In this document: positions 1 to 64,000 of the stretch, piece by piece | Numbering within the stretch: the stretch's first letter is position 1 | How the letters are laid out: every line of letters starts with the position of its first letter | Assembly: GCF_011045215.1 (NCBI RefSeq) | Contig: NZ_CP049201.1 | Origin: Escherichia coli | Lineage (GTDB): Bacteria; Pseudomonadota; Gammaproteobacteria; Enterobacterales; Enterobacteriaceae | Length of the DNA stretch: 64,000 nucleotides | Reading direction: 5' to 3' (one strand) | Translations under genes and position numbers: made by a program | Notes under the pieces: model-generated | Told to the model about the DNA's origin: nothing | Databases searched by the model: none | What the model saw: only the letters and a program-made list of their open reading frames with translations

Positions 1-21
1 CAACCAAAAAAGAAGGTCGTT

Positions 22-2001
22 ATGAATCGTTTTATTATGGCCAACAGTCAGCAATGTCTGGGTTGTCATGCTTGTGAAATCGCTTGTGTCATGGCTCACA
101 ATGATGAGCAACATGTCCTGAGCCAACATCATTTTCATCCCCGAATTACGGTTATCAAACATCAGCAGCAACGTAGTGCAGTGACCTGTCACCATTGTGA
201 AGATGCGCCCTGCGCCCGTAGCTGCCCTAATGGCGCAATCAGCCACGTTGATGACAGCATTCAGGTCAATCAGCAAAAGTGTATTGGCTGTAAATCCTGC
301 GTGGTGGCCTGTCCGTTTGGTACGATGCAAATCGTCCTGACACCCGTCGCAGCGGGCAAAGTTAAAGCCACGGCGCATAAATGCGACCTTTGTGCAGGGC
401 GCGAAAACGGTCCTGCCTGTGTCGAGAATTGCCCGGCGGACGCGCTGCAACTGGTCACTGATGCCGCACTCTCCGGCATGGCGAAATCCCGCCGCTTGCG
501 CACCGCACGTCAGGAACATCAACCGTGGCATGCCAGTACCGCTGCACAAGAAATGCCGGTAATGAGTAAAGTCGAACAAATGCAGGCAACGCCCGCGCGT
601 GGCGAGCCGGATAAACTGGCGATTGAAGTGCGCAAAACCGGTTTTGATGAAATTTATCTGCCATTCCGTGCCGATCAGGCACAACGGGAAGCCTCGCGCT
701 GCCTTAAATGCGGCGAGCACAGCGTTTGTGAATGGACCTGCCCGCTGCATAACCATATACCGCAGTGGATTGAACTGGTGAAAGCCGGAAACATCGACGC
801 CGCCGTCGAGCTTTCTCACCTGACCAACACCCTGCCGGAAATTACCGGACGCGTTTGTCCGCAAGACCGTTTGTGTGAAGGTGCCTGTACTATTCGCGAT
901 GAGCACGGTGCGGTAACTATCGGCAACATTGAACGCTACATTTCAGATCAGGCGTTGGCGAAAGGTTGGCGTCCTGACTTAAGCCATGTCACCAAAGTGG
1001 ACAAGCGGGTGGCGATTATCGGTGCTGGTCCGGCAGGGCTGGCCTGTGCGGATGTTCTGACCCGCAATGGCATGGCGGTGACGGTGTACGATCGCCATCC
1101 AGAAATCGGTGGCTTGCTCACTTTCGGCATTCCTTCTTTCAAACTGGATAAATCCCTGCTGGCACGCCGTCGGGAAATCTTCAGCGCGATGGGGATTCAC
1201 TTCGAACTCAATTGTGAAGTGGGTAAAGATGTCTCTTTGGATTCGCTTTTGGAACAATACGACGCGGTCTTCGTTGGCGTAGGCACTTACCGTTCCATGA
1301 AAGCGGGTTTACCCAATGAAGATGCGCCGGGCGTTTATGACGCGCTGCCGTTCCTCATCGCCAACACTAAACAGGTGATGGGGCTCGAAGAGCTACCGGA
1401 AGAGCCGTTTATCAATACCGCCGGACTTAACGTCGTGGTACTGGGCGGCGGCGACACCGCGATGGACTGTGTGCGTACTGCGCTGCGCCACGGCGCGAGT
1501 AACGTCACCTGCGCTTATCGTCGTGATGAAGCTAACATGCCAGGCTCGAAGAAAGAGGTGAAGAACGCCCGCGAAGAGGGGGCCAACTTCGAATTTAACG
1601 TCCAGCCGGTGGCGCTTGAGCTGAATGAACAAGGTCACGTTTGCGGGATTCGTTTCCTGCGTACGCGTCTTGGCGAGCCGGATGCCCAGGGGCGTCGGCG
1701 TCCAGTACCGGTGGAAGGCAGTGAATTTGTCATGCCAGCCGACGCGGTGATTATGGCGTTTGGCTTCAATCCGCACGGGATGCCGTGGCTGGAGTCGCAC
1801 GGTGTAACGGTAGACAAATGGGGCCGCATCATCGCGGATGTGGAAAGCCAGTACCGTTACCAGACCACCAATCCGAAAATCTTCGCCGGTGGCGACGCCG
1901 TGCGTGGTGCGGATCTGGTGGTTACCGCAATGGCAGAAGGACGTCATGCGGCACAGGGGATTATTGACTGGCTGGGGGTAAAATCAGTCAAATCTCACTG
2001 A
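22..2001 (+). CDS. aegA: Putative Fe-S oxidoreductase AegA (ferredoxin-like N-terminus fused to GltD-like NAD(P)H-binding domain)
   Basis: 659-aa ORF; repeated Cys-rich 4Fe-4S motifs (CxxCxxCxxxCP) followed by GAGPAG dinucleotide-binding motif; position upstream of nudK matches E. coli. Confidence 0.8.
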   Translation: MNRFIMANSQQCLGCHACEIACVMAHNDEQHVLSQHHFHPRITVIKHQQQRSAVTCHHCEDAPCARSCPNGAISHVDDSIQVNQQKCIGCKSCVVACPFGTMQIVLTPVAAGKVKATAHKCDLCAGRENGPACVENCPADALQLVTDAALSGMAKSRRLRTARQEHQPWHASTAAQEMPVMSKVEQMQATPARGEPDKLAIEVRKTGFDEIYLPFRADQAQREASRCLKCGEHSVCEWTCPLHNHIPQWIELVKAGNIDAAVELSHLTNTLPEITGRVCPQDRLCEGACTIRDEHGAVTIGNIERYISDQALAKGWRPDLSHVTKVDKRVAIIGAGPAGLACADVLTRNGMAVTVYDRHPEIGGLLTFGIPSFKLDKSLLARRREIFSAMGIHFELNCEVGKDVSLDSLLEQYDAVFVGVGTYRSMKAGLPNEDAPGVYDALPFLIANTKQVMGLEELPEEPFINTAGLNVVVLGGGDTAMDCVRTALRHGASNVTCAYRRDEANMPGSKKEVKNAREEGANFEFNVQPVALELNEQGHVCGIRFLRTRLGEPDAQGRRRPVPVEGSEFVMPADAVIMAFGFNPHGMPWLESHGVTVDKWGRIIADVESQYRYQTTNPKIFAGGDAVRGADLVVTAMAEGRHAAQGIIDWLGVKSVKSH

Positions 2002-2068
2002 TAGCCTGCGCAGACAAACCCGACTTCACAGCGTAAGATAATTGTTCATTTCGCGCTGTGGAGTCGGT

Positions 2069-2644
2069 ATGACGCAACAAATCACCCTCATTAAAGACAA
2101 AATTCTCTCCGATAACTATTTCACCCTGCACAACATTACTTACGATCTCACGCGCAAAGATGGCGAAGTTATCCGCCATAAACGTGAAGTTTACGATCGC
2201 GGTAATGGTGCGACGATCCTCCTGTACAACGCGAAGAAAAAGACCGTGGTTCTGATTCGTCAGTTCCGTGTCGCTACCTGGGTTAATGGCAATGAAAGCG
2301 GGCAGCTGATTGAAACCTGCGCCGGGCTGCTGGATAACGACGAACCGGAAGTGTGTATTCGCAAAGAAGCGATTGAAGAGACGGGCTATGAAGTGGGCGA
2401 AGTGCGCAAATTATTTGAACTGTATATGTCGCCAGGCGGTGTGACTGAGCTAATCCACTTTTTTATCGCCGAATACAGTGACAATCAGCGCGCTAACGCC
2501 GGTGGCGGTGTCGAAGATGAAGATATTGAAGTGCTCGAGCTGCCGTTCAGCCAGGCGCTGGAGATGATCAAAACCGGCGAGATACGTGACGGTAAGACGG
2601 TGTTATTGCTTAACTATTTGCAAACGTCACATTTAATGGACTGA
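2069..2644 (+). CDS. nudK: GDP-mannose pyrophosphatase (Nudix hydrolase)
   Basis: 191-aa product from internal ATG at 2069 (track ORF starts 2042); Nudix box region [11 protein letters not shown]; synteny aegA-nudK-ypfG. Confidence 0.85.
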
Positions 2645-2769
2645 AAAATAACAATAATATTTCGTTGTTTATTGTTGGCTCAATCCGACAAATCCGATTG
2701 AGCCGCGCTACCTGCGCAACGAAGATACGACTTGTGCTGTTTGTTTGAACTTCTGGGGTCGTACCGTCC

Positions 2770-3813
2770 ATGCGCTATCGCATTTTCCTTCTCTTTTTTT
2801 TCGCTTTGTTGCCGACGTCTTTGGTGTGGGCGGCACCAGCGCAACGGGCGTTTTCCGACTGGCAGGTCACCTGTAATAACCAAAACTTCTGCGTGGCGCG
2901 TAATACGGGCGATCATAATGGACTGGTGATGACCCTGAGCCGCAGCGCCGGGGCGCATACCGATGCCGTTTTACGTATTGAGCGCGGCGGGTTGAAGTCG
3001 CCGGATGCGTCTGAAGGGGAGATAGCGCCACGGCTGCTGTTAGATGGTGAGCCGTTGGCGTTAAGTGGTGACAAGTGGCGGATTTCACCATGGTTATTAG
3101 TAACCGATGATACGGCAACCATCACCGAGTTTTTGCAGATGATTCAGGAAGGGAAGGCGATCACCTTACGCGACGGCAATCAGACCATTTCTCTGAGTGG
3201 CTTAAAAGCGGCGTTGTTGTTTATTGATGCTCAGCAAAAGCGCGTTGGCAGTGAAACCGCCTGGATAAAGAAAGGGGACGAACCGCCGCTCAGCGTACCG
3301 CCAGCGCCTGCGTTGAAAGAGGTCGCGGTGGTTAACCCAACGCCGACGCCACTCTCACTCGAAGAACGTAACGATTTGCTGGATTATGGAAACTGGCGGA
3401 TGAATGGTCTGCGCTGCTCGCTTGATCCGTTACGTCGTGAGGTGAATGTCACTGCGCTGACTGATGATAAAGCGCTGATGATGATTAGCTGTGAGGCAGG
3501 GGCCTATAACACCATTGATTTGGCATGGATTGTGTCGCGTAAAAAGCCACTAGCCTCGCGCCCGGTTCGGTTGCGTTTGCCGTTCAACAACGGTCAGGAG
3601 ACGAATGAACTGGAACTGATGAACGCAACATTTGATGAGAAATCGCGTGAACTGGTGACCTTAGCGAAAGGGCGCGGATTAAGCGATTGTGGCATTCAGG
3701 CGCGCTGGCGCTTTGACGGTCAGCGTTTTCGCCTAGTGCGTTACGCCGCAGAACCGACCTGCGATAACTGGCATGGGCCAGATGCCTGGCCCACGTTGTG
3801 GATCACCCGTTAA
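2770..3813 (+). CDS. ypfG: Periplasmic protein YpfG (signal peptide, DUF-type)
   Basis: 347-aa ORF with N-terminal hydrophobic signal sequence; synteny between nudK and tktB. Confidence 0.7.
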   Translation: MRYRIFLLFFFALLPTSLVWAAPAQRAFSDWQVTCNNQNFCVARNTGDHNGLVMTLSRSAGAHTDAVLRIERGGLKSPDASEGEIAPRLLLDGEPLALSGDKWRISPWLLVTDDTATITEFLQMIQEGKAITLRDGNQTISLSGLKAALLFIDAQQKRVGSETAWIKKGDEPPLSVPPAPALKEVAVVNPTPTPLSLEERNDLLDYGNWRMNGLRCSLDPLRREVNVTALTDDKALMMISCEAGAYNTIDLAWIVSRKKPLASRPVRLRLPFNNGQETNELELMNATFDEKSRELVTLAKGRGLSDCGIQARWRFDGQRFRLVRYAAEPTCDNWHGPDAWPTLWITR

Positions 3814-3825
3814 ACAAAATAGCGG

Positions 3826-3905
3826 GACATGTAGGCCGGATAAGACGCTGTAGGCCGGATAAGACGCGTCAGCGTCGCATCCGGCAATCAGCGTCCGGCA
3901 ATCAG
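3826..3905. repeat. REP (repetitive extragenic palindromic) elements, at least two copies
   Basis: Repeated gtaggccggataagacgc units and gcatccggcaatcag units between convergent ypfG and tktB. Confidence 0.6.
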
Positions 3906-3921
3906 CATCTGCCGGTCAGTA

Positions 3922-5925
3922 TCAGGCATCTTTCACTCCCAGCACCTTATGCGCTTTTGCCACAATATTCTCGGCGGTAAAGCCAAAGAACGGGAACAGC
4001 TTATCCGCCGGAGCAGATTCCCCGTAACCCGTCATCCCGACAATTGCCCCTTTCAGACCAACATACTTGTACCAGTAATCGGCAATACCTGCTTCCACCG
4101 CCACGCGAGCCGCAACGTTAGAAGGCAACACCGACTCCCGATATTCCTCATCCTGGGCGTCGAAAATATCGGTCGAGGGCAGGGAAACTACGCGAACATT
4201 GCGACCTTCTCCCGCTAATTTCTCTGCCGCTTGCAGGGTGATTTCCATCTCTGAACCGGTGGCAATCAAAATAATATCTGGCTTACCGCCGCTGTCTTTC
4301 AGCACATAACCGCCACGAGCAATCTCTTTAACCTGATCCGGCGTACGTTCCACCTGGGCCAGATTCTGCCTGGAGAGAATCAGTGCCGTCGGTCCGTTGT
4401 GGCGCTCAACCGCCAGCTTCCAGCCCACCGCCGCTTCCACCTGATCGCACGGTCGCCAGGTGCTGAAATTTGGCGTTAAGCGCAGGCTGGCCAGTTGCTC
4501 AACAGCCTGGTGCGTCGGACCATCTTCGCCCAGGCCAATTGAGTCGTGGGTATAAACCATAATCTGCCGCGCTTTCATCAGTGCCGCCATCCGCGCGGCG
4601 TTACGGGCGTATTCAACAAACATCAGGAACGTCGCGGTATACGGCACAAAGCCACCGTGGTGCGCAATGCCATTGGCGATAGCGGTCATGCCAAATTCAC
4701 GCACCCCGTAGTGAATGTAGTTGCCCGCCGGATCTTCCTTCAGCGAAACAGAACCTTTCCAGATGGTCAGGTTGCTGGGAGCCAGATCCGCCGAACCGCC
4801 GAGCAGCTCCGGTAGTATCGGCCCGTAAGCGTTAAGCGTATTTTGCGAAGCCTTACGGGTAGCGATTTTCGCCGGATTCGCCTGCAACTCATTGATATAT
4901 TTCTGAGTCGTTTTCTCCCAGTCCTTCGGTAAACCACCGCTCATCCGACGGGTAAACTCTTCTGCCAGTTGCGGATGAGCCTTTTTATAGGCGGCAAACT
5001 TCTCATTCCAGCTCTGCTGCGCTTTTTCGCCTTTTTCGCGGGCATCCCAGGCGTGATAAATCTCTTTAGGGATCTCAAATGGCGGATGGTGCCAGCCCAG
5101 TTTTTGCCGTGCCAGCGCCACTTCTTCTTCCCCCAGCGGTGCGCCGTGCGCCTCTTCCTTACCTGCTTTATTCGGCGAACCAAAACCAATCACCGTACGG
5201 CAGATAATCAGCGACGGCTTATCTTTCACGCTTTGCGCTTCAAGGATCGCTTCCTTCACCGCCTGCGGATCGTGACCGTCGATTTCATGGATCACATGCC
5301 AGTGATAGGCTTCAAAACGTTTTGCCGTATCGTCGGTAAACCAGCCTTCGGTTTCTCCATCAATCGAAATACCGTTGTGATCGTAAAAACCAATCAGCTT
5401 GCCCAGTCCCAGCGTGCCCGCCAGCGAACAGACTTCGTGGGAAATACCTTCCATCAGGCAGCCGTCGCCCATAAACACATAGGTGAAGTGATCGACGATC
5501 TCATGGTCTGGCTGGTTAAACTGTGCAGCCAGCGTACGTTCCGCTATCGCCAGCCCGACGGCGTTCGCCAAACCTTGTCCAAGAGGACCGGTGGTGGTTT
5601 CAACTCCGGGCGTATAGCCGATTTCCGGGTGGCCAGGGGTTTTCGAATGCAGTTGACGAAAGTTCTTCAGCTCTTCCAGCGGCAGGTCGTAACCGGTCAG
5701 ATGCAGCAAACTGTAGAGCAGCATCGATGCGTGACCGTTGGAAAGAATAAAGCGGTCGCGATCATACCAGGTTGGGTCGGTAGGGTTATGTTTAAGAAAA
5801 TCGTTCCACAGCACTTCAGCAATATCAGCCATGCCCATCGGCGCGCCGGGATGACCAGAATTGGCTTTTTGTACCGCATCCATACTGAGTGCGCGAATCG
5901 CATTGGCAAGGTCTTTTCGGGACAT
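3922..5925 (-). CDS. tktB: Transketolase 2
   Basis: 667-aa product from ATG at 5925 ([14 protein letters not shown]...); TPP-binding transketolase motifs; co-located with talA as in the E. coli talA-tktB operon. Confidence 0.9.
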
Positions 5926-5944
5926 ATAACACTCCGTGGCTGGT

Positions 5945-6895
5945 TTATAGTTTGGCGGCAAGAAGATCTTCCAGTTTGCGTTGATCAACGGCGAACAGAC
6001 GAATGCCTTCAGACAGTTTTTCTACCGCCATCGCATCCTGATTGTGCTCCCAACGGAACTCCGCTTCGCTCATGGGAGCTGGGCGTGGGAACGTCTGAGA
6101 AGGTGGGATTAATTTACGTACCACTGGCGAAACTTTTTCCTGCAGCTCCTTCAGCAAATTCGGTGCGATAGTCAGTCGATCGCAGCCGGTTAAGGCGAGG
6201 ATTTGTTCGGTGCGACGGAAGCTCGCGCCCATCACAATGGTTTCATAGTGGTGTTGCTTATAGTAGTCGTAGATATTGCGCACCGATTTAACGCCCGGAT
6301 CTTCTTCCACCACATATGGGTCCATCGGCTTGCGTGCCTGATACCAGTCATAAATACGCCCGACAAACGGCGAAATCAGAAAAACGCCCGCTTCTGCACA
6401 GGCCCGCGCCTGTGCAAAAGAAAACAGCAGCGTCAGGTTGCAGTTAATACCTTCTTTTTCCAGCTCTTCTGCCGCGCGAATTCCTTCCCAGGTCGAAGCC
6501 AGTTTGATCAGAATGCGTGATTTCTCAACGCCTTGTTGCTGATACAAGTCCACCAGATGGCGCGCCTTCTCAATACTCTTTTCTTTATCAAAAGAGAGGC
6601 GTGCATCAACTTCTGTTGACACGCGACCGGGTACGATTTTGAGAATTTCAGCACCGAAATTGACCGCCAGTTTGTCACACGCTGCGACCACCTGTTGTTC
6701 CTGGGTCTTGCCATTTTTTTTACCCCAGGCGATAGCATCGTCTATTAAATGCTCATATTGTGATAATCCGGCAGCCTTGAGTAACAGCGAAGGATTGGTG
6801 GTGGCATCCTGGGGATGATAATGGCGAATGGACTCAATATCGCCGCTGTCTGCCACGACAGTGGTGAACTGTTTGATGCCGTCTAACTCGTTCAT
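5945..6895 (-). CDS. talA: Transaldolase A
   Basis: 316-aa ORF immediately upstream of tktB on the same strand; transaldolase family sequence. Confidence 0.9.
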
Positions 6896-7183
6896 AGGAA
6901 ATACTCCTTGAAAAGTAAAGTGTTAGATGAGTGCGTTAATTCACACTTCTGAGAAATTTCGCTAAACGCATCAAAAAAGCATAGCAGACAGGCATGGTAT
7001 TGCTGGATTAAGCAGGTAACATCAGTGTTATAGGATTATTACCAAAACATTATATTAATGGTGAGAGTTTGGACTTGCTCAAAGTCTGTAGACTCCGGCA
7101 AGGTAATAATGTGCGCCACGTTGTGGGCAGGGGCTGTTGCCCACACACTTTATTTGTGAACGTTACGTGAAAGGAACAACCAA

Positions 7184-9463
7184 ATGGATGACCAGTTAAA
7201 ACAAAGTGCACTTGATTTCCATGAATTTCCAGTTCCAGGGAAAATCCAGGTTTCTCCAACCAAGCCTCTGGCAACGCAGCGCGATCTGGCGCTGGCCTAC
7301 TCACCAGGCGTTGCCGCACCTTGTCTTGAAATCGAAAAAGACCCGTTAAAAGCCTACAAATATACCGCGCGCGGTAACCTGGTGGCGGTGATCTCTAACG
7401 GTACGGCGGTGCTGGGGTTAGGCAACATTGGCGCGCTGGCAGGCAAACCGGTGATGGAAGGCAAGGGCGTTCTGTTTAAGAAATTCGCCGGGATTGATGT
7501 ATTTGACATTGAAGTTGATGAACTCGACCCGGACAAATTTATTGAAGTCGTCGCTGCGCTCGAACCGACCTTCGGCGGAATCAACCTCGAAGACATTAAA
7601 GCGCCAGAATGTTTCTATATTGAACAGAAACTGCGCGAGCGGATGAATATTCCGGTATTCCACGACGATCAGCACGGCACGGCAATTATCAGCACTGCCG
7701 CCATCCTCAACGGCTTGCGCGTGGTGGAGAAAAACATCTCTGACGTGCGGATGGTGGTTTCCGGCGCGGGCGCCGCAGCAATCGCCTGTATGAACCTGCT
7801 GGTAGCGCTGGGTCTGCAAAAACATAACATCGTGGTTTGCGATTCAAAAGGCGTTATCTATCAGGGCCGTGAGCCAAACATGGCGGAAACCAAAGCCGCA
7901 TATGCGGTGGTGGATGACGGCAAACGTACCCTCGATGATGTAATTGAAGGCGCGGATATTTTCCTCGGCTGTTCCGGCCCGAAAGTGCTGACCCAGGAAA
8001 TGGTGAAGAAAATGGCTCGGGCACCAATGATCCTGGCGCTGGCGAACCCGGAACCGGAAATTCTGCCGCCGCTGGCGAAAGAAGTGCGTCCGGATGCCAT
8101 CATCTGTACCGGCCGTTCCGACTACCCGAACCAGGTGAACAACGTCCTTTGCTTCCCGTTCATCTTCCGTGGCGCGCTGGACGTTGGCGCAACCGCCATC
8201 AACGAAGAGATGAAACTGGCGGCGGTACGCGCGATTGCAGAACTGGCCCATGCGGAACAGAGTGAAGTGGTGGCTTCAGCGTATGGCGATCAGGATCTGA
8301 GCTTTGGTCCGGAATACATCATTCCAAAACCGTTTGATCCGCGCTTGATCGTTAAGATCGCTCCTGCGGTCGCGAAAGCGGCGATGGAGTCGGGCGTGGC
8401 GACGCGTCCGATTGCTGATTTCGACGTATACATCGACAAGCTGACTGAGTTCGTTTACAAAACCAACCTGTTTATGAAGCCGATTTTCTCCCAGGCTCGC
8501 AAAGCGCCGAAGCGCGTAGTTCTGCCGGAAGGGGAAGAGGCGCGCGTTCTGCATGCCACTCAGGAACTGGTAACGCTGGGACTGGCGAAACCGATCCTTA
8601 TCGGTCGTCCGAACGTGATCGAAATGCGCATTCAGAAACTGGGCTTGCAGATCAAAGCGGGCGTTGATTTTGAGATCGTCAATAACGAATCCGATCCGCG
8701 CTTTAAAGAGTACTGGACCGAATACTTCCAGATCATGAAGCGTCGCGGCGTCACTCAGGAACAGGCGCAGCGGGCGTTGATCAGTAACCCGACAGTGATC
8801 GGCGCGATCATGGTTCAGCGTGGCGAAGCCGATGCAATGATTTGCGGTACGGTGGGTGATTATCATGAACATTTTAGCGTGGTGAAAAATGTCTTTGGTT
8901 ATCGCGATGGCGTTCACACCGCAGGTGCCATGAACGCGCTGCTGCTGCCGAGTGGTAACACCTTTATTGCCGATACATATGTTAATGATGAACCGGATGC
9001 AGAAGAGCTGGCGGAGATCACCTTGATGGCGGCAGAAACTGTCCGTCGTTTTGGTATTGAGCCGCGCGTTGCTTTGTTGTCGCACTCCAACTTTGGTTCT
9101 TCTGACTGCCCGTCGTCGAGCAAAATGCGTCAGGCGCTGGAACTGGTCAGGGAACGTGCACCAGAACTGATGATTGATGGTGAAATGCACGGCGATGCAG
9201 CGCTGGTGGAAGCGATTCGCAACGACCGTATGCCGGACAGCTCTTTGAAAGGTTCCGCCAATATTCTGGTGATGCCGAACATGGAAGCTGCCCGCATTAG
9301 TTACAACTTACTGCGTGTTTCCAGCTCGGAAGGTGTGACTGTCGGCCCGGTGCTGATGGGTGTGGCGAAACCGGTTCACGTGTTAACGCCGATCGCATCG
9401 GTGCGTCGTATCGTCAACATGGTGGCGCTGGCCGTGGTAGAAGCGCAAACCCAACCGCTGTAA
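7184..9463 (+). CDS. maeB: NADP-dependent malic enzyme (malic enzyme domain fused to PTA-like domain)
   Basis: 759-aa ORF; N-terminal malic enzyme domain and C-terminal phosphotransacetylase-like domain; divergent from talA. Confidence 0.9.
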
Positions 9464-9755
9464 TTTTTTTTAACTCTCACGCTTACCCTGAATATTCAGG
9501 GTAAGCAGTTTAGCTGCAATATATTAGTAAAGCTTATTACTGAGTTTGCGAATAATAAAAAAAAGCAGTCTATATAATATCTCGATATTATTTTATTTAT
9601 ATTCATGCGTTGCATATGAAAGTTTATGCACCACAGCGAATATCTCTCCATTCTTAGTGATCTACCTCACCTTTTAAACGCGCTTGCCGAATTTTGTTAT
9701 TTACTCTGACGAAAAATTGTCACGATACACGCAAGTTTTTCACAGGCGGCGACTC
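9464..9755 (+). promoter_or_regulatory. AT-rich eut operon upstream control region (expected EutR-dependent promoter)
   Basis: 292-bp AT-rich non-coding stretch directly upstream of eutS; contains 26-bp perfect palindrome at 9481-9506; promoter assignment is from established knowledge of eut regulation, not a mapped site. Confidence 0.4.
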
Positions 9756-10091
9756 ATGGATAAAGAACGCATCATTCAGGAATTTGTGCCCGGCAAACAG
9801 GTCACGCTGGCGCATCTCATCGCGCATCCCGGCGAGGAACTGGCGAAGAAAATCGGCGTTCCGGATGCTGGCGCAATCGGCATTATGACGCTAACTCCTG
9901 GCGAAACGGCGATGATCGCCGGTGATTTAGCATTGAAAGCCGCCGATGTGCATATCGGTTTTCTCGACCGTTTTAGCGGCGCGCTGGTGATTTATGGCTC
10001 GGTGGGTGCAGTAGAAGAAGCGTTATCACAAACCGTCAGTGGTTTAGGTCGCTTATTAAATTATACGCTTTGTGAAATGACCAAAAGTTAA
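9756..10091 (+). CDS. eutS: Ethanolamine utilisation microcompartment shell protein EutS
   Basis: 111-aa product from internal ATG ([10 protein letters not shown]...); BMC-domain protein; first gene of eut cluster. Confidence 0.85.
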
Positions 10092-10103
10092 TACGAGGCA
10101 TTC

Positions 10104-10583
10104 ATGAAACGAATTGCGTTTGTGGGTACCGTCGGGGCAGGGAAAACAACGTTATTTAATGCGTTGCAGGGGAATTATACCCTCGCCAGAAAAACACAGG
10201 CCGTGGAATTTAATGATAAGGGCGATATTGATACGCCGGGTGAATATTTTAGCCATCCCCGCTGGTATCACGCCTTAATTACCACGCTACAGGATGTGGA
10301 CATGCTGATCTATGTCCACGGCGCGAATGACCCGGAAAGTCGGTTGCCTGCCGGGTTGCTGGATATTGGCGTCAGCAAACGGCAAATCGCCGTCATCAGT
10401 AAAACGGACATGCCAGATGCTGACGTCGCCGCAACGCGAAAGTTATTGCTTGAGACTGGCTTCGAAGAGCCGATTTTCGAGCTAAACAGCCACGACCCGC
10501 AAAGCGTGCAGCAACTGGTGGATTATCTGGCATCTCTCACCAAACAGGAGGAAGCAGGTGAAAAAACTCATCACAGCGAATGA
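10104..10583 (+). CDS. eutP: Ethanolamine utilisation GTPase/acetate kinase-like protein EutP
   Basis: 159-aa ORF with P-loop GTVGAGKTT; eut operon synteny. Confidence 0.85.
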   Translation: MKRIAFVGTVGAGKTTLFNALQGNYTLARKTQAVEFNDKGDIDTPGEYFSHPRWYHALITTLQDVDMLIYVHGANDPESRLPAGLLDIGVSKRQIAVISKTDMPDADVAATRKLLLETGFEEPIFELNSHDPQSVQQLVDYLASLTKQEEAGEKTHHSE

Positions 10584-11259
10584 TATTCGTGAAGCACACG
10601 CGCGCGGCGAACAGGCAATGTCCGTGGTTCTGCGCGCCAGCATTATTACCCCGGAAGCCCGTGAAGTGGCGGATCTACTGGGTTTTACCATCACCGAATG
10701 TGATGAATCGTCCCCGGTAACGGCGTCCGTTCCCGCCAGCGTGCCAGCCGATAAAACCGAAAGCCAGCGCATCCGCGAAACCATTATCGCCCAACTGCCG
10801 GAAGGCCAGTTTACCGAAAGCCTGGTCGCGCAGCTGATGGAAAAAGTGATGAGGGAAAAACAGTCGCTGGAGCAGGGTGCAATGCAGTCGAGCTTTAAAT
10901 CGGTGACCGGCAAAGGCGGCATCAAAGTGATTGATGGCAGCAGCGTCAAGTTTGGTCGTTTCGATGGCGCAGAGCCGCATTGCGTGGGCTTAACTGATCT
11001 TGTGACCGGAGACGACGGCAGCAGCATGGCCGCTGGTTTTATGCAGTGGGACAACGCATTCTTCCCGTGGACCCTGAACTACGACGAAATCGATATGGTG
11101 CTGGAAGGGGAGCTGCATGTTCGCCACGCAGGAGAAACCATGATCGCCAAAGCGGGCGATGTGATGTTTATCCCGAAAGGCTCCAGCATCGAATTTGGTA
11201 CGACATCCAGCGTGAAATTCCTGTATGTCGCCTGGCCGGCTAACTGGCAATCCCTATGA
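10558..11259 (+). CDS. eutQ: Ethanolamine utilisation protein EutQ (cupin-fold)
   Basis: 233-aa ORF overlapping eutP end; eut operon synteny. Confidence 0.85.
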   Translation: MKKLITANDIREAHARGEQAMSVVLRASIITPEAREVADLLGFTITECDESSPVTASVPASVPADKTESQRIRETIIAQLPEGQFTESLVAQLMEKVMREKQSLEQGAMQSSFKSVTGKGGIKVIDGSSVKFGRFDGAEPHCVGLTDLVTGDDGSSMAAGFMQWDNAFFPWTLNYDEIDMVLEGELHVRHAGETMIAKAGDVMFIPKGSSIEFGTTSSVKFLYVAWPANWQSL

Positions 11260-12059
11260 AAGATTTCATCACCGAAGCATGGCTAAGAGCGAACCATACG
11301 CTCAGCGAAGGCGCAGAGATCCATCTCCCTGCGGACAGTCGCCTGACGCCCTCTGCCCGGGAGTTACTGGAAAGCCGCCATCTGCGCATCAAGTTTATTG
11401 ACGAGCAGGGCCGCCTGTTTGTTGACGATGAGCAGCAGCAGCCACAGCCCGTTCACGGGCTGACCAGTAGCGATGAACATCCGCAGGCGTGCTGCGAACT
11501 GTGCCGCCAGCCGGTGGCAAAAAAGCCGGATACGCTGACTCATCTGTCGGCGGAAAAAATGGTTGCCAAAAGCGATCCGCGTCTGGGTTTTCGCGCGGTT
11601 CTCGACAGCACCATTGCGCTGGCTGTGTGGCTGCAAATTGAACTGGCGGAACCGTGGCAGCCGTGGCTGGCGGATATCCGTTCGCGTCTTGGCAACATTA
11701 TGCGTGCCGATGCGCTGGGGGAACCGCTGGGCGATCAAGCGATTGTCGGGCTTTCTGACGAAGATCTGCATCGGCTTTCTCACCAGCCGCTGCGCTATCT
11801 CGACCACGATCATCTGGTGCCGGAAGCCAGCCACGGGCGCGATGCTGCGTTGCTCAATCTGCTACGCACCAAAGTGCGGGAAACCGAAACCGTAGCGGCG
11901 CAGGTGTTTATCACCCGCAGCTTTGAAGTATTACGCCCGGACATCTTGCAGGCGCTGAACCGCCTTTCGAGCACGGTCTACGTGATGATGATCCTGAGCG
12001 TAACGAAGCAGCCGCTAACGGTGAAGCAGATCCAACAACGACTGGGGGAAACGCAATGA
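11256..12059 (+). CDS. eutT: Ethanolamine utilisation cobalamin adenosyltransferase EutT
   Basis: 267-aa ORF, 4-nt overlap with eutQ; eut operon synteny. Confidence 0.85.
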
Positions 12060-13072
12060 TTATTGAACGTTGTCGTGAACTGGCGTTGCGAGCGCCCGCC
12101 AGAGTGGTTTTTCCGGATGCGTTAGATCAACGTGTGCTGAAAGCTGCGCAATATTTACATCAACAAGGTCTGGCAACGCCCATTCTGGTCGCCAATCCGT
12201 TTGAACTTCGTCAGTTTGCGCTCAGTCATGGCGTAGCGATGGACGGGCTACAGGTTATTGATCCGCATGGCAACCTCGCAATGCGGGAAGAATTTGCTCA
12301 TCGCTGGCTGGCCCGCGCGGGCGAAAAAACGCCGCCGGATGCGCTGGAAAAACTTACCGATCCGCTGATGTTCGCCGCCGCAATGGTCAGCGCCGGTAAA
12401 GCGGATGTCTGTATCGCGGGCAACCTCTCTTCCACGGCGAATGTGCTGCGTGCCGGATTACGCATTATCGGCTTGCAGCCAGGCTGTAAAACGCTCTCAT
12501 CCATTTTCCTGATGCTGCCACAGTACAGCGGTCCGGCGTTGGGCTTTGCCGATTGCAGCGTGGTACCACAGCCGACGGCGGCGCAGCTGGCGGATATCGC
12601 GCTTGCCAGCGCCGAAACCTGGCGCGCCATCACCGGAGAAGAGCCGCGCGTGGCGATGCTGTCGTTTTCCAGTAACGGTAGCGCCCGTCACCCCTGCGTT
12701 GCCAATGTCCAGCAGGCGACAGAAATCGTCCGTGAGCGCGCACCAAAGCTGGTAGTCGATGGCGAGTTGCAGTTTGACGCCGCCTTCGTGCCGGAAGTGG
12801 CGGCGCAAAAAGCGCCTGCCAGCCCGCTACAGGGCAAGGCCAATGTGATGGTTTTTCCGTCGCTGGAAGCCGGAAATATTGGCTACAAAATCGCACAACG
12901 ACTCGGCGGATATCGTGCCGTCGGGCCATTGATACAAGGACTTGCCGCGCCGATGCACGATCTCTCTCGTGGTTGTAGCGTGCAGGAAATTATCGAGCTG
13001 GCGCTGGTGGCAGCTGTGCCGCGTCAGACAGAAGTAAACCGTGAAAGCAGTTTACAAACACTGGTTGAATGA
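12056..13072 (+). CDS. eutD: Phosphotransacetylase EutD
   Basis: 338-aa PTA-family ORF, 4-nt overlap with eutT; eut operon synteny. Confidence 0.85.
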
Positions 13073-13110
13073 ACGGTCCCGTTCTGGACCCTGATAAAGA
13101 GGAAAGCACA

Positions 13111-13404
13111 ATGGAAGCATTAGGAATGATCGAAACCCGGGGCCTGGTTGCACTGATTGAGGCTTCTGACGCGATGGTGAAAGCTGCGCGCGTCAAGCTG
13201 GTTGGTGTTAAGCAGATTGGCGGCGGCCTGTGTACTGCCATGGTTCGTGGTGATGTTGCAGCCTGTAAAGCGGCGACCGATGCCGGTGCCGCAGCGGCAC
13301 AGCGTATCGGCGAGCTGGTATCTGTACACGTTATCCCGCGTCCGCACGGCGACCTGGAAGAAGTGTTCCCGATCGGCCTGAAAGGCGATAGCAGCAACCT
13401 GTAA
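13111..13404 (+). CDS. eutM: Major BMC shell protein EutM
   Basis: 97-aa product from internal ATG ([26 protein letters not shown]...); canonical BMC-H domain. Confidence 0.9.
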
Positions 13405-13510
13405 TCACCCTGTGTGACGTCGATTCGGGCGTCACGCTCTCTCATTTTTCATTTTACCTTCCGCGGAGGGTAGGGGGAGCTTTTACCTGAAATACGCCAC
13501 GGAGGCGGGT

Positions 13511-13798
13511 ATGAAACTGGCAGTCGTCACTGGACAAATTGTTTGTACCGTACGCCATCACGGACTGGCGCATGACAAATTGCTGATGGTGGAAATGATT
13601 GATCCACAAGGTAATCCTGACGGGCAATGCGCCGTCGCCATCGACAATATTGGCGCGGGAACCGGGGAGTGGGTGTTACTGGTGAGTGGCAGTTCCGCCC
13701 GCCAGGCGCATAAAAGCGAAACGTCACCGGTCGATCTGTGCGTGATTGGCATTGTCGATGAGGTGGTGTCTGGCGGTCAGGTAATTTTCCACAAATAA
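13511..13798 (+). CDS. eutN: BMC vertex (pentamer) protein EutN
   Basis: 95-aa ORF MKLAVVTGQIVCTVRH...; EutN/CcmL family. Confidence 0.9.
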   Translation: MKLAVVTGQIVCTVRHHGLAHDKLLMVEMIDPQGNPDGQCAVAIDNIGAGTGEWVLLVSGSSARQAHKSETSPVDLCVIGIVDEVVSGGQVIFHK

Positions 13799-13809
13799 GG
13801 CAGAACATC

Positions 13810-15213
13810 ATGAATCAACAGGATATTGAACAGGTGGTGAAAGCGGTACTGCTGAAAATGCAAAGCAGTGACACGCCGCCCGCCGCCGTTCATGAGATGG
13901 GCGTTTTCGCGTCCCTGGATGACGCTGTTGCGGCAGCCAAAATTGCCCAGCAAGGGTTAAAGAGCGTGGCAATGCGCCAGTTAGCCATTGCTGCCATTCG
14001 TGAAGCAGGCGAAAAACACGCCAGAGATTTAGCGGAACTTGCCGTCAGTGAAACCGGCATGGGTCGCGTTGAAGATAAATTTGCCAAAAACGTCGCTCAG
14101 GCACGCGGCACGCCAGGCGTTGAGTGTCTCTCTCCGCAAGTGCTGACGGGCGACAACGGCCTGACTTTAATTGAAAACGCGCCATGGGGCGTGGTGGCTT
14201 CGGTGACGCCGTCCACTAACCCGGCGGCAACCGTAATTAATAACGCCATCAGCCTGATTGCCGCGGGCAACAGCGTCATTTTTGCCCCGCATCCGGCGGC
14301 GAAAAAAGTCTCCCAGCGGGCGATCACGCTGCTCAACCAGGCGATTGTTGCCGCAGGCGGGCCGGAAAACTTACTGGTTACTGTGGCAAATCCGGATATC
14401 GAAACCGCGCAACGCTTGTTCAAGTTTCCGGGTATCGGCATGCTGGTGGTGACCGGCGGCGAAGCGGTAGTAGAAGCGGCGCGTAAACACACCAATAAAC
14501 GTCTGATTGCCGCAGGCGCTGGCAACCCGCCGGTAGTGGTGGATGAAACCGCTGACCTCGCCCGTGCTGCTCAGTCCATCGTCAAAGGCGCGTCTTTCGA
14601 TAACAACATCATTTGTGCCGACGAAAAGGTACTGATTGTTGTTGATAGCGTAGCCGATGAACTGATGCGTCTGATGGAAGGCCAGCACGCGGTGAAACTG
14701 ACCGCAGAACAGGCGCAGCAGCTGCAACCGGTGTTGCTGAAAAATATCGACGAGCGCGGAAAAGGCACCGTCAGCCGTGACTGGGTTGGTCGCGACGCAG
14801 GCAAAATCGCGGCGGCAATCGGCCTTAAAGTTCCGCAAGAAACGCGCCTGCTGTTTGTGGAAACCACCGCAGAACATCCGTTTGCCGTGACTGAACTGAT
14901 GATGCCGGTGTTGCCCGTCGTGCGCGTCGCCAACGTGGCGGATGCCATTGCGCTAGCGGTGAAACTGGAAGGCGGTTGCCACCACACGGCGGCAATGCAC
15001 TCGCGCAACATCGAAAACATGAACCAGATGGCGAATGCTATTGATACCAGCATTTTCGTTAAGAACGGACCGTGCATTGCCGGGCTGGGGCTGGGCGGGG
15101 AAGGCTGGACCACCATGACCATCACCACGCCAACCGGTGAAGGGGTAACCAGCGCGCGTACGTTTGTCCGTCTGCGTCGCTGTGTATTAGTCGATGCGTT
15201 TCGCATTGTTTAA
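13810..15213 (+). CDS. eutE: Acetaldehyde dehydrogenase (CoA-acylating) EutE
   Basis: 467-aa aldehyde dehydrogenase family ORF in eut operon. Confidence 0.9.
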   Translation: MNQQDIEQVVKAVLLKMQSSDTPPAAVHEMGVFASLDDAVAAAKIAQQGLKSVAMRQLAIAAIREAGEKHARDLAELAVSETGMGRVEDKFAKNVAQARGTPGVECLSPQVLTGDNGLTLIENAPWGVVASVTPSTNPAATVINNAISLIAAGNSVIFAPHPAAKKVSQRAITLLNQAIVAAGGPENLLVTVANPDIETAQRLFKFPGIGMLVVTGGEAVVEAARKHTNKRLIAAGAGNPPVVVDETADLARAAQSIVKGASFDNNIICADEKVLIVVDSVADELMRLMEGQHAVKLTAEQAQQLQPVLLKNIDERGKGTVSRDWVGRDAGKIAAAIGLKVPQETRLLFVETTAEHPFAVTELMMPVLPVVRVANVADAIALAVKLEGGCHHTAAMHSRNIENMNQMANAIDTSIFVKNGPCIAGLGLGGEGWTTMTITTPTGEGVTSARTFVRLRRCVLVDAFRIV

Positions 15214-15223
15214 GGAGTAACAG

Positions 15224-16060
15224 ATGGCGCACGACGAACAATGGCTCACCCCACGTCTGCAAACGGCGGCAACGCTGTGTAACCAGACGCCCGCCGCGAC
15301 GGAATCTCCGCTGTGGCTGGGGGTGGATCTGGGCACCTGCGATGTGGTGTCGATGGTTGTCGACCGCGACGGTCAGCCAGTGGCGGTATGCCTCGACTGG
15401 GCCGATGTGGTTCGCGACGGCATCGTCTGGGATTTCTTCGGCGCTGTCACCATTGTTCGTCGCCATCTCGACACGCTCGAGCAGCAATTCGGTCGTCGTT
15501 TTAGCCATGCGGCGACTTCATTTCCTCCAGGTACGGACCCGCGTATTTCCATCAACGTGCTGGAATCTGCCGGACTGGAAGTGAGCCATGTGCTGGATGA
15601 GCCAACCGCAGTTGCGGATCTGCTGCAACTGGACAACGCCGGTGTAGTGGATATCGGCGGCGGCACTACCGGCATTGCCATCGTGAAAAAGGGCAAGGTG
15701 ACGTACTCGGCGGATGAAGCCACCGGCGGACATCACATCTCTCTGACTCTCGCCGGAAATCGCCGTATTTCGCTGGAAGAGGCGGAGCAGTACAAGCGCG
15801 GTCACGGTGACGAGATTTGGCCTGCGGTGAAACCGGTGTACGAAAAAATGGCGGACATTGTCGCCCGGCATATTGAAGGGCAGGGCATTACTGATTTATG
15901 GCTGGCGGGCGGCTCTTGTATGCAACCGGGCGTGGCGGAACTGTTTCGCAAACAATTCCCGGCGTTACAGGTGCATTTACCGCAGCACAGTTTGTTTATG
16001 ACCCCGCTGGCGATCGCCAGTAGTGGGCGAGAGAAAGCGGAGGGGCTATATGCAAAATGA
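15224..16060 (+). CDS. eutJ: Ethanolamine utilisation chaperone-like protein EutJ (actin/Hsp70-like ATPase fold)
   Basis: 278-aa ORF with DIGGGTTG motif; eut operon synteny. Confidence 0.85.
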   Translation: MAHDEQWLTPRLQTAATLCNQTPAATESPLWLGVDLGTCDVVSMVVDRDGQPVAVCLDWADVVRDGIVWDFFGAVTIVRRHLDTLEQQFGRRFSHAATSFPPGTDPRISINVLESAGLEVSHVLDEPTAVADLLQLDNAGVVDIGGGTTGIAIVKKGKVTYSADEATGGHHISLTLAGNRRISLEEAEQYKRGHGDEIWPAVKPVYEKMADIVARHIEGQGITDLWLAGGSCMQPGVAELFRKQFPALQVHLPQHSLFMTPLAIASSGREKAEGLYAK

Positions 16061-17237
16061 ATTGCAGACCGCGCTCTTTCAGGCGTTCGATACCCTGAAT
16101 CTGCAACGGGTAAAAACATTTAGCGTTCCACCGGTGACGCTTTGCGGTCCGGGCTCGGTGAGCAGTTGCGGACAGCAAGCGCAAACGCGTGGGCTGAAAC
16201 ATCTGTTCGTGATGGCAGACAGCTTTTTGCATCAGGCAGGGATGACCGCCGGGCTGACGCGTAGCCTGGCCGTTAAAGGTATCGCCATGACGCTCTGGCC
16301 ATGTCCGGTGGGCGAACCGTGCATTACCGACGTGTGTGCAGCCGTGGCGCAGTTGCGTGAGTCAGGTTGTGACGGGGTGATCGCATTTGGCGGCGGCTCG
16401 GTGCTGGATGCGGCGAAAGCCGTGGCGTTGCTGGTGACGAACCCGGATAGCACGCTGGCAGAGATGTCAGAAACCAGCGTTCTGCAACCGCGCTTGCCGC
16501 TGATTGCCATTCCAACTACCGCCGGAACCGGCTCTGAAACCACCAATGTAACGGTGATTATCGACGCGGTGAGCGGGCGCAAGCAGGTGTTAGCCCATGC
16601 CTCGCTGATGCCGGATGTGGCGATCCTCGACGCCGCATTGACCGAAGGTGTGCCGTCGCATGTCACGGCGATGACCGGCATTGATGCGTTAACCCATGCC
16701 ATTGAAGCATACAGCGCCCTGAACGCTACACCGTTTACCGACAGTCTGGCGATTGGTGCCATTGCGATGATTGGCAAATCGCTGCCGAAAGCGGTGGGCT
16801 ACGGTCACGACCTTGCCGCGCGCGAGAGCATGTTGCTGGCTTCATGTATGGCGGGAATGGCGTTTTCCAGTGCGGGTCTTGGGTTGTGCCACGCGATGGC
16901 GCATCAGCCGGGCGCGGCGCTGCATATTCCGCACGGTCTCGCGAACGCTATGTTGCTGCCAACGGTGATGGAGTTTAACCGGATGGTTTGTCGTGAACGC
17001 TTTAGTCAGATTGGTCGGGCACTGCGAACTAAAAAATCCGACGATCGTGACGCTATTAACGCGGTAAGTGAGCTGATTGCGGAAGTTGGGATTGGTAAAC
17101 GACTGGGCGATGTTGGCGCGACATCTGCGCATTACGGTGCATGGGCGCAGGCCGCGCAGGAAGATATTTGTCTGCGCAGCAACCCGCGTACCGCCAGCCT
17201 GGAGCAGATTGTCGGCCTGTACGCAGCGGCGCAATAA
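16050..17237 (+). CDS. eutG: Alcohol dehydrogenase EutG (iron-containing ADH family)
   Basis: 395-aa product from ATG at 16050 (MQNELQTALF...); Fe-ADH motifs; overlaps eutJ end. Confidence 0.85.
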   Translation: MQNELQTALFQAFDTLNLQRVKTFSVPPVTLCGPGSVSSCGQQAQTRGLKHLFVMADSFLHQAGMTAGLTRSLAVKGIAMTLWPCPVGEPCITDVCAAVAQLRESGCDGVIAFGGGSVLDAAKAVALLVTNPDSTLAEMSETSVLQPRLPLIAIPTTAGTGSETTNVTVIIDAVSGRKQVLAHASLMPDVAILDAALTEGVPSHVTAMTGIDALTHAIEAYSALNATPFTDSLAIGAIAMIGKSLPKAVGYGHDLAARESMLLASCMAGMAFSSAGLGLCHAMAHQPGAALHIPHGLANAMLLPTVMEFNRMVCRERFSQIGRALRTKKSDDRDAINAVSELIAEVGIGKRLGDVGATSAHYGAWAQAAQEDICLRSNPRTASLEQIVGLYAAAQ

Positions 17238-17420
17238 ATGCCGGATGCGACGCTTGCCGCGTCTTATCCGGCCTACGGGATTGCACATGTAGAGCGGATA
17301 AAGCGTTCACGCCGCATCCGCCAGTGGCGCGGTGCAATTGCCGGATGCGACGCTTGCCGCGTCTTATCCGGCCTACGGGATTGCACATGTAGTGCGGATA
17401 AGGCTTCACGCCGCATCCGC
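17238..17420. repeat. BIME/REP cluster (two near-identical ~85-bp units)
   Basis: Unit gccggatgcgacgcttgccgcgtcttatccggcctacgggattgcacatgtag...gcggataa..cacgccgcatccgc present twice between eutG and eutH. Confidence 0.7.
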
Positions 17421-17452
17421 TAATAAATAACAACTAACAGGGAGTAAAGGCG

Positions 17453-18679
17453 ATGGGAATTAACGAAATCATCATGTACATCATGATGTTCTTTATGCTG
17501 ATAGCTGCCGTAGACAGGATCCTGTCGCAGTTCGGCGGTTCTGCTCGTTTCCTCGGTAAGTTCGGTAAAAGTATCGAAGGATCAGGCGGTCAGTTCGAAG
17601 AAGGCTTTATGGCAATGGGCGCACTGGGCCTGGCGATGGTCGGTATGACCGCGCTGGCACCGGTACTGGCTCACGTACTCGGGCCGGTAATTATCCCGGT
17701 TTACGAAATGCTCGGCGCAAACCCGTCAATGTTCGCCGGAACGCTGCTGGCGTGCGATATGGGCGGCTTCTTCCTCGCCAAAGAGCTGGCGGGCGGCGAC
17801 GTAGCAGCGTGGCTATACTCTGGGTTAATTCTCGGGTCGATGATGGGGCCAACGATTGTGTTTTCCATTCCGGTGGCGCTCGGCATTATCGAACCTTCTG
17901 ACCGTCGTTATCTGGCGCTCGGCGTGCTGGCGGGCATTGTGACCATTCCGATTGGTTGTATCGCTGGTGGTCTGGTAGCTATGTACTCCGGTGTGCAGAT
18001 CAACGGCCAGCCGGTGGAATTCACTTTCGCCCTGATCCTGATGAACATGATCCCGGTGATCATTGTTGCGATTCTGGTGGCGCTGGGGCTGAAATTCATC
18101 CCGGAAAAAATGATCAACGGCTTCCAGATCTTCGCCAAATTCCTCGTTGCATTGATCACCCTCGGTCTTGCCGCTGCGGTAGTGAAATTCCTGCTTGGCT
18201 GGGAACTGATCCCCGGTCTGGATCCTATCTTTATGGCCCCTGGCGATAAACCCGGTGAGGTGATGCGCGCCATTGAAGTTATCGGTTCTATCTCCTGCGT
18301 TCTGTTAGGGGCGTATCCGATGGTGCTGCTGCTGACCCGCTGGTTTGAAAAACCGCTGATGAGCGTCGGTAAAGTGCTGAATATGAACAACATCGCGGCA
18401 GCCGGCATGGTGGCAACGCTTGCCAACAACATCCCGATGTTCGGCATGATGAAGCAGATGGATACCCGCGGCAAAGTCATCAACTGCGCCTTCGCCGTTT
18501 CTGCTGCTTTCGCCCTGGGCGACCACTTAGGGTTCGCCGCTGCCAACATGAATGCCATGATCTTCCCGATGATTGTCGGCAAGTTGATCGGCGGCGTAAC
18601 GGCGATTGGCGTGGCGATGATGCTGGTGCCAAAAGACGACGCGACCGCAGCTAAAACCGAAGCGGAGGCACAATCGTGA
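17453..18679 (+). CDS. eutH: Ethanolamine permease EutH
   Basis: 408-aa highly hydrophobic multi-pass membrane ORF in eut operon. Confidence 0.9.
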   Translation: MGINEIIMYIMMFFMLIAAVDRILSQFGGSARFLGKFGKSIEGSGGQFEEGFMAMGALGLAMVGMTALAPVLAHVLGPVIIPVYEMLGANPSMFAGTLLACDMGGFFLAKELAGGDVAAWLYSGLILGSMMGPTIVFSIPVALGIIEPSDRRYLALGVLAGIVTIPIGCIAGGLVAMYSGVQINGQPVEFTFALILMNMIPVIIVAILVALGLKFIPEKMINGFQIFAKFLVALITLGLAAAVVKFLLGWELIPGLDPIFMAPGDKPGEVMRAIEVIGSISCVLLGAYPMVLLLTRWFEKPLMSVGKVLNMNNIAAAGMVATLANNIPMFGMMKQMDTRGKVINCAFAVSAAFALGDHLGFAAANMNAMIFPMIVGKLIGGVTAIGVAMMLVPKDDATAAKTEAEAQS

Positions 18680-20079
18680 ACACTCGCCAGCTACTGAGCG
18701 TCGGTATCGATATCGGCACTACCACCACCCAGGTGATTTTCTCCCACCTGGAACTGGTTAACCGTGCGGCGGTGTCGCAGGTGCCGCGCTACGAATTCAT
18801 CAAACGCGAAATTAGCTGGCAAAGCCCGGTGTTCTTTACCCCTGTCGATAAACAGGGTGATTTAAAAGAAGCGGAACTGAAATCGCTGATTTTAGAGCAA
18901 TATCAGGCTGCGGGCATTGCACCGGAAAGCGTTGATTCTGGTGCCATCATCATCACCGGTGAAAGCGCGAAAACCCGCAATGCTCGCCCGGCGGTGATGG
19001 CGCTCTCTCAGTCGCTGGGCGATTTTGTCGTTGCCAGCGCCGGGCCGCACCTCGAATCCGTGATCGCCGGTCACGGAGCCGGGGCACAAACCCTTTCTGA
19101 ACAACGGCTGTGTCGGGTACTGAATATCGACATCGGCGGTGGCACCGCGAACTACGCCCTGTTCGATGCCGGAAAAATCAGCGGCACTGCCTGCCTCAAC
19201 GTCGGTGGTCGCCTGCTGGAAACCGACAGCCAGGGGCGCGTGGTTTACGCTCATAAACCGGGGCAGATGATTGTGGATGAGTGCTTCGGCGCAGGCACCG
19301 ACGCCCGTTCGCTGACCGGCGCGCAGCTGGTGCAGGTTACCCGGCGGATGGCAGAGCTGATTGTCGAAGTGATTGACGGAACGCTCTCGCCGCTCGCGCA
19401 GGCATTGATGCAAACCGGTTTGCTGCCCGCAGGTGTTACGCCCGAAATCATTACGCTTTCTGGCGGCGTGGGCGAATGTTATCGCCACCAGCCCGCCGAC
19501 CCGTTCTGTTTTGCCGATATTGGCCCGCTTCTGGCAACGGCGCTGCATGACCATCCGCGCCTGCGTGAGATGAACGTGCAGTTTCCGGCGCAAACCGTGC
19601 GTGCCACGGTGATTGGCGCGGGGGCACATACCCTTTCGCTCTCTGGCAGCACAATCTGGCTTGAGGGCGTACAACTGCCGCTGCGCAATTTGCCGGTGGC
19701 GATCCCGATTGATGAAACGGATCTGGTGAGTGCCTGGCAACAGGCGCTGATTCAACTGGATCTTGATCCCAAAACTGACGCGTACGTGCTGGCGCTTCCC
19801 GCCTCGCTGCCTGTGCGTTACGCCGCGGTACTGACGGTCATCAACGCGTTGGTCGATTTCGTCGCGCGTTTTCCGAATCCGCATCCCCTGCTGGTGGTGG
19901 CCGGGCAGGACTTTGGTAAAGCTCTGGGCATGTTGTTGCGCCCACAGCTACAACAACTCCCGTTGGCAGTCATTGACGAAGTGATTGTCCGCGCGGGGGA
20001 CTATATCGACATTGGTACGCCTCTTTTTGGCGGATCGGTTGTGCCGGTGACGGTGAAATCACTCGCATTTCCTTCCTGA
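18676..20079 (+). CDS. eutA: Ethanolamine ammonia-lyase reactivase EutA
   Basis: 467-aa ORF, 4-nt overlap with eutH; eut operon synteny; followed by the inserted element. Confidence 0.9.
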   Translation: MNTRQLLSVGIDIGTTTTQVIFSHLELVNRAAVSQVPRYEFIKREISWQSPVFFTPVDKQGDLKEAELKSLILEQYQAAGIAPESVDSGAIIITGESAKTRNARPAVMALSQSLGDFVVASAGPHLESVIAGHGAGAQTLSEQRLCRVLNIDIGGGTANYALFDAGKISGTACLNVGGRLLETDSQGRVVYAHKPGQMIVDECFGAGTDARSLTGAQLVQVTRRMAELIVEVIDGTLSPLAQALMQTGLLPAGVTPEIITLSGGVGECYRHQPADPFCFADIGPLLATALHDHPRLREMNVQFPAQTVRATVIGAGAHTLSLSGSTIWLEGVQLPLRNLPVAIPIDETDLVSAWQQALIQLDLDPKTDAYVLALPASLPVRYAAVLTVINALVDFVARFPNPHPLLVVAGQDFGKALGMLLRPQLQQLPLAVIDEVIVRAGDYIDIGTPLFGGSVVPVTVKSLAFPS

Positions 20080-20172
20080 ATACTGTAGTTATCAGGCGTG
20101 GCGCTGGGTTGCGGGGTGTTAGTGGGATTATATCCGGCTGTGTATCCGGTCGGGGTGATTGGTCTGTATAGC

Positions 20173-20194
20173 AAAACCCGGCGCGGGGCCGGGT
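20173..20194 (-). terminator. Intrinsic terminator (minus-strand orientation)
   Basis: On minus strand reads ACCCGGCCCCGCGCCGGGTTTT: GC stem CCCGGC/GCCGGG followed by U-run, 7 nt after stop of the 20201-20761 gene; identical copy at 21822-21843. Confidence 0.6.
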
Positions 20195-20200
20195 GAACTA

Positions 20201-20761
20201 TCATTCAGGGAACAAGTTGATTTGAAGCAAACTGCCAATGTATTTACCAGTGCTTTTAATTTTTCGCTTTGATGGCTTACACGAATTCAGGTTGACACCA
20301 GCCTGGCTAGATATTGGCTTGTATTGCCGCTCCGCCAGTACGATCAGGTCTGCCGCGTCTTTTAGCTTTCCATCGTTAGCCAGTTCCAATGCTCGATCCG
20401 CCATTTGCCCGCATTGTTGAATCAGCTTAAGTTGCGATACCTCCAGTCGCAATTGCTGGATTCGTTCTACCACTTTCGCCCTAATGCGCTTAGTTTCACG
20501 CATTCCCATTCTTAATGCCTGGTTGCCAGTAAGTGAGTAAACCTCTTTTTCTTTCCTGAAGTTTGCGGCTTTACCGTCAGCTTGGACGCGCATTTTATGC
20601 GCTTCCAAGAATTCGCCCTCCAATTCATCCCTGATCTTCGCGTTGAATCTGTCGTTCTTGAGTTCATTTAACCCTTCCGCCTTGCGGATCTGGTTGATTA
20701 ACTCCAACAATTCATCACTGCGGATACGCCACTCGCTATCAACCTGTACCAAGTCAAACAT
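20201..20761 (-). CDS. Hypothetical phage protein (186 aa from ATG with GGGAG RBS; coiled-coil, possibly regulatory)
   Basis: ORF with good RBS upstream of internal ATG at 20761 (track start 20854 is TTG); no confidently recognised domain. Confidence 0.55.
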   Translation of the reverse strand: MFDLVQVDSEWRIRSDELLELINQIRKAEGLNELKNDRFNAKIRDELEGEFLEAHKMRVQADGKAANFRKEKEVYSLTGNQALRMGMRETKRIRAKVVERIQQLRLEVSQLKLIQQCGQMADRALELANDGKLKDAADLIVLAERQYKPISSQAGVNLNSCKPSKRKIKSTGKYIGSLLQINLFPE

Positions 20762-20924
20762 GTTGTTGCTCCCGTTTTGCTGCCATAGGGCAACGGCTCG
20801 CCAGCCTTTATCACCTCCTTTAGTTGTTGCGATTCTTAACTGAATGGTTATCAAAACGCTGCGTTAATATCATTGATATGTATCAAATTTGTTTTGTGAC
20901 GCGACAATGCCTTGTGAATATCAA

Positions 20925-20949
20925 TAAAAAACCCAGCGCTATGGCTGGG
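20925..20949 (-). terminator. Intrinsic terminator (minus-strand orientation)
   Basis: Minus strand CCCAGCcatagcGCTGGG followed by UUUUUU, 45 nt downstream of stop of 20995-21723 gene. Confidence 0.5.
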
Positions 20950-20994
20950 CTTCTCTTGATGGCTGGTTTTGTAGCTAATCGTTGGCTTTAAGGG

Positions 20995-21723
20995 TTAAGC
21001 AACAATATTAATCCCGCTCCTTGTCGCTGCCTCTTTGGCAATTTTCCCCTCGTCCTCCAGTTTAGCTAACGCCTTGTACATCCAGTGGCGGCCCGGTGCG
21101 CCATGCAGCTTGCCATCTTTGCCGATCTTACCGAACGCATGTAACGCCAAATCGTCGATAGTCCCCTTGTATCCGCCTTGCTCCTTAAGCCATTGCTCAA
21201 GCTGTTCTACTTTGAATTTTGCCGGACGTCCGCCAGCCGCTTTTTGTTGTTTAGCTGGTTCTTCTGCAATATCGCTTTTGTTGTTTAAGTCCGTCATGAC
21301 TGGTTCTCCTACAATAGCGTCGCCCTTGGTCTCGATTTGTTGATTAACTGGTTTGTCTACAATATCGATTTTGTTGTTTAGCTGGTTTTTCAACATATCA
21401 ATCTCAGCCTTTAGCGCCTCGTTTTCTCTGGCTAGTTCTTCGCAACGCTTGATAAATTTTTGTTCCATGCCGTCCGGGCTATCAACGTGCGCCGTACCCA
21501 TTACGATCTTCCCGTTGCTATCGAAGATGACAGCTTGCCAACCGACTGCGGCGAGCATTTTAAACACATCATCAGCGGTCTTGTTTGTTGTATCGCGACG
21601 CCCTTTAAACTTGTGGCTAGCAGCGCCTTTGCCTTTGAAGCCCATTGCCTCAGCGACATCTTGCCGCGTCATCTTGCGAGCGCGCTTGTTCATGCCTAAC
21701 TCAACCCAATCCATGTATTCCAT
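20995..21723 (-). CDS. Hypothetical phage protein with internal tandem peptide repeats (242 aa)
   Basis: ORF with GAGGT RBS; DNA and protein contain imperfect tandem repeats (LNNKIDIVDKPVNQQ / LNNKSDIAEEPAKQQ); basic N-terminal region possibly DNA-binding. Confidence 0.6.
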   Translation of the reverse strand: MEYMDWVELGMNKRARKMTRQDVAEAMGFKGKGAASHKFKGRRDTTNKTADDVFKMLAAVGWQAVIFDSNGKIVMGTAHVDSPDGMEQKFIKRCEELARENEALKAEIDMLKNQLNNKIDIVDKPVNQQIETKGDAIVGEPVMTDLNNKSDIAEEPAKQQKAAGGRPAKFKVEQLEQWLKEQGGYKGTIDDLALHAFGKIGKDGKLHGAPGRHWMYKALAKLEDEGKIAKEAATRSGINIVA

Positions 21724-21821
21724 ACATTACCTCATTTTGTCGCTAAACGTTTTGCTTTCTAATTTATCAACAAAAAAGCGGGTGATGGTAGCCGCTTTGA
21801 TGGGGAAGTTGACAGGGATCA

Positions 21822-21843
21822 AAAACCCGGCGCGGGGCCGGGT
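21822..21843 (-). terminator. Intrinsic terminator (minus-strand orientation), identical copy of 20173-20194
   Basis: Same 22-bp sequence aaaacccggcgcggggccgggt; 18 nt downstream of stop of AlpA-like gene 21861-22091. Confidence 0.6.
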
Positions 21844-21860
21844 ATTAGCAAGTTAGATGA

Positions 21861-22091
21861 TTACTGGGTATCGCTGTCAGAAAGTAGTCCAATTGATTTA
21901 AAGAATTTCATCACATCCTGATAGCGATACATGACGCCCCGCCCGGTTCCCAGCACATCAACAGGGTCGGGGAATGGAGTTCCGTTCTGTTCCCATTTCT
22001 TACGCCACGAATAAAACGTTCCCCTGCTAATTCCGCCCAGCATCCGGCAGATGGCAGGGCGGCTAAGAAGGATTACTTCATTTTTATCCAT
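21861..22091 (-). CDS. AlpA-family phage transcriptional regulator / excisionase-like HTH protein (76 aa)
   Basis: Motif LSRPAICRMLGGISRGTFYSWRKK...FPDPV typical of AlpA/Xis-type HTH; GGGAGA RBS. Confidence 0.6.
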   Translation of the reverse strand: MDKNEVILLSRPAICRMLGGISRGTFYSWRKKWEQNGTPFPDPVDVLGTGRGVMYRYQDVMKFFKSIGLLSDSDTQ

Positions 22092-22110
22092 TGTTTAATC
22101 TCCCGTGTGT

Positions 22111-22299
22111 TTATTTTGCGTAGATTAAGGCAAATGCTCTTTTGGCTTTGCTTAGTTCGTATTCGCGTTTTTCTATGATTGCCATCAGTTCTTGTGCGGT
22201 GGCTGGCACGCCCGCTCTTATCAGCGCAATCTTAGTATCCATAGCGCACACTCTTTCACGCACCATATCGAAGATAATTTCCGCTCTATCGTGTTTCAT
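22111..22299 (-). CDS. Small hypothetical protein (62 aa)
   Basis: ORF with strong GAGGTGA RBS 5 nt upstream of ATG; 19 bp upstream of AlpA-like gene, likely co-transcribed. Confidence 0.5.
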   Translation of the reverse strand: MKHDRAEIIFDMVRERVCAMDTKIALIRAGVPATAQELMAIIEKREYELSKAKRAFALIYAK

Positions 22300-22648
22300 G
22301 ATTTCACCTCATATTTGTTGCTAAACCTTGTAAACCCTTGTTTGACTACAAAATACACCTGGTTAAGCGACTGATAAAATGATTTAGGTCAATTTATTGG
22401 TTGATGATTTATGTCTGATTGGATTTGTCTACAAATGGCAGGTTAGTCAACAAATGATGAAACCAGGGAATGGCGGTTATAATGTCAGCGGGGATTGTGA
22501 GAAAGGCCCGGGTAGGTTGCTAACTGCCTGGGCCTTTATTTTTGGCGCGTGTACGTGAAATCTGGAAAATTTGCAGGGTAGTTGTTGAGGGATTTTTCGC
22601 GTAGGAGCGTGAAGGGTCCGCCAGTCATCGCCCTGACGTAGCGGTGAA

Positions 22649-23050
22649 TTACTTGCGAGGCTCACCCATCGGCCAGGCACCTTCATTGCGACGATAACCA
22701 ATCCGGTACTCTTCCGGCAGCGGCAAGCCCTGCTCACGATATGGACGCAGATCGAAGCCAAAAACAGGATCGTCGTCGTAGGCGAGGAATAGCCCGGCAG
22801 GCTCTGCCACGCGTTCGATAATCAGTTCCCCATCTTCAACGAAGAAGATCAGATTATCGCGAAAGTCCGTTACCTCACTGACGTGATAACATTCGGCATG
22901 TGCGTCCAGCCAGGCTTCTCGGTATTCCTGAATCTCGGCTTCTGACCATGTTGAAACAGGACGCTCCCAAATTCCCAGGCTGGATTTGCCCTGGCGGGAG
23001 AATAATTTTGCCTCTTTGCTCTGCTCTGGTTTTCTGTTTAAAAAGCTCAT
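22649..23050 (-). CDS. Hypothetical protein (133 aa)
   Basis: ORF with AAGGAGAA RBS; no recognised domain. Confidence 0.55.
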   Translation of the reverse strand: MSFLNRKPEQSKEAKLFSRQGKSSLGIWERPVSTWSEAEIQEYREAWLDAHAECYHVSEVTDFRDNLIFFVEDGELIIERVAEPAGLFLAYDDDPVFGFDLRPYREQGLPLPEEYRIGYRRNEGAWPMGEPRK

Positions 23051-23186
23051 TATTCTTCTCCTTTGAACGGATTGTTCTTGCTCTCTAATAACTTAGCGCG
23101 ACCCAGTAACGTCCGGGCAAGCGCCTCCGCCTTCCTTAGCCTAAGCCCTGCGTCTTCTGCGTCCAGATCTACATTCCTGATAGCCT

Positions 23187-23450
23187 CTACAGCCTGCTCC
23201 GCTGCGTCCGGGCGTGAATCCACTTAAATATGCCGATATGCTCACGAAAGTCTGGATGCTCATATTGCCAGCGGCAGATTGTTCTGAAGCTCGGCATGTC
23301 AGGCATGTTGCCAATCTCTCTGAGACTATGGCCTTCAGCTACCAGCAAGCAGATTTCTTCAGCGATAGCGACCCCATACTTAGCGCTTTTTCTGCTTAAA
23401 CTTGTGACATCAACAGGTAAGTTATTGATTTCTTTATCATCACCCTTCAT
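23187..23450 (-). CDS. Small HTH protein resembling the DNA-binding domain of phage terminase small subunits (87 aa)
   Basis: Motif AEGHSLREIGNMPDMPSFRTICRWQYEHPDFRE resembles TerS-type HTH; GGGGGTAA RBS; family assignment is from memory and tentative. Confidence 0.4.
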   Translation of the reverse strand: MKGDDKEINNLPVDVTSLSRKSAKYGVAIAEEICLLVAEGHSLREIGNMPDMPSFRTICRWQYEHPDFREHIGIFKWIHARTQRSRL

Positions 23451-23525
23451 AATTACCCCCGAATTGATAGCGAATTGATAGCGAATTACCCCGAATTACC
23501 CCCGAATTACCCCCGAATCACCATC
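23451..23525. repeat. Tandem array of about 6.5 copies of an 11-bp unit (AATTACCCC(C)G x4 and AATTGATAGCG x2)
   Basis: Directly visible: aattaccccc g aattgatagc g aattgatagc g aattacccc g aattaccccc g aattaccccc g aatcaccatc, exactly filling the gap between the 93-aa gene stop and the 87-aa gene start. Confidence 0.85.
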
Positions 23526-23527
23526 AT

Positions 23528-23809
23528 TTAACCCTCGCCTACGTCTGCGTCGATGCTTGCTAACTGGCTGTGTAGATCGCGTTCAATCATTTTTACCTTT
23601 TTCACAAAATCCCTTTCCTCGGCGGTGGCGGGCGCGCCCTGGGCTATGTTTTTCGTGAGGTCGTGGAAAGTGCCGAAAACATAAAGGGAGAACAGCCTTA
23701 ATTGTTGCCGCTTCATTGGCAAATCACTGTTGCTATGTTTGATCTCAGCGACGCCTTTCGAAATAACACGGGCCATCCCATGACAAATTCTTAACGTAAG
23801 CGCAGACAT
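23528..23809 (-). CDS. Hypothetical protein (93 aa)
   Basis: ORF with GGGGAG RBS; no recognised domain. Confidence 0.5.
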   Translation of the reverse strand: MSALTLRICHGMARVISKGVAEIKHSNSDLPMKRQQLRLFSLYVFGTFHDLTKNIAQGAPATAEERDFVKKVKMIERDLHSQLASIDADVGEG

Positions 23810-23930
23810 GATATTTACTCCCCGACTGGTATAATGAACGTGGTTTTAAACGTTGCTATTTGCTAACCATTTAATCTGTTAACTCAATTTCGCATTGTTG
23901 GCCCGGCACGAACACCGGGCTTTTCTTTAC

Positions 23931-24272
23931 CTATTCGAAATAGCTTCCAATATCCGGTGTCCGGGTATCAGTTTTCCGGGTCGGCTCGAAGTACGATTCC
24001 AGATCCGGCGTTTTCGGCCCACGCTGGGCGTTGGCGGCGGGTTGCTTTTCTTCTGGCTGTTCCGGCTGTTTACTACCAAATCGGCGCTCCAGTTGGTCCA
24101 TCAGCACTACCATCATTTCCTGGACCAGCTTTTCATCGGCTTTATCAAGGTTCTCCAATACCATCGCCATCCCTTTGCGGAATTTAAGCTCAGCGTCGTC
24201 CGGTTCCGGTGCTGATTCGTTTGCTTTAACTGCCAGGGCGATCCGGCGTTTTGCTTCATCCAAAAAATTCAT
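23931..24272 (-). CDS. Hypothetical acidic protein ending in repeated SYFE motif (113 aa)
   Basis: ORF with GGGGGAA RBS overlapping stop of upstream gene; C-terminus ...DLESYFEPTRKTDTRTPDIGSYFE. Confidence 0.5.
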   Translation of the reverse strand: MNFLDEAKRRIALAVKANESAPEPDDAELKFRKGMAMVLENLDKADEKLVQEMMVVLMDQLERRFGSKQPEQPEEKQPAANAQRGPKTPDLESYFEPTRKTDTRTPDIGSYFE

Positions 24273-24277
24273 TTTGT

Positions 24278-24721
24278 TTATTCCCCCATGTGGAAATAGT
24301 CATCTAAGCGGCGATTAAACTCGTCGCTGCCATCGAAATATTCACGGATACTTTTATTGACCAGATCATCACCGTCGAAATACTGGCGCGTGAAATCGTC
24401 CAATTCCCCATCGAAGTATTGACGTGTGAAATCGTCTAATTCCCCTTCAAAATATTGACGCGCATCAGGCGCTCTGTTTGGCGCTGTAGCAATCTCAGAT
24501 TGATTGCCCTGTAACTTATCGACGTTTGCTAAATACACGCCCAGTGAGCTGTTTGTTCCCATTACCGCAAGCATTTTCCGGCGATCTGCCATGTTCGGCG
24601 CGAGCGATGATAATTGAGCTTTAATTTTGTCCACTTCCTGATTAACAATACGGTCAATCAGTGGTTGATTCGTGCGAATAATTTCCTGTGCCAACTGGCG
24701 AATATATTCTTTGCGTGTCAT
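24278..24721 (-). CDS. Hypothetical protein with C-terminal tandem RQYF(D/E)GELDDFT repeats (147 aa)
   Basis: ORF with GGAGAT RBS; encoded by about 3.5 tandem 36-bp DNA repeats near 24330-24465. Confidence 0.55.
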   Translation of the reverse strand: MTRKEYIRQLAQEIIRTNQPLIDRIVNQEVDKIKAQLSSLAPNMADRRKMLAVMGTNSSLGVYLANVDKLQGNQSEIATAPNRAPDARQYFEGELDDFTRQYFDGELDDFTRQYFDGDDLVNKSIREYFDGSDEFNRRLDDYFHMGE

Positions 24722-24739
24722 TTCTTATCTCCGTTCATC

Positions 24740-25123
24740 TCATTTCTGTAAAAAACCCATACCGTGGCCCAGGCGATTTGAAATTTTCCCGGCAAGCATC
24801 CGGCGAATATGTTTTTCGTTGATGATGTCGTGAGTGACCGGATCTTCACCTTTCATACATTCCGGCATCTGGTCAAACAATACGGAAGCGCCTTCATCAA
24901 TAATCTCAGTTAAGACTGCTGGCAGCATATTAATGATGCGTTCTGCTTCGTCGTTCATTGCTTTATCGAACGCTTTTTTATCCATTGCTTCGGCGGATGG
25001 TTTGTAATTGTCGCCAGTCAGGTTAAGGTAAGTGTTGTTTGGGTGATACATGGCATTCACTCCTTTTACTTTGATTGTTGCGATTTCTTTGTTTTTGTTA
25101 ATTGTGGTGCCTTTGACTTTCAT
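24740..25123 (-). CDS. Hypothetical protein (127 aa)
   Basis: ATG overlaps stop of HNH gene (ATGA), suggesting translational coupling; no recognised domain. Confidence 0.5.
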   Translation of the reverse strand: MKVKGTTINKNKEIATIKVKGVNAMYHPNNTYLNLTGDNYKPSAEAMDKKAFDKAMNDEAERIINMLPAVLTEIIDEGASVLFDQMPECMKGEDPVTHDIINEKHIRRMLAGKISNRLGHGMGFLQK

Positions 25124-25539
25124 GCTGCTTCTTCCTTCAATAATTGTGGCAATTTGCCTGTTAGTTCGATTTCTTCATTAATAGATGCAAGTAACTGTCT
25201 CAGTTTGCGATGTAATAGCTGGTGACGCTCTCTCGGCATTTTTACCAGGTTGCTTAAGCGGTTATTCTGCGGATCGTAGTCCCGGTGATGGATATCATAT
25301 TTTCGCTCATCGTAAACACCGTAGCACCATAACCAGGCAGCCTTTTCTATTGTCATGCAGGTACGTTTTCCGTTGCTTAAACAAATGGTTATACTCAGGT
25401 GACCGCGATGTTTTTCGTTTAAGCTGCCTTTAATTACCTGGCCTGTGCTGCGGTTGTGAAATAAACCAGTTTCAGGGTCGTAGTGATATTTCTGTCGTAA
25501 TATATCAACTGATAACCGTAGTCTTGTAAGATTGTCCAT
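25120..25539 (-). CDS. HNH homing-type endonuclease (139 aa)
   Basis: Motif YDIHHRDYDPQNNRLSNLVKMPRERHQ (HH...N...N...H) typical of phage HNH nucleases; GAGGTAG RBS. Confidence 0.7.
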   Translation of the reverse strand: MDNLTRLRLSVDILRQKYHYDPETGLFHNRSTGQVIKGSLNEKHRGHLSITICLSNGKRTCMTIEKAAWLWCYGVYDERKYDIHHRDYDPQNNRLSNLVKMPRERHQLLHRKLRQLLASINEEIELTGKLPQLLKEEAA

Positions 25540-25571
25540 GATGTTCTACCTCAATGTGATTGCTGTGTTAA

Positions 25572-25757
25572 TTATCTTTCTTCTTGTGGCCTATTCAGCC
25601 AGGCCTCGATCTCGCTACGCCAGAATAATAAACGACAATTTCGCGGCGTAAATGGTTGGGGTATTGTCTTATCTTTTAATAGCCATCTTCGAATCGTTCT
25701 TGTTGATACCCCCGCTATTAATGCGAAAGCTCGCAGATCTATAACTTCATCTCTCAT
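25572..25757 (-). CDS. AlpA-like HTH regulator (61 aa from ATG with GAGGT RBS)
   Basis: Sequence LIAGVSTRTIRRWLLKDKTIPQPF...WRSEIEAWL matches AlpA/Xis-type HTH pattern; track ORF start 25862 is a TTG extension. Confidence 0.55.
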   Translation of the reverse strand: MRDEVIDLRAFALIAGVSTRTIRRWLLKDKTIPQPFTPRNCRLLFWRSEIEAWLNRPQEER

Positions 25758-26537
25758 GTTCTTACCTCGATTAAAAAGGACCGCCCCCAGGGAAAGAAGA
25801 AAGAGGAAAGAGGAAAGAGGAAAAACTTCCTGGAGGCGGGTAATTCGGATTCCTTGAATCAATATCCCATGTGATACTTAATATTATAAAGGGCGGCGGG
25901 CTATGTCGCTATTTTTGCCATAGTGTGACACCATTAATTTATTAACAAAAAGTGCTATTTATTAAATCTTTTTTCGGCAGGTGCAAGAAAAATAATTGCG
26001 ACACGGTAGGGTAGCGGGCGATAATAATCATGTAAGGAGTAGCCACCTTACGCCTCCAAATGTGATCGATAAAAATAATAGTCTCAATTCTTTCTCCCGC
26101 TTCTCGGCGGTTTTTTTGCCTGCAATCACACATCAAAAAAACACATCGAATTGATATGCCTTTAAAACGCAATATAACGCATTTTGACGGCCTTAATTTT
26201 TGCCTATCCACTCGGAAGCGTAAGCCTGTTTTGATTCGTCTGGCGTGGAATGGTGCGGCGGTAATATCAGATCTCAGCGTTCTGTGTGGTGGGATGGAAT
26301 AGCCTGGCAGGATCTGCGTGTGATTTCATTCATCCAACCTTGGATGAATGGTCCGATCTGGTCAGTAGTCCGGCACAAATAAAAAGCGCCTGCGGGCGTA
26401 GCAGACGCTTTGTGTACAGGCTTATCAGTACGGGATGTGCACGAATGATTATACCACCCTCAGAAAAACGTTTGCTTTTGCACTTAAACGGATAAGTGGT
26501 ATTTCTTGGTCTTCATTGGTTTTAGCTCACCATAGGC

Positions 26538-26765
26538 TCATTTAGGTGCGCCCCTGTCGATAATTCGGTACATGTTCTCGGTATATCTCCCGTTAATCAC
26601 CGTTCTGGTAACAACAATCACACCGTTTTCCTCCAGAAAGGCAATGGCCCGCTTCACTCCCTGGCGGCTTACACCGGATAGCTGCGCCAGCCTGTCAATG
26701 GAGATGTTGTATTTGTCCGGCTGGCTTGTCAGGATCTGGAATACCGCTCGTGCTGTTTTCGTCAT
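26538..26765 (-). CDS. Small winged-helix DNA-binding protein (75 aa), candidate regulator
   Basis: Sequence ISIDRLAQLSGVSRQGVKRAIAFLEENGVIV has HTH character; divergent from the plus-strand cassette; RBS weak. Confidence 0.45.
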   Translation of the reverse strand: MTKTARAVFQILTSQPDKYNISIDRLAQLSGVSRQGVKRAIAFLEENGVIVVTRTVINGRYTENMYRIIDRGAPK

Positions 26766-27037
26766 GGCAAAAACTCATTGAAATTGGATACCCTTAGAAC
26801 GCTCTCAAACGCTCCGTAATGCGATGAGAATTTTACCTAAGCAAGTGTAGCTCTTTATTAGTTTTATGATGCCGTAGGCCGATAGAAGGTGCGCTCTCTG
26901 AAGTTTCATTGTCTATCAGTGGTGGGTAATGCTGCCTTTACTATTGGCGTCAAGAAAATCACTGGTGTAGATTGGGCGAATAGTTTACTATTCAAACAAG
27001 GCACAATGGCCTTAGCGGATTGATGTCAGGAGATACC

Positions 27038-27385
27038 ATGTCAAAAATAGTTACTTTGTTTGCGACTAAGCGAGAAGGGAAATCCCTTTCTGTGCGCACT
27101 CGTAAGCCAAAAGCTATGACTGGCTTGCGTAAAACAAATCGTCTGACGCATCTTGACGCGTTAGCGTATCGACTAGGATACCAGTTGGTGCGCGGTAAAA
27201 GTGTCATGTTTCGCTACACTGCTACTCTCGATCACGAAGAAAACAAAGTGATGAATGCGGCCTCGCCTATGGCTGTACCACGAGTAAAAAAAATGACGTT
27301 CACACAAGCGTGTGATTTATCAAAAGATTTATTCGATTCACGAGAAGAACGCTTAAAGAGTGTAAGCTTTGATGGTCCAGAATGA
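27038..27385 (+). CDS. Basic 115-aa protein, candidate partner (antitoxin or regulator) of downstream YafO-like gene
   Basis: ATG at 27038 preceded by AGGAGA RBS; stop overlaps start of next gene by 14 nt; basic N-terminus and acidic C-terminus; no recognised family. Confidence 0.5.
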   Translation: MSKIVTLFATKREGKSLSVRTRKPKAMTGLRKTNRLTHLDALAYRLGYQLVRGKSVMFRYTATLDHEENKVMNAASPMAVPRVKKMTFTQACDLSKDLFDSREERLKSVSFDGPE

Positions 27386-27887
27386 ATTTATTGGTAAGGT
27401 CTACAGTGATAACAAGTTTAAAACAAACGATGAATTAAAGAGCTTTAAGGATTCGTTTATTTATCATTGGAGATATGGACATCATCCTGATTTTGGAAAG
27501 GATACTCTTTTCCATAAACCCCCGTGTGTATATCCTATCCATTTACGTAAAGTCCATGTAAATATTGGTCTTTATACCAATCAGTACGGCTATAGCGGGA
27601 CAGAACAATGCTGGGATGACTGGTCTACTGGTCGTTATGGTCCCGGTGGTTTCGAAAAAGTTACCCCTACATCTGATGCTTATCTTATATACGCTGTATG
27701 TAAAAATAGAAATGCTGGCGTGTTAGACTTCTGGTTTCCTCCCGCACACAAAAACGCTGAGTTCGAATCCTCTGTACAGTTTGTGGCTGAGATGGCTGAT
27801 AAGTTTTATGAGTCTATCAAGGCGGACCCGATGCCGCGCGATCAGAATCCTTGGCATACGGGGTATATAGTTAAAAAACCAGCCTGA
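27372..27887 (+). CDS. YafO-family toxin-like protein (171 aa)
   Basis: Motifs F-I-Y-H-W-R-Y-G...PDFGKDTLF, YPIHLRKVHVN and SDAYLIYAV line up with recalled YafO motifs (FISYKRDG...PDIFGRDALY, ERVAHIHLAN, DEAHLVYCQG); similarity judged from memory, not computed. Confidence 0.45.
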   Translation: MVQNEFIGKVYSDNKFKTNDELKSFKDSFIYHWRYGHHPDFGKDTLFHKPPCVYPIHLRKVHVNIGLYTNQYGYSGTEQCWDDWSTGRYGPGGFEKVTPTSDAYLIYAVCKNRNAGVLDFWFPPAHKNAEFESSVQFVAEMADKFYESIKADPMPRDQNPWHTGYIVKKPA

Positions 27888-28438
27888 TCCACGCAATACT
27901 GATTGTTTTTGGCCTTGTATGGTGTGGTCTGATTTGAGGCAAAATTATTTAATCCCTTAAAAAACTAACTTCAAAAGACTAAAACCAGGGGGATGGTCCC
28001 TCTCGCTCCGCTCCAGGTACCATCCCTGTCGGGATGGGTTTATTGTAGAGTTAAAATTAATTACTCACATCGTCACACCTTGCGAAAGTTTTGCTCAATT
28101 ATCATTCAAACATAGCACAAAAAATATTCGATTTAGTTAGTGTGCACTGACTTTTTTATCAATTTACTTTCATTCGAAAGTCATGGGTTAAATATTAATC
28201 ATCTGGCTGTGGCACGCATGGATTCACCGAGGGTATTTTGGACCATTTGGTCAAAATTCATAAGTACATGATTTCATGGTGATTTATTTTTCTGTATCTT
28301 GCTTTCATTCGAAAGTGGAAACGAAGAATTGGCAATTTATTGATTCAGATCATTGACATTGCATATTTGTGGCGGTTGTCACGGTTGTTTTTTGAGCGCT
28401 TCAACCGTCGATATTGAGTATAAACCCGGCCTTATAGT

Positions 28439-29644
28439 TCACGGTTCAAGTGGATTACCGTCACCAGCCAATATTGAATCAATAGCGTCGGCGTAATCCT
28501 GCATCATTGCTCGCCGTTGCTTCAGGTAGGCCGCCTGGTTATAAACGCCGCGCACACCTTTCGGGACGTGGGCCAATTGGATTTCGATCCAGTCTGGTGA
28601 GTATCTGCCAGACTCATTAAGCGCCGTTGAAAAGGTGGTCCGCCAGCCATGACCAGTGGCAATGGATTTATAGCCGATCCTCTCAAGCGCCTTCAGTATC
28701 GCGCTGGCTGAAAGTGGCTTATCCATGAATCGACCAGGGAAGACGAAAGCACTGTATCCGCTCCTTGTAAACTGGTCCTGTAATAGCTCCACCGCCTGCC
28801 GTGATAGCGGGACCACATGCGGGCGGCGGGCCTTCATGACTTCAGCGGGCAATGTGATTGTTGCGTCCTCCAGGTTTATCCATTCCCAACGGCACAAACG
28901 CAGTTCTGCGGTCCTTAATGCCGTTAATATAAGCAAACGTATTGCCGTCTGAATCTGGACGCTCCCGGCCCTCTCAAGGGCTTTGTAGAAGGCCGGAATT
29001 TCACTAATCGGTATCCACGCGTTGTGACCAGGTCGGCGGGCCTTCAGTGCCGTATCAAGATCTGCAACCGGATTCCTCGTTACCAGTTCGGTGATAACGG
29101 CAAACTTGAAGATCTCACCGATGCGCTGGCGTAGCTTGCGGGCCTGCTCCGGTGCGGTACGTTCTTTCTTCTGGAGTAATGCCAGCACGTCACGGGCGGT
29201 TATATCGACAATCGACCGCTTGCCAAGTACCGGATAGACGTCTTTTTCTAGGGCCGATCTGACCTGTTTTGCATAGGATTCCGACCACCCTCCAACCCTA
29301 GTAGCAAACCAGTCTTCCGCCACCTTCTTAAATCCTGCCGCCATGTTGAGCGCATCAATGGCTTTTTCCTTGCGGGCTTGTTCCACTGGGTTAATTCCAT
29401 TGGCAATAAGGGATCTGCTCTCCGTGGCGCGCCTGCGTGCTTCTTTGAGTGTGATTAGCGGGTAAACACCAATAGCCTGCAAAAACTCTCGTTTATTCAA
29501 CCAATACCTGAATCGCCAGTATTTCGAACCGTTGGGATGCACCAGCAAAAACAGCCCCGGCGTCAGTGAATCGGTGAGTTTATAGGGCTTGTCCTGCGGC
29601 TGTGCGGCGTCTATGGCCTTTGCTGTGAGTGGTGTCTTGCTCAA
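28439..29644 (-). CDS. intZ: Tyrosine-type site-specific integrase (prophage integrase)
   Basis: 401-aa ORF with phage integrase features (N-terminal arm-binding domain, C-terminal catalytic region with ...HGWRTT...); sits at the element end beside eutB as intZ does in E. coli K-12; start appears to be TTG. Confidence 0.8.
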   Translation of the reverse strand: MSKTPLTAKAIDAAQPQDKPYKLTDSLTPGLFLLVHPNGSKYWRFRYWLNKREFLQAIGVYPLITLKEARRRATESRSLIANGINPVEQARKEKAIDALNMAAGFKKVAEDWFATRVGGWSESYAKQVRSALEKDVYPVLGKRSIVDITARDVLALLQKKERTAPEQARKLRQRIGEIFKFAVITELVTRNPVADLDTALKARRPGHNAWIPISEIPAFYKALERAGSVQIQTAIRLLILTALRTAELRLCRWEWINLEDATITLPAEVMKARRPHVVPLSRQAVELLQDQFTRSGYSAFVFPGRFMDKPLSASAILKALERIGYKSIATGHGWRTTFSTALNESGRYSPDWIEIQLAHVPKGVRGVYNQAAYLKQRRAMMQDYADAIDSILAGDGNPLEP

Positions 29645-29832
29645 AACCGGATACCTTGATTTAACGACTGGATAACCCCGATCATGTATCCGGCGCGTTC
29701 GGTTGCGTTCGGCAGGATAAGTAACGGGCGTATTAAGTGGAACACCTTACAGGACAAGGGCTAACGATGAAATAGAATTGTTTGCAGGCTGTGAGAAATG
29801 TTAATCGTCACTTCTTCCTGAGGGAACGACTT

Positions 29833-31194
29833 ATGAAACTAAAGACCACATTGTTCGGCAATGTATATCAGTTTAAGGATGTAAAAGAGGTGCTGGCTAA
29901 AGCCAACGAACTGCGTTCGGGGGATGTGCTGGCGGGCGTCGCAGCGGCAAGCTCACAGGAGCGCGTGGCGGCAAAGCAGGTGTTGTCGGAAATGACCGTA
30001 GCGGACATCCGCAATAATCCGGTGATTGCCTATGAAGATGACTGCGTGACGCGGCTGATTCAGGACGATGTTAACGAAACGGCCTACAACCAGATTAAAA
30101 ACTGGAGCATCAGCGAACTGCGTGAGTATGTGCTGAGCGATGAAACCAGCGTGGACGACATTGCCTTTACCCGCAAAGGGCTGACCTCGGAAGTGGTCGC
30201 GGCGGTAGCGAAGATTTGCTCCAACGCGGACCTGATCTACGGCGCGAAGAAAATGCCGGTAATCAAAAAGGCCAATACCACCATCGGTATTCCGGGCACC
30301 TTCAGCGCCCGTTTGCAGCCAAATGACACTCGTGACGACGTGCAAAGTATCGCCGCGCAAATCTACGAAGGGCTTTCCTTCGGGGTGGGCGATGCGGTGA
30401 TCGGCGTTAACCCGGTGACTGACGACGTGGAAAACTTAAGCCGCGTGCTGGATACCATTTATGGCGTGATCGACAAATTCAACATCCCAACTCAGGGCTG
30501 CGTACTGGCGCACGTCACCACTCAGATCGAAGCGATTCGTCGTGGCGCACCAGGCGGGCTGATTTTCCAGAGTATCTGTGGCAGTGAAAAAGGGCTGAAA
30601 GAGTTTGGCGTGGAACTTGCGATGCTCGACGAAGCGCGCGCAGTGGGTGCAGAGTTCAACCGTATCGCCGGGGAAAACTGCCTCTACTTCGAAACCGGAC
30701 AAGGTTCAGCGCTATCCGCTGGCGCTAACTTCGGCGCAGACCAGGTGACGATGGAAGCACGTAACTATGGGCTGGCGCGTCATTACGATCCGTTTATCGT
30801 CAACACCGTGGTCGGCTTTATTGGGCCGGAGTATCTCTACAACGACCGCCAGATTATCCGTGCGGGCTTAGAAGATCACTTTATGGGCAAGCTGAGCGGC
30901 ATCTCTATGGGCTGTGACTGCTGTTACACCAACCACGCTGACGCTGACCAGAACCTCAACGAAAACCTGATGATCCTGCTCGCCACCGCAGGCTGCAACT
31001 ACATCATGGGGATGCCGTTGGGCGATGACATCATGCTCAACTACCAGACCACGGCCTTCCACGACACTGCCACTGTGCGTCAGTTACTCAACCTGCGCCC
31101 GTCACCGGAGTTTGAACGCTGGCTGGAAAGCATGGGCATTATGGCAAACGGTCGCTTGACCAAACGGGCGGGCGATCCGTCACTGTTCTTCTGA
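29833..31194 (+). CDS. eutB: Ethanolamine ammonia-lyase large subunit
   Basis: 453-aa product from ATG at 29833 (MKLKTTLFGNVYQFKDVKEV...); EutB family. Confidence 0.9.
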   Translation: MKLKTTLFGNVYQFKDVKEVLAKANELRSGDVLAGVAAASSQERVAAKQVLSEMTVADIRNNPVIAYEDDCVTRLIQDDVNETAYNQIKNWSISELREYVLSDETSVDDIAFTRKGLTSEVVAAVAKICSNADLIYGAKKMPVIKKANTTIGIPGTFSARLQPNDTRDDVQSIAAQIYEGLSFGVGDAVIGVNPVTDDVENLSRVLDTIYGVIDKFNIPTQGCVLAHVTTQIEAIRRGAPGGLIFQSICGSEKGLKEFGVELAMLDEARAVGAEFNRIAGENCLYFETGQGSALSAGANFGADQVTMEARNYGLARHYDPFIVNTVVGFIGPEYLYNDRQIIRAGLEDHFMGKLSGISMGCDCCYTNHADADQNLNENLMILLATAGCNYIMGMPLGDDIMLNYQTTAFHDTATVRQLLNLRPSPEFERWLESMGIMANGRLTKRAGDPSLFF

Positions 31195-31214
31195 TGACGC
31201 GGAGATAACACATC

Positions 31215-32102
31215 ATGGATCAAAAACAGATTGAAGAAATTGTACGCAGCGTGATGGCGTCAATGGGACAAACGGCCACCGCGCCGTCAGAAGCAAAGTG
31301 CACCACCACCACCTGTGCGGCACCGGTGACCTCGGAAAGCTGCGCGCTGGATTTAGGTTCTGCGGAAGCAAAAGCGTGGATTGGTGTTGAAAACCCACAT
31401 CGTGCGGATGTGTTAACAGAACTGCGTCGCAGCACCGTGGCCCGCGTTTGTACCGGTCGTGCCGGTCCGCGTCCGCGTACCCAGGCGTTGCTGCGTTTCC
31501 TGGCCGATCACTCTCGTTCGAAAGATACCGTACTTAAAGAAGTGCCGGAAGAGTGGGTGAAAGCGCAGGGCTTGCTGGAAGTACGCTCTGAAATTAGCGA
31601 CAAAAATCTCTACCTGACTCGCCCGGATATGGGCCGCCGCCTGTGTGCAGAAGCTGTTGAAGCGCTGAAAGCACAGTGTGTTGCTAATCCGGACGTACAG
31701 GTCGTTATTTCTGATGGCCTGTCAACTGATGCCATCACTGTGAACTACGAAGAGATCCTGCCGCCGCTGATGGCGGGCCTGAAACAGGCCGGGCTGAAAG
31801 TCGGCACGCCATTCTTTGTTCGTTATGGTCGCGTGAAGATTGAAGATCAGATCGGTGAGATCCTCGGCGCGAAAGTGGTGATCCTGCTGGTGGGGGAACG
31901 TCCGGGGTTAGGGCAGTCAGAAAGCCTCTCCTGCTACGCCGTTTACTCGCCGCGTATGGCGACCACCGTTGAGGCCGATCGCACCTGTATCTCTAACATT
32001 CACCAGGGCGGCACGCCGCCGGTTGAAGCCGCAGCCGTCATTGTGGATTTGGCGAAACGTATGCTGGAGCAGAAAGCATCCGGCATCAACATGACCCGAT
32101 AA
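31215..32102 (+). CDS. eutC: Ethanolamine ammonia-lyase small subunit
   Basis: 295-aa ORF immediately downstream of eutB. Confidence 0.9.
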
Positions 32103-32111
32103 GGAGGCATC

Positions 32112-32771
32112 ATGCCAGCTTTAGATTTGATTCGACCGTCTGTCACCGCTATGCGGGTGATTGCCTCCGTTAACGCCGATTTTGCGCGTGAACTGAAATT
32201 GCCGCCGCATATTCGTAGCCTCGGTCTGATTTCTGCCGACTCCGATGACGTCACCTACATTGCCGCTGATGAAGCGACCAAGCAGGCGATGGTGGAAGTG
32301 GTGTATGGCCGCTCGCTGTATGCGGGCGCTGCACACGGCCCGTCACCGACTGCCGGTGAAGTGCTGATTATGCTTGGTGGGCCAAACCCGGCGGAAGTGC
32401 GTGCAGGTCTGGATGCGATGGTTGCGCATATTGAAAATGGCGCAGCTTTCCAGTGGGCTAATGACGCGCAAGATACGGCATTCCTGGCACATGTAGTTTC
32501 GCGTACCGGTTCTTATCTCTCATCAACCGCCGGGATCACGCTTGGCGATCCGATGGCGTATCTGGTGGCACCGCCGCTGGAAGCGACCTATGGCATTGAT
32601 GCAGCCCTGAAGTCTGCCGACGTACAGCTGGTGACCTATGTCCCGCCACCGTCTGAAACCAACTACTCGGCAGCATTTTTAACCGGTAGCCAGGCAGCGT
32701 GTAAAGCAGCCTGTAACGCCTTTACCGATGCAGTGCTGGAAATCGCGCGTAATCCAATCCAGCGTGCGTAA
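32112..32771 (+). CDS. eutL: BMC shell protein EutL (tandem BMC domain)
   Basis: 219-aa ORF; eut operon synteny. Confidence 0.9.
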
Positions 32772-32783
32772 CGGAGGTTGCCG

Positions 32784-33284
32784 ATGATCAATGCACTGGG
32801 ATTGCTGGAAGTGGACGGCATGGTCGCTGCGATAGATGCAGCGGATGCCATGCTCAAAGCAGCTAACGTTCGTCTGCTCAGTCACGAAGTGCTTGACCCT
32901 GGTCGCTTAACGCTGGTGGTGGAAGGCGATCTGGCGGCGTGTCGTGCGGCGCTGGACGCAGGTTGTGCTGCCGCGATGCGTACCGGGCGTGTCATCAGCC
33001 GTAAGGAGATCGGTCGGCCAGACGATGACACCCAGTGGCTGGTTACTGGCTTTAACCGCCAGCCGAAGCAACCCGTAAAGGAACCCGACGCGCCAGTTAT
33101 CGTCGCGGAATCTGCTGACGAGTTGTTGGCGCTGTTAACATCAGTACGTCAGGGAATGACGGCAGGAGAAGTGGCTGCCCACTTTGGCTGGCCGCTGGAA
33201 AAAGCCAGAAATGTGCTCGAACAGCTCTTTTCTGCCGGGACGTTACGTAAACGCAGTAGTCGTTATCGTCTCAAGCCCCATTAA
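32784..33284 (+). CDS. eutK: BMC shell protein EutK
   Basis: 166-aa product from ATG at 32784 (MINALGLLEVDGMVAA...); BMC domain plus C-terminal extension. Confidence 0.85.
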   Translation: MINALGLLEVDGMVAAIDAADAMLKAANVRLLSHEVLDPGRLTLVVEGDLAACRAALDAGCAAAMRTGRVISRKEIGRPDDDTQWLVTGFNRQPKQPVKEPDAPVIVAESADELLALLTSVRQGMTAGEVAAHFGWPLEKARNVLEQLFSAGTLRKRSSRYRLKPH

Positions 33285-33329
33285 CCTGTCGGAGGTGCCG
33301 GGTGTCCTACAACACCCGGCATTAACATC

Positions 33330-34382
33330 ATGAAAAAGACCCGTACAGCCAATTTGCACCATCTTTATCATGAACCCTTACCCGAAAACCTGAAGCTCAC
33401 GCCGAAGGTCGAAGTGGATAATGTTCATCAACGACAGACAACGGATGTCTATGAACATGCTTTGACGATTACCGCCTGGCAGCAGATTTACGATCAGCTG
33501 CATCCGGGCAAGTTTCATGGTGAATTTACGGAAATTCTACTCGATGATATTCAGGTTTTTCGTGAATACACCGGTCTGGCGCTGCGTCAGTCGTGTCTGG
33601 TCTGGCCGAACTCGTTCTGGTTTGGCATTCCGGCGACGCGCGGTGAGCAGGGATTTATCGGTTCGCAATGTCTGGGAAGCGCAGAAATAGCGACGCGCCC
33701 TGGTGGAACCGAGTTTGAATTAAGTACGCCGGACGATTACACGATCCTGGGCGTAGTGCTTTCTGAAGATGTCATCACCCGTCAGGCTAACTTTTTGCAT
33801 AATCCGGATCGGGTATTACATATGTTGCGTAGCCAGTCGGCGCTGGAAGTGAAAGAGCAGCATAAAGCCGCGCTGTGGGGCTTTGTCCAACAGGCGCTGG
33901 CGACGTTTTGCGAGAACCCGGAAAATCTTCATCAGCCTGCAGTGCGAAAAGTGCTGGGGGATAATTTGCTAATGGCGATGGGGGCGATGCTGGAAGAAGC
34001 GCAACCAATGGTGACGGCGGAAAGCATCAGTCATCAGAGTTACCGTAGATTACTTTCCCGCGCCCGTGAATATGTGCTGGAAAACATGTCCGAACCGGTG
34101 ACGGTGCTGGATTTGTGTAATCAACTGCATGTCAGCCGCCGCACGCTACAAAACGCGTTTCACGCTATTTTAGGCATTGGCCCAAACGCGTGGCTGAAAC
34201 GCATTCACCTGAACGCCGTACGCCGCGAACTGATAAGCCCGTGGTCGCAAAGCACAACGGTAAAAGACGCCGCCATGCAGTGGGGATTCTGGCATCTGGG
34301 GCAATTTGCCACGGATTACCAGCAGCTGTTTGCCGAGAAGCCGTCGTTGACGTTGCATCAGCGGATGCGGGAATGGGGGTGA
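33330..34382 (+). CDS. eutR: AraC-family transcriptional activator of the eut operon
   Basis: 350-aa ORF with C-terminal AraC-type HTH; last gene of eut cluster. Confidence 0.85.
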
Positions 34383-34387
34383 GGGAG

Positions 34388-35290
<903 letters not shown>

Positions 35291-36160
35291 TTATCGCTTT
35301 TTCGAATGTGCTTTCTGGTTGTCGAACCAGTGGAAATAACTGATCACGCCTTCAGCAATCGCTGTGGCGATTTTCTGACGAAACGCCGCCGTGCCTAACA
35401 GTCGCTCTTCTTCCGGGTTGGTGATAAACGAGGTTTCCACCAGCACCGAAGGAACCGACGGCGATTTCAACACCACAAACGCGGCTTGTTCGGTGTTGCG
35501 GCTGTGCAGTTTATGCACCGGCTTAATCTTTTTCAGAATATGCGAGCCGAGCGTCAGGCTGTTTTTAATAGTATCGGTTTGCACCAGATCAAACAGCACT
35601 TGCTGCAATAGATGATCCTTGTCAGTCGCCTTTTTACCGGCAACTTCATCGGCGCGGTTTTCGCGTTCAGACAGGTATTTCGCCATTGCGCTACTTGCCC
35701 CACGGTTAGAGAGGGCAAATACCGAAGCACCGGCAGCTTTCGGGTTGGTAAAGCCATCGGCATGAATTGACATAAACAGATCTGCGCCATGTTTATGGGC
35801 GATTTCAACGCGATCGTAAAGTGGGATAAACGTATCGCCAGAACGCGTTAAACGCGCATCAATCCCATGATTACGCAAAATGGAACGGACGTTTTTAGCA
35901 ATCGCCAGCACCACATGTTTTTCTTTCGAACCGTTGCGCCCGATCGCTCCAGTATCAATCCCGCCGTGGCCTGGATCGAGAACAACGACACGTTTGCCGC
36001 CAGATTTTTTAGCTTTCGGCTTGCTGTGTCCGTTGCTGGTTTTTAAAGGTTCGTCTTTGGCGATGGCTTGCGACATTCCTGACAACGTCAGGGCAGCCAA
36101 ACCGGCTTTCAGCACCTGGCGGCGCGAAGTGAGTGTTTTTAGTGGTTTAAAAGTGCTCAT
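35291..36160 (-). CDS. amiA: N-acetylmuramoyl-L-alanine amidase AmiA
   Basis: 289-aa ORF with Tat-type signal (SRRQVLKAGLAAL) and amidase_3 domain; upstream of hemF on same strand. Confidence 0.9.
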   Translation of the reverse strand: MSTFKPLKTLTSRRQVLKAGLAALTLSGMSQAIAKDEPLKTSNGHSKPKAKKSGGKRVVVLDPGHGGIDTGAIGRNGSKEKHVVLAIAKNVRSILRNHGIDARLTRSGDTFIPLYDRVEIAHKHGADLFMSIHADGFTNPKAAGASVFALSNRGASSAMAKYLSERENRADEVAGKKATDKDHLLQQVLFDLVQTDTIKNSLTLGSHILKKIKPVHKLHSRNTEQAAFVVLKSPSVPSVLVETSFITNPEEERLLGTAAFRQKIATAIAEGVISYFHWFDNQKAHSKKR

Positions 36161-36373
36161 ACGGCCTGAGTTGTAATAATAAAGTTCCAGATGTTATATC
36201 GTATCGCGTAATCCGTTACGACCGTTTGCTGTTGAGAATTGTTTTACTTTTCATTTCAATAGTTGACAACTCCCCATTATGCCACTTTTTCAACCGATTT
36301 TCGTCAGATATTGGCTAATTCGACCGTTCACGCCATAATCAGCCTTTTAACCCGCAAAAAGGTAACGAATACC

Positions 36374-36799
36374 ATGGAGATACGCGTATTTCGCCAGGAA
36401 GATTTCGAAGAGGTCATCACCCTTTGGGAGCGTTGCGACTTGCTGCGTCCGTGGAACGATCCGGAAATGGACATCGAGCGTAAGATGAACCATGACGTCA
36501 GTTTGTTTCTGGTCGCTGAGGTAAACGGTGAAGTGGTCGGAACGGTGATGGGCGGTTATGACGGGCATCGCGGGTCTGCTTATTATCTTGGCGTGCATCC
36601 AGAGTTTCGTGGGCGTGGGATTGCCAATGCGTTGCTTAATCGGCTGGAGAAAAAGCTGATTGCTCGTGGCTGCCCGAAAATTCAGATCAATGTGCCGGAA
36701 GATAACGACATGGTGCTCGGAATGTATGAACGCCTGGGATATGAACACGCCGACGTGCTGAGTCTGGGTAAGCGTTTGATTGAAGATGAAGAGTACTGA
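36374..36799 (+). CDS. ypeA: GNAT-family acetyltransferase
   Basis: 141-aa product from ATG at 36374 ([14 protein letters not shown]...); GNAT motif [10 protein letters not shown]. Confidence 0.8.
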
Positions 36800-37235
36800 G
36801 TTCCATCCTGTCCATTATGATGCGCACGGACGCCTGCGTTTACCCTTGCTCTTCTGGCTTGTGCTATTGCTTCAGGCGCGAACCTGGGTGCTGTTTGTCA
36901 TTGCCGGTGCGTCGCGTGAGCAGGGTACTGCGCTGCTAAATCTGTTTTATCCCGATCACGATAATTTCTGGCTGGGGCTGATTCCTGGCATTCCGGCGGT
37001 GCTGGCGTTTTTGTTGAGCGGTCGGCGGGCTACGTTTCCTCGCACCTGGCGTGTACTCTATTTTCTGTTGCTGTTGGCGCAGGTGGTTTTACTTTGCTGG
37101 CAACCGTGGCTGTGGCTGAACGGTGAATCCGTTAGCGGTATCGGTCTGGCGCTGGTAGTGGCGGATATTGTGGCGTTAATCTGGCTGCTGACCAATCGAC
37201 GTTTACGCGCTTGTTTTAATGAAGTAAAAGAATAA
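36786..37235 (+). CDS. yfeZ: Inner membrane protein YfeZ
   Basis: 149-aa hydrophobic ORF from ATG at 36786 overlapping ypeA stop; synteny. Confidence 0.7.
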
Positions 37236-37295
37236 CGGCACTTTTTGGTGAATTTGCACTCCAAGCAACGTTATTGAATAACCAAAGGAAGTGAG

Positions 37296-37871
37296 ATGAA
37301 ATCGCTGCGTTTAATGTTATGCGCTATGCCATTGATGCTGACCGGCTGTTCCACGATGTCGTCAGTTAACTGGTCTGCCGCTAACCCGTGGAACTGGTTT
37401 GGGTCGTCCACCAAAGTGAGCGAGCAGGGCGTTGGTGAATTAACGGCGTCCACACCACTGCAAGAACAAGCCATTGCCGATGCGCTTGATGGCGATTATC
37501 GCCTGCGCAGCGGAATGAAAACCGCGAACGGCAACGTGGTGCGCTTTTTTGAAGTGATGAAGGGCGACAACGTGGCGATGGTGATTAACGGCGATCAAGG
37601 CACGATTAGTCGCATTGACGTGCTGGATAGCGATATTCCTGCTGACACCGGTGTTAAAATCGGTACACCGTTTAGCGACCTTTACAGCAAAGCATTTGGC
37701 AATTGCCAAAAAGCTGATGGTGATGATAATCGTGCCGTCGAATGTAAAGCCGAAGGCAGTCAACATATTAGCTACCAGTTCAGCGGGGAATGGCGTGGTC
37801 CTGAAGGGTTAATGCCTTCGGACGATACCCTGAAAAACTGGAAAGTCAGTAAAATTATCTGGCGGCGTTAA
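37296..37871 (+). CDS. yfeY: Lipoprotein YfeY
   Basis: 191-aa ORF with lipoprotein signal (LMLTGCSTMS); synteny. Confidence 0.75.
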   Translation: MKSLRLMLCAMPLMLTGCSTMSSVNWSAANPWNWFGSSTKVSEQGVGELTASTPLQEQAIADALDGDYRLRSGMKTANGNVVRFFEVMKGDNVAMVINGDQGTISRIDVLDSDIPADTGVKIGTPFSDLYSKAFGNCQKADGDDNRAVECKAEGSQHISYQFSGEWRGPEGLMPSDDTLKNWKVSKIIWRR

Positions 37872-37882
37872 TTTGCGTCTGA

Positions 37883-38866
<984 letters not shown>

Positions 38867-38889
38867 GCGTTTCTGATTCATTGATTAAA

Positions 38890-38917
38890 GGCCAGGCAGT
38901 AACATTACTGACTGGCC
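38890..38917. terminator. Bidirectional intrinsic terminator between convergent yfeX and yfeW
   Basis: GGCCAG-loop-CTGGCC hairpin flanked by AAA on one side and TTTTT on the other. Confidence 0.5.
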
Positions 38918-38923
38918 TTTTTA

Positions 38924-40228
38924 TTACTTTTGCTTTAACGCCGCATACACCTGATCAACTACCCAACCATACGTTGCAATCGGCAGCTGACCGCTTTCGA
39001 ACATATTGGGATTCTTTTGCGGATCGGCAACCGGCGAATGTGGCTTGTTGCTTAACATCACAATCGCCATATGATTCACCGGATCGATAACGGTCACCGT
39101 TCCGGTCCAGCCAGTGTGACCGTAGGTTTGCGGGCTTGCCAGCGTGCCAAACGTCGGCGTCATGGTGGCATTACCATTCACGCGCCAGCCGAGGCCAAAA
39201 GTGGCATCTTCCTTAGAGCTGGTGGTGAACATCTTCACCGTTTCCGCACTGAACAGCTGCACATCGCCATAGCCCCCGCCGTTCAGCATCGTTTGCATTA
39301 ACACCGCAATATCGCCGGTATTGGAAAACAAACCTGCGTGCCCGGAAACGCCGCCCATCGAATAAAAGGCTTTTTCATCGTGCACCTGACCCCAGAGAGT
39401 GGAGGTGCGGATATTCGGGAAGTGGATCACGCCATCGCGGGTATTGCCGTTCAATTCCGTGGCGGCAATTTGCTGCGGTTTAAAGCCTTTCAGCAGCGGG
39501 TTAAATACCGTATGTGTCAGGCCGAGCGGGCGATAAATCGACTCTTCAACATAGCGGTCAAGCGGCTGACCGGTGACCGACTCGACGATAAATCCAAGCA
39601 GCATATAATCGACATCACTGTAAATATGCTTGCTGCCGGGCTGATACTCCAGCGGCGTGCGCTTGATCATCTCCAGCGTCTGGCCTTTATCCTGGGAATA
39701 TAACGCGCCCGCGACCGCTTTATTCGGATATTGTGGGTCCGCCGGGAAACCGCCGCTGTGATGCAGCAGGTCAGAAATCCGCAGCGTGTTTTTGCCTTTG
39801 ATGGTGTCATTTGGACTATCGGCAAATCCCGGAATATATTTCGCAATCCGATTGTCAGGATGCAGCTTACCTTCGCTCATCAGCTTTTGCAGAGCAAAGT
39901 TAGTGGCGTACATCTTGGTATTGGAAGCCAGGTCATACAGCGTCCCGGTGGTGGCTTTGACAGGCTGTTCCATCAATACGCTGCCATCGTACTTTTTCGC
40001 CGCTCCCCAGGCTTTGCGATACACAATCTGATTATCTTTTATAATCAGCAGGTTTACGCCGGGATAACCGGCGTCCACTTGCTGGCTAATCCAGCGATCC
40101 ATCTGGTTAAGCCGTTCGACGTTGAACCCTGCTTTCTCTGGCGAACTTTCTGTCAGAACAGGGTATTTTGCGGCGCTGACGCTACAACTAACAGCCAGCA
40201 GAGAAAGATAGAGCATTGTCCGTTTCAT
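38924..40228 (-). CDS. yfeW: Penicillin-binding protein 4B-like serine beta-lactamase-fold protein
   Basis: 434-aa product from ATG at 40228 (MKRTMLYLSLLAVSCSVSA signal); beta-lactamase/PBP fold. Confidence 0.8.
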   Translation of the reverse strand: MKRTMLYLSLLAVSCSVSAAKYPVLTESSPEKAGFNVERLNQMDRWISQQVDAGYPGVNLLIIKDNQIVYRKAWGAAKKYDGSVLMEQPVKATTGTLYDLASNTKMYATNFALQKLMSEGKLHPDNRIAKYIPGFADSPNDTIKGKNTLRISDLLHHSGGFPADPQYPNKAVAGALYSQDKGQTLEMIKRTPLEYQPGSKHIYSDVDYMLLGFIVESVTGQPLDRYVEESIYRPLGLTHTVFNPLLKGFKPQQIAATELNGNTRDGVIHFPNIRTSTLWGQVHDEKAFYSMGGVSGHAGLFSNTGDIAVLMQTMLNGGGYGDVQLFSAETVKMFTTSSKEDATFGLGWRVNGNATMTPTFGTLASPQTYGHTGWTGTVTVIDPVNHMAIVMLSNKPHSPVADPQKNPNMFESGQLPIATYGWVVDQVYAALKQK

Positions 40229-40232
40229 GATA

Positions 40233-41657
<1,425 letters not shown>

Positions 41658-41660
41658 GAG

Positions 41661-42557
41661 TTATTCCTTGTCTAAAACCTTGCGAATAAAGCCGCCGTGT
41701 TGATCCAGGCGTTTTTTAGCTTCTGCGGCATCGAGATTTTTCAGCACCATCACAATGGCCGTTTTACAGTTGCGCTCGCAGGCAATTAACGCCGCTTCCG
41801 CTTGCTCTGCGCTACATCCGGTAGCGTTTTTGACGATATTGACCTGGCGCACGTGCAGTTTTTCGTTGGTGGCGACCACATCGACCATCAGGTTGCCGAA
41901 CACTTTGCCGGATTTAATCATCAGCCCGGTGGAGAGCATATTGAGCACCAGTTTCTGCGCTGTGCCTGCTTTCATTCGCGAAGAACCAGTGACCACTTCG
42001 GCACCTACAATCGGTGTAATGGCAAACTCGGCGGTGGTTGAAACGGCACTCCCCGGATTACAGGAAATTCCCACTGTACGGCAGCCGAGCTGGCGTGCAT
42101 ATTCCAGTCCGGCAATTACATACGGCGTGCGACCACTGGCCGCAATACCAACCACCACATCCTGCGCGGTTAAGTCGATGTTTTTCAAATCATTAACACC
42201 GCCTTCCCGGCTATCTTCAGCGCCTTCCACCGCGTGCTGAATGGCATATTCGCCGCCAGCAATTAATCCAACTACCAGACCCGGTTTCACGCCGTAGGTG
42301 GGCGGACATTCGCTGGCATCCAGAATCCCCAGACGACCGGATGTTCCCGCACCGAGATAAATCAGACGACCGCCGCCGCTTACCTGGGCGTGGATAACAT
42401 CGATCGCCGCGGCGATATCCGGCAGTACGCGCTCAACGGCAAGCGGTACGGTTTTATCTTCATCGTTGATAATCCGGCACATTTCCAGCGTCGATACGCG
42501 GTCAATTTCAGCCGAGGCGGCGTTGGAGCCTTCAGTAATCATCTTTTCAAGTTGCAT
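41661..42557 (-). CDS. murQ: N-acetylmuramic acid 6-phosphate etherase
   Basis: 298-aa SIS-domain ORF; murQP operon synteny. Confidence 0.9.
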
Positions 42558-42720
42558 CGGTGGTGACCTTACTATTTACGATCAAATAATTGCAGATGTA
42601 TGGAATCATATATCCCGAATTGACAGACTTAAAGGAATCATTGAGTCTACACTCGCAGAGTGTGAAGAGCGTCATAAGAACTTAAGCGGAATTTTTGCTG
42701 CCAGCCCAGGAGAGTGGAAG

Positions 42721-43578
42721 ATGTTGTACCTGACGAAAATACGCAATGCGGAAAGTGAATTTACCGAGAACGAGCAAAAAATTGCTGACTTTCTGCGGGC
42801 CAACGTGAGTGAGCTGAAATCCGTCTCTTCGCGCAAGATGGCGAAACAGCTCGGCATCAGCCAGTCGAGTATTGTGAAGTTTGCCCAGAAGCTCGGCGCA
42901 CAAGGATTTACTGAATTGCGTATGGCGTTAATAGGCGAATACAGTGCCAGCCGGGAGAAAACGAATGCCACGGCGCTGCACCTGCACAGTTCGATTACCA
43001 GTGATGATTCGCTGGAAGTGATCGCCCGTAAACTGAATCGCGAAAAAGTGCTGGCGCTGGAGCAAACCTGCGCGTTGTTTGACTTCGCGCGGCTGCAAAA
43101 AATCATTGAGGTCATCAGTAAAGCACCGTTTATCCAGATAACGGGCCTGGGCGGATCGGCGCTGGTGGGGCGCGATCTGTCGTTCAAACTGATGAAAATT
43201 GGCTATCGCGTGGCCTGCGAAGCCGACACGCACGTACAAGCCACCGTTTCCCAGGCGTTGAAAAAAGGTGATGTACAAATCGCTATCTCTTACAGCGGCA
43301 GTAAAAAAGAGATTGTCTTGTGCGCAGAAGCGGCACGAAAGCAGGGGGCAACGGTGATTGCCATTACTTCTCTGGCTGACTCTCCGCTGCGGCGGCTGGC
43401 GCATTTCACGCTCGATACCGTTTCTGGCGAAACCGAATGGCGTAGCTCGTCGATGTCTACCCGCACGGCGCAAAATTCTGTTACCGATTTACTGTTTGTT
43501 GGCCTTGTGCAACTCAATGATGTGGAGTCATTGAAAATGATTGAGCGCAGCAGTGAGCTAACACAACGCCTGAAATGA
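42721..43578 (+). CDS. murR: RpiR/MurR-family transcriptional regulator of murQP
   Basis: 285-aa product from ATG at 42721 ([14 protein letters not shown]...); HTH plus SIS domain; divergent from murQ. Confidence 0.85.
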
Positions 43579-43706
43579 TGCATAAAGCAGCGACTGGATT
43601 GAGATTTTCCTGAATTAGTGAGCTGATCCGCAGCAATATTTTGTTTATCCTGTATTTTCAGAGGGAATGGAGTGTAACGCTCTGTATTAACAAGGAGAGC
43701 ATTAAA

Positions 43707-44498
43707 ATGGGTAAACTCACGGGCAAGACAGCACTGATTACGGGCGCATTGCAGGGAATTGGCGAAGGAATTGCCAGAACTTTTGCGCGTCATGGCGCAA
43801 ACCTAATCTTGCTGGATATCTCCCCTGAGATCGAAAAGCTGGCGGACGAACTGTGTGGTCGTGGTCATCGCTGTACGGCGGTTGTCGCCGATGTGCGTGA
43901 CCCGGCGTCGGTAGCCGCAGCTATCAAACGCGCGAAGGAAAAAGAAGGGCGCATTGATATCCTGGTGAATAACGCAGGCGTTTGTCGTCTGGGCAGTTTC
44001 CTCGATATGAGCGATGACGATCGCGATTTCCATATTGACATCAATATTAAAGGCGTATGGAACGTCACGAAGGCGGTGCTGCCGGAGATGATTGCCCGCA
44101 AAGATGGTCGCATTGTGATGATGTCTTCGGTCACTGGCGATATGGTGGCCGATCCGGGTGAAACGGCGTACGCCTTAACGAAAGCGGCGATTGTTGGCCT
44201 GACAAAATCGCTGGCGGTGGAGTATGCGCAGTCTGGTATTCGCGTTAACGCCATATGCCCTGGATACGTTCGCACACCAATGGCGGAAAGCATTGCCCGC
44301 CAGTCGAACCCGGAAGATCCAGAGTCGGTGCTGACTGAAATGGCAAAAGCAATCCCGCTGCGTCGCCTCGCCGATCCGCTGGAAGTCGGCGAACTGGCGG
44401 CCTTCCTCGCATCGGATGAATCCAGCTATTTAACCGGTACACAGAATGTGATTGATGGCGGCAGCACACTGCCGGAGACGGTTAGCGTCGGTATCTGA
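43707..44498 (+). CDS. ucpA: Short-chain dehydrogenase/reductase
   Basis: 263-aa product from ATG at 43707 with AAGGAGAG RBS; SDR motifs TGALQGIG and YxxxK. Confidence 0.85.
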   Translation: MGKLTGKTALITGALQGIGEGIARTFARHGANLILLDISPEIEKLADELCGRGHRCTAVVADVRDPASVAAAIKRAKEKEGRIDILVNNAGVCRLGSFLDMSDDDRDFHIDINIKGVWNVTKAVLPEMIARKDGRIVMMSSVTGDMVADPGETAYALTKAAIVGLTKSLAVEYAQSGIRVNAICPGYVRTPMAESIARQSNPEDPESVLTEMAKAIPLRRLADPLEVGELAAFLASDESSYLTGTQNVIDGGSTLPETVSVGI

Positions 44499-44655
44499 TT
44501 CACCTCTGTTTCCTCCCTGCATGTGTGGGGAGGATTTCGTCTTATTCCCTTTTCAACTTCCAAATCACCAAACGGTATATAAAACCGTTACTCCTTTCAC
44601 GTCCGTTATAAATATGATGGCTATTAGAAAGTCATTAAATTTATAAGGGTGCGCA

Positions 44656-45672
44656 ATGGCCGTTAACTTACTGAAAAAGAACTCACTCGCGCTGGTCGCT
44701 TCTCTGCTGCTGGCGGGCCATGTACAGGCAACGGAACTGCTGAACAGTTCTTATGACGTCTCCCGCGAGCTGTTTGCCGCCCTGAACCCGCCGTTTGAAC
44801 AGCAATGGGCCAAAGATAACGGCGGCGACAAACTGACGATAAAACAATCTCATGCCGGGTCATCAAAACAGGCGCTGGCAATTTTGCAGGGCTTAAAAGC
44901 CGACGTTGTCACTTATAACCAGGTGACCGACGTACAAATTCTGCACGATAAAGGCAAGCTTATCCCGGCGGACTGGCAGTCGCGCCTGCCGAATAATAGC
45001 TCGCCGTTCTACTCCACCATGGGCTTCCTGGTGCGTAAGGGCAACCCGAAGAATATCCACGACTGGAACGACCTGGTGCGCTCCGACGTGAAACTGATTT
45101 TCCCGAACCCGAAAACGTCCGGTAACGCGCGTTATACCTACTTGGCAGCATGGGGCGCAGCGGATAAAGCTGACGGTGGCGACAAAGCCAAAACCGAACA
45201 GTTTATGACCCAGTTCCTGAAAAACGTTGAAGTGTTCGATACCGGCGGTCGTGGCGCGACCACCACCTTTGCCGAGCGCGGCCTGGGCGATGTGCTGATC
45301 AGCTTCGAGTCGGAAGTGAACAACATCCGCAAACAGTATGAAGCGCAGGGCTTTGAAGTGGTGATTCCGAAAACCAACATTCTGGCGGAATTCCCGGTGG
45401 CGTGGGTTGATAAAAACGTGCAGGCCAACGGTACGGAAAAAGCCGCCAAAGCCTACCTGAACTGGCTCTACAGCCCGCAGGCGCAAACCATCATCACCGA
45501 CTATTACTACCGCGTGAATAACCCGGAAGTCATGGACAAACTGAAAGATAAATTCCCTCAGACCGAGCTGTTCCGCGTGGAAGACAAATTTGGCTCCTGG
45601 CCGGAAGTGATGAAAACCCACTTCACCAGCGGCGGCGAGTTAGACAAGCTGTTAGCGGCGGGGCGTAATTAA
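44656..45672 (+). CDS. cysP: Thiosulfate/sulfate ABC transporter periplasmic binding protein
   Basis: 338-aa ORF with signal peptide; first gene of cysPUWAM. Confidence 0.9.
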
Positions 45673-46505
45673 TGTTTGCAGTTTCTTCAAGACGCGTGCT
45701 GCCGGGCTTTACCTTAAGCCTCGGCACCAGTCTGCTGTTTGTGTGCCTGATATTGCTGCTGCCGCTTTCCGCGCTGGTGATGCAGCTTTCTGAGATGAGC
45801 TGGGCGCAGTACTGGGAAGTGATCACCAACCCGCAGGTGGTCGCGGCCTACAAAGTGACGCTGCTGTCGGCGTTTGTGGCATCAATTTTTAACGGCGTTT
45901 TCGGCCTGCTGATGGCGTGGATTTTAACCCGTTATCGCTTTCCGGGCCGCACGCTGCTTGATGCGCTGATGGATTTACCCTTTGCGCTGCCAACGGCAGT
46001 CGCCGGTTTAACGCTGGCCTCGCTCTTTTCCGTGAACGGTTTTTACGGTGAATGGCTGGCGAAGTTTGATATCAAAGTCACCTACACCTGGCTTGGGATT
46101 GCGGTGGCGATGGCCTTTACCAGCATTCCGTTTGTGGTGCGTACCGTGCAGCCGGTGCTGGAAGAGTTAGGCCCGGAATATGAAGAAGCGGCAGAAACGC
46201 TTGGCGCAACGCGCTGGCAGAGTTTCTGCAAAGTGGTGCTGCCGGAACTTTCTCCGGCGCTGGTGGCGGGCGTGGCGTTGTCGTTTACCCGTAGTCTTGG
46301 TGAGTTTGGCGCGGTGATATTTATCGCCGGGAACATCGCCTGGAAGACGGAAGTGACGTCGCTGATGATTTTTGTGCGCTTGCAGGAGTTTGATTACCCG
46401 GCGGCGAGCGCGATTGCTTCGGTGATCCTCGCGGCATCTCTGCTGCTGCTGTTCTCAATTAACACTCTGCAAAGTCGCTTTGGTCGGCGTGTGGTAGGTC
46501 ATTAA
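45672..46505 (+). CDS. cysU: Sulfate/thiosulfate ABC transporter permease
   Basis: 277-aa membrane ORF overlapping cysP stop. Confidence 0.9.
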   Translation: MFAVSSRRVLPGFTLSLGTSLLFVCLILLLPLSALVMQLSEMSWAQYWEVITNPQVVAAYKVTLLSAFVASIFNGVFGLLMAWILTRYRFPGRTLLDALMDLPFALPTAVAGLTLASLFSVNGFYGEWLAKFDIKVTYTWLGIAVAMAFTSIPFVVRTVQPVLEELGPEYEEAAETLGATRWQSFCKVVLPELSPALVAGVALSFTRSLGEFGAVIFIAGNIAWKTEVTSLMIFVRLQEFDYPAASAIASVILAASLLLLFSINTLQSRFGRRVVGH

Positions 46506-47380
46506 TGGCGGAAGTTACCCAATTGAAGCGTTATGACGCGCGCCCGATTAACTGGGGCAAATGGTTTCTAATTGGCATCGGGATGCTGGTATCGGCGTTC
46601 ATTCTGCTGGTGCCGATGATTTATATCTTCGTACAGGCGTTCAGCAAAGGGCTGATGCCTGTTTTACAGAATCTGGCCGATCCGGATATGCTGCACGCCA
46701 TCTGGCTGACGGTGATGATCGCGCTGATTGCCGTACCGGTAAACTTGGTGTTCGGCATTCTGCTGGCCTGGCTGGTGACGCGCTTTAACTTCCCTGGACG
46801 CCAGTTACTGCTGACGCTACTGGACATTCCGTTTGCCGTATCGCCGGTGGTTGCCGGTCTGGTGTATCTGCTGTTCTACGGCTCTAACGGCCCGCTGGGC
46901 GGCTGGCTGGATGAACATAATCTGCAAATTATGTTCTCCTGGCCGGGAATGGTGCTGGTCACCATCTTTGTGACGTGTCCGTTTGTGGTGCGCGAGCTGG
47001 TACCGGTGATGTTAAGCCAGGGCAGCCAGGAAGACGAAGCGGCGATTTTGCTTGGCGCGTCTGGCTGGCAGATGTTTCGCCGCGTCACATTGCCGAACAT
47101 TCGCTGGGCGCTGCTTTATGGCGTGGTGTTGACCAACGCCCGCGCAATTGGCGAGTTTGGCGCGGTGTCGGTGGTTTCCGGCTCGATTCGCGGCGAAACC
47201 CTGTCGCTGCCGTTACAGATTGAATTGCTGGAGCAGGACTACAACACCGTCGGCTCCTTTACCGCCGCCGCGCTGTTGACGCTGATGGCGATTATCACCC
47301 TGTTTTTAAAAAGTATGTTGCAGTGGCGCCTGGAGAATCAGGAAAAACGCGCACAGCAGGAGGAACATCATGAGCATTGA
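46505..47380 (+). CDS. cysW: Sulfate/thiosulfate ABC transporter permease
   Basis: 291-aa membrane ORF overlapping cysU stop. Confidence 0.9.
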
Positions 47381-48467
47381 GATTGCCAATATTAAGAAGT
47401 CGTTTGGTCGCACCCAGGTGCTGAACGATATCTCACTGGATATTCCTTCAGGTCAGATGGTCGCGTTGCTGGGGCCGTCCGGTTCCGGGAAAACCACGCT
47501 GCTGCGCATTATCGCTGGGCTGGAGCATCAAACCAGCGGGCATATTCGCTTCCACGGCACCGACGTGAGCCGCCTGCACGCACGTGATCGTAAAGTCGGT
47601 TTCGTGTTCCAGCATTACGCGCTGTTCCGCCATATGACGGTGTTCGACAATATCGCTTTTGGCCTGACGGTGCTGCCACGTCGCGAGCGCCCGAATGCCG
47701 CGGCGATCAAAGCGAAAGTGACAAAATTGCTGGAGATGGTGCAGCTTGCTCATCTGGCGGATCGTTATCCGGCACAGCTTTCCGGCGGCCAGAAACAGCG
47801 CGTGGCGCTGGCGCGCGCGCTGGCTGTGGAACCGCAAATTCTGCTGCTTGATGAACCGTTTGGCGCGCTGGATGCGCAGGTGCGTAAAGAGCTGCGTCGC
47901 TGGCTGCGTCAACTGCATGAAGAGCTGAAATTCACCAGCGTGTTCGTGACCCACGACCAGGAAGAAGCGACCGAAGTAGCTGATCGTGTAGTGGTGATGA
48001 GCCAGGGCAATATCGAGCAGGCTGATGCGCCGGACCAGGTATGGCGCGAACCAGCGACCCGTTTTGTGCTCGAGTTTATGGGCGAAGTGAACCGCCTGCA
48101 GGGAACCATTCGCGGCGGGCAGTTCCATGTTGGCGCACATCGCTGGCCGCTGGGCTACACACCTGCGTATCAGGGGCCGGTGGATCTCTTCCTGCGCCCG
48201 TGGGAAGTGGATATCAGCCGCCGTACCAGTCTCGATTCGCCGCTGCCGGTACAGGTACTGGAAGCCAGCCCGAAAGGTCACTACACCCAATTAGTGGTGC
48301 AGCCGCTGGGGTGGTACAACGAACCGCTGACGGTCGTGATGCATGGCGACGATGCCCCGCAGCGTGGCGAGCGTTTATTCGTTGGTCTGCAACATGCGCG
48401 GCTGTATAACGGCGACGAGCGTATCGAAACCCGCGATGAGGAACTTGCTCTCGCACAAAGCGCCTGA
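47370..48467 (+). CDS. cysA: Sulfate/thiosulfate ABC transporter ATP-binding protein
   Basis: 365-aa ORF with Walker [10 protein letters not shown] and LSGGQ signature. Confidence 0.9.
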
Positions 48468-48541
48468 TAGGTTGAGTGAATGTTAAACGCCCGGAGGCGC
48501 TTCCCGCGATCCGGGTTTTTTAATGGCAAGGTTTGTAACCT

Positions 48542-48577
48542 GTAGGCCTAATAAGACGCGCAAGCGTCGCATCAGGC
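48542..48577. repeat. REP element
   Basis: gtaggcctaataagacgcgcaagcgtcgcatcaggc between cysA and cysM, preceded by terminator-like hairpin CCCGGA...TCCGGG-TTTTTT near 48490-48521. Confidence 0.5.
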
Positions 48578-48600
48578 AACACCACGTATGGACAGAGATC

Positions 48601-49512
48601 GTGAGTACATTAGAACAAACAATAGGCAATACGCCTCTGGTGAAGTTGCAGCGAATGGGGCCGAATAACGGCAGTGAAGTGTGGTTAAAACTGGAAGGCA
48701 ATAACCCGGCAGGTTCGGTGAAAGATCGTGCGGCGCTTTCGATGATCGTCGAGGCGGAAAAGCGCGGGGAAATTAAACCGGGTGATGTGTTAATCGAAGC
48801 CACCAGTGGTAACACCGGCATTGCGCTGGCAATGATTGCCGCGCTTAAAGGCTATCGCATGAAATTGCTGATGCCCGACAACATGAGTCAGGAACGCCGT
48901 GCGGCAATGCTGGCATACGGTGCGGAACTGATTCTTGTCACCAAAGAGCAGGGCATGGAAGGTGCGCGCGATCTGGCGCTGGAGATGGCGAATCGTGGTG
49001 AAGGAAAGCTGCTCGATCAGTTCAATAATCCCGATAACCCTTACGCCCATTACACCACTACCGGGCCGGAAATCTGGCAGCAGACTGGCGGGCGCATTAC
49101 CCATTTTGTCTCCAGCATGGGAACAACCGGCACTATCACCGGCGTTTCACGCTTTATGCGCGAACAATCCAAACCGGTGACCATTGTTGGCCTGCAGCCG
49201 GAAGAGGGCAGTAGCATTCCCGGCATTCGCCGCTGGCCTGCGGAATATCTGCCGGGGATTTTCAACGCTTCTCTGGTGGATGAGGTGCTGGATATTCATC
49301 AGCGCGATGCGGAAAACACCATGCGCGAACTGGCGGTGCGGGAAGGAATATTCTGTGGCGTCAGCTCCGGCGGCGCGGTTGCCGGAGCACTGCGGGTGGC
49401 AAAAGCTAACCCTGGCGCGGTGGTGGTGGCGATCATCTGCGATCGTGGCGATCGCTACCTTTCCACCGGGGTGTTTGGGGAAGAGCATTTTAGTCAGGGG
49501 GCGGGGATTTAA
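48601..49512 (+). CDS. cysM: Cysteine synthase B (O-acetylserine sulfhydrylase B)
   Basis: 303-aa product from GTG at 48601 (VSTLEQTIGNTPLVK...); PLP-dependent enzyme family. Confidence 0.9.
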   Translation: MSTLEQTIGNTPLVKLQRMGPNNGSEVWLKLEGNNPAGSVKDRAALSMIVEAEKRGEIKPGDVLIEATSGNTGIALAMIAALKGYRMKLLMPDNMSQERRAAMLAYGAELILVTKEQGMEGARDLALEMANRGEGKLLDQFNNPDNPYAHYTTTGPEIWQQTGGRITHFVSSMGTTGTITGVSRFMREQSKPVTIVGLQPEEGSSIPGIRRWPAEYLPGIFNASLVDEVLDIHQRDAENTMRELAVREGIFCGVSSGGAVAGALRVAKANPGAVVVAIICDRGDRYLSTGVFGEEHFSQGAGI

Positions 49513-49514
49513 GA

Positions 49515-49883
49515 TTATTGCGCAGGCACCGTTTTATCCGTCTGCGCAATTAACGCATGTAAAAAAGGCTGTGCGTTCTCATCGCTCTTACCGGGCATCT
49601 TCACAATATACGGCTTCCCGGTAATCGATGACGACGAAGCAACCTTATCAATAAACTGCTCGGCAGTGTCAATGCGGTTTCGGGTGTTGCCCAGCTTCAG
49701 ACGCAGATGAGAAACCGCTTCATCGCAGCTATGTTCATCACCGTTGCGCACAAATATCAAATCCTTTTTCTGTGCTAATCCCTCCAGCATGGCGTTGATG
49801 CGGGCTTCTTCATGGGCAGTTAACTTCGCGTAAGCGGGGAGTGTCATTAGTAGTGTAATGACCAGACAAATGATTTTCTTCAT
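49515..49883 (-). CDS. yfeK: Small secreted protein (signal peptide)
   Basis: 122-aa ORF with N-terminal signal [19 protein letters not shown]; position between cysM and pdxK; symbol from remembered synteny and less certain. Confidence 0.5.
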
Positions 49884-49974
<91 letters not shown>

Positions 49975-49987
49975 GAGAAAAAATTAA

Positions 49988-50839
49988 ATGAGTAGTTTGT
50001 TGTTGTTTAACGATAAGAGCAGGGCGCTGCAGGCGGATATCGTCGCCGTGCAGTCGCAGGTGGTTTACGGCAGCGTGGGCAACAGCATTGCCGTGCCTGC
50101 TATCAAACAGAACGGCCTGAATGTCTTTGCCGTGCCGACGGTATTGCTGAGCAATACGCCGCATTATGACACTTTCTACGGTGGTGCGATTCCGGACGAA
50201 TGGTTTAGCGGCTATTTGCGTGCGCTTCAGGAGCGTGATGCGCTGCGCCAACTTCGTGCTGTAACCACGGGCTATATGGGAACGGCATCGCAAATCAAAA
50301 TCCTTGCCGAGTGGCTGACTGCGCTACGCAAAGACCATCCTGACCTATTGATCATGGTCGATCCGGTGATTGGCGATATTGATAGCGGAATTTATGTCAA
50401 ACCTGACCTTCCCGAGGCGTATCGACAATATTTACTGCCGCTGGCGCAGGGAATTACCCCCAATATCTTTGAGCTGGAAATCCTGACCGGTAAAAATTGC
50501 CGCGATCTCGACAGTGCCATTGCTGCCGCAAAAAGTCTGCTTTCAGACACATTAAAATGGGTGGTGATTACCAGCGCCTCCGGTAATGAAGAAAATCAGG
50601 AGATGCAGGTGGTGGTGGTCACTGCCGACAGCGTGAATGTCATTTCCCATTCACGGGTAAAAACCGACCTGAAAGGGACTGGCGACCTGTTTTGTGCTCA
50701 GCTTATCAGTGGTTTGCTGAAAGGAAAGGCGTTAACCGATGCAGTGCACCGAGCGGGGTTGCGCGTACTGGAAGTGATGCGCTACACCCAGCAGCATGAG
50801 AGCGATGAATTGATTTTGCCGCCGCTGGCGGAAGCATAA
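49988..50839 (+). CDS. pdxK: Pyridoxal/pyridoxine/pyridoxamine kinase
   Basis: 283-aa [35 protein letters not shown]...; ribokinase-like PdxK family. Confidence 0.85.
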
Positions 50840-50867
50840 AAAAATGGCGCCGATGGGCGCCATTTTT
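50838..50867. terminator. Bidirectional intrinsic terminator between convergent pdxK and crr
   Basis: AAAAA-ATGGCGCC-gatg-GGCGCCAT-TTTTT perfect hairpin flanked by A and T runs. Confidence 0.6.
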
Positions 50868-50881
50868 CACTGCGGCAAGAA

Positions 50882-51391
50882 TTACTTCTTGATGCGGATA
50901 ACCGGGGTTTCACCCACGGTTACGCTACCGGACAGTTTGATCAGTTCTTTGATTTCGTCCATGTTGGAGATAACAACCGGAGTCAGGGTAGACTTGGCTT
51001 TCTCTTCCAGCAGCGGCAGATCAAATTCAATGACAGTATCGCCAACTTTCACGCGCTGACCTTCTTCAGCAATACGCTTGAAGCCTTCGCCTTTCAGTTC
51101 AACGGTGTCGATACCGAAGTGGACGAACAGTTCAACGCCGCTATCAGATTCGATAGAGAATGCGTGGTTGGTTTCAAAGATTTTACCAATGGTGCCGTCT
51201 ACAGGCGCGACCATTTTGTTACCCGTTGGTTTGATAGCAATACCATCACCAACGATTTTTTCCGCAAAAACGACATCCGGCACGTCTTCGATATTGACGA
51301 TCTCGCCAGAGAGCGGAGCAATGATCTCAATAGTTCCGGTATCCTTCTTGTCGTCGGAAACCAGAGATTTCAGTTTATCGAACAAACCCAT
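50882..51391 (-). CDS. crr: PTS glucose-specific EIIA component
   Basis: 169-aa [42 protein letters not shown]...; matches Crr. Confidence 0.95.
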
Positions 51392-51431
51392 GATCTTCTC
51401 CTAAGCAGTAAATTGGGCCGCATCTCGTGGA

Positions 51432-53159
51432 TTAGCAGATTGTTTTTTCTTCAATGAACTTGTTAACCAGCGTCATTAACTCGTCCGTTGTCGGTTGAGC
51501 AAGAGCCTGCTCTGCTAACACCTTCGCATCTTCGAAGTTCGTGTTACGGATAATCTTCTTAATGCGCGGGATAGAAATGGCGCTCATAGAGAATTCGTCC
51601 AGACCCATCCCCAGCAACAGAAGTGTAGCACGTTCATCGCCAGCAAGCTCACCACACATGCCAGTCCATTTGCCTTCAGCATGAGAAGCATCAATAACTT
51701 GCTTGATCAAGTTCAGCACGGACGGTGACATTGGCTGGTAAAGGTGTGAAATCATATCATTACCACGGTCAACTGCCAGAGTGTACTGCGTTAAATCATT
51801 GGTGCCGATACTAAAGAAATCAACTTCTTTGGCTAAATGACGTGCAATTGTTGCGGCAGCCGGTGTTTCCACCATTACGCCGATTTCAATTGACTCGTCA
51901 AACGCTTTACCTTCGTCGCGCAGTTCCTGTTTGTAGATTTCGATCTCTTTGCGCAGTGCACGCACTTCTTCAACAGAGATGATCATCGGGAACATAATGC
52001 GCAATTTACCGAAAGCCGAGGCACGCAGGATAGCGCGGAGCTGATCGCGCAGGATCTCTTTACGATCCATCGCGATACGGATAGCGCGCCAGCCGAGGAA
52101 CGGGTTCTCTTCTTTCGGGAAGTTCATGTATGGCAGCTCTTTGTCGCCGCCGATGTCCATGGTACGAACGATAACCGCCTGCGAGCCACACGCTTCAGCC
52201 ACTGCTTTGTAAGCAGCAAACTGTTCTTCTTCAGTGGGCAGCGCGTCGCGGTCCATGAACAGGAACTCAGTACGATACAGACCAACGCCTTCAGCGCCGT
52301 TACGCTCAGCACCTTCAACGTCACGAACCGTACCAATGTTAGCGCACACTTCTACCTGGTGACCGTCCAGCGTAATAGCTGGCAGATCTTTCAGTTTAGC
52401 AAGCTCTGCTTTTTCAGAAGCCACTTGCTCCTGAACAGCGCGCATTTTATCAATAACTTCGTTGGTTGGATTGACGTAAACCTGATTATTTACGGCATCC
52501 AGAATCAGATAGTCGTCATTTTTCACCTGAGAGGTGACGCTACCGGTACCCACGATAGCAGGCAGTTCCAGAGAACGCGCCATGATAGAGGTGTGGGAAG
52601 TACGGCCACCCGCGTCGGTGATGAAACCCAGCACCTTCTTCAGGTTCAGCTGTGCGGTTTCGGACGGCGTCAGGTCAGCGGCAACCAGAATGACTTCATC
52701 CTGAATGGCGCTCAGGTCGATAATCTTCAGGCCCAGGATGTTGCGCAGCAGGCGCTTACCGATATCACGTACGTCAGCCGCACGTTCTTTCAGGTATTCA
52801 TCATCCAGCTCTTCCAGGGCAGAAGCCTGACCTTCGATAACTTCATGAGCAGCTGCGTCAGCTGTCATGTGCTTATCTTTAATCAGGGCTATGATTTCCT
52901 GCTCCAGCTCCTCATCTTCGAGCAGCATAATATGCCCTTCAAAGATGGCTTCTTTTTCTTCACCGAACGTTTCACCAGCTTTCGTTTTGATCGTTTCCAG
53001 CTGGGCTGATGCCTTGGCACGACCGCTCAGAAAACGTTCAACTTCCTGATCAACCTGGTCGGCAGAAATTTTTTTCCGGTCAATGACAATTTCGTCTTCT
53101 TTCAGAAGCAGAGCTTTACCGAAAGCGATACCCGGGGATGCTAAAATGCCTGAAATCAT
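51432..53159 (-). CDS. ptsI: PTS enzyme I
   Basis: 575-aa [22 protein letters not shown]...; PEP-utilising enzyme family; ptsHI-crr synteny. Confidence 0.95.
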
Positions 53160-53203
53160 AACCCTACCTTACTTGTGACTGATTTTTAAAAGAACCCGGG
53201 AAA

Positions 53204-53461
53204 TTACTCGAGTTCCGCCATCAGTTTAACCAGATGTTCAACCGCTTTCTGCTCGTCTTCGCCTTCTGCGGAGATAGTCACAACGGTACCTTGAGTCAGG
53301 CCCAGAGTCTGCAGTTTAAACAGGCTTTTCGCGCTGGCGCTTTTGCCGTTGGAAGTCACAGTAATTTCAGAAGTGAAGCCCTTAGCTTCTTTTACAAACT
53401 GGGCAGCAGGGCGGGTGTGCAGACCGTTCGGAGCGGTAATGGTAACTTCTTGCTGGAACAT
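53204..53461 (-). CDS. ptsH: PTS phosphocarrier protein HPr
   Basis: 85-aa [32 protein letters not shown]...; active-site His15 context. Confidence 0.95.
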
Positions 53462-53794
53462 TGTATTTCCCCAACTTATAGGTTTAGTGTTGTGGAACTA
53501 AAGTCTAGCCTGGCGGTTCGACTTTAGCCTGTATTGTTAGCGCCAGTTTTTAACAGACGCGACGCACGAAGAGCGCAATACAGTCCATTGCTGGCGGGTG
53601 TTGACCGCTGACGTTTCGTACGTCATTAAACATTATGCCGCTAAAGGAAGAATTGAACCAAATCATAAAATCGATTCAGCTTTGGCTTTTCCTGTAACGA
53701 TTAATTTCGCGCATCAAAATAATTAGTCTGGTTAAATACCAGTTCCGACAGGCTGAATCAATGCCAGGAGGGGCGAAAGTTTGAAGCAGGCCAC

Positions 53795-53822
53795 AAAAAA
53801 GCACCTAAAAAGGTGCTTTTTT
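53795..53822. terminator. Intrinsic terminator downstream of cysK
   Basis: AAAAAA-GCACCT-aaaa-AGGTGC-TTTTTT hairpin about 25 nt after cysK stop. Confidence 0.5.
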
Positions 53823-53844
53823 ACGCATTTTTAACAAGCTGGCA

Positions 53845-54816
53845 TTACTGTTGCAATTCTTTCTCAGTGAAGAGATCGGCAAACAATGCGGTGCTTAAAT
53901 AACGCTCACCCGATGATGGTAGAATAACCACAATATTCTTGTTGGTAAAGCTTTCATCTTCTTGTAGTTTCAACGCCGCGGCAACAGCTGCTCCAGAAGA
54001 GATACCTGCAAGAATACCTTCTTCTTCCATTAGACGACGGGCGGTAGAAATGGCTTCTTCATTGGTGATGCCAATGACTTTATCGACCAGCTTGAGATCG
54101 AGGTTAGCCGGGATAAAACCAGCGCCAATACCCTGAATTTTATGCGGGCCAGGTTTAATCTCTTCACCTGCCAGCGCCTGGGCGATAACTGGAGAATCGG
54201 TTGGCTCAACGGCGACAGAGATAAGATCGGTCTTTCCTTTGGTGCCTTTAATGTAGCGGCTGACGCCAGTCAGCGTACCGCCAGTCCCAACGCCAGCAAT
54301 AAATACATCAACCTGACCGTCGGTATCTTCCCAGATCTCCGGACCGGTGGTCTTTTCGTGAATTTCAGGGTTTGCCGGATTGCTGAATTGTTGCAGCAGC
54401 AGGTATTTCTCTGGATTGCTGGCGACAATTTCTTCTGCTTTTTGGATTGCGCCTTTCATGCCTTTAGCACCTTCGGTCAGCACCAGGTTTGCACCTAACG
54501 CTTTCAGCAGCTTGCGGCGTTCAATACTCATGGTTTCTGGCATGGTCAGGGTGAGTTTGTAACCGCGAGCGGCAGCTACATAGGCCAGTGCAATCCCGGT
54601 ATTACCGCTGGTCGGTTCAACCAGTTCAACGCCTGGTTTCAGCACGCCGCGCTTTTCGGCATCCCAAATCATGTTGGCACCGATACGGCACTTAACGCTG
54701 AAGCTGGGGTTACGAGATTCCACCTTCGCCAGAATGCGTCCGTTACCGATGCGATTCAGGCGAACCAGCGGCGTGTGACCGATAGTCAGCGAGTTATCTT
54801 CAAAAATCTTACTCAT
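53845..54816 (-). CDS. cysK: Cysteine synthase A (O-acetylserine sulfhydrylase A)
   Basis: 323-aa [47 protein letters not shown]...; matches CysK. Confidence 0.95.
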
Positions 54817-55000
54817 GGCCTGTCCTTAACTGTATGAAATTGGGATACAACAGGTAGCATACCCGCTCAGAGAATATGCGGAAGTAAGGATTTAGCATAT
54901 CTATATACAGAAGGGAAATAATGACATGCAAGATGGAATAAGGGGCGGCATAAGCCACCCCTGTTTCACACAAACGGTTTACAAAATAACCGGTAGATTG

Positions 55001-55762
55001 TTACCGCCACATCGCGTGTTTATCGCGATAGCAATCGACCCACATCGCCGTCGCGCCACAAACGGCAACGGGCATGATGAACAGATTAAGCAGCGGGATC
55101 ATCGTAAACAGGCTGGTTAAAGCACCAAACTGCATATTGGTGATTTTGCGTGTGCGCAGGGCGGTGCGCATCTCTTTAAACGGTACTTTGTGGTTATCGA
55201 AGGGGTAATCGCAATACTGGATGGCTAACATCCAGGCGCTAAACAGGAACCACAGTACCGGCGCGACGGTTTGCCCAATACCAGGGATGAAGTAAAGAAT
55301 TAGCAATACAATTGCGCGTGGCAGATACCAGGCAAATTTTTGCCATTCGCGTTTCATGATTCGCGGCACATCTTTCATGATACCGAAAATCCCGGTATCT
55401 GGCGGTGTAGCGCCAGTCAATCGTGCTTCCAGTTGTTCAGCCAATAAACCGTTGAACGGAGCGGCAATCCAGTTAGCAATCGTTGAGAAGAAATAGCCAA
55501 ACACTAACAGCACAGAGATGACAGCCAGAGGCCACAACAGATAGCTCAGCCATTGTAACCAGTCCGGAACATAACTCATGAGAGTCGGGATCCAGACATC
55601 GAGTTGCGTAAAGAGCCACCAGAATGCGCCCCCCATCAACAAAATATTGACCAGCAGCGGTAAAATAACGAAACGCCGAATCCCAGGTTGCGAGACGAGC
55701 TTCCAGCCTTGCGCAAAATAGTAAAAACCGCTGCGTGGGGCAGATGTGAATGATGAAACCAT
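55001..55762 (-). CDS. cysZ: Sulfate transporter CysZ
   Basis: 253-aa multi-pass membrane ORF; divergent from zipA; synteny. Confidence 0.85.
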
Positions 55763-55991
55763 AATCAGGATGAGCTCCTTTTGACCAATCCCAGGAAAAT
55801 TGTGCGTATTTTACCGGGTAATTGCGCAATGGACAGTTAGGATATGTTCGAAAAAACAGCAAAAAGCACGATTTCATCTATCTTTGTGCTGTGAAAGTTA
55901 ATAGTGCACTTGCACTTGAGGTAATCGGCAAATACTCTTAGTGAGTAAATGTTTGCCGTGGTGGCAAGGTGTTAGAACAACAGAGAATATA

Positions 55992-56990
55992 ATGATGCAG
56001 GATTTGCGTCTGATATTAATCATTGTTGGCGCGATCGCCATAATCGCTTTACTGGTACATGGTTTCTGGACCAGCCGTAAAGAACGATCTTCTATGTTCC
56101 GCGATCGGCCATTAAAACGAATGAAGTCAAAACGTGACGACGATTCTTATGACGAGGATGTCGAAGATGATGAGGGCGTTGGTGAGGTTCGTGTTCACCG
56201 CGTGAATCATGCCCCGGCTAACGCCCAGGAGCATGAGGCTGCTCGTCCGTCGCCGCAACACCAGTACCAACCGCCTTATGCGTCTGCGCAGCCGCGTCAA
56301 CCGGTCCAGCAGCCGCCTGAAGCGCAGGTACCGCCGCAACATGCTCCGCGTCCAGCGCAGCCGGTGCAGCAACCCGTGCTGCAGCCTGCCTATCAGCCGC
56401 AGCCTGAACAGCCGTTGCAGCAGCCAGTTTCGCCACAGGTCGCGCCAGCGCCGCAGCCAGTGCATTCAGCACCGCAACCGGCACAACAGGCTTTCCAGCC
56501 TGCAGAACCCGTAGCGGCACCACAGCCTGAGCCTGTAGCGGAACCGGCTCCAGTCATGGATAAACCGAAGCGCAAAGAAGCGGTGATTATCATGAACGTC
56601 GCGGCGCATCACGGTAGCGAGCTAAACGGTGAACTGCTTCTTAACAGCATTCAACAAGCGGGCTTCATTTTTGGCGATATGAATATTTACCATCGTCATC
56701 TTAGCCCGGATGGCAGCGGCCCGGCGTTATTCAGCCTGGCGAATATGGTGAAACCGGGAACCTTTGATCCTGAAATGAAGGATTTCACTACTCCGGGTGT
56801 CACTATCTTTATGCAGGTACCGTCTTACGGTGACGAGCTGCAGAACTTCAAGCTGATGCTGCAATCTGCGCAGCATATTGCCGATGAAGTGGGCGGTGTC
56901 GTGCTTGACGATCAGCGCCGTATGATGACTCCGCAGAAATTGCGCGAGTATCAGGACATCATCCGCGAAGTTAAAGACGCCAACGCCTGA
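55992..56990 (+). CDS. zipA: Cell division protein ZipA
   Basis: Product from ATG at 55992 ([26 protein letters not shown]...) with N-terminal TM helix, Pro/Gln-rich linker and C-terminal FtsZ-binding domain. Confidence 0.85.
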
Positions 56991-57021
56991 TACACTTAAG
57001 GCAAATTAACTCCTCTTCGAA

Positions 57022-57043
57022 CCCCCGCTTGTCGGGGGTTTTT
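57022..57043 (+). terminator. Intrinsic terminator-like hairpin between zipA and ligA
   Basis: CCCCCG-cttgt-CGGGGG followed by TTTTT, 18 nt before ligA ATG. Confidence 0.5.
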
Positions 57044-57051
57044 AGCATTGA

Positions 57052-59076
<2,025 letters not shown>

Positions 59077-59077
59077 G

Positions 59078-59296
59078 ATGGAAAAAGAGCAGCTGATTGA
59101 AATAGCCAATACGATAATGCCGTTTGGCAAATACAAAGGGCGTCGCTTAATCGACCTGCCGGAGGAGTATCTGCTGTGGTTTGCCCGCAAAGATGAGTTC
59201 CCGGTAGGGAAGCTCGGTGAGCTAATGCAAATCACGCTGCTGATTAAAACCGAGGGGCTGACGCAACTGGTCCAGCCCCTGAAGCGTCCGCTTTAA
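59078..59296 (+). CDS. ypeB: Small protein YpeB (DUF3820)
   Basis: 72-aa product from ATG 1 nt after ligA stop (MEKEQLIEIANTIMPFGKYKGRRLIDLPEEYLLWF...). Confidence 0.7.
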   Translation: MEKEQLIEIANTIMPFGKYKGRRLIDLPEEYLLWFARKDEFPVGKLGELMQITLLIKTEGLTQLVQPLKRPL

Positions 59297-60291
59297 GCTT
59301 TATCGGTGCTGCTTTCCTGCTGCGCCTGTAACTGTTCGGTCTGGCGTTTGTATCGACGCGCCAGCACCGCACAGACCATCAATTGGATCTGATGGAAAAT
59401 CATCAGGGGCAGCACCATCATACCGATCACCGATGTGGGGAACAGAATGTTTGCCATCGGGATGCCATTTGCCAGACTCTTTTTCGAACCACAAAAGACG
59501 ATAGTAATTTCATCTGCCTTATTGAAGCCCAGTCGGCGTGCCATAAAGACGTTAACTACAATCACGATAGCCAGAAGAACGCAGCTGACCACCACGATAA
59601 ACAGCAATGATCCCCAGCCAACTTTATGCCAGATACCATTAACGACGGCTTCGCTGAACGCTGTATAAACCACCAACAGAATGGACGTCTGGTCAGTTTT
59701 CGCAATCCATTTTTTATTGCGCGACACCCAGTCACCAATCCACGGCCGGGAAAGATGCCCCAACACAAACGGCAGCAGCAGTTGCAGCATAATTTTACCG
59801 ACCTGCTCAAGGCTGCCCCCTGCACCGTGAACATTCATCACCAGACCAACCAGCAATGGTGAAAGGAAAATCCCCAGCAGGCTGGATGCTGACGCAGAAC
59901 AAACCGCCGCCGCGACGTTACCGCCCGCCATTGACGTGAAGGCGATTGCAGACTGCACGGTAGCCGGGAGAATGCACAAGTAGAGAAAACCGGAGTAGAG
60001 CATCGGGTCGACATTTACCGGTTTCCACCAGGCAAACAGTACACCCAGAATCGGAAACAGCACGAAGGTGCTGCACATTACCCACAAATGCAGTCGCCAG
60101 TGACCACCGCCAGCAATAATCGCCTCACGCGACAACTTCGCGCCGTGCATAAAGAACAGCAGGGCAATAGCTGCGGTGGTCAGATTTTCAAAGAAGGGGA
60201 CGAAATCGCCTCTGGCCGGAAAGAAAGAGGCCAGCAACACCACCGTGATCAGGGTTAAGGTGAAAGGATCGAGGATACGAAAAAGTTTCAT
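59293..60291 (-). CDS. yfeH: Bile acid:sodium symporter-family membrane transporter
   Basis: 332-aa multi-pass membrane ORF; divergent from yfeR. Confidence 0.8.
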   Translation of the reverse strand: MKLFRILDPFTLTLITVVLLASFFPARGDFVPFFENLTTAAIALLFFMHGAKLSREAIIAGGGHWRLHLWVMCSTFVLFPILGVLFAWWKPVNVDPMLYSGFLYLCILPATVQSAIAFTSMAGGNVAAAVCSASASSLLGIFLSPLLVGLVMNVHGAGGSLEQVGKIMLQLLLPFVLGHLSRPWIGDWVSRNKKWIAKTDQTSILLVVYTAFSEAVVNGIWHKVGWGSLLFIVVVSCVLLAIVIVVNVFMARRLGFNKADEITIVFCGSKKSLANGIPMANILFPTSVIGMMVLPLMIFHQIQLMVCAVLARRYKRQTEQLQAQQESSTDKA

Positions 60292-60380
60292 AAAGACTCC
60301 AGATGATCGATGGTTCTATTGTGCTTCTTCCAGTTTGAGAAATAAAATTGATTTATTGCATCCATTCATGAAGAAAACAG

Positions 60381-61307
60381 ATGAATTATTCTTTAAAACA
60401 ATTAAAGGTTTTCGTCACAGTAGCGCAGGAGAAAAGTTTTAGTCGTGCAGGAGAGCGTATCGGCCTGAGCCAGTCGGCAGTAAGTCACAGTGTGAAGGAG
60501 CTGGAAAATCATACTGGTGTTCGCCTGCTGGACAGAACCACGCGTGAAGTGGTGCTTACAGATGCAGGGCAGCAGTTGGCTTTGCGTCTTGAGCGACTGC
60601 TGGATGAACTTAACAGCACGTTGCGCGATACCGGGCGTATGGGGCAACAACTGAGCGGAAAAGTTCGGGTCGCTGCCAGCCAGACCATTTCCGCGCATCT
60701 TATTCCGCAATGCATTGCTGAAAGCCATCGCCGCTATCCAGATATTCAGTTTGTCCTGCACGATCGTCCGCAGCAGTGGGTGATGGAAAGTATTCGCCAG
60801 GGAGATGTCGACTTTGGCATCGTCATCGATCCAGGCCCAGTGGGCGATCTGCAATGTGAAGCGATTCTTTCCGAGCCTTTCTTTCTGCTTTGCCATCGTG
60901 ATAGCGCTTTGGCCGTGGAAGATTATGTACCCTGGCAGGCATTACAGGGAGCGAAATTGGTGTTGCAGGATTACGCGTCAGGCAGCCGACCGCTGATTGA
61001 CGCAGCGCTGGCGCGCAATGGTATTCAGGCGAATATTGTGCAGGAGATTGGACATCCGGCGACGCTGTTCCCGATGGTAGCCGCAGGCATCGGCATCAGT
61101 ATTCTTCCCGCACTGGCGCTACCATTGCCTGAAGGTAGCCCACTGGTGGTAAAGCGCATTACGCCGGTTGTTGAACGCCAGTTGATGCTGGTGCGCAGGA
61201 AGAACCGTTCACTTTCCACCGCCGCTGAAGCGTTATGGGACGTGGTACGAGACCAGGGCAATGCGCTAATGGCTGGTCGGGAAGGGGATCCGTTGTATCA
61301 GATATAG
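60381..61307 (+). CDS. yfeR: LysR-family transcriptional regulator
   Basis: 308-aa ORF with N-terminal LysR HTH ([38 protein letters not shown]) and substrate-binding domain. Confidence 0.8.
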
Positions 61308-61639
61308 ATATCGATATGAGTCGTATTTTCAACAGGATTTAGAAGGGATACATTCAGAGACAAACGCTGCTCTTTCTCCTGCGCCTTTTCTGCCTGCTGT
61401 CTCTGCAACTGCGCCAGTTGTGTTTCCAGTAGGGTGATTTGCTGTTGAATCAATTCGGCCTGTTTTTGTTTGTCTTCAGCACTGCCGCCAGTGTCTACAA
61501 TCTCTTTAATTTGTTGAGTGAGTTTGATGATTTGCTGACTTATCCGCGCGATTTGTGAAGCAACATCGCTACCTTGTGATGCCCTGTTACTACTCTGTGT
61601 TTGTATGGAAGGAATTGAAGTTGAAGAGATAGTGGCCAT
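61298..61639 (-). CDS. FlxA-like coiled-coil protein (113 aa)
   Basis: Ser/Gln-rich N-terminus followed by Q/L-rich coiled coil ([25 protein letters not shown]), resembling FlxA-family proteins; overlaps yfeR stop by 10 nt; family call is from memory. Confidence 0.45.
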
Positions 61640-61715
61640 TGTTCAGTCCTCGTCACTGTACGAGGTAATATCGGTAGAAGAACAAGGAACTTGAGAAGAA
61701 AAATCAATCTTACAG

Positions 61716-61775
61716 ATCGCAGATAGCAAAAAAGCGCCTTTAGGGCGCTTTTTTACATTGGTGGGTCGTGCAGGA
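61716..61775. repeat. Duplicated copy of the lysV 3-prime end plus its terminator (60-bp direct repeat; second copy at 61872-61931 is the native one)
   Basis: atcgcagatagcaaaaaagcgcctttagggcgcttttttacattggtgggtcgtgcagga occurs twice 156 bp apart; the last 17 nt are the tRNA-Lys acceptor/T-arm end. Confidence 0.75.
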
Positions 61776-61914
61776 TGACTCGCTTCGCTCGCCCTTCGGG
61801 CCGTCGCCGCGAGCGGCTCCGTTGTTTCGCTACGCTCAACTCAAACCTGCTGCAGGTTCGAATCTTTGAGTATCGCAGATAGCAAAAAAGCGCCTTTAGG
61901 GCGCTTTTTTACAT

Positions 61915-61990
61915 TGGTGGGTCGTGCAGGATTCGAACCTGCGACCAATTGATTAAAAGTCAACTGCTCTACCAACTGAGCTAACGACCC
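61915..61990 (-). tRNA. lysV: tRNA-Lys (anticodon UUU)
   Basis: Reverse complement gives GGGTCGTTAGCTCAGTTGGTAGAGCAGTTGACTTTTAATCAATTGGTCGCAGGTTCGAATCCTGCACGACCCACCA, 76 nt with CCA; last gene of val-val-val-lys tRNA operon. Confidence 0.9.
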
Positions 61991-61994
61991 GAAG

Positions 61995-62070
61995 TGGTGG
62001 GTGATGACGGGATCGAACCGCCGACCCCCTCCTTGTAAGGGAGGTGCTCTCCCAGCTGAGCTAATCACCC
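61995..62070 (-). tRNA. valY: tRNA-Val (anticodon UAC)
   Basis: Reverse complement gives GGGTGATTAGCTCAGCTGGGAGAGCACCTCCCTTACAAGGAGGGGGTCGGCGGTTCGATCCCGTCATCACCCACCA; third of three identical copies in transcription order. Confidence 0.85.
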
Positions 62071-62116
62071 ACTTCGGTATTTCACATTTTTACAAGAAAT
62101 TTAGCTGGTGAGAAAG

Positions 62117-62192
62117 TGGTGGGTGATGACGGGATCGAACCGCCGACCCCCTCCTTGTAAGGGAGGTGCTCTCCCAGCTGAGCTAATCACCC
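62117..62192 (-). tRNA. valX: tRNA-Val (anticodon UAC)
   Basis: Identical 76-nt tRNA-Val sequence; middle copy. Confidence 0.85.
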
Positions 62193-62238
62193 ACTTCGGT
62201 ATTTCACATTTTTACAAGAAATTTAGCTGGTGAGAAAG

Positions 62239-62314
62239 TGGTGGGTGATGACGGGATCGAACCGCCGACCCCCTCCTTGTAAGGGAGGTGCTCTCCCAGC
62301 TGAGCTAATCACCC
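62239..62314 (-). tRNA. valU: tRNA-Val (anticodon UAC)
   Basis: Identical 76-nt tRNA-Val sequence; promoter-proximal copy, divergent from gltX. Confidence 0.85.
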
Positions 62315-62572
62315 CCGCTGTGTGGAGTCGCATTATAGGGAGAGTTCAAAATGAGTCAACGCATTTTCTAAAGAAATTGTTCGTTCGTCGTAAATTTAAG
62401 CAAGATGATCGCAAAACAGACCGTGTTGCGCAATTTGTCAACGAAAACAATAATGCGTAAGGTTGCAACCCGAACTACATTGAGGAATCAGGCGGGAGTG
62501 ATAGAATATCGCCCACTCAATTTTTCCAGGATTTGCCGGTTGTCGGCATCTTTCTAAACGTAAGGCCATTTC

Positions 62573-63988
62573 ATGAAAATCAAAACTCGCTTCGCGCCAA
62601 GCCCAACAGGCTATCTGCACGTTGGCGGCGCGCGTACTGCTCTTTACTCCTGGCTTTTTGCACGTAACCACGGCGGTGAGTTCGTGCTGCGTATTGAAGA
62701 CACCGATCTTGAGCGTTCCACGCCGGAAGCTATCGAAGCCATTATGGATGGCATGAACTGGCTGAGCCTGGAGTGGGATGAAGGTCCGTACTACCAGACC
62801 AAACGTTTTGATCGCTACAACGCGGTGATCGATCAGATGCTGGAAGAGGGCACAGCTTATAAATGTTATTGCTCTAAAGAGCGCCTGGAAGCGCTGCGCG
62901 AAGAGCAAATGGCGAAAGGTGAGAAGCCGCGTTATGACGGTCGCTGCCGCCACAGTCATGAGCATCACGCTGATGATGAGCCGTGTGTCGTACGTTTTGC
63001 TAACCCGCAGGAAGGTTCTGTTGTTTTTGACGATCAGATCCGTGGTCCGATCGAGTTCAGCAACCAGGAACTGGACGATCTTATTATCCGCCGTACCGAT
63101 GGTTCCCCAACCTATAACTTCTGTGTGGTTGTCGATGACTGGGATATGGAAATCACCCACGTTATCCGTGGCGAAGACCATATCAACAACACGCCACGCC
63201 AGATCAACATTCTTAAAGCCCTGAAAGCGCCGGTACCGGTTTACGCGCACGTTTCTATGATCAACGGCGATGACGGCAAAAAACTGTCCAAACGTCACGG
63301 GGCAGTCAGCGTAATGCAGTATCGTGATGACGGTTATTTGCCAGAAGCACTGCTGAACTATCTGGTGCGTCTGGGCTGGTCCCACGGCGATCAGGAAATC
63401 TTCACTCGTGAAGAGATGATCAAATACTTCACTTTGAATGCCGTCAGCAAATCTGCCAGTGCGTTCAACACCGACAAGCTGCTGTGGCTGAACCATCACT
63501 ACATTAACGCGCTGCCGCCGGAGTATGTTGCTACTCACTTACAGTGGCACATTGAGCAGGAAAATATCGATACCCGTAACGGCCCGCAGCTGGCTGATCT
63601 GGTGAAACTGCTGGGCGAACGCTGCAAGACGCTGAAAGAGATGGCACAGAGCTGCCGTTATTTCTACGAAGATTTTGCTGAGTTCGATGCCGACGCCGCG
63701 AAAAAACATCTGCGTCCGGTAGCGCGTCAGCCGCTGGAAGTGGTTCGTGACAAACTGGCCGCGATTACTGACTGGACCGCTGAAAACGTTCATCACGCTA
63801 TTCAGGCGACGGCGGATGAGCTGGAAGTGGGTATGGGTAAAGTTGGTATGCCGCTGCGTGTCGCCGTAACCGGTGCGGGGCAGTCTCCAGCACTGGATGT
63901 TACCGTTCACGCGATCGGTAAGACACGTAGCATTGAGCGTATCAACAAAGCGCTGGCCTTTATTGCTGAACGCGAAAACCAGCAGTAA
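62573..63988 (+). CDS. gltX: Glutamyl-tRNA synthetase
   Basis: 471-aa [52 protein letters not shown]... with HVGG (HIGH) and KLSKR (KMSKS) class I motifs. Confidence 0.95.
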
Positions 63989-64000
63989 TTAGCGTGTAAA

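Follow-up and report, generated by a model that had tools for sequence, protein, structure and literature searches.

Five tightly packed minus-strand genes of an Escherichia coli genome form the promoter-proximal part of an operon led by an AlpA-like regulator, located in an island of the CPZ-55 family (Table 1). The island, which was analysed within a stretch of 64,000 nucleotides of contig NZ_CP049201.1 (the window), is a fuller relative of the cryptic element CPZ-55 of E. coli K-12 and looks like a member of an undescribed family of phage satellites. Tentatively, and a little short of calling it probable, we read the operon as one that would hijack a helper phage and direct packaging in a new satellite-like family, through a biochemical mechanism that we infer. 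The regulator is followed by an HNH nuclease gene and by three genes for small proteins, called here g3, g4 and g5; further downstream lie a YffM-like gene (g6), an array of phased repeats and a gene for a small terminase subunit (TerS).

Table 1. Features of the operon and its surroundings (positions in the window)
Feature	Position	Strand	Description
IntZ-type tyrosine integrase	28439..29644	-	eutB-proximal end of the island
AlpA-like small HTH regulator/excisionase	25572..25757	-	61 aa counted from ATG; first gene of the operon
HNH_3-type nuclease	25120..25539	-	139 aa; motif H84-H85...N93...N97...H106 intact
72-nt leader fused in frame to g3	25052..25123	-	24 codons, MKVKGTTINKNKEIATIKVKGVNA; its ATG overlaps the HNH stop (ATGA)
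g3, longest ORF	24740..25123	-	127 aa
g3, from the conserved start	24740..25051	-	103-aa helical protein, N-terminal N-T-Y-L-N motif; ATG at 25051
g4	24278..24721	-	147 aa, pI 4.7; helical N-terminal half, C-terminal array of five YF motifs
36-nt tandem repeat in g4	24375..24462		2.4 copies; 12-aa unit ELDDFTRQYFDG; Tandem Repeats Finder score 127
g5	23931..24272	-	113 aa, pI 4.9; three N-terminal helices, Pro/Gln-rich tail
GC-rich hairpin	23900..23921		just 3' of the g5 stop; no U-tract on the coding strand; called on the + strand by the terminator-like scan
g6, YffM-family protein	23528..23809	-	93 aa; next conserved gene of the operon after g5
Phased 11-bp tandem repeats	23451..23527		ATTCGGGGGTA / ATTCGCTATCA; fill the spacer before terS; Tandem Repeats Finder rows 23460-23522
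TerS-like gene (YffO family), pseudogene	23050..23450	-	1-nt deletion at ~23209/23210, giving 87-aa and 57-aa ORFs
Conserved protein after terS	22649..23050	-	133 aa; ATGA-type overlap with terS; L003 protein 98% identical
2.49-kb deletion junction	22617..22626		removed a 729-aa tape-measure gene found in relatives

The island and its gene layout

The island extends from about 20080 to 29781 (9.7 kb) between eutA and eutB, which is the CPZ-55 site, and its integrase (phrog_1, 3.6e-68) is 99% identical to K-12 IntZ; many other E. coli genomes likewise hold an IntZ-type island between these two genes. A comparison of the two island ends for att repeats gave no exact shared match of 10 nt or more, an Rfam scan of the island returned no match, and profile searches detected no primase or replicase among its proteins; the IntZ islands have no recognisable one. 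Of the island proteins, only a 75-aa wHTH fragment is similar to the N-terminus of replication initiators. Variable cargo, such as a YafO-like toxin and YffL, adjoins the integrase in these islands.

The sequence-only reading had described five same-strand genes with overlapping or abutting stops and starts, and this tight spacing is indeed present. The AlpA-like stop and the HNH start are separated by 32 nt that contain GAGG, the HNH TGA overlaps an ATG as ATGA (25120-25123), an 18-nt spacer with GGAG precedes g4, and the g4 TAA lies 5 nt before the g5 ATG with GGGGGA upstream of that stop, much as had been said of a stop codon placed at the next ribosome-binding site. Along 23931-25757, the scan found no terminator-like site on the coding strand and two promoter-like sites on it; the scanned region has nine such sites in all, where shuffled sequence would be expected to give 8.2. 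The hairpin that follows g5 falls within a stretch homologous to relatives.

The protein that heads the operon matches phrog_66, “excisionase and transcriptional regulator” (E 1.5e-7), and Pfam HTH_17 (PF12728, E 9.7e-4); it has no match to Pfam Phage_AlpA itself, though its position and size are those of AlpA. Most related loci have a homologue of 61-69 aa at this place, some of them as unannotated copies that were recovered by tblastn.

The ATGA overlap, which had been taken to couple the HNH gene with the next one, is there, but its partner is the 72-nt leader and not the conserved g3. The internal ATG of g3 has AAGGAG 7 nt upstream, and only 2 of the 117 homologue clusters of this protein are 127 aa long, most being of 103 aa and starting at the internal ATG; in this same genome, g3 is annotated as 103 aa in GenBank and as 127 aa in RefSeq. 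Nucleotide homology to 36 E. coli genomes ends at 25053, and the leader segment has matches that leave out g3 in further E. coli genomes; in most of the 189 records concerned it starts a different gene, of 108-111 aa. The 72 extra nucleotides are the 5' end of this other gene family, of the L004/L005 type. Direct translational coupling of HNH and g3 is peculiar to the present variant.

Three small proteins with Tyr-Phe motifs

g3, g4 and g5 are real genes under purifying selection and not chance ORFs, because they have 117, 339 and 260 homologue clusters, respectively, and dN/dS values of 0.12-0.28 against six relatives (0.12-0.28 for g4 and 0.12-0.23 for g5). They are almost confined to Escherichia: the g4 clusters are nearly all named E. 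coli and those of g5 are all from this species. The three proteins are small, acidic and helical, without a DNA-binding or NTPase signature, and the sole invariant feature common to them is a Tyr-Phe motif (Tyr-Leu in g3) on flexible termini, with one copy in g3, five in g4 and two in g5.

Across the g3 superfamily, an N-terminal [ST]-Y-[FL] or F-D-G motif is kept. The tyrosines of the g4 array are residues 90, 102, 114, 128 and 142, spaced by 12-14 residues, and all YF positions are invariant or nearly so among 21 aligned sequences; g4 homologues range from 135 to 156 aa, a difference that comes partly from the number of 12-aa units. The tail of g5 bears two SYF motifs, one of them at the extreme C-terminus, which correspond to Y404/F405 and Y421/F422 of the fused alignment, both invariant. 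Three further ideas about these repeats (a beta-clamp-binding motif, mimicry of the SSB C-terminus and EF-hand-like calcium loops) were dropped, as the motif pattern did not fit.

That these proteins fit no recognised family, as the sequence-only reading held, agrees with profile, PDB and phage searches. None of the g3, g4 and g5 homologue clusters carries a precomputed Pfam domain, and PHROGs, NCBIfam and PADLOC gave no match for g3-g6 or for the alternative YF proteins of related loci. No match was obtained by tblastn of g3, g4 and g5 against 50,697 phage genomes, nor for g4 in PLSDB or among IMG/VR viral contigs, an absence to be expected of satellite-specific genes. Against PDB sequences, g4 and g5 had no match and g3 gave compositional matches to designer helical repeats with no stretch above threshold, while an exhaustive g3 profile search returned 12 small relatives only. 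An AF2 model of a Gly/Ser-linked g3-g4-g5 fusion was unusable (pLDDT 43, pTM 0.20), without sign of a complex. The opposite picture, in which the three would belong to independent well-known families with no linkage to the HNH gene, was found in neither half: none of the searches matched such a family, and of the 32 informative loci, 23 have an HNH gene directly before the g3-like one.

A packaging-tied operon on three backbones

Each of the 33 related loci sampled has, within 1.3 kb after its g3-like gene, a protein with two or more YF dipeptides, and then usually the YffM-like gene, phased repeats of 10-11 bp and a TerS of the Sf6 type. The recurrent order is AlpA-like regulator, HNH_3 (facultative), g3-like, one or more YF proteins, YffM-like, repeats, TerS and a TerS-coupled protein, so that the notion of a conserved module tied to packaging stands. 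This order is shared by three backbones, namely islands of the IntZ type, islands whose tyrosine integrase is another one, and circular elements of 8-9 kb that carry a resolvase together with a Rep or primase gene; it extends to three members whose g3-like proteins fall below 50% identity. Circularity is indicated by contigs of 8.2-9.2 kb that are circularly permuted, by the ends of L020, which overlap by 30 nt, and by a record of 8,009 bp that was submitted as a plasmid. Strains with intact elements include CFIAFB20180540 (L003), O157:H7 PV15-279 (L006) and Res13-Lact-PEB14-36, the last with the 8-kb plasmid NZ_CP062859.1. Thousands of “Type C” elements, with integrase, AlpA and packaging genes, have been proposed as candidate new satellite families (PMC10085698).

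Downstream of g5, g6 is 36-55% identical to K-12 YffM, and tblastn finds it in most of the related loci checked. Repetitive arrays occur at the same position before terS in ten related loci, mostly with 10-11-bp units and of four sequence types, and their sequence differs between TerS variants; the phased repeats are a candidate recognition site for TerS, similar to a pac site. The TerS-like gene matches phrog_1482, terminase small subunit (8e-12), and the TerS proteins of relatives, where the gene is intact, match Pfam Sf6_terminase (PF20901). In the window, the intact L003 TerS matches two frames by tblastn, and the terS alignment reads GCCC-GGACG against GCCCAGGACG. A homologue of the 133-aa protein is also next after terS in L026. 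The earlier argument for a packaging link, from the TerS-like gene and the tandem array, is therefore upheld for the gene order, which is conserved in relatives, but not for the present terS, which a 1-nt deletion has split.

The second lesion was delimited by blastn against L003, where window positions 22293-22626 correspond to 2762-3091 and positions 22617-23600 to 5583-6568. The tape-measure protein of the relatives matches phrog_1538 (4e-96), and they also carry a tail-completion gene (Neck1/HK97 gp10-like); because of these two genes, the backbone may stem from a decayed prophage. Given the frameshift in terS and the loss of the tape-measure gene, the present copy is probably not packaging-competent, but a decaying, non-autonomous element. 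A search for a helper phage identified none, the closest phage relatives of TerS and of the tape-measure protein being only 29-46% identical.

The HNH gene, a possible cofactor or passenger

The nuclease carries a Pfam HNH_3 domain (PF13392, E 1e-6, residues 72-107). In Pfam, this is where the free-standing homing endonucleases are placed, while HK97 gp74 and other HNH proteins associated with terminases come under PF01844. It also matches phrog_99, HNH endonuclease (9e-11), and, in PADLOC, the “homing endonuclease” model only (1.8e-5); it has no match among PDB sequences, and no DNA-targeting accessory domain was detected in it with Pfam. Its cluster at 90% identity has 19 members, E. coli without exception, and it shares 38-44% identity with the 131-aa HNH of relatives.

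This gene is facultative in the operon. Apart from the loci where it precedes the g3-like gene, it is decayed in one (L002) and absent in eight, among them L003, L005, L009, L011, L014 and L015, and an unrelated 195-aa gene occupies its slot in L010 and L025. Such polymorphism among otherwise colinear islands, together with the HNH_3 type and the PADLOC match, could mean that the HNH is a selfish homing-type endonuclease settled in the spacer between AlpA and g3. At least three divergent HNH types (139 aa, 131 aa and 170-192 aa, with weaker similarity to the last) use this slot, a second HNH_3 occurs deeper inside the operon of L034, and the gene is situated at a recombination junction, since nucleotide homology breaks exactly at the HNH/g3 border. 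The recombination boundaries of phages have been reported to be marked by nuclease genes (PMC10055350). The HNH would then have no role in the function of g3-g5, which would still be satellite proteins, and the five-gene “module” would be a juxtaposition. We regard this as quite possible, though on balance improbable: the three deeply divergent members examined (<50% identity) all have an HNH_3 gene right before the g3-like one, an occupancy that, with the 23 of 32 loci, is more than expected of a transient invader, and no accessory domain for DNA targeting was detected.

The claim that the HNH and the unknown proteins make up one module consequently survives in their adjacency, which reaches the most divergent relatives, and fails where the HNH is absent, decayed or replaced. 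A role of the HNH in packaging, also advanced from the sequence alone, gains from the tie of the operon to terS and loses from the HNH_3 type, the place at a recombination junction and the facultative presence of the gene, which g3, g4, g5 and g6 separate from terS in an island without terL. The companion suggestion, a role in defence, found no backing in PADLOC, which offers the generic homing-endonuclease model and nothing for g3-g6. HNH is known as an occasional component of PICIs (PMC10085698).

A possible mechanism and its alternatives

On the reading that we favour, a helper phage would induce the AlpA-like regulator, and the satellite TerS would find its own packaging site in the phased repeats, to which it would bind. 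g3-g5 could act as multivalent short-motif adaptors that dock on an oligomeric component of the helper, either large terminase, portal, scaffold or capsid, or alternatively on the ring of the satellite TerS; this docking would redirect assembly or packaging to satellite DNA. The HNH_3 nuclease may be a frequent but dispensable accessory, which either helps to cut the DNA at a specific site when it is packaged or resides there as a selfish nuclease. A broader proposal, possible but doubtful as a whole, would make CPZ-55 the stump of an undescribed satellite family that includes islands and circular replicons of 8-9 kb, where the YF adaptors capture an oligomeric assembly or packaging protein of the helper and where, in the fuller islands, a satellite tape-measure protein re-tools the helper tail.

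The operon, or just the HNH with g3-g5, could instead serve anti-phage defence or interference, with the HNH as effector and with the YF proteins, its sensors or regulators, recognising some structural protein of a phage. Defence genes are frequent in satellites and cryptic prophages, HNH nucleases are common effectors and multivalent motif proteins could bind phage oligomers. Tai, for instance, is a satellite-encoded system that blocks phage assembly (PMC11364771). However, on every backbone these genes belong to the core and keep their synteny with terS instead of lying in the variable cargo slot, PADLOC has little to say of them beyond its weak homing-endonuclease hit, and g3-g5 persist without HNH in eight loci, so the nuclease is not an obligatory effector; we consider defence unlikely.

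Neither does it seem at all likely that g3-g5 serve the upkeep or regulation of the element, as cofactors of replication initiation, partition factors, copy-control proteins or cofactors of the AlpA-like regulator, and not the exploitation of a helper. The missing replicase of IntZ islands, the presence of the same genes on circular plasmid-like elements and their place directly after a regulator would suit such a role, but the circular elements keep their Rep (HTH_36) or primase-like (DUF5906) genes outside the operon (about 1.45 kb away in L020, with no called genes in the interval), g3-g5 are always co-linear with terS and the repeats, and the proteins are acidic and have neither of the signatures sought. 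A functionless remnant of a defective prophage with decaying ORFs, which the terS frameshift, the 2.5-kb deletion and the entire loss of the AlpA-like gene, HNH and g3-g5 from K-12 CPZ-55 might suggest, is very improbable in view of the low dN/dS of g3, g4 and g5, their hundreds of intact homologue clusters and a gene order kept on three backbones, circular elements included.

If the helper-hijacking reading is true, it would provide a function and a family context for the K-12 cryptic element CPZ-55 and its YffM, YffO and YffP, of which we found no functional account in the literature searched; nothing pertinent was found either on CPZ-55/Yff functions, SpLE2 or plasmid-borne satellites. It would also define a new satellite lineage of E. 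coli without the hallmark primase, where one packaging operon shuttles between integrative islands and small circular replicons and some members carry a phage tail gene. Such members conflict with current satellite models, which treat tail genes as phage hallmarks and use them as an exclusion criterion for detection (PMC10085698). The YF-repeat proteins would offer a testable handle on the seizure of the helper and may represent a new class of interference proteins, whereas the HNH polymorphism would be a natural experiment to tell a packaging cofactor from a selfish passenger.

Comparison with known systems

The Gram-negative PICIs EcCICFT073 and EcCIMP1 are alike in their size of ~10-12 kb, in the tyrosine integrase at one of their ends, in a unidirectional operon headed by a small HTH gene (AlpA-like in the window) and in a gene for a small terminase of their own (frameshifted in the window), and the island in the window also has no capsid, large terminase or lysis genes. 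By published PICI criteria of the SatelliteFinder style (PMC10085698), it has the integrase at the end of a small island at a specific site, but none of its proteins matches the primase/replicase that, with an origin, these criteria also name. It further differs in g3-g5 and the YffM-like protein, for which the libraries searched offered no equivalent among the interference proteins described for PICIs (PHROGs and NCBIfam gave no match to ppi, rpp or cpm for any island protein), in the tape-measure and tail-completion genes of its relatives, and in the resolvase that replaces the integrase in its circular siblings.

The cf-PICIs share the AlpA-led operon and the satellite-encoded HNH and TerS, but their definition asks for terL and for portal, protease, major capsid and head-tail connector genes, and excludes tail genes (PMC10085698). 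Those head genes were not found among the island proteins, its relatives have tail genes, and its HNH is of the HNH_3 type and does not abut terS. With P4-like satellites the island has in common only an integrase and an AlpA-like gene, with no PHROG or NCBIfam match to psu, delta, sid, alpha or epsilon, and PADLOC-DB v2 defence models matched none of g3, g4, g5 and g6.

Among nucleases, HK97 gp74 is reportedly the terminase-associated HNH of a cos phage, and the HNH of S. aureus phage phi12 is said to be used by SaPIbov5. The present protein resembles them as a small HNH protein, with the catalytic motif (residues 72-107), encoded in the same operon as a small terminase. Terminase-associated HNH genes (PF01844), however, directly adjoin cos, terS and terL, while this one is of PF13392, lies four genes upstream of terS with no terL in cis, and is not found in a quarter of the related elements. 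I-HmuI-like phage proteins are free-standing HNH_3 homing endonucleases; it has the same catalytic motif as these, occurs sporadically in relatives that are otherwise colinear and lies at a mosaic junction, where homology breaks, but it differs in the lack of a detected DNA-binding accessory domain and in an unusually persistent occupancy of the same slot.

The satellite proteins of interference or redirection include SaPI Ppi and CpmA/B, E. coli PICI Rpp and P4 Sid/Psu. g3-g5 are comparable to them as small satellite-specific proteins encoded beside packaging genes and presumed to bind helper proteins, but no similarity of sequence or fold was found, and to our knowledge none of them has been described with multivalent Tyr-Phe motifs. 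Another close element is K-12 CPZ-55 (intZ, yffL-yffS), which is without the genes from the AlpA-like regulator to g5 that the window keeps, the window having lost in turn the tape-measure gene and a functional terS; both share the integration site, a nearly identical integrase, and the pairs YffM and g6, and YffO and the TerS-like protein.

Organization of the Operon and Its Island

The sequence-only reading described five minus-strand genes at 23931-25757, and all five ORFs are present as described: an AlpA-like HTH gene, an HNH gene and three short genes, here g3, g4 and g5. The tight packing it reported is likewise borne out, with gaps of 32, -4, 18 and 5 nt between consecutive genes, each with a Shine-Dalgarno-like purine run. 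The H84-H85/N93/N97/H106 motif of the HNH protein is intact. A consensus scan found no terminator-like site on the block's coding strand inside the five genes, and two promoter-like sites inside them, among nine in the scanned region versus 8.2 expected from shuffles.

Features of the five-gene block and of the surrounding island
Feature	Coordinates	Strand	Matches and remarks
HTH protein, 61 aa	25572-25757	-	phrog_66 excisionase/transcriptional regulator 1.5e-7; Pfam HTH_17 9.7e-4
HNH protein, 139 aa	25120-25539	-	HNH_3 PF13392 1e-6, residues 72-107; several HNH PHROGs
g3, ORF of 127 aa	24740-25123	-	
g4, 147 aa	24278-24721	-	
g5, 113 aa	23931-24272	-	
GC-rich hairpin without U-tract	23900-23921		directly after g5
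Tyrosine integrase	28439-29644		eutB-proximal island end; 99% identity to K-12 IntZ
121-aa ORF overlapping 172-aa protein	27020-27887	+	adjoins integrase, opposite strand; 172-aa protein phrog_1651, 9e-43
217-aa protein and 242-aa HTH protein	20201-21723		eutA-proximal island end; 217-aa protein with weak anti-repressor Ant PHROG matches, 1e-5

Three noncoding features lie upstream of the AlpA-like gene. The 7-bp unit GGAAAGA is repeated in tandem (4.7 copies, 25791-25823) 34-66 nt before the start codon. Farther away (340-560 bp), about 220 bp at 26095-26316 are 83% identical to the equivalent region of L020, a related contig whose own segment has matches in about 110 complete E. coli genomes, with no annotated feature among the matches listed; the window segment has no Rfam match and could serve in regulation or as an origin. 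Between it and the terminator of a 75-aa wHTH gene, a perfect 11-bp inverted repeat, CATTCATCCAA nn TTGGATGAATG (26327-26350), is operator-like.

The block belongs to a 9.7-kb island flanked by eutA (18676-20079) and eutB (29782-31194), an insertion point that is also the site of CPZ-55, a cryptic prophage of K-12. In related islands, annotation and a tblastn map give the order integrase, variable cargo (YafO-type toxin, YffL), small wHTH, AlpA-like gene, HNH or nothing, g3, g4, g5, g6 (YffM family), sometimes one extra gene, and a TerS-like gene (YffO family), followed by a coupled 127-197-aa protein, sometimes a tail-completion gene, a 729-aa tape-measure protein, and Xis-like and HTH genes. 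Of the window-type operon, CPZ-55 itself keeps homologues only for the YffM, YffO and YffP part. Some portion of the window island is shared by 455 genomes, with coverage above 80% in only one, and the identities of g3, g4 and g5 to the window vary independently from locus to locus. Compared in this way, CPZ-55-type islands are highly mosaic.

The closest complete relative, L003 (NZ_CM143725.1 776172-789540; 93.8% identity, 83% coverage), sits in yghO, not between eutA and eutB. As its integrase shares 93% identity with that of the window, integrases of this type occur at more than one site. RefSeq names relatives of the 172-aa protein YafO-family type II toxins; its slot is filled by YffL or other genes in other islands, and therefore looks like a cargo hotspot. 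At the opposite end, the Ant-like and 242-aa HTH genes could be the helper-sensing or derepression genes of the element. Some islands also carry a peptidyl-prolyl isomerase (Pro_isomerase, 164-165 aa) between g6 and terS (L031, 6915-7409; L033, 6917-7414).

The g3-g5 Genes and Their Junction with the HNH Gene

At 90% identity, homologues form 117 (g3), 339 (g4) and 260 (g5) clusters, every one "hypothetical" and the named ones almost all from Escherichia; no Pfam domain was found in any of these clusters. Of 5,426 complete E. coli genomes, 36 contain the g3-g5 block, as found by megablast of 23900-25900. Against six relatives, dN/dS amounts to 0.18-0.28 for g3, 0.12-0.28 for g4 and 0.12-0.23 for g5. 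The three ORFs are real genes, and a reading of the region as junk is less likely.

An ATGA overlap had been claimed between the HNH gene and the next one. The overlap exists, but it joins the HNH gene to a leader segment: homology of the g3-g5 block ends at 25053, two bases ahead of an internal ATG (25051) preceded by AAGGAG at 7 nt. In RefSeq relatives g3 has 103 aa, with 127 aa in only 2 of the 117 clusters, and the window genome's own g3 is annotated with 103 aa in GenBank versus 127 aa in RefSeq. The ATG at the HNH stop opens a 72-nt extension, and in the other E. coli genomes that match this segment it forms the 5′ start of a different 108-111-aa gene. The end of homology, the 103-aa relatives and this extension thus indicate that the ATGA couples the HNH gene to a leader fused in frame to g3 by recombination. 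In the majority of relatives, 65-85 nt beyond the upstream gene, g3 is served by a ribosome-binding site of its own.

Islands with a 131-aa HNH protein carry a 17-codon mini-ORF, MTKNVVDDFSVVKVSTNI (L001, 8163-8228; equivalents in the related loci L002, L006, L008, L012, L013 and L023), which begins in an ATGA shared with the HNH stop and terminates 13 nt short of g3. It resembles the 24-codon in-frame leader of the window and may be a translational relay.

Proteins with a Tyr-Phe Motif

The products of g4 and g5 are acidic (pI 4.7 and 4.9); their N-terminal halves are helical and their tails are of low confidence. Only one feature is common to g3, g4, g5 and the alternative proteins that stand in for g4 and g5 in other variants (one of 180 aa, a pair of 81+146 aa, and others of 139, 126 and 76 aa): a short motif with Tyr-Phe (YF) at its centre. 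It appears once near the N-terminus of g3, as N-T-Y-L-N, and elsewhere as S-Y-F-Q, T-Y-F-D or F-D-G. There are five copies in g4, spaced by 12-14 residues, and the DNA for some of them is a 36-nt tandem repeat that varies in copy number among homologues; g5 has two copies, one of them being its last four residues. The alignment shows little or no variation at these Tyr and Phe positions, and the motif persists throughout the g3 superfamily. We infer that g3-g5 would act as multivalent short-motif adaptors, docking on an oligomeric helper or TerS partner.

Conservation across Mobile Backbones

Many g4 and g5 clusters come from contigs of 8-9.5 kb. Four such contigs carry HTH_17, HNH_3 (172-192 aa), g3, g4, g5 and g6-like genes, with an Sf6_terminase-type TerS next in three and, in all four, a small serine recombinase and either a Rep-like HTH_36 protein or a DUF5906 primase-like protein. 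The maps of L018 and L019 are circular permutations of that of L020, which has a terminal overlap of 30 nt. A related record of 8,009 bp (L025, NZ_CP062859.1) was deposited as an E. coli plasmid; g4 had no match in PLSDB. Such 8-9 kb contigs may be plasmid-like satellites.

Contigs of 8.2-9.2 kb combining the operon with a small serine recombinase and HTH_36 or DUF5906 genes (L017-L020, L026-L027) come from independent E. coli assemblies and metagenomes.

An exhaustive profile search of 1.84 billion representatives returned only 12 real relatives of g3 (57-107 aa, most 84-107). Three relatives with less than 50% identity could be placed on contigs; their backbones are of the resolvase/DUF5906 kind or are islands carrying another tyrosine integrase. 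An HNH_3 gene directly precedes all three, with a small AlpA-like HTH gene before it in two; small helical proteins follow, and the terS position is then taken by a small HTH protein, which bears an Sf6-type TerS mark in two cases. A protein with 2-5 YF dipeptides occurs within 1.3 kb after the g3-like gene in 33 of 33 loci, a sample neither random nor fully non-redundant. The operon is common to three kinds of mobile backbone, and comprises the AlpA-like gene, a frequent HNH_3 gene, g3-like and YF-motif proteins, a YffM-like protein, phased repeats and TerS.

Directly upstream of the g3-like gene, 23 of the 32 informative loci have the HNH gene, 1 has a decayed one and 8 have none, counting Pfam marks in a sample neither random nor free of redundancy; in two of the eight HNH-less loci the slot holds an unrelated 195-aa gene. 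The nuclease may aid cutting, or may instead be a selfish resident. Its HNH_3 family type, its presence/absence polymorphism and its position at a junction favour the selfish resident, whereas its persistence at one slot speaks against it. A second HNH_3 gene (183 aa) lies deeper in the operon of the IntZ island L034 (6636-7187), between a YF protein and terS, as would be expected if HNH genes can enter several spacers.

A Candidate Packaging Site and the Degraded Window Copy

The identity of TerS is based on phrog_1482 (8e-12), on PF20901 in relatives and on distant matches to annotated phage small terminases. The spacer directly upstream of terS is packed with tandem repeats, of 11-bp units in the window (23451-23527). 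Repetitive arrays, mostly of 10-11 bp, occupy this spacer in all ten related loci inspected (L001, L002, L003, L008, L009, L012, L020, L023, L024 and L026), and the repeat sequences fall into four types. The ring of a small terminase would bind repeats that recur once per helical turn; the arrays are a candidate pac-like TerS binding site, probably the element's own packaging site.

The window copy itself is degraded and probably decaying: its terS (23050-23450) is split by a 1-nt deletion at about 23209/23210 into 87-aa and 57-aa ORFs, by comparison with L003 and L024, and a clean 2.49-kb deletion (junction 22617-22626) has removed the tape-measure gene. Relatives encode this protein at full length (729 aa, phrog_1538 4e-96; L002, 3067-5256; L003, 3115-5304). 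The tape-measure protein, sometimes with a tail-completion (Neck1/HK97 gp10-like) protein, is found within 11-12 kb islands that have no capsid, terL or lysis genes.

Interpretation and Comparison with Known Systems

Taken together, we infer that the operon, led by its AlpA-like regulator, would serve helper exploitation and packaging in a satellite-like family; no helper phage was identified for the element. A role of the operon in defence or in maintenance of the element is less likely. No literature on this island family, on YF-motif proteins or on the function of CPZ-55 genes was found in open-access text. Window-type elements are a candidate for a new family of satellites, whose protein module had gone unrecognised. 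Tail genes exclude an element from satellites as current detectors define them, and relatives of the window island carry tail genes. Window-type elements are members neither of the capsid-forming PICIs (phage-inducible chromosomal islands) nor of the P4-like elements, and their closest likeness is to Gram-negative PICIs, from which the window island differs in having no recognisable primase.

What the first reader, a model, noticed from the sequence alone, without database searches (positions are those of the whole stretch)
24300..24465. Shared acidic YF motif tails on two adjacent proteins, built from 36-bp tandem DNA repeats
The 147-aa protein ends with repeated RQYF(D/E)GELDDFT units encoded by about 3.5 tandem 36-bp DNA repeats, and the adjacent 113-aa protein ends with two SYFE motifs. 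Repeated short acidic-aromatic C-terminal motifs are typical of tails that dock onto a partner protein, as with the SSB C-terminal tip. Two neighbouring genes carrying the same motif suggests they compete for or jointly bind one target.
Basis: seen in the sequence. Interest (0 to 1): 0.5.

Follow-up and report, generated by a model that had tools for sequence, protein, structure and literature searches.

The report
Conserved Tyr-Phe docking tails, satellite-like island
Two neighbouring small proteins of unknown family, in a decayed E. coli island that looks like a phage satellite, end in acidic tails carrying a strongly conserved Tyr-Phe motif (five and two copies); the tails look like multivalent docking peptides, but their binding partner is still unknown.

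Summary
The 147-aa protein (B, 24278-24721, minus strand) carries five YF units. Only two of them form a recognisable 36-bp DNA repeat. The 113-aa protein (C, 23931-24272) carries two TPD-x-x-SYF(D/E) units, and the second is its C-terminus.

All 126 distinct B homologues have 4 or 5 units, and all 131 distinct C homologues have exactly 2. In a divergent lineage B's N-terminal domain is about 32% identical, while the part of the tail that BLASTP aligns is about 80% identical, with mostly synonymous codon changes. Unrelated proteins in the same slot of sister islands also carry 1-4 YF units.

B and C belong to a fixed three-gene operon (A-B-C). It sits in a CPZ-55-type island between eutA and eutB. 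Intact relatives of this island carry an integrase, a small-terminase-like gene and their own tape measure, but no capsid genes, so the island is probably an undescribed phage satellite.

No known family matches A, B or C. The tails are acidic and modelled at low confidence. The most likely reading is multivalent docking motifs for one conserved partner. The island's HNH protein is not that partner. A fused-trio AlphaFold model gave no confident complex. Interest is moderate.

The parts
24278..24721 (-). Gene B: 147-aa ORFan protein with a helical N-terminal part (aa 1-~72), a variable linker and an acidic YF tail (aa 88-147)
   Evidence: ORF. 339 homologues, nearly all named ones E. coli. Only 3 real clusters among 1.84e9 representative proteins. 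No Pfam, PHROG, PADLOC or NCBIfam family. AlphaFold model all-helical with mean pLDDT 58.
24281..24460 (-). Five YF units of B, with periods of 12, 12, 14 and 14 residues plus a terminal half-unit
   Evidence: Consensus is [RD][EQD]-Y-F-[DGE]-[GEM]. 110 of 126 distinct homologues have 5 units and 16 have 4. The internal units are amphipathic as alpha-helices (hydrophobic moment 0.58-0.59; only 2.5-3.4% of 2000 shuffles reach it).
24389..24460 (-). The only true 36-bp tandem DNA repeat (units 1 and 2). It accounts for the 4-versus-5 unit copy-number variation.
   Evidence: TRF reports 24375-24462, 2.4 copies. Units share 31/36 bases, and 4 of the 5 differences are synonymous. Homologues of 135 aa and 139/140 aa lack exactly one unit in two different linker backgrounds.
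23931..24272 (-). Gene C: 113-aa ORFan protein with a helical N-terminal part, a Q/E/P-rich linker and two YF units
   Evidence: All 131 distinct homologues have exactly two YF.
23985..24014 (-). C unit 1: KTPDLESYFE
   Evidence: Consensus is [TI]-P-D-[ILF]-x-S-Y-F-[SDEN].
23934..23963 (-). C unit 2: RTPDIGSYFE, the C-terminus of the protein
24740..25051 (-). Gene A: 103-aa ORFan protein, first gene of the A-B-C operon. It has a conserved basic C-terminal helix and an N-terminal [ST]-Y-[LF]-[ND] motif.
   Evidence: The ORF runs up to 25123, but nearly all of the 117 homologues are 98-109 aa, and AAGGAG lies 8 nt before the ATG at 25051. A is adjacent to B in all 17 trio-bearing sequences examined (16 loci plus the window). 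pLDDT is 63-81 over aa 21-100 in the fused model.
23900..23921 (.). GC-rich hairpin directly after the stop codon of C, a possible end or stabiliser of the trio transcript
   Evidence: The T-run lies on the + strand only, so a terminator function on the minus strand is not shown.
25120..25539 (-). HNH endonuclease gene upstream of the trio. It is an optional neighbour, not an obligate partner.
   Evidence: Pfam HNH_3 at 5.4e-07. Absent from several trio-bearing islands.
25572..25757 (-). Small HTH regulator heading the operon
   Evidence: HTH_17 at 7e-4, below Pfam's cut-off. The homologue in L005 carries PF12728.
23528..23809 (-). YffM-like 93-aa gene downstream of the trio
   Evidence: Its C-terminus resembles K-12 YffM on reading the sequences; no formal alignment was run.
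23050..23450 (-). Small-terminase-like gene (YffO-like), inactivated here by a 1-bp deletion near 23209
   Evidence: Sf6_terminase PF20901 at 2e-11 and phrog_1482 at 8e-12. Alignment to the intact L003 gene shows the deletion.
28439..29644 (-). IntZ-type tyrosine integrase at the eutB edge of the island
   Evidence: Pfam Phage_int_M, Arm-DNA-bind_3 and Phage_integrase. Same eutA/eutB site as K-12 CPZ-55.

Best explanation
Proposal: the YF units are selected short linear motifs, not a recent slippage product. B and C are the second and third genes of a tightly packed three-gene set (A-B-C). The set sits in a CPZ-55-type island, and intact relatives of that island look like a phage satellite.

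Architecture. B and C each have a small helical N-terminal part, a variable linker and an acidic, poorly ordered tail. The tail displays a Tyr-Phe pair five times in B and twice in C.

Mechanism (inferred). The tails act as multivalent, avidity-based docking elements for one conserved and probably oligomeric partner, while the helical parts hold or oligomerise the proteins. The most likely partner class is a helper-phage virion-assembly or packaging protein, such as capsid/scaffold or terminase. This would parallel satellite proteins like SaPI1 CpmB, which use a C-terminal helix-and-hook to dock on the helper's capsid protein. The island's own HNH protein is not the partner.

Shown: motif reality, motif conservation, selection on the tail, operon structure and island context.
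Inferred: docking itself, multivalency as the point of the repeats, and the class of partner.
For: 1. Motif invariance. Y and F are near-invariant over 62 (B) and 32 (C) distinct unit contexts while flanking residues vary. There are 4-5 units in all 126 B sequences and exactly 2 in all 131 C sequences.
2. Selection on the tail. Against the divergent orthologue P0123/L006, the whole protein is 40% identical by BLASTP. By my count from that alignment, the N-terminal part is about 32% identical and the aligned part of the tail about 80%. In the 47 tail codons compared there are 17 synonymous and 8 non-synonymous differences; in 43 N-terminal codons there are 6 and 27. The constraint is therefore on the peptide, not on the DNA.
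3. Recurrence in other proteins. L016 has a 127-aa protein with 3 units and a 91-aa protein ending ...NDYF. L021 has a 146-aa protein with 4 units. All sit in the same slot after an A-family gene. The B profile did not detect these proteins.
4. Tail properties. Net charge is -12 over 62 residues. pLDDT is 53-61 for B alone and 27-40 in the fusion. B's internal units are amphipathic helices capped by Gly.
5. Operon. The genes are 18 and 5 nt apart, each preceded by a Shine-Dalgarno sequence. The trio is contiguous in every trio-bearing locus examined, across three integration sites.
6. Island context. Intact relatives carry an integrase, HTH regulators, a TerS-like gene, an HK97 gp10/Neck1-like gene and a 729-aa tape measure (phrog_1538, 4e-96). 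They have no recognisable capsid, portal, large terminase, tail tube, lysis or replication genes. The trio lies just upstream of the TerS-like gene. I recall SaPI capsid-remodelling and packaging-interference genes lying next to terS; that is my own knowledge and was not checked here.
7. Precedent. CpmB is a 72-residue helical dimer whose C-terminal 16 residues dock on the helper's capsid protein by copying the helper scaffold's C-terminus (PMC5644958).
Against: - No partner was identified and no helper phage is known.
- The island's TerS-like and tape-measure proteins are only about 30% identical to any phage protein in the collection.
- The AlphaFold model of the fused trio gave no confident complex, with mean pLDDT 45. 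It rested on only 12 closely related sequences.
- B's internal units are helical, whereas C's units are flanked by prolines and not amphipathic. They may therefore not bind the same site.
- The last three codons of B (ATG GGG GAA) overlap a purine-rich, Shine-Dalgarno-like stretch ahead of C. If that stretch is C's ribosome-binding site, part of the conservation at the extreme C-terminus may be nucleotide-level.
- The satellite status of the island is itself inferred. The window's copy is decayed.
Confidence: 0.45

Rival explanations
1. Intra-module assembly. The YF units dock on the co-encoded A protein, for example on its conserved basic C-terminal helix. B would then gather up to five A subunits and C two, forming an A-B-C complex whose activity resides in A.
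For: An A-family gene directly precedes a YF protein in almost every island examined, including variants where B is replaced by an unrelated YF protein (L016). In L021 a single 81-aa gene lies between them. The C-terminus of A ([LF]AGK[IV][AS]N[KR][LI]G...L.K) is the most conserved part of A and is basic, complementary to the acidic tails.
Against: The fused-trio AlphaFold model left the tails at pLDDT 27-40. Two types of A that are 40% identical occur with the same B tail (L010 and L012 versus the window), which gives no covariation signal. A itself carries an N-terminal [ST]-Y-[LF]-[ND] motif, which fits all three proteins being ligands of something else.
Confidence: 0.2
2. The tail of B is an autonomously folding helical-repeat domain. 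The YF pairs form its hydrophobic core and are conserved for folding, not for docking.
For: The period is regular (12-14 residues). Each unit is predicted as a short helix ending in a conserved Gly. The units are amphipathic.
Against: pLDDT is low (53-61 alone, 27-40 in the fusion). Loss of a whole unit is tolerated in two backgrounds. C and the L016/L021 proteins carry one to four isolated, proline-flanked units that cannot form such a domain. Net charge is -12.
Confidence: 0.12
3. The acidic tails act as a polyanionic decoy or DNA mimic. They would block a DNA-binding protein such as a helper small terminase, a nuclease or a host restriction or defence protein, as phage proteins like Ocr or Gam do.
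For: Acidic residues are dense (19 D/E in 62 residues). The neighbouring genes are TerS-like and HNH. The trio occupies a slot whose content varies between islands.
Against: What is invariant is the aromatic pair, not the spacing of the charges. C's tail is only mildly acidic and rich in Pro, Thr and Lys. There is no match to PADLOC or to any known mimic.
Confidence: 0.1
4. The tails are SSB-tip-like and plug into the host proteins that read the SSB C-terminus.
For: The composition is acidic plus aromatic.
Against: The SSB tip requires a terminal ...D-I-P-F-COOH (own knowledge). Here the termini are ...YFHMGE and ...SYF(D/E), and five of the seven units are internal.
Confidence: 0.03
5. The repeats are a neutral, recent slippage product without function.
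For: Units 1 and 2 are still a recognisable 36-bp DNA repeat, and copy number varies between 4 and 5.
Against: Units 3-5 are diverged at the DNA level but keep the motif. The motif is retained across lineages with mostly synonymous change. No variant lacks the motif among the 126 B-family or 131 C-family sequences.
Confidence: 0.02

Closest known systems
SaPI1 CpmB, the alternative internal scaffold of a staphylococcal phage satellite (PMC5644958)
   Same: Both are small helical proteins encoded by a satellite-type island; I recall cpmB lying close to terS in SaPI1, but that was not checked here. Both have an N-terminal helical part plus a C-terminal docking peptide, and the docking motif is shared with a second protein. 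In CpmB's case the second protein is the helper's scaffold and the motif is RIIK.
   Different: There is no sequence or fold similarity. CpmB has one basic/hydrophobic helix-and-hook, not 2-5 acidic Tyr-Phe units. Here the motif is shared between two island proteins. Neither a helper phage nor capsid binding is known.
SSB C-terminal tip and similar acidic-aromatic tails (T7 gp2.5 and gp4) - own knowledge
   Same: An acidic, disordered tail with an aromatic anchor, used to dock on partner proteins.
   Different: The SSB tip is a single unit that needs the free carboxylate of the terminal Phe. Here the units are mostly internal and repeated, and the proteins end in D/E or ...HMGE. Neither protein has an OB fold or any DNA-binding domain.
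Cell-wall / choline-binding repeats (Pfam CW_binding_1, core YYFDxxG) - own knowledge
   Same: Tandem repeats with an aromatic pair followed by Asp and Gly.
   Different: Pfam gives no hit. The period is 12-14 residues rather than about 20. The units are predicted helical rather than beta-hairpin. I saw no obvious signal peptide on reading the sequences; no predictor was run.
E. coli K-12 cryptic prophage CPZ-55 (intZ, yffL-yffS)
   Same: Same eutA/eutB insertion site and IntZ-type integrase. YffM-, YffO- (TerS-like) and YffP-like genes are shared.
   Different: In the corresponding slot K-12 has YffN (122 aa, no YF motif) instead of the A-B-C trio, and it lacks the tape measure. The trio is absent from K-12.

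Membership tests
SSB-Ct-type docking tip | An acidic stretch ending in a hydrophobic tripeptide with a C-terminal Phe carboxylate (...DDDIPF-COOH) | tested here: not met
   B ends ...DDYFHMGE. C ends ...SYFE, or ...SYFD/N in homologues. Only the unrelated 91-aa protein of L016 ends in ...DYF.
Bacterial beta-clamp-binding motif | QL[SD]LF or QLxLxL (own knowledge) | tested here: not met
   The units read RQYFDG or xSYF[DE]. There is no hydrophobic residue at motif positions 4-5, and C has no Gln.
Cell-wall binding repeat (CW_binding_1) | Repeats of about 20 residues matching the Pfam model, in a secreted protein | tested here: not met
   No Pfam hit at E <= 0.1. The period is 12-14 residues. 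The units are modelled as helices.
Satellite alternative scaffold (CpmB-like) | Small helical protein encoded next to terS in a satellite | tested here: met
   The models are all-helical. The trio lies one to two genes upstream of the TerS-like gene in every island. That cpmB lies near terS in SaPI1 is recalled from my own knowledge.
Satellite alternative scaffold (CpmB-like) | C-terminal peptide homologous to the helper scaffold's capsid-binding end; binds the helper capsid protein and changes capsid size | not testable with these tools
   The helper phage is unknown. tblastn of B, its tail and A against 50,697 phage records found nothing.
Tail assembly chaperone (lambda gpG/gpGT type) | Located directly upstream of the tape-measure gene, with a programmed -1 frameshift giving two products that share an N-terminus | tested here: not met
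   Three to five genes separate the trio from the tape measure. B and C share a C-terminal motif, not an N-terminus.
Gram-negative PICI (for the island) | Integrase, AlpA-type regulator and a primase-replicase module in an island of about 10-15 kb (own knowledge) | tested here: not met
   The integrase and small HTH regulators are present and relatives are about 11-13 kb. No primase or replicase domain was found in any island protein scanned.
Known anti-phage defence systems (PADLOC) | Match to a PADLOC model | tested here: not met
   No hit for A, B or C.

The most novel reading that the evidence does not exclude
A-B-C would be the helper-hijacking module of an undescribed family of E. coli phage satellites. 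This CPZ-55-type family has an integrase, a TerS-like gene and its own tape measure and neck protein, but no capsid genes. In this reading the strings of Tyr-Phe units act as a multivalent alternative scaffold or adaptor. They would cross-link subunits of a helper capsid, portal or terminase ring and so redirect assembly or packaging towards the ~12-kb island. That would be a new motif class for molecular piracy.
Probability: 0.2. Interest if true: 0.75.

Novelty: new variant of a known kind. Interest (0 to 1): 0.45.

Why it matters
CPZ-55 is one of the K-12 cryptic prophages and none of its genes has a known function. The evidence here suggests its intact relatives form a coherent ~12-kb element that carries its own tape measure and a TerS-like gene. 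If so, this would be a satellite type not covered by the current classes (P4-like, PICI, cfPICI, PLE).

The YF tails are the most sharply constrained feature of the element's ORFan genes. They are also small enough to use as synthetic peptides. That makes them a direct experimental handle for fishing out the helper or host protein the element exploits.

Multivalent linear motifs are well studied in eukaryotic viruses. As far as I know they are rarely documented in phage-satellite conflicts.

Tried and rejected
- Family searches. Pfam, PHROGs, PADLOC and NCBIfam gave nothing significant for A, B, C or the variant YF proteins. The weak hits were GAPES3, CIS13 and GamL, at E = 0.006-0.03. All lie far below the curated cut-offs, so I rejected them.
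- Exhaustive profile search of B against 1.84e9 representative proteins. It found only its own tiny family plus frameshifted fragments, and one spurious repeat protein, P0128.
- Phage and viral collections. tblastn of B, the B tail and A against 50,697 phage records found nothing. A scan of IMG/VR with the B alignment found nothing.
- Species representatives. A scan of GTDB species-representative genomes with the A alignment found nothing.
- Solved structures, by sequence. The PDB search gave nothing significant. I inspected 'Protein delta' 5w82 and an ECF anti-sigma-like hit (E about 0.2) and rejected both.
- Structure prediction. AlphaFold on B alone gave mean pLDDT 58. AlphaFold on a linker-fused A-B-C trio with a 12-row paired alignment gave mean pLDDT 45, with tails at 27-40. 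There was no sign of an intra-trio complex.
- Fold search. Foldseek against BFVD and PDB gave no match with E < 0.1.
- Helper identification. The tape measure and the TerS-like protein are at best about 30-43% identical to proteins of scattered phages of Aeromonas, Cronobacter, Bordetella and Pseudomonas. This was not informative.
- Literature. I found no paper on CPZ-55 as a satellite or on a function for yffO or yffP. The Tai tail-assembly-inhibition paper was read and is unrelated.
- Considered and rejected on the motif pattern alone: EF-hand or DxDxDG calcium loops, the ClpX IGF loop, OMP-like YxF-COOH PDZ ligands, and the eukaryotic PIP box. The PIP-box core [ILM]xx[FY][FY] is matched only by the two C units, and the target does not exist in bacteria.

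Full report
**1. What is in the sequence**

Both ORFs exist as described. The 147-aa ORF (B) lies at 24278-24721 and the 113-aa ORF (C) at 23931-24272. Both are on the minus strand and are 5 nt apart.

B ends in five Tyr-Phe units:
- RQYFEGELDDFT
- RQYFDGELDDFT
- RQYFDGDDLVNKSI
- REYFDGSDEFNRRL
- DDYFHMGE

Together they span 24281-24460. The 62-residue tail has net charge -12.

C ends ...KTPDLESYFEPTRKTDTRTPDIGSYFE.

Tandem Repeats Finder gives 2.4 copies of a 36-bp unit at 82% match, and the repeat finder gives two copies at 81%. Units 1 and 2 share 31 of 36 bases, and four of the five differences are synonymous. Units 3 and 4 share only 17-20 of 36 bases with the other units. So one recent duplication sits on top of an older repeat that is now visible only in the protein.

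The motif density is far above chance. YF occurs 7.4e-4 per residue in the window's long ORFs. That gives P = 1e-9 for five in 62 residues and 1.4e-4 for two in 24.

**2. Conservation**

B has 339 homologues, and nearly all that carry a source name are from E. coli. C has 260. The upstream gene has 117.

An exhaustive HMMER profile search of 1.84 billion representative proteins found only three real clusters for B. The family is therefore tiny.

Among 126 distinct B sequences, 110 have five units and 16 have four. Y and F are invariant apart from two single substitutions. The consensus is [RD][EQD]-Y-F-[DGE]-[GEM].

The four-unit forms lack exactly one 12-residue unit. They occur in two different linker backgrounds (135 aa and 139/140 aa). 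The 36-bp repeat has therefore contracted more than once. No six-unit form was seen.

All 131 distinct C sequences have exactly two units. The consensus is [TI]-P-D-[ILF]-x-S-Y-F-[SDEN], and the second unit is always the C-terminus.

B's first unit (AP[DN]xR[QED]YF) has the same P-[DN]-x-x-x-Y-F frame as C's units. B's other units share only the YF plus acidic core.

**3. Selection**

A divergent lineage was recovered from assembled sequencing runs (P0123; L005-L007). It keeps all three genes.
- The upstream protein is 40% identical to the window's.
- C is 68% identical, with both units intact.
- B is 40% identical overall.

Counting from the BLASTP alignment, B's N-terminal part is about 32% identical and the aligned part of the tail about 80%.

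In the 47 tail codons compared there are 17 synonymous and 8 non-synonymous differences. In 43 N-terminal codons there are 6 and 27. The constraint is on the tail peptide, not on the DNA.

Neither is met.

**4. The gene neighbourhood**

B and C are the second and third genes of a fixed trio.

The first gene (A) most probably starts at 25051 and encodes 103 aa. It has an AAGGAG Shine-Dalgarno sequence, and nearly all its homologues are 98-109 aa. The longer 127-aa ORF is unlikely to be the real product.

The three genes are 18 and 5 nt apart, each preceded by a ribosome-binding site. The last codons of B (ATG GGG GAA) overlap a purine-rich, Shine-Dalgarno-like stretch just upstream of C's start. 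This may contribute to the invariance of the terminal MGE.

The trio is contiguous in every trio-bearing locus examined: 16 loci plus the window. These cover three insertion sites: eutA/eutB, near rssA, and within yghO.

It occurs once per genome, in 36 of 5,426 complete E. coli genomes. It is absent from the species representatives of GTDB.

The HNH gene at 25120-25539 is missing from many trio-bearing islands, so it cannot be an obligate partner.

**5. The island**

The window's island runs from about 20100 to 29700, between eutA and eutB. It carries an IntZ-type integrase. This is the site of the K-12 cryptic prophage CPZ-55.

Intact relatives are about 11-13 kb. In order they encode:
- an integrase
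- often a YafO-type toxin pair
- HTH regulators
- sometimes HNH
- A-B-C
- a YffM-like protein
- a small-terminase-like protein (YffO-like; Sf6_terminase domain)
- a YffP-like or 133-aa protein
- sometimes an HK97 gp10/Neck1-like protein
- a 729-aa tape measure (phrog_1538, E = 4e-96)
- a few small proteins and a coiled-coil HTH protein

I found no capsid, portal, large terminase, tail tube, lysis or replication genes. Nothing similar is present in 50,697 phage records or in IMG/VR. The picture is that of a phage satellite rather than a random prophage remnant, but this is an inference.

The window's copy is decayed. A 1-bp deletion near 23209 splits the TerS-like gene. About 2.5 kb, including the tape measure, is missing near 22617-22626.

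**6. The motif recurs in other proteins of the same slot**

In island L016 the A-family gene is followed by a 127-aa protein with three units (KTPGLDYFDQ, FGNYFSG, QRDYFTV). Further on there is a 91-aa helical protein ending ...PSWNDYF.

In L021 an 81-aa gene and then a 146-aa relative of that 127-aa protein follow the A gene. The 146-aa protein has four units.

The B profile did not detect these proteins, yet they display the same motif on the same kind of architecture: a helical head and a low-complexity tail. K-12 has YffN, which lacks the motif, in this slot.

A also carries a conserved N-terminal [ST]-Y-[LF]-[ND] (100 of 117 sequences). That segment is modelled at low confidence.

**7. 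Structure**

AlphaFold models B as all-helical with mean pLDDT 58. The tail forms short helices (residues 97-104, 109-116, 119-130, 133-144) at pLDDT 53-61.

B's internal units have a helical hydrophobic moment of 0.58-0.59; only 2.5-3.4% of 2000 shuffles of each unit reach that value. C's proline-flanked units are not amphipathic.

I fused A, B and C with Gly-Ser linkers and supplied a 12-row alignment paired by genome. The model had mean pLDDT 45. The tails scored 27-40, and only A was moderately confident at 63-81. This test therefore gives no support for an intra-trio complex. The alignment is shallow and the tool reports no inter-domain error, so the result is inconclusive rather than negative.

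Foldseek against viral models and the PDB, and sequence searches of the PDB, found nothing.

**8. Interpretation**

The pattern is what is expected of short linear docking motifs displayed multivalently:
- an invariant aromatic pair in variable acidic surroundings
- purifying selection on the tail but not on the head
- low-confidence structure
- copy number tolerated at 4-5
- recurrence in unrelated neighbours

The SSB tip is a poor model: the termini are wrong and most units are internal. HNH is not the partner.

The best functional analogy I can cite is SaPI1 CpmB. It is a 72-residue helical dimer whose C-terminal helix-and-hook copies the helper scaffold's end and docks on the capsid protein (PMC5644958). 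From my own knowledge, SaPI capsid-remodelling and packaging-interference genes lie next to terS; this was not checked here. The trio's position just upstream of the TerS-like gene resembles that arrangement.

I commit to the following reading, at about 0.45: multivalent docking on a conserved oligomeric partner, most likely a helper virion-assembly or packaging protein.

Rivals:

| Rival | Confidence |
|---|---|
| Docking on the co-encoded A protein | 0.2 |
| An autonomous helical-repeat domain | 0.12 |
| An acidic decoy or DNA mimic | 0.1 |
| SSB-tip mimicry | 0.03 |
| Neutral slippage | 0.02 |

**9. Novelty and score**

The mechanism class is known. The proteins, the motif and the element are not described in any library or paper I could search. 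I rate it a new variant of a known kind, with interest 0.45.

The more novel possibility is that the trio is the piracy module of a new E. coli satellite family that brings its own tape measure. I give this about 0.2 probability, and it would deserve about 0.75 interest if true.

Noticed in passing
window 20100-29700; relatives L002, L003, L009, L013 and others: The CPZ-55-type island family looks like an undescribed phage satellite. Intact copies are ~11-13 kb with an integrase, HTH regulators, a TerS-like gene, sometimes an HK97 gp10/Neck1-like gene, and a genuine 729-aa tape measure (phrog_1538, 4e-96). They have no recognisable capsid, portal, TerL, tube, lysis or replicase genes. They sit at three or more chromosomal sites with at least two different integrases, and are absent from the phage collections.
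   Followed up: partly
window 23050-23450 and ~22617-22626: The window's copy of the island is decaying. A 1-bp deletion near 23209 splits the TerS-like gene into 87-aa and 57-aa ORFs. About 2.5 kb containing the tape-measure gene is missing relative to L003 (positions 3092-5582). The A-B-C trio remains intact.
   Followed up: yes
window 23451-23522: An array of 11-bp tandem repeats (CGAATTGATAG about 2.5 times, then CGAATTACCCC about 3.8 times) lies directly upstream of the TerS-like start codon. Copy number differs among L003, L012, L018 and the window. It could be a protein-binding array, for example a packaging or regulatory site.
   Followed up: partly
L016 4771-5271 (E. coli F2_407_2_2): One sister island carries a cyclophilin-type peptidyl-prolyl isomerase gene among the YF-tail genes. 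This is notable because the extended YF units have conserved prolines (TPD..YF).
   Followed up: no
window 24740-25051 (protein A, residues 5-11): The first protein of the trio has its own conserved N-terminal [ST]-Y-[LF]-[ND] motif (NNTYLNL here, NTYFD in L016). It sits in a segment modelled at low confidence. All three trio proteins may therefore carry a related aromatic motif.
   Followed up: partly
window 24273-24290: The last codons of B (ATG GGG GAA TAA) overlap a purine-rich, Shine-Dalgarno-like stretch ahead of C, whose start codon lies 5 nt after B's stop. This suggests translational coupling and may explain the invariant terminal MGE.
   Followed up: partly
window 27020-27887: A plus-strand gene pair inside the island. 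The second gene is YafO-toxin-like (Pfam E = 2.6e-4, below the cut-off; annotated as a YafO family toxin in relatives). It is probably a toxin-antitoxin addiction module.
   Followed up: no
window 61915-62314: A tRNA array of three tRNA-Val(UAC) genes and one tRNA-Lys(UUU). It shows up as a perfect 122-bp tandem repeat.
   Followed up: no

What the first reader, a model, noticed from the sequence alone, without database searches (positions are those of the whole stretch)
25863..26537. About 675-bp ORF-poor stretch with a perfect 11-bp-arm palindrome
The longest non-coding stretch in the element lies between the AlpA/HNH operon promoter and the small wHTH gene. It contains CATTCATCCAA-cc-TTGGATGAATG at 26327-26350 and terminator-like hairpins near 26095-26118 and 26385-26420. 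The only ORFs here are low-complexity or start at GTG/TTG with no RBS. It could hold an operator, a replication origin or a non-coding RNA.
Basis: seen in the sequence. Interest (0 to 1): 0.45.

Follow-up and report, generated by a model that had tools for sequence, protein, structure and literature searches.

The report
Unannotated small RNA gene beside alpA
The "empty" 675-bp stretch of this small E. coli island (inserted between eutA and eutB) holds a conserved, unannotated small-RNA gene pointing away from the island's alpA operon, plus the wreck of a lost gene, a variable palindrome and a terminator; it is probably the island's control region, not a replication origin.

Summary

The stretch is mosaic, not uniformly empty:
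- 25996-26117 (+): a promoter (TTGCGA-18-GATAAT), a 5' hairpin, an unpaired conserved core and a terminator. This ~87-nt sRNA-like unit is found in 30 of 32 related loci searched. Compensatory changes occur in both hairpins. It has no Rfam, phage or IMG/VR match.
- 26140-26230: the remnant of the 3' end of a minus-strand gene that is intact (150 aa) in some relatives.
- 26230-26290: a nearly invariant 60 nt that is not consistently coding in any frame. Its role is unknown.
- 26306-26361: the palindrome module, flanked by GATCTG repeats. Relatives carry 0, 1 or 2 copies, with arms that differ but often stay complementary.
- 26383-26411 (-): a strong terminator after the wHTH gene.

Two relatives carry iteron arrays next to wHTH Rep-like genes elsewhere, so an origin here is unlikely.

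Best reading: this is the control region of a satellite-like island, with an sRNA gene divergent from an alpA operon that itself has a leader terminator. The sRNA's target is unknown and nothing is shown experimentally. I rate it a new member of a known kind.

The parts
25996..26025 (+). Sigma-70-type promoter of the small RNA: TTGCGA, 18-nt spacer, GATAAT
   Evidence: 9 of 12 consensus matches. The -35 TTGC(G/A)N and the -10 GATAAT are kept at the same spacing in all related loci that carry the unit.
26031..26117 (+). Candidate small RNA of about 87 nt. It has a 5' hairpin (26032-26051), an unpaired core (CCAAAUGUGAUCGAUAAAAAUAAUAG...) and a terminator hairpin (26097-26110) followed by U7.
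   Evidence: Covariance model R1 finds one copy in each of 30 of the 32 sources searched, at 49-110 bits; the window copy scores 53.5 bits. Covariation: 85.5% of cells paired against 25-63% for slid controls, and 16 double-change cells, a value reached by 0 of 500 shuffles. Every variant folds as 5' hairpin plus terminator. The fold energy of the window copy alone is not special, z = -0.23.
26140..26230 (-). Remnant of the 3' end of a minus-strand gene. It is intact as a 150-aa hypothetical protein in relatives L004, L012, L017 and L034. The shared C-terminus is ..QMHxQKLxPxExVIxxLNGIxF.
   Evidence: In the window the frame has no start and reads through the normal stop. In L003-type relatives it is cut by a stop (alignment).
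26230..26290 (.). Nearly invariant 60-nt block (GATTCGTCTGGCGTGGAATGGTGCGGCGGTAATATCAGATCTCAGCGTTCTGTGTGGTGG) containing a GATC site. Function unknown.
   Evidence: It is invariant or nearly so in 24 distinct sequences whose flanks differ by 20-30%. It is not consistently coding: stops occur in L001 and L009, and a 1-nt G indel lies just downstream. There is no special fold on either strand. GC skew is +0.41, so the minus-strand RNA would be C-rich.
26306..26361 (.). Palindrome module. Order: GGATCTG, then CGTGTGATTT, then the palindrome CATTCATCCAA-cc-TTGGATGAATG (26327-26350), then GGTCCGATCTG.
   Evidence: Relatives keep a palindrome here with different inner triplets, for example CATTGGTCCAgattTGGACCAATG and CCCCAAATTTGGGG. 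71% of cells are paired; there are 9 double-change cells, a value reached by 6 of 500 shuffles. The module is absent in L009 and L018 and occurs as two tandem copies in L003. There is no strand bias in wobble-type cells.
26383..26411 (-). Intrinsic terminator downstream of the 75-aa wHTH gene (26538-26765, minus strand): 11-bp stem followed by UUUUUAUUU. On the + strand the same hairpin is followed by UUUGUGU.
   Evidence: z = -3.15 on the minus strand, -1.28 on the plus strand. The weak Rfam OrzO-P match at 26382-26449 (23.3 bits against a gathering score of 60, E = 0.61) is driven mostly by this terminator.
25863..25962 (-). Probable alpA promoter region. There is a TATAAT on the minus strand at 25884-25889 with a poor -35, and a conserved upstream box AATAGCACTTTTTGTTAATAA.
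   Evidence: Read by eye from the sequences. A TATAAT or TAAAAT sits at the same place in all leader types. The consensus scan did not call it.
25770..25845 (-). alpA leader hairpin (CCGCCUCCAGG ... CCUGGGGGCGG) with a large CU-rich loop. It is followed by CCUUUUU and then the Shine-Dalgarno sequence GAGGU. This lies just outside the finding's coordinates.
   Evidence: Seven leader types all form a 9-12-bp GC-rich stem followed by a U-run. The stem sequences differ (z from -1.1 to -4.6).

Best explanation
The stretch is the control region of a small satellite-like island of about 9.6 kb. The island carries intZ, a YafO-like toxin pair, a 75-aa wHTH gene, alpA, an HNH gene and a truncated terS-like gene.

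Its one well-supported functional unit is an unannotated sRNA gene of about 87 nt on the + strand (26031-26117). It has its own sigma-70 promoter and is transcribed away from the alpA operon promoter about 110 bp to its left.

Inferred mechanism: the sRNA acts as an RNA regulator of the island's switch, in the manner of the immunity or antisense RNAs of P4, P1/P7 and lambda. It is exactly antisense to any minus-strand transcript that enters from the wHTH side. In relatives with the intact 150-aa gene it converges on that gene's 3' end. It would therefore limit read-through into alpA, which is additionally guarded by a leader terminator. Its conserved unpaired core may instead pair with a helper-phage or host RNA.

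The rest of the stretch consists of a decayed gene end, a nearly invariant 60-nt block of unknown role, an optional palindrome module (an RNA/DNA hairpin or a protein site), and the terminator of the wHTH gene.

What is shown: sequence anatomy, conservation and covariation. What is inferred: that the RNA is transcribed, and what it targets.
For: - Promoter plus terminator are called by the scan.
- The unit is present once per locus in 30 of 32 sources searched, always next to alpA.
- At least seven different 5'-stem sequences all pair, for example AAGG/CCUU, GAGGAU/AUCCUC, CGAGGG/CCCUCG and AACACUA/UAGUGUU.
- There is a compensatory CCAGC/GCUGG change in the terminator, and the covariation statistics are well above the shuffled and slid controls.
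- The -35 and -10 hexamers are conserved while the spacer sequence varies.
- No reading frame is conserved across the stretch. The protein search returned only 8 heterogeneous E. coli gene calls of 72-156 aa covering 24-59% of the query.
- The alpA leader terminator is conserved with different stems.
Against: - There is no transcript evidence of any kind.
- The window copy is one of the two weakest family members (53.5 bits; L032 scores 49.4). It has only a 5-bp terminator stem, and its fold is not better than shuffles.
- No significant complementarity was found between the sRNA and the alpA leader in 9 loci (z from -0.8 to +1.1).
- No outstanding target was found within the island.
- The A4 alignment was fitted to the model's structure, which inflates pairing.
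- The sequences are closely related E. coli elements, so the shuffle controls overstate significance.
- The conserved core could be a DNA site rather than a seed. In most relatives it is a perfect CRP half-site, AAATGTGATCTA.
Confidence: 0.6

Rival explanations
1. The stretch is mostly decaying DNA. A regulator gene was lost by deletion, and what looks conserved is recent common ancestry and recombination among closely related E. coli islands. The hairpins are leftover terminators with no present regulatory role.
For: 26140-26230 is demonstrably a gene remnant. The region is mosaic, with 2-3 haplotype blocks that recombine freely. The palindrome module is dispensable, with 0-2 copies, and is degenerate in several relatives. 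The family is restricted to about 3-4% of E. coli genomes and is absent from species-representative genomes.
Against: The sRNA unit keeps its promoter hexamers, 5' hairpin and terminator through many compensatory changes while neighbouring sequence diverges by 20-30%. The 60-nt block is invariant even in L007, which sits at another chromosomal site, and nearly so in the plasmid form L009.
Confidence: 0.2
2. The palindrome, alone or with the nearly invariant block and its GATC sites, is a protein-binding operator or recombination/packaging site. It would be bound by the 75-aa wHTH protein, by AlpA or by a helper-phage protein, and the sRNA-like unit would be secondary.
For: The palindrome is perfect and far beyond chance. 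The outer CATT/AATG and central CCAA..TTGG are conserved while the inner triplets co-vary symmetrically. There is no strand bias in wobble-type cells, as expected for a DNA-level site. Three GATCT motifs lie 42-43 bp apart (sequence).
Against: Relatives with about 95% identical wHTH genes carry different palindromes (window, L001, L004, L019). The module is missing in L009 and L018, which keep the rest. No second copy of the palindrome exists near either promoter.
Confidence: 0.25
3. The stretch contains the island's replication origin.
For: It is the longest gene-free stretch. It holds a palindrome and several GATC sites. The adjacent 75-aa protein resembles the wHTH of replication initiators (phrog_270, HTH_36). 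A related 9-kb element exists as a circular plasmid record.
Against: There are no iterons or AT-rich repeats here. In L007 and L009 the iteron arrays (4 x 23-26 nt) lie next to wHTH Rep-like genes, several hundred bp outside the conserved block. L009 replicates without the palindrome.
Confidence: 0.05
4. The region is a type I toxin-antitoxin locus of the Zor/Orz type: a small toxic peptide plus an sRNA antitoxin.
For: There is a weak Rfam OrzO-P match on the minus strand at 26382-26449. Small ORFs lie nearby, such as the 48-aa ORF at 26156-26302.
Against: The match scores 23.3 bits against a gathering score of 60, with E = 0.61, and rests mostly on the terminator. The small ORFs are not hydrophobic toxin-like peptides (read by eye). 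They are also interrupted in relatives, by a TAG at codon 16 in the L003 type and by frameshifts.
Confidence: 0.03

Closest known systems
RNA-based immunity of phage satellites and phages (P4 CI RNA; P1/P7 C4 RNA; N15 CA RNA). Recalled from the literature, not tested here beyond Rfam.
   Same: A short structured RNA is encoded next to the promoter of the early/activator operon of a satellite-like integrative element. That operon has a terminator in its leader, so control by premature termination is plausible.
   Different: No Rfam match to C4 or any other family at E <= 10. This RNA has its own divergent promoter rather than being processed from the leader. No complementarity to the alpA leader was detected.
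Lambda OOP RNA / P22 sar (short antisense RNAs converging on a regulator gene). Recalled from the literature.
   Same: In L004-type relatives the sRNA converges on the 3' end of a 150-aa gene. Its U-run ends 27 nt from that gene's stop codon. The sRNA is perfectly antisense to any read-through transcript.
   Different: In the window the convergent gene is reduced to a remnant. No overlap with coding sequence was seen. There is no sequence similarity.
PICI / cfPICI / PICMI-type phage satellites of Gram-negative bacteria
   Same: The element has a tyrosine integrase at one end, an alpA-led operon and terS-like and HNH genes, is small, and sits at a fixed chromosomal site.
   Different: No pri-rep gene or capsid genes are present in the window copy. 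An sRNA gene beside alpA is not, to my knowledge, a described feature of these families. Helper dependence was not tested.
CPZ-55 cryptic prophage of E. coli K-12
   Same: Same insertion site (eutA|eutB) and a homologous intZ integrase.
   Different: K-12 CPZ-55 has neither the sRNA unit nor the conserved block. There were no BLAST matches to 25770-26800 and no R1 match.
OrzO/OrzP antitoxin sRNAs (Rfam RF02083)
   Same: A small hairpin followed by a terminator, on the minus strand at 26382-26449.
   Different: The score is 23.3 bits against a gathering score of 60. It is read here as the wHTH gene terminator.

Membership tests
Rfam families (all 4227, including C4 and OrzO-P) | Covariance-model score at or above the family's gathering threshold | tested here: not met
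   Nothing in 25500-27100 reaches gathering. The best match is OrzO-P at 23.3 bits against 60 (E = 0.61). There is no hit at all on the + strand sRNA unit.
Bacterial trans- or cis-acting sRNA gene (generic) | Own promoter and Rho-independent terminator bracketing 50-300 nt without a conserved ORF | tested here: met
   TTGCGA-18-GATAAT, an 87-nt body, then hairpin plus U7. All are conserved in relatives.
Bacterial trans- or cis-acting sRNA gene (generic) | Secondary structure supported by compensatory changes | tested here: met
   Six of 12 pairs show double changes. 85.5% of cells are paired against at most 63% for slid controls. Caveats: the alignment was fitted to the model and the sequences are closely related.
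Bacterial trans- or cis-acting sRNA gene (generic) | Detected transcript with defined ends | not testable with these tools
   No expression data are available.
Bacterial trans- or cis-acting sRNA gene (generic) | Identified base-pairing target | tested here: inconclusive
   There is no significant pairing with the alpA leader. The only recurrent hit is 11-12 nt, with G-U allowed, to + strand GGUGGGAUGAA about 170 nt downstream, seen in three relatives. Host and helper genomes could not be scanned.
Iteron-type replication origin | Array of at least 3 direct repeats of about 17-26 bp next to a Rep gene | tested here: not met
   Searches find none in 25500-27100. Relatives have such arrays elsewhere.
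Intrinsic (Rho-independent) terminator | GC-rich stem-loop followed by a U-run | tested here: met
   One search reports 26097-26110 (+) and 26411-26383 (-). One search gives z = -3.15 for the latter.
CRP binding site | Two half-sites, TGTGA-N6-TCACA | tested here: not met
   Only the left half matches: AAATGTGATCTA in relatives and AAATGTGATCGA in the window. The right half matches 1 of 5 positions (read by eye from the sequences).
Dimeric-repressor operator | Palindrome whose sequence tracks the cognate regulator and overlaps or flanks a regulated promoter | tested here: inconclusive
   The palindrome is real. It does not track the wHTH allele. It lies about 300 bp from the sRNA promoter and about 440 bp from the alpA promoter. 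No binding data exist.

The most novel reading that the evidence does not exclude
This family of small eut-site islands may run its lysogeny-like switch with an RNA rather than a protein repressor. On this reading a new class of about 90-nt sRNA sits divergent from alpA and, together with the alpA leader terminator, the nearly invariant GATC-containing block and the variable hairpin module, decides whether the island is activated, possibly by sensing a helper-phage RNA. It would be an RNA-immunity system unrelated in sequence to P4 CI or P1 C4.
Probability: 0.2. Interest if true: 0.65.

Novelty: new member of a known kind. Interest (0 to 1): 0.42.

Why it matters
If the RNA is real, it is an unannotated regulator sitting at the decision point (alpA) of a family of small satellite-like islands. 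These islands occur in roughly 3-4% of complete E. coli genomes, including ATCC 8739 and some O157:H7 strains, and it is annotated in none of them.

It would add an RNA layer to the control of Gram-negative satellites. It would also give a simple handle, by deleting or overexpressing one 90-nt RNA, for testing how such minimal islands are induced.

It also corrects annotation. Several sporadic "hypothetical protein" calls over this stretch are probably spurious.

Tried and rejected
- **Rfam:** both gathering and permissive scans gave nothing usable.
- **Phage and viral collections:** BLAST of the region against 50,697 phage records found no match. A 40-nt core query returned only chance-level 17-20-nt hits. 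IMG/VR pattern scans found nothing.
- **Species-representative genomes:** two pattern scans returned only two unrelated chance hits.
- **Protein coding:**
  - The + frames carry stops in L003 and L009.
  - The minus frame carries a TGA in L001.
  - 1-nt and 2-nt indels separate the variants.
  - The database search found only 8 heterogeneous E. coli gene calls and no Pfam domain.
- **sRNA pairing with the alpA leader:** z was about 0 in 9 loci.
- **Target scan inside the island:** no standout site.
- **Structure in the nearly invariant block:** z = +0.13 on the + strand and +1.29 on the - strand. RNAalifold proposed a G-U-rich hairpin, but the only variation is transitions, which are uninformative.
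- **43-bp tandem periodicity of the GATCT units:** not detected by TRF.
- **Strand of the palindrome from wobble asymmetry:** none.
- **Literature:** searches for CP-933Y, for CPZ-55 with satellite or sRNA, and for cfPICI or eutB turned up no paper that, from its title or abstract, bears on this region.
- **One script timed out** and was rerun in lighter form.

Full report
**Context.** The window is E. coli-like chromosome, about 97% identical to K-12 across the eut genes. A small element of about 9.6 kb (about 20194-29780) is inserted between eutA and eutB, the site of the K-12 cryptic prophage CPZ-55.

Its genes are:
- intZ (28439-29644, minus strand);
- a YafO-like toxin pair on the + strand (27020-27887);
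- a 75-aa wHTH gene (26538-26765, minus strand; HTH_11/HTH_36; resembles the wHTH of replication initiators);
- a minus-strand operon led by an AlpA-like gene (25572-25760), followed by an HNH_3 gene and a truncated Sf6-type terS-like gene.

The finding is the 675-bp gap between the wHTH gene and alpA.

**Observation.** The palindrome is exact: arms 26327-26337 and 26340-26350, 11 nt, with a 2-nt spacer. Perfect inverted repeats of this size occur 6 times in the window, against 0.18 expected. Both terminator-like hairpins are called by the scan.

**Relatives.** No complete E. coli genome has the whole stretch. Parts of it occur in 185-211 of 5,426 genomes, nearly all at the eut site, and are annotated "none" or with sporadic hypothetical proteins. 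I used 33 related loci:
- 15 genome loci;
- one 9-kb circular plasmid record (CP057168);
- 16 metagenome contigs;
- one O157:H7 locus.

The block is absent from phage records, IMG/VR and species-representative genomes.

**The small RNA unit.** Alignment shows that 25996-26117 is a conserved unit with four parts:
- a -35 TTGC(G/A)N and a -10 GATAAT;
- a hairpin starting at the predicted +1;
- a conserved unpaired core (CAAAAUGUGAUCU..AUAACUACAACGAU in most relatives; CCAAAUGUGAUCGAUAAAAAUAAUAG in the window);
- a CCCGC/GCGGG terminator followed by U7-9.

The 5' stem has at least seven different sequences, all of which pair. The terminator shows one CCAGC/GCUGG double change.

A covariance model built from 16 copies finds one copy in each of 30 of the 32 sources searched. 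It finds none in K-12 CPZ-55 or L007, and no second copy in the window. On the model-based alignment:
- 85.5% of cells pair, against 25-63% when partners are slid;
- six of 12 pairs show double changes;
- there are 16 double-change cells, a value reached by 0 of 500 shuffles.

The caveats are that the alignment is fitted to the model, the sequences are related, and the window copy is one of the two weakest (53.5 bits; L032 scores 49.4) with an unremarkable fold energy. There is no Rfam match.

**The rest of the stretch.**
- *Gene remnant.* 26140-26230 is homologous to the 3' end of a minus-strand 150-aa gene that is intact in L004, L012, L017 and the O157:H7 locus. There the sRNA converges on it.
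- *Invariant block.* 26230-26290 is nearly invariant in 24 distinct sequences, yet no frame is consistently open. It has no special fold, and a protein search finds only eight heterogeneous gene calls. Its role is unexplained. By eye it contains a GATC next to a possible extended -10 (TGATATTAC) on the minus strand, and the minus-strand RNA would be C-rich. These are leads only.
- *Palindrome module.* It lies between GATCTG repeats and is present in 0, 1 or 2 copies. Its arms differ among relatives and often remain complementary. The statistics are modest (71% of cells paired; 9 double-change cells, reached by 6 of 500 shuffles), and there is no strand bias. It does not track the wHTH allele.
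- *wHTH terminator.* 26383-26411 is a strong minus-strand terminator after the wHTH gene. The weak OrzO-P hit rests mostly on it.

**Origin.** No iterons occur here. L007 and the circular L009 have four-copy iteron arrays beside wHTH Rep-like genes outside the block, and L009 lacks the palindrome. An origin in this stretch is unlikely.

**Mechanism.** The sRNA promoter and the probable alpA promoter are back to back. The alpA leader carries a conserved GC-rich hairpin with a CU-rich loop. That hairpin is followed by CUUUUU and the Shine-Dalgarno sequence, with different stems in different relatives. This layout suggests a switch in which alpA expression is limited by termination and an RNA takes part.

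The target is not identified. There is no pairing with the leader and no clear site in the island. The sRNA is antisense to any read-through from the wHTH side. Its core could instead be a seed for a helper or host RNA, or a DNA site, since it matches a CRP half-site.

I put 0.6 on "real sRNA gene within a control region". My confidence in any specific mechanism is much lower.

**Novelty.** This is a new member of a known kind: an sRNA gene in a mobile element's regulatory region. It is unannotated in the records examined, and my searches found no description of it.

Noticed in passing
window 25770-25845 (minus strand): The alpA leader has a GC-rich 11-bp hairpin with a ~29-38-nt CU-rich loop (depending on the fold taken). 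CCUUUUU and the Shine-Dalgarno sequence follow directly. All seven leader types from relatives form an equivalent hairpin with different stems. It looks like a leader terminator/attenuator or an SD-sequestering switch.
   Followed up: partly
window 25791-25823: A 7-nt tandem repeat, GGAAAGA x 4.7. It forms the loop of the alpA leader hairpin (CU-rich on the mRNA strand).
   Followed up: no
window 26056-26067; relatives, for example L003 8003-8014: The conserved core of the sRNA unit is a perfect CRP half-site (AAATGTGATCTA) in most relatives. It also contains a GATC. The right half-site is absent.
   Followed up: partly
L003 8237, L034 3501, L009 2955 (equivalent to window ~26285-26297): The sRNA segment just 5' of its terminator (UUCAUUUCACU) is complementary over 11-12 nt, with G-U allowed, to + strand GGUGGGAUGAA at the end of the nearly invariant block in three relatives. 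In the window the match is weaker.
   Followed up: partly
L009 (CP057168.1, whole record): A 9,003-bp circular 'plasmid' record carries the same alpA-HNH operon, sRNA unit and conserved block. It has a serine recombinase instead of intZ, and four 26-nt iterons at 1905-2018. It may be an autonomous or excised form of this island family.
   Followed up: partly
L007 3001-3222 and 3889-3991: A copy of the conserved block and palindrome, without the sRNA unit, sits at a different chromosomal site beside ychJ/purU. Four 23-nt iterons and an HTH_36 Rep-like gene lie next to it, flanked by IS fragments.
   Followed up: partly
window 26766-26860: The sequence upstream of the wHTH gene (..AACGCTCTCAAACGCTCCGTAATGCG..TAAGCAAGTGTAGC) recurs in relatives that lack the wHTH gene (L003, L007, L016 and others). 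This suggests the wHTH gene is a cassette inserted into a conserved backbone.
   Followed up: no
window 17292-17373; 61759-62314: Rfam gathering-level hits: naRNA4 (REP-derived, 65 bits), and RtT RNA plus four tRNA genes (three identical in score, and one more). These are ordinary chromosomal features.
   Followed up: no
window 27020-27887: A two-gene + strand cassette. The 172-aa product matches YafO_toxin only weakly (21.5 bits, below the cutoff of 25) but matches phrog_1651 strongly (E = 9e-43). The upstream 121-aa partner has no family match.
   Followed up: no

Follow-up and report, generated by a model that had tools for sequence, protein, structure and literature searches.

Among the closest described systems are ones governed by AlpA-type regulators. 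AlpA of the Escherichia coli PICI EcCICFT073 is self-activating and induced by helper phage, with the inducing factor stated as unknown (PMC6092414). AlpA of Pseudomonas aeruginosa binds at a site between -35 and -10, loads onto RNA polymerase and lets it run through an intrinsic leader terminator (PMC7969949). These systems bear on how the AlpA-type master activator is silenced in Gram-negative phage satellites and how helper phages release it. Two other kinds of regulation are relevant to the locus described here. These are contingency loci, which carry promoter repeats such as the TA repeats of Haemophilus hif and the poly-C/poly-G tracts of Neisseria, and antisense-RNA immunity, as exerted by the CI RNA of P4 with seqA/seqC and by the C4 RNA of P1/P7.

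The locus was found in a 64-kb stretch of E. coli DNA that was analysed whole (the window), within an island of approximately 9.6 kb located between eutA (18676-20079) and eutB (29782 onward) at the CPZ-55 integrase site. Genes of the island encode an IntZ-type integrase (28439-29644), a YafO-like toxin pair, a small HTH protein, an alpA-like product, an HNH endonuclease, a truncated Sf6-type TerS-like protein and an Ant-like protein; primase/replicase and capsid genes are absent from it. K-12 CPZ-55 has the integrase and the island ends in common with the window island, and nothing else. The island is uncharacterised and satellite-like, and literature searches gave nothing relevant on CPZ-55 small RNAs or eutB/intZ satellites. 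The features at the head of the island operon are as follows.

25572-25757, minus strand: alpA-like gene, 61 aa, excisionase/AlpA-type winged helix, phrog_66
25120-25539, minus strand: HNH endonuclease gene, PF13392 (E=5e-7), phrog_99
25883-25888, minus strand: predicted -10 box TATAAT, conserved as TAtAAT/TAAAAT in the alignment
25789-25825, minus strand: tract, a purine run on the plus strand that is C/U-rich and almost G-free in alpA-sense RNA
25802-25822, minus strand: heptamer array, three perfect tandem AGAGGAA on the plus strand (CCUCUUU in the RNA register)

The HNH gene begins 32 nt 3' of the alpA-like gene, and the two probably form one operon. Comparison of the alpA-like product with phrog_66 ('excisionase and transcriptional regulator') gave E=1.5e-7, with Pfam HTH_17 20.3 bits (below the 27-bit cutoff), with K-12 AlpA 29% identity (pairwise E=0.045) and with lambda Xis E=0.08, and there was no match to PF05930. 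The ORF is unannotated in RefSeq relatives and absent from the gene-call collection; it is taken to be a real gene because of the phrog_66 match and because most codon differences among its alleles are silent (22 synonymous, 8 nonsynonymous). On these comparisons the protein appears weakly and distantly AlpA-like.

The tract itself is not a chance feature. Positions 25790-25825 of the window read gggaaagaagaaagaggaaagaggaaagaggaaaaa, all purine on the plus strand, as the earlier note had described; the full run is one nucleotide longer (37 nt, 25789-25825). The three perfect AGAGGAA repeats reported there were recovered as tandem units at 25802-25808, 25809-25815 and 25816-25822, and TRF returned a period of 7 over 25791-25823 with 4.7 copies and 92% matches. 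At 37 nt the tract is the longest purine/pyrimidine run in the window, the runner-up being 20 nt; in first-order Markov simulations (n=300) the longest run had a mean length of 15.6 nt and never exceeded 22 nt, none of the 300 reached 36 nt, and the i.i.d. expectation for the tract is approximately 1e-6. Since the alpA-like gene lies on the minus strand, the tract is polypyrimidine in the mRNA (UUUUUCCUCUUUCCUCUUUCCUCUUUCUUCUUUCCC). It lies just upstream of the alpA-like/HNH pair, as had been proposed, at a distance of 33-68 nt 5' of the alpA-like ATG (25757-25755, minus strand) and not 35-70.

The earlier note had also assigned the tract to the promoter region. The -10 box is 44 nt upstream of the hairpin described below; its sequence in the window is TATAAT (25888-25883, minus strand), and most relatives have TAAAAT. 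A promoter scan of relative L001 returned ATGTCA-17-TAAAAT. The tract is thus placed in the transcribed 5' leader and not in the promoter, because it is downstream of this conserved -10; transcription would start near 25876, giving a leader of about 118 nt. Promoters that would hold the tract in their spacer were sought on both strands, and no plausible one was found. The window -35 matches at 3 of 6 positions, and this poor match suggests dependence on an activator. Promoter spacers differ together with the downstream regulator: MKAITLE alleles pair with the spacer ATGTCAAnAnGAAAAAT..GG, MNDSELMT alleles pair with TGTGAAnCAGGGAnAT..GG even across hairpin types (L028 versus L094), and the MRDEVIDL allele, unique to the window, has a spacer (GCCCGCCGCCC) that is likewise unique and GC-rich. 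This covariation between spacer and AlpA-like allele is circumstantial evidence for a regulator-specific element, and linkage alone could suffice to produce it.

The tract forms most of the loop of a hairpin in the leader, whose parts are given below with the elements that follow it.

25829-25839, minus strand: hairpin 5' arm, RNA CCGCCUCCAGG, from folding z-score and pairing conservation
25792-25828, minus strand: hairpin loop, 37 nt here and 22-37 nt in relatives with the same arms
25781-25791, minus strand: hairpin 3' arm, RNA CCUGGGGGCGG, from pairing conservation and folding z-score
25769-25780, minus strand: U-rich tail after the stem, UCCUUUUUAAUC, with a U5 run at 25777-25773
25765-25768, minus strand: Shine-Dalgarno GAGG of the alpA-like gene, within conserved AUCGAGGU

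In the RNA the order is an 11-bp GC-rich stem, UCCUUUUU, the GAGG ribosome-binding site and AUG, with the hairpin ending 12 nt 5' of the ribosome-binding site. Six of the first eight nucleotides after the stem, within UCCUUUUU, are U; the plus strand has no T-run after the hairpin. The predicted stability of the 11-bp stem is -20.8 to -21.8 kcal/mol, and the hairpin alone was more stable than its shuffles (z = -3.35 in the window, -3.84 in the two-copy allele described below and -4.75 in L001); folding of the whole 121-nt region was uninformative (z = +0.72).

Pairing in the stem is conserved. When nine distinct homologues are aligned, 98% of the cells pair and three stem pairs show compensatory double changes (in L091 and L092, for example, CACGG/CCGUG replaces CCAGG/CCUGG), values matched by 1 of 500 shuffles; when the partner was shifted by one column, pairing fell to 52-68%. 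One position is a U·G wobble in eight of the nine homologues. The same position would be an A·C mismatch on the other strand, where the fold is weaker (-20.0 kcal/mol, with an internal mismatch, on the plus strand versus -21.5 kcal/mol on the minus strand). Because the retained U·G fits minus-strand RNA only, the hairpin is read as an RNA feature of the alpA-sense transcript. A stable GC-rich stem and a downstream U-rich tract are both present, as in an intrinsic terminator, with the U-run offset 1-4 nt from the stem across leader types. The loop, typically 3-8 nt in such terminators, measures 37 nt in the window and 14-37 nt among relatives, and a terminator consensus scan with loops of 3-8 nt did not report the hairpin. 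Rfam 15 gave no family over 25740-25880 at gathering scores; at E up to 10 the only overlap was rliI (25798-25915, plus strand, E=1.5, 12.9 bits against a gathering score of 45). A leader peptide starting at the AUG of conserved CACAUGGG was considered and rejected (the window ORF has 3 codons, the frame varies among relatives and there is no SD).

Near-identical copies were not found in complete E. coli genomes, and the relatives compared instead are distant (approximately 72-79% identity). The phage collection gave no match. A scan for the arm pattern returned 0 matches in viral contigs, 19 in species genomes, all of them chance matches in GC-rich organisms, and 66 in metagenomes, five of which are real relatives. 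The regulatory DNA is conserved above the flanking coding sequence, with the HNH proteins 40-43% identical among relatives. Other islands carry unrelated stems (GCGGUGAGG/CCUCACCGC, GGCGGCUGUG/CACGCCGCC, GCGGCGGUUG/CAGCCGCCGC and AAGCGGC/GCCGCUU) around loops of 14-25 nt that are mostly pyrimidine, and the island types have a common layout consisting of a UUCAGG-type motif, a GC stem, a big loop, CUUUU(U), GAGG and AUG. The CUUUU(U) run is present in every one of the leader and island types.

A candidate small RNA lies next to the operon, in the same conserved regulatory cassette and separate from the tract.

26032-26118, plus strand: divergent candidate small RNA, with promoter at 25996-26025 and terminator at 26097-26110

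Its promoter is TTGCGA-18-GATAAT and its terminator has a T7 run. It was found in every island type examined, with a 5' hairpin and a terminator hairpin that show compensatory changes, and it has no Rfam match. Within it a conserved single-stranded seed, CCUC(C)AAAUGUGAU, shows complementarity to the ribosome-binding site of HNH (25549-25561); in four island types the duplexes are predicted at -15 to -19.5 kcal/mol, and no more than 0.4% of shuffled targets equal them. An 8-nt identity between this RNA and the hairpin 5' arm, CGCCUCCA, occurs in the window lineage only and was judged coincidental.

Repeat number, which the earlier note had proposed to compare across strains, is variable: there are 3 units in the window and L108, 2 in L097-L099 and L109-L111, and 1 in an L083-type relative. 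The invariance that the note had named as counting against its idea is therefore not seen. Two-copy assemblies were reached via the identical HNH protein (GCA_036176565.1, GCA_002971875.1, GCA_040249095.1 and GCA_902843985.1), units being read in these 4 assemblies among 33 indexed blocks with this HNH allele. L108 (Logan assembly SRR11014969), reached via a neighbouring protein, is 100% identical to the window over 3.1 kb. Over window positions 25101-26800 (1.7 kb) the two-copy assemblies have 0 mismatches and exactly two differences, namely one heptamer fewer (aligned to 25817-25823) and one extra T in the terminator of the neighbouring small RNA (T8 versus T7 in the window). With a homopolymer indel as the sole other difference, the pattern fits neutral slippage before base substitutions arise. 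The eut flanks of the two-copy strains are approximately 96% identical to those of the window, so the module has moved between diverged hosts in recent time and has undergone slippage-type changes only since then. These comparisons indicate that slipped-strand length change does happen at the heptamer array.

Among relatives with the same arms, loop lengths are 22, 27, 28, 30, 32 and 37 nt, and short C/U motifs have been repeatedly gained and lost in the loops, as set out below.

L083 loop: AAG UUUU CCUCUUU CUUCUUUC, 22 nt
L097 loop: AAG UUUUU (CCUCUUU)x2 CUUCUUUC, 30 nt
Window loop: AAG UUUUU (CCUCUUU)x3 CUUCUUUC, 37 nt
L028/L071 loop: CCUUUU then one CCUCUUU, 28 nt
L133 loop: CCUUUU then one CCUCUUU, 30 nt
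L127 loop: ACUUUCUUUUUCAU CCUCUUU UUUCUUUCUUC, 32 nt
L001-type loop: AAAUUCAUUAUUUCUCUUUCUUCUUUG, 27 nt

The predicted free energy of the hairpin is -20.8, -21.1 and -21.5 kcal/mol with 3, 2 and 1 units, respectively, a change of at most 0.7 kcal/mol.

The reading preferred here, held at about even probability, is that the tract forms the C/U-rich loop of a leader terminator or attenuator that may be read through with the AlpA-like protein, and that the heptamers represent near-neutral expansion by slippage. A leader terminator or attenuator is the simplest reading because a GC hairpin and U-run follow the promoter of a silent mobile-element operon and precede its first gene. The hairpin and U-run would most likely act as an intrinsic terminator/attenuator and keep the operon nearly silent until an antiterminating activator lets RNA polymerase past them. 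The likeliest candidate for this activator would be the AlpA-like protein itself, loaded at the allele-specific promoter spacer, and a helper-phage factor may or may not assist it. The AGAGGAA/CCUCUUU triplet would be a recent slipped-strand expansion, growing from 1 unit through 2 to 3, in a loop tolerant of changes in length; loop closure should stay fast relative to transcription even at 37 nt, and the expansion is probably nearly neutral, at most fine-tuning leakiness. Several observations weigh against this reading. The loops of 14-37 nt far exceed those of typical intrinsic terminators, and the consensus scan missed the hairpin. The start site, as well as any 3' end at the U-run, is one that we infer. 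The protein is distantly AlpA-like, with HTH_17 below cutoff, and the alpA leaders of EcCICFT073 and K-12 CP4-57 are without such a hairpin. A plain terminator also leaves the persistent pyrimidine richness of the loops unexplained.

An extension of the preferred reading, tentative and rather unlikely, is that the eutB-site satellite-like islands carry one undescribed cassette in which heptamer number serves as a heritable rheostat. Its parts would be a promoter specific to the allele, an attenuator with a large loop, an AlpA-like antiterminator that regulates its own gene and a divergently transcribed small RNA targeting the HNH ribosome-binding site. If this were so, copy number would determine how much basal read-through occurs and, with it, the threshold at which the island is induced, through an effect on the kinetics of hairpin folding, on anti-SD pairing or on the loading of protein onto the loop. 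If loop length does not tune the attenuator, the tract is no more than a common microsatellite within a loop that tolerates it.

Cis-acting translational control was likewise considered improbable. Here the CCUC of the loop would act as an anti-Shine-Dalgarno sequence, forming a pseudoknot with GAGG/AUG, or the loop would be an S1-binding enhancer, and more heptamers would mean a stronger effect. The predicted loop:RBS duplex does strengthen from -13.7 kcal/mol with 2 units to -16.4 kcal/mol with 3, and about half of the loop variants contain CCUC or CCUCC. CCUC is missing from L001, L004, L100 and L102, however, and in all 11 leader types the loop:RBS pairing is no better than that of composition-matched shuffles (16-98% of which are as good).

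Slipped-strand phase variation, in which gain or loss of heptamers toggles alpA/HNH expression as in contingency loci, has a low probability. The difference between 2 and 3 units in otherwise identical 1.7 kb, with 1 unit in a relative, speaks for it, and to this extent the expression switch suggested in the earlier note has a basis, in that copy number does vary by slippage. An on/off role for the array is unlikely. The tract is neither between -35 and -10 nor in a coding frame but in a hairpin loop, the length of which already ranges over 22-37 nt among functional-looking relatives, and the predicted stability changes by no more than the 0.7 kcal/mol given above. Gain or loss of 7 or 14 nt within the loop leaves both the -35/-10 spacing and any reading frame untouched. 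The array has just 1-3 units and the four two-copy assemblies all carry the same allele, so that it is not hypervariable, and the 1.7 kb differs otherwise by a homopolymer indel alone, a change of the kind that neutral slippage predicts. Copy number could still have a modest quantitative effect on leakiness.

At a similarly low probability, the G-free C/U loop would load Rho (in the manner of a rut site), Hfq or cold-shock proteins and thereby cause or relieve premature termination, with repeat number setting the strength of binding. The window loop is 92% pyrimidine with many YC dinucleotides, and the unrelated alpA leader of EcCICFT073 also has a C-rich, G-poor stretch of approximately 75 nt. 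Against such loading, typical rut sites are longer than these loops of 14-37 nt, which are closed by a very stable stem, and L094/L100-type loops measure only 14-17 nt.

It is very unlikely that the terminated leader is a trans-acting small RNA whose C/U loop provides an anti-SD seed for purine-rich ribosome-binding sites, for example those of helper-phage or island genes. A 5' hairpin, an exposed C/U loop and a GC stem with a U-tail do recall Hfq-type small RNAs, and the 10-mer CGAAUUACCC (25838-25847), 5' of the hairpin, has its complement in three tandem repeats that precede the TerS-like gene. The window holds just generic purine-rich sites and no standout target for the loop, and the terS complementarity is absent in the L116 and L118 islands, which have the same terS repeats.

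A DNA-level element at the promoter (H-DNA/triplex, cruciform, or a protein-binding inverted repeat or purine tract), for which a 37-bp homopurine/homopyrimidine run between 11-bp inverted repeats and the mirror repeat GAAAGAAGAAAG could be cited, is highly improbable: the unusual DNA structure raised in the earlier note is unlikely with a mirror symmetry of only 12 nt, the sole one in the run, that stops short of the direct, not mirror, AGAGGAA array, and a binding site on the inverted arms is unlikely given the U·G pair (A·C on the plus strand), the stronger minus-strand fold, the compensatory changes in the arms and an arm spacing of 22-37 bp in relatives, which is incompatible with the fixed helical phasing of a dimeric binder.

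The regulatory cassette is more interesting than the heptamer repeat itself. The leader hairpin, the U-run and the allele-matched spacer together offer a concrete model, in which a terminator would be bypassed by AlpA-type antitermination. Natural sequences with 2 and with 3 units, identical otherwise, illustrate slippage cleanly and supply ready-made alleles of different loop length.

Comparison with contingency loci shows a likeness in the short tandem repeat near a promoter, with copy number differing among close relatives, and a difference in that the window array has 1-3 units, lies in the loop of a transcribed hairpin and has a negligible predicted structural effect. The neighbouring candidate small RNA resembles the P4, P1 and P7 systems in its conserved single-stranded seed complementary to the HNH ribosome-binding site, and differs from them in being divergently transcribed and not leader-processed, with no Rfam C4 match. 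As in EcCICFT073, the gene after the integrase, first in the island operon, encodes a small regulator of putative AlpA type, and the window island carries packaging-related genes (HNH and TerS-like); EcCICFT073 differs in having an alpA leader without a hairpin and U-run, and K-12 CP4-57 alpA in having neither a long leader nor such a hairpin. The P. aeruginosa AlpA/ABE/tB system and lambda Q/tR' are alike with the window in having a GC hairpin and U-run in the leader, after the promoter and ahead of the genes under control. Compared with P. aeruginosa AlpA and lambda Q, the loops of the window and its relatives are 14-37 nt and not 3-8 nt, and the protein is distantly AlpA-like. A gene for a small winged-helix protein of putative AlpA type, and a spacer that differs with the regulator allele, as a binding element between -35 and -10 would be expected to do, recall P. 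aeruginosa AlpA (PMC7969949); the window hairpin differs in preceding the alpA-like gene itself, which would make the layout autoregulatory.

A candidate small RNA is encoded divergently from the alpA-like/HNH gene pair of the island, the small satellite-like mobile element beside eutB, and its seed is complementary to the ribosome-binding site of the HNH gene. The features considered here are as follows (window positions unless a related locus is named).

25996-26118, plus strand: promoter and candidate small RNA (about 87 nt), divergent from the alpA-like gene
25549-25561, minus strand: seed-complementary site AAUCACAUUGAGG, just 5' of the HNH start codon and overlapping the HNH ribosome-binding site
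25572-25757, minus strand: alpA-like ORF of 58-61 aa (L001 4038-4214; also in L097)
25889-25905, minus strand: -35/-10 spacer in the promoter of the alpA-like gene, compared with L001, L028, L094 and L100
26383-26411, minus strand: canonical terminator-like hairpin with U-run, directly 3' of the 75-aa HTH gene
24375-24462: 36-bp tandem repeat (2.4 copies, 82% matches) inside the minus-strand ORF 24278-24721
23460-23522: tandem GGGGTAATTCG (three copies) and CTATCAATTCG (two copies), directly 5' of the TerS-like start codon (ATG 23450, minus strand)
L135 7400-7525: EcCICFT073 alpA leader, E. coli CFT073

The candidate small RNA was found in every island type examined. Its promoter is TTGCGA-18-GATAAT, its 5' hairpin shows compensatory changes, its single-stranded seed CCUC(C)AAAUGUGAU is conserved, and its terminator carries a T7 run; searches of Rfam returned no family match for it. 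Duplexes between the seed and the HNH site were predicted at -15 to -19.5 kcal/mol, values equalled by at most 0.4% of shuffled targets (four island types). The AAUCACAUU motif is also present in the ribosome-binding site of the next gene in L028 and L083. The T-run of the terminator (26111-26118, plus strand) varies in length: the window has T7, the strains that differ from it otherwise only in having two leader heptamers instead of three have T8, and further relatives have T8 or T9.

RefSeq relatives carry no annotation for the alpA-like ORF, and the gene-call collection lacks it. Its codon differences (22 synonymous versus 8 nonsynonymous) point clearly to purifying selection. The promoter spacer co-varies with the AlpA-like allele, also across differing leader hairpin types, which is consistent with a putative allele-specific binding element. 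Because the 75-aa HTH gene has its own terminator-like hairpin, the alpA leader hairpin is not the terminator of that gene. A weak OrzO-P Rfam match at the HTH-gene hairpin (E=0.46, far under the gathering score) is probably due to chance.

The 1.7-kb regulatory and HNH block (25101-26800) of the window is base-identical to that of L109-L111, though the eut flanks are just ~96% identical, and this sequence comparison implies that the module spread by recent horizontal transfer. The islands are highly mosaic, with many different neighbours for the same HTH, HNH or 147-aa proteins. The last of these (ORF 24278-24721) has no assigned function, is widespread (560 index blocks) and carries the 36-bp repeat apparently in frame, giving repeated RQYF(E/D)GELDDFT segments. 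The repeats upstream of the TerS-like gene are present in 2+1 copies in L116 and L118, and different, allele-specific direct repeats precede other TerS alleles. An exact 10-mer, CGAATTACCC, recurs in complementary sense at 25838-25847 (minus strand), immediately before the leader hairpin; this match is not conserved among other leader types.

In the experimentally studied PICI EcCICFT073, the alpA leader was found to be without a hairpin plus U-run, and in their place has a C/A-rich, G-poor stretch of ~75 nt that looks like a rut site.

Follow-up and report, generated by a model that had tools for sequence, protein, structure and literature searches.

YafO, a toxin of the BECR superfamily, acts as an endoribonuclease, and its gene follows that of its antitoxin (PMC11980606; PMC8546651); the dependence of YafO on the ribosome is disputed and its mechanism debated (PMC8546651). 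In E. coli the 132-aa toxin (Q47157) is paired with YafN, an antitoxin of the Phd/YefM type (PF02604), and the two genes lie 2 nt apart in the dinB operon. HigBA systems have the reversed order, with the toxin gene first (PMC11980606). In their survey of phage and satellite hotspots, Rousset et al. 2022 list a further arrangement in the supplementary tables, 'YafO_toxin' system no. 123 (24 occurrences); here a YafO toxin is preceded by a protein that is not YafN and has no known function, on a phage-related element of E. coli. In the main text of that study we found no mention of YafO and no defence test of this system. Here we analyse a two-gene cassette, genes A and B, within a 64,000-nt stretch of an E. 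coli chromosome (contig NZ_CP049201.1, hereafter the window). The A–B pair resembles YafN–YafO in consisting of two genes, proposed antitoxin then proposed toxin, and in the fold and core motifs of the toxin, but B has 171 aa, the genes overlap by 14 nt instead of being separated, the cassette is carried on mobile elements, and gene A has neither a Pfam match nor, in its C-terminal module, profile similarity to the YafN tail. HigB2, HigB1 and other RelE/ParE (BECR-fold) mRNA interferases share only 5–15% sequence identity with B, and the HigBA gene order is opposite to that of A–B. Rousset system no. 123 is similar in its layout, element type and host species, and differs in having a short 126-aa YafO and a 196-aa partner that lacks the gene A C-terminal module. 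The A–B family is therefore not alone in pairing a YafO toxin with a partner other than YafN on phage-related elements. We found no description of the A–B pair in the literature on YafO-like toxins in defence, satellites and NetFlax. Taken together, the analysis below indicates that the cassette is probably a bicistronic, translationally coupled type II toxin–antitoxin-like module with a new antitoxin family.

The cassette lies in an IntZ/CPZ-55-type island of about 9.6 kb inserted between eutA (end at 20079) and eutB (start at 29782), with a tyrosine integrase at its right end; in the K-12 annotation the cryptic prophage CPZ-55 occupies this insertion site. All other island open reading frames, spanning 20201 to 26765 and including an antirepressor-like protein, an HNH endonuclease, an AlpA-type excisionase/regulator and a 75-aa winged-HTH protein, are on the minus strand, as is the integrase, leaving the A–B cassette as the sole plus-strand unit. 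The ORF listing thus bears out an earlier reading of this DNA, made from the sequence without database searches (the sequence-only reading), which had described two overlapping plus-strand genes alone against the orientation of the island and beside the 3′ end of the integrase; the distance from the cassette end to that 3′ end is 552 nt. Coordinates are collected in Table 1.

Table 1. Coordinates of the A–B cassette, its parts and the adjoining features in the window
Feature	Position	Strand	Basis and reading
Gene A	27038-27385	+	ORF, ATG start, 115 aa; proposed antitoxin of an unannotated family
Gene B	27372-27887	+	ORF, ATG start, 171 aa; proposed endoribonuclease toxin, long-form YafO branch
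A/B overlap	27372-27385	+	14 nt, ATGGTCCAGAATGA; contains the A stop and the B start
SD-like AGGAG	27028-27032	+	5 nt before the gene A ATG; direct sequence reading
Upstream non-coding region	26861-27037	+	Travels with the cassette; presumed promoter/operator
Gene A N-terminal half	27038-27268	+	aa 1-77; very basic, fast-evolving, mostly predicted disordered
Gene A C-terminal module	27269-27382	+	aa 78-115, PRVKKMTFTQACDLSKDLFDSREERLKSVSFDGPE; proposed toxin-binding/neutralising segment
Hairpins 3′ of B	27990-28037	+	Probable operon terminator; consensus pattern matches only
12-nt inverted repeat downstream of B	27990-28026	+	Consensus pattern match
Terminator-like stem, then T-rich tract	28020-28037	+	Consensus pattern match
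IntZ-type tyrosine integrase	28439-29644	-	ORF; 95% DNA identity to K-12 intZ; context, not part of the module

Both coding sequences are annotated by RefSeq/PGAP with identical lengths in related E. coli genomes, gene A as 'hypothetical protein' (WP_000036755.1) and gene B as 'type II toxin-antitoxin system YafO family toxin'. The cassette has a G+C content of 41.9%, compared with 53–57% in the flanking eut genes. In comparisons among relatives, dN/dS is about 0.04 in gene B; within A it is about 0.08 in the C-terminal module and about 0.42 in the N-terminal half. All three values are approximate because dS is near saturation, and both genes are under purifying selection. Together with the match of gene B to PHROG 1651 (unknown function; E = 1e-42) and the existence of homologues of both proteins, these values establish A and B as real genes and not chance open reading frames. 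Inspection of the sequence before gene B revealed no clear Shine–Dalgarno box, which, with the 14-nt overlap, fits the translational coupling of B to A that the overlap suggests and that had been proposed at the outset. A pattern scan upstream of A found no sigma-70 consensus site and no clear operator palindrome, the sole inverted repeat there being a weak one with 9-nt arms (26940-26948 and 26976-26984), and an Rfam scan of the island returned no credible small RNA or known RNA element.

Gene B had been described as YafO-like, and the evidence for this assignment comes from profile comparison, shared residues and predicted structure. The HMM search that the sequence-only reading had proposed for both proteins was less clear-cut: B matches the Pfam YafO_toxin family (PF13957) only marginally (E = 0.0093, 16.5 bits, model positions 13–100 of 101), no NCBIfam model matches it, and A has no Pfam family. 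Of 36 family members, 5 match YafO_toxin at E ≤ 1e-3 and 16 at E ≤ 0.1, which supports the link between B and YafO. Among 1.84 billion representative proteins, a profile search identified 73 relatives of B at E ≤ 1e-3, mostly 163–200 aa long, with shorter proteins of 130–150 aa at the weak end of the search. When compared with E. coli K-12 YafO, the profile of the 36-sequence family aligned over 113 columns with an hhalign probability of 91.6% (E = 8e-7). Alignment of 68 sequences, E. coli YafO among them, shows residues F29, G42, H62 and H126 to be invariant and D44, P50, W81, S101 and Y107 near-invariant; D44, S101, Y107 and R113 are invariant or nearly so in sets of 36 to 68 diverse sequences.

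An AlphaFold2 model of B built on the 68-sequence alignment (pLDDT 95.1, pTM 0.90) has a RelE-type alpha/beta fold. Foldseek comparison of this model with AFDB50 ranked its own clade first, followed by dozens of canonical YafO models of 131–145 aa (E of about 1e-6 to 5e-5, probability 1.00, target-normalised TM 0.7–0.78). A sequence-profile search of PDB chains and a fold search detected no YafO relative among solved structures. At 39 aa longer than K-12 YafO, B agrees with the initial estimate of about 40 aa, and the extra residues are distributed over the N terminus, a central insertion (around aa 64–100, with conserved C80, W81 and W84) and a C-terminal tail. Homology, residue conservation and predicted structure together place B, as a long form, in the YafO branch of the RelE/ParE (BECR-fold) superfamily; outside its own clade, the proteins closest to it in sequence and structure are canonical YafO proteins of 131–145 aa. 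The most fitting classification of B is as a long-form toxin of this branch with a partner from a new antitoxin family.

The partner protein is of a different kind from YafN, as had been noted from its sequence. Gene A encodes a basic protein (pI 10.2 overall) whose first 60 residues are strongly so (pI 11.6, 15 K/R versus 2 D/E), and its C-terminal part is mildly acidic. Searches with A found nothing in Pfam even at E ≤ 10, no NCBIfam, PADLOC or PHROG family and no relative in a sequence search of solved structures in the PDB; its homologues fall into only 8 clusters, all unnamed. No Pfam domain is present in A and 15 other partners, the best match being RHH_8 in one member (E = 0.05), and none of these 16 diverse partners matches Phd/YefM. 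As A contains no DNA-binding domain recognisable by Pfam (RHH, HTH, AbrB or Phd) and no convincing operator or promoter precedes it, classical autoregulation is unsupported.

To define what is conserved in the pair, we compared 54 loci that encode B relatives, comprising 44 viral contigs together with E. coli, Serratia and Yersinia genomes. At every one of the 54 loci the open reading frame upstream of B ends 11 or 14 nt inside the start of B, and the encoded partner ranges from 108 to 183 aa. The only part conserved in all of these partners is a C-terminal module of about 38 aa with the consensus [VI]P+V+KMS..EA..LS..L..S.EER.....[FY]D..E-COOH, in which S95, D112 and the terminal E115 are invariant. 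By contrast with this module, the N-terminal parts are mutually unrelated across clades. The partners at loci L017 and L043 share 42% identity over their first 48 residues (E = 3e-7), and their C-terminal modules and toxins belong to different clades; N-terminal domains thus appear, from these sequence relationships, to have been exchanged between clades. No third gene is conserved with the pair, and the small convergent genes downstream are mutually unrelated. Since each context has its own, unrelated downstream genes, conservation is confined to the A–B pair.

The arrangement extends to more distant relatives of B. All seven that we examined have a small open reading frame directly upstream, encoding 55–71 aa where complete, and a module HMM detects the module in three of the seven partners, with 0 of 300 shuffled sequences reaching the score in each case. 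These three partners, whose toxins are 31–36% identical to B, consist of a basic N terminus and the module within 55–71 aa. Four partners that are still more distant or truncated (L057, L058, L059 and L069) did not score above shuffled controls, nor did E. coli YafN or the partner of Rousset system no. 123.

We used structure prediction, also proposed in the sequence-only reading, to examine how the module might relate to the toxin. In an AlphaFold2 model of A joined to B through a (GGGGS)6 linker, built on a paired alignment, the fold of B is unchanged and residues of about 78–115 of A reach pLDDT values of 96–97, forming helices at 88–100 and 102–107 and beta-bridges at F111 and E115. The rest of A is predicted with low confidence (pLDDT <50 for aa 1–35 and 55–72 for aa 37–60). 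The pLDDT of this linker-fused monomer suggests that the A module is a toxin-binding tail that folds on B. Derivation of the module from the YafN tail was considered separately, from a resemblance seen by eye: the protein ends FDGPE (A) and FNDFKE (YafN) both combine an aromatic residue, acidic residues and a terminal Glu, and the two tails look alike in a PS..R..I[ST] pattern. We rejected this derivation, as hhalign gave no signal against E. coli YafN or a YafN-tail profile; for the 39-sequence YafN-tail profile, 162 of 200 column shuffles reached the observed score.

The cassette occurs in 56 of 5426 complete E. coli genomes and is always chromosomal. In the E. coli genomes examined it is integrase-proximal in IntZ islands located at eutA/eutB or inside yghO. 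Homology between islands begins at window positions 26858-26861, about 177 nt upstream of A, and the island interiors differ, indicating that the cassette moves as one block with its upstream region and the integrase end. In other IntZ islands at eut, the same position is taken by yffL (K-12, AR_452) or a 257–260-aa protein, so the integrase-proximal slot is variable. In podovirus-type prophages of about 40 kb, the pair is located between an antirepressor (Ant/Bro-N) gene and genes for tailspike or internal virion proteins. In a P2-like phage, a relative with 23% identity to B is flanked by the portal gene on one side and ogr/gpA on the other; this site corresponds to the gpA–gpQ hotspot, where old and tin are located in P2 (PMC9122126). 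The module HMM did not find the module in the partner of this P2-like phage relative.

In the model that we consider probable, the IntZ/CPZ-55-type island carries the cassette as cargo beside its integrase, and the module would work in the manner of YafN–YafO and other type II systems of the RelE superfamily. Free B would most likely cleave mRNA and thereby arrest translation, by analogy with the activity of its family. The C-terminal segment of A, comprising two short helices and an F-D-x-x-E carboxy-terminal tail, is predicted to fold onto B and would neutralise it. The N-terminal half of A would have a regulatory role and set the release of the toxin, possibly through autoregulatory nucleic-acid binding, proteolytic lability or trigger specificity. 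The mobile element may in turn profit from the module, either through addiction or because infection by competing phages is aborted.

Two alternatives depart from a toxin–antitoxin assignment altogether, and we consider both improbable. A could be an obligate partner or activator of B and not its inhibitor, the pair forming a two-component effector whose complex is targeted by the variable N terminus of A. The strict co-occurrence of A and B and the predicted docking of A on B would be expected under such a scheme, the N-terminal domains, modular and variable as they are, look like domains that confer specificity or targeting, and PARIS, in which deletion of either gene is non-toxic, provides a precedent for a non-toxin–antitoxin two-gene system in such hotspots (PMC9122126). 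An upstream, overlapping gene for a small basic partner with a toxin-contacting C-terminal tail is, however, the classical type II layout of the RelE superfamily (PMC11980606 and general knowledge of the family), and the distant partners, cut down to little besides the module, better suit a neutraliser; an activating role for A is therefore unlikely. Less probable still is that B is an inert or repurposed RelE-fold protein, such as a ribosome- or RNA-binding regulator or an anti-defence factor, and that the locus encodes no toxin system. The marginal Pfam match and the roughly 39 residues that B has beyond YafO would accommodate this idea, and the mechanism of YafO is itself debated (PMC8546651). 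But B retains the His shared with YafO along with D44, S101, Y107 and R113 across 36 to 68 sequences, it is under strong purifying selection, and its tightly coupled partner is kept family-wide, all of which count against this idea.

As a pure addiction (post-segregational killing) module, A–B would keep the island or prophage from being lost or excised and would play no part against phages, a reading that we regard as possible but not favoured overall. It predicts the type II architecture equally well, and the cassette is always found on integrative elements. Neither A nor B matches any family in PADLOC-DB v2.0.0 at E ≤ 1, and none of the other cargos seen in the IntZ slot matches PADLOC or is a known defence gene, so that this slot cannot be called a defence hotspot. 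Addiction alone nevertheless leaves the hypervariable, shuffled N-terminal half of the partner unexplained; chromosomally integrated elements profit little from plasmid-style killing after loss, and the pair occupies moron or accessory slots typical of exclusion genes, including, for a distant relative, the P2 hotspot described above. A more specific and tentative proposal, to which we assign a rather low likelihood, is that the partner is a modular sensor-neutraliser whose C-terminal tail silences the long-YafO RNase and whose exchangeable, fast-evolving N-terminal domain either senses a specific phage cue or is itself acted on in a phage-triggered event. Returning to the toxin–antitoxin-like module as a whole, the near-exclusive location of the family in accessory slots of prophages and small islands makes its role most likely either element stabilisation or abortive infection/superinfection exclusion, in which the host would be killed or arrested upon infection by a competing phage. 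Within this interpretation defence and pure addiction are roughly evenly balanced, and the A–B module is a plausible candidate for element maintenance or phage defence.

The A–B pair is one among many uncharacterised toxin–antitoxin-like pairs on mobile elements. As the toxin has already been named by automated annotation, what is new here is the partner family, its architecture of a conserved tail and a swappable head, and its consistent location in accessory positions of mobile elements. If confirmed, the pair would define a new antitoxin family, the members of which are now listed as 'hypothetical protein' or in PHROGs of unknown function, and would set apart a long-form YafO subfamily on structural grounds, YafO itself being poorly understood in both mechanism and structure. 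It would also provide a compact example of how, on prophages and small integrative islands, a conserved neutralising tail is joined to N-terminal domains that can be interchanged. Should phage protection be shown, a YafO-type RNase module would join the list of defence systems, and if the partner does act as a sensor-neutraliser, A–B would represent a family of prophage and satellite abortive-infection systems in which trigger specificity is reprogrammed by N-terminal swaps.

The partner genes that overlap relatives of gene B, the proposed YafO-like toxin, combine a variable N-terminal half with a conserved C-terminal module. In two related loci, L017 and L043, the partner proteins share 42% identity over their first ~48 residues (E 3e-7). 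These similar N-termini are joined to C-terminal modules and toxins from different clades, which suggests that N-terminal domains have been shuffled between cassettes.

SocA_Panacea is an antitoxin domain associated with toxin-antitoxin systems. In the Serratia fonticola locus L008, a SocA_Panacea-domain protein is encoded by one member of a gene pair. The pair adjoins two AlpA-like genes and precedes the A-B cassette by ~1.5 kb, and two toxin-antitoxin-like modules are therefore clustered there; the Panacea protein had no match in PADLOC. A further two-gene system is the hotspot system '123 YafO_toxin', catalogued with 24 occurrences by Rousset et al. 2022 (supplementary file 6; PMC9122126), which comprises a 196-aa protein of unknown function and a 126-aa short YafO. 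By contrast with gene A, the proposed antitoxin, the 196-aa partner in that system lacks the C-terminal module.

Repeats occur in both coding and intergenic DNA of the window island (table). The 242-aa ORF that contains the 45-nt repeats had no match in PHROG, and the 147-aa ORF with the tandem peptide had none in PHROG or PADLOC. All three AATTACCCCCGAATT copies span at most 70 nt of intergenic island DNA and look like iterons or operator sites, and the AAAACCCGGCGCGGGGCCGGGT repeats look like terminator or REP-type hairpins. The 552 nt that separate gene B from the 3′ end of the integrase gene are non-coding; they contain both TT[A/G]CTTTCATTCGAAAGT copies, which could be a protein-binding site. 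The same gap holds predicted hairpins, and an Rfam search of it returned no credible match.

Positions of features in the window and in related loci
Feature	Locus	Position (strand)	Remark
Partner gene	L017	2772-3323	
Partner gene	L043	5552-6011	
Gene pair including SocA_Panacea-domain protein	L008	3335-4227	
45-nt imperfect direct repeats (100/87/60% identity)	Window	21243-21414	Inside ORF 20995-21723 (-)
147-aa ORF	Window	24278-24721 (-)	Tandem peptide ...DDFTRQYFDGEL..., two to three repeats
AATTACCCCCGAATT, three copies (2 exact, 1 at 93% identity)	Window	23451-23519	
AAAACCCGGCGCGGGGCCGGGT, exact 22-nt G+C-rich repeat, two copies	Window	20173-20194; 21822-21843	Left part of island
AAAACCCGGCGCGGGGCCGGGT, third copy, 68% identical	Window	20928-20949	
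TT[A/G]CTTTCATTCGAAAGT, partly palindromic, two copies	Window	28164-28181; 28299-28316	Spacing 135 nt
Hairpins	Window	27990-28037	
Tape-measure-like gene	L001	13446-15635	PHROG 1538
Tape-measure-like gene	L065	1097-3277	PHROG 1538
Small-terminase-like protein	L001	16347-16748	PHROG 1482, E 1e-11

A single island family occupies two chromosomal sites, lying between eutA and eutB in the window and in the related loci L065 and L066, and inside yghO in L001 (NZ_CM143725.1), where the island cuts yghO into two pseudogene halves. The L001 cassette is 99% identical to that of the window. In related IntZ islands of ~12 kb there is a gene for a protein of 726-729 aa that resembles phage tape-measure proteins (PHROG 1538, E 1e-103 to 1e-106); the window island has no tape-measure gene. 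Tape-measure and small-terminase-like genes are unusual cargo for an island this small, and this phage gene content suggests that the ~12-kb IntZ islands with a tape-measure-like gene represent an undescribed kind of phage satellite.
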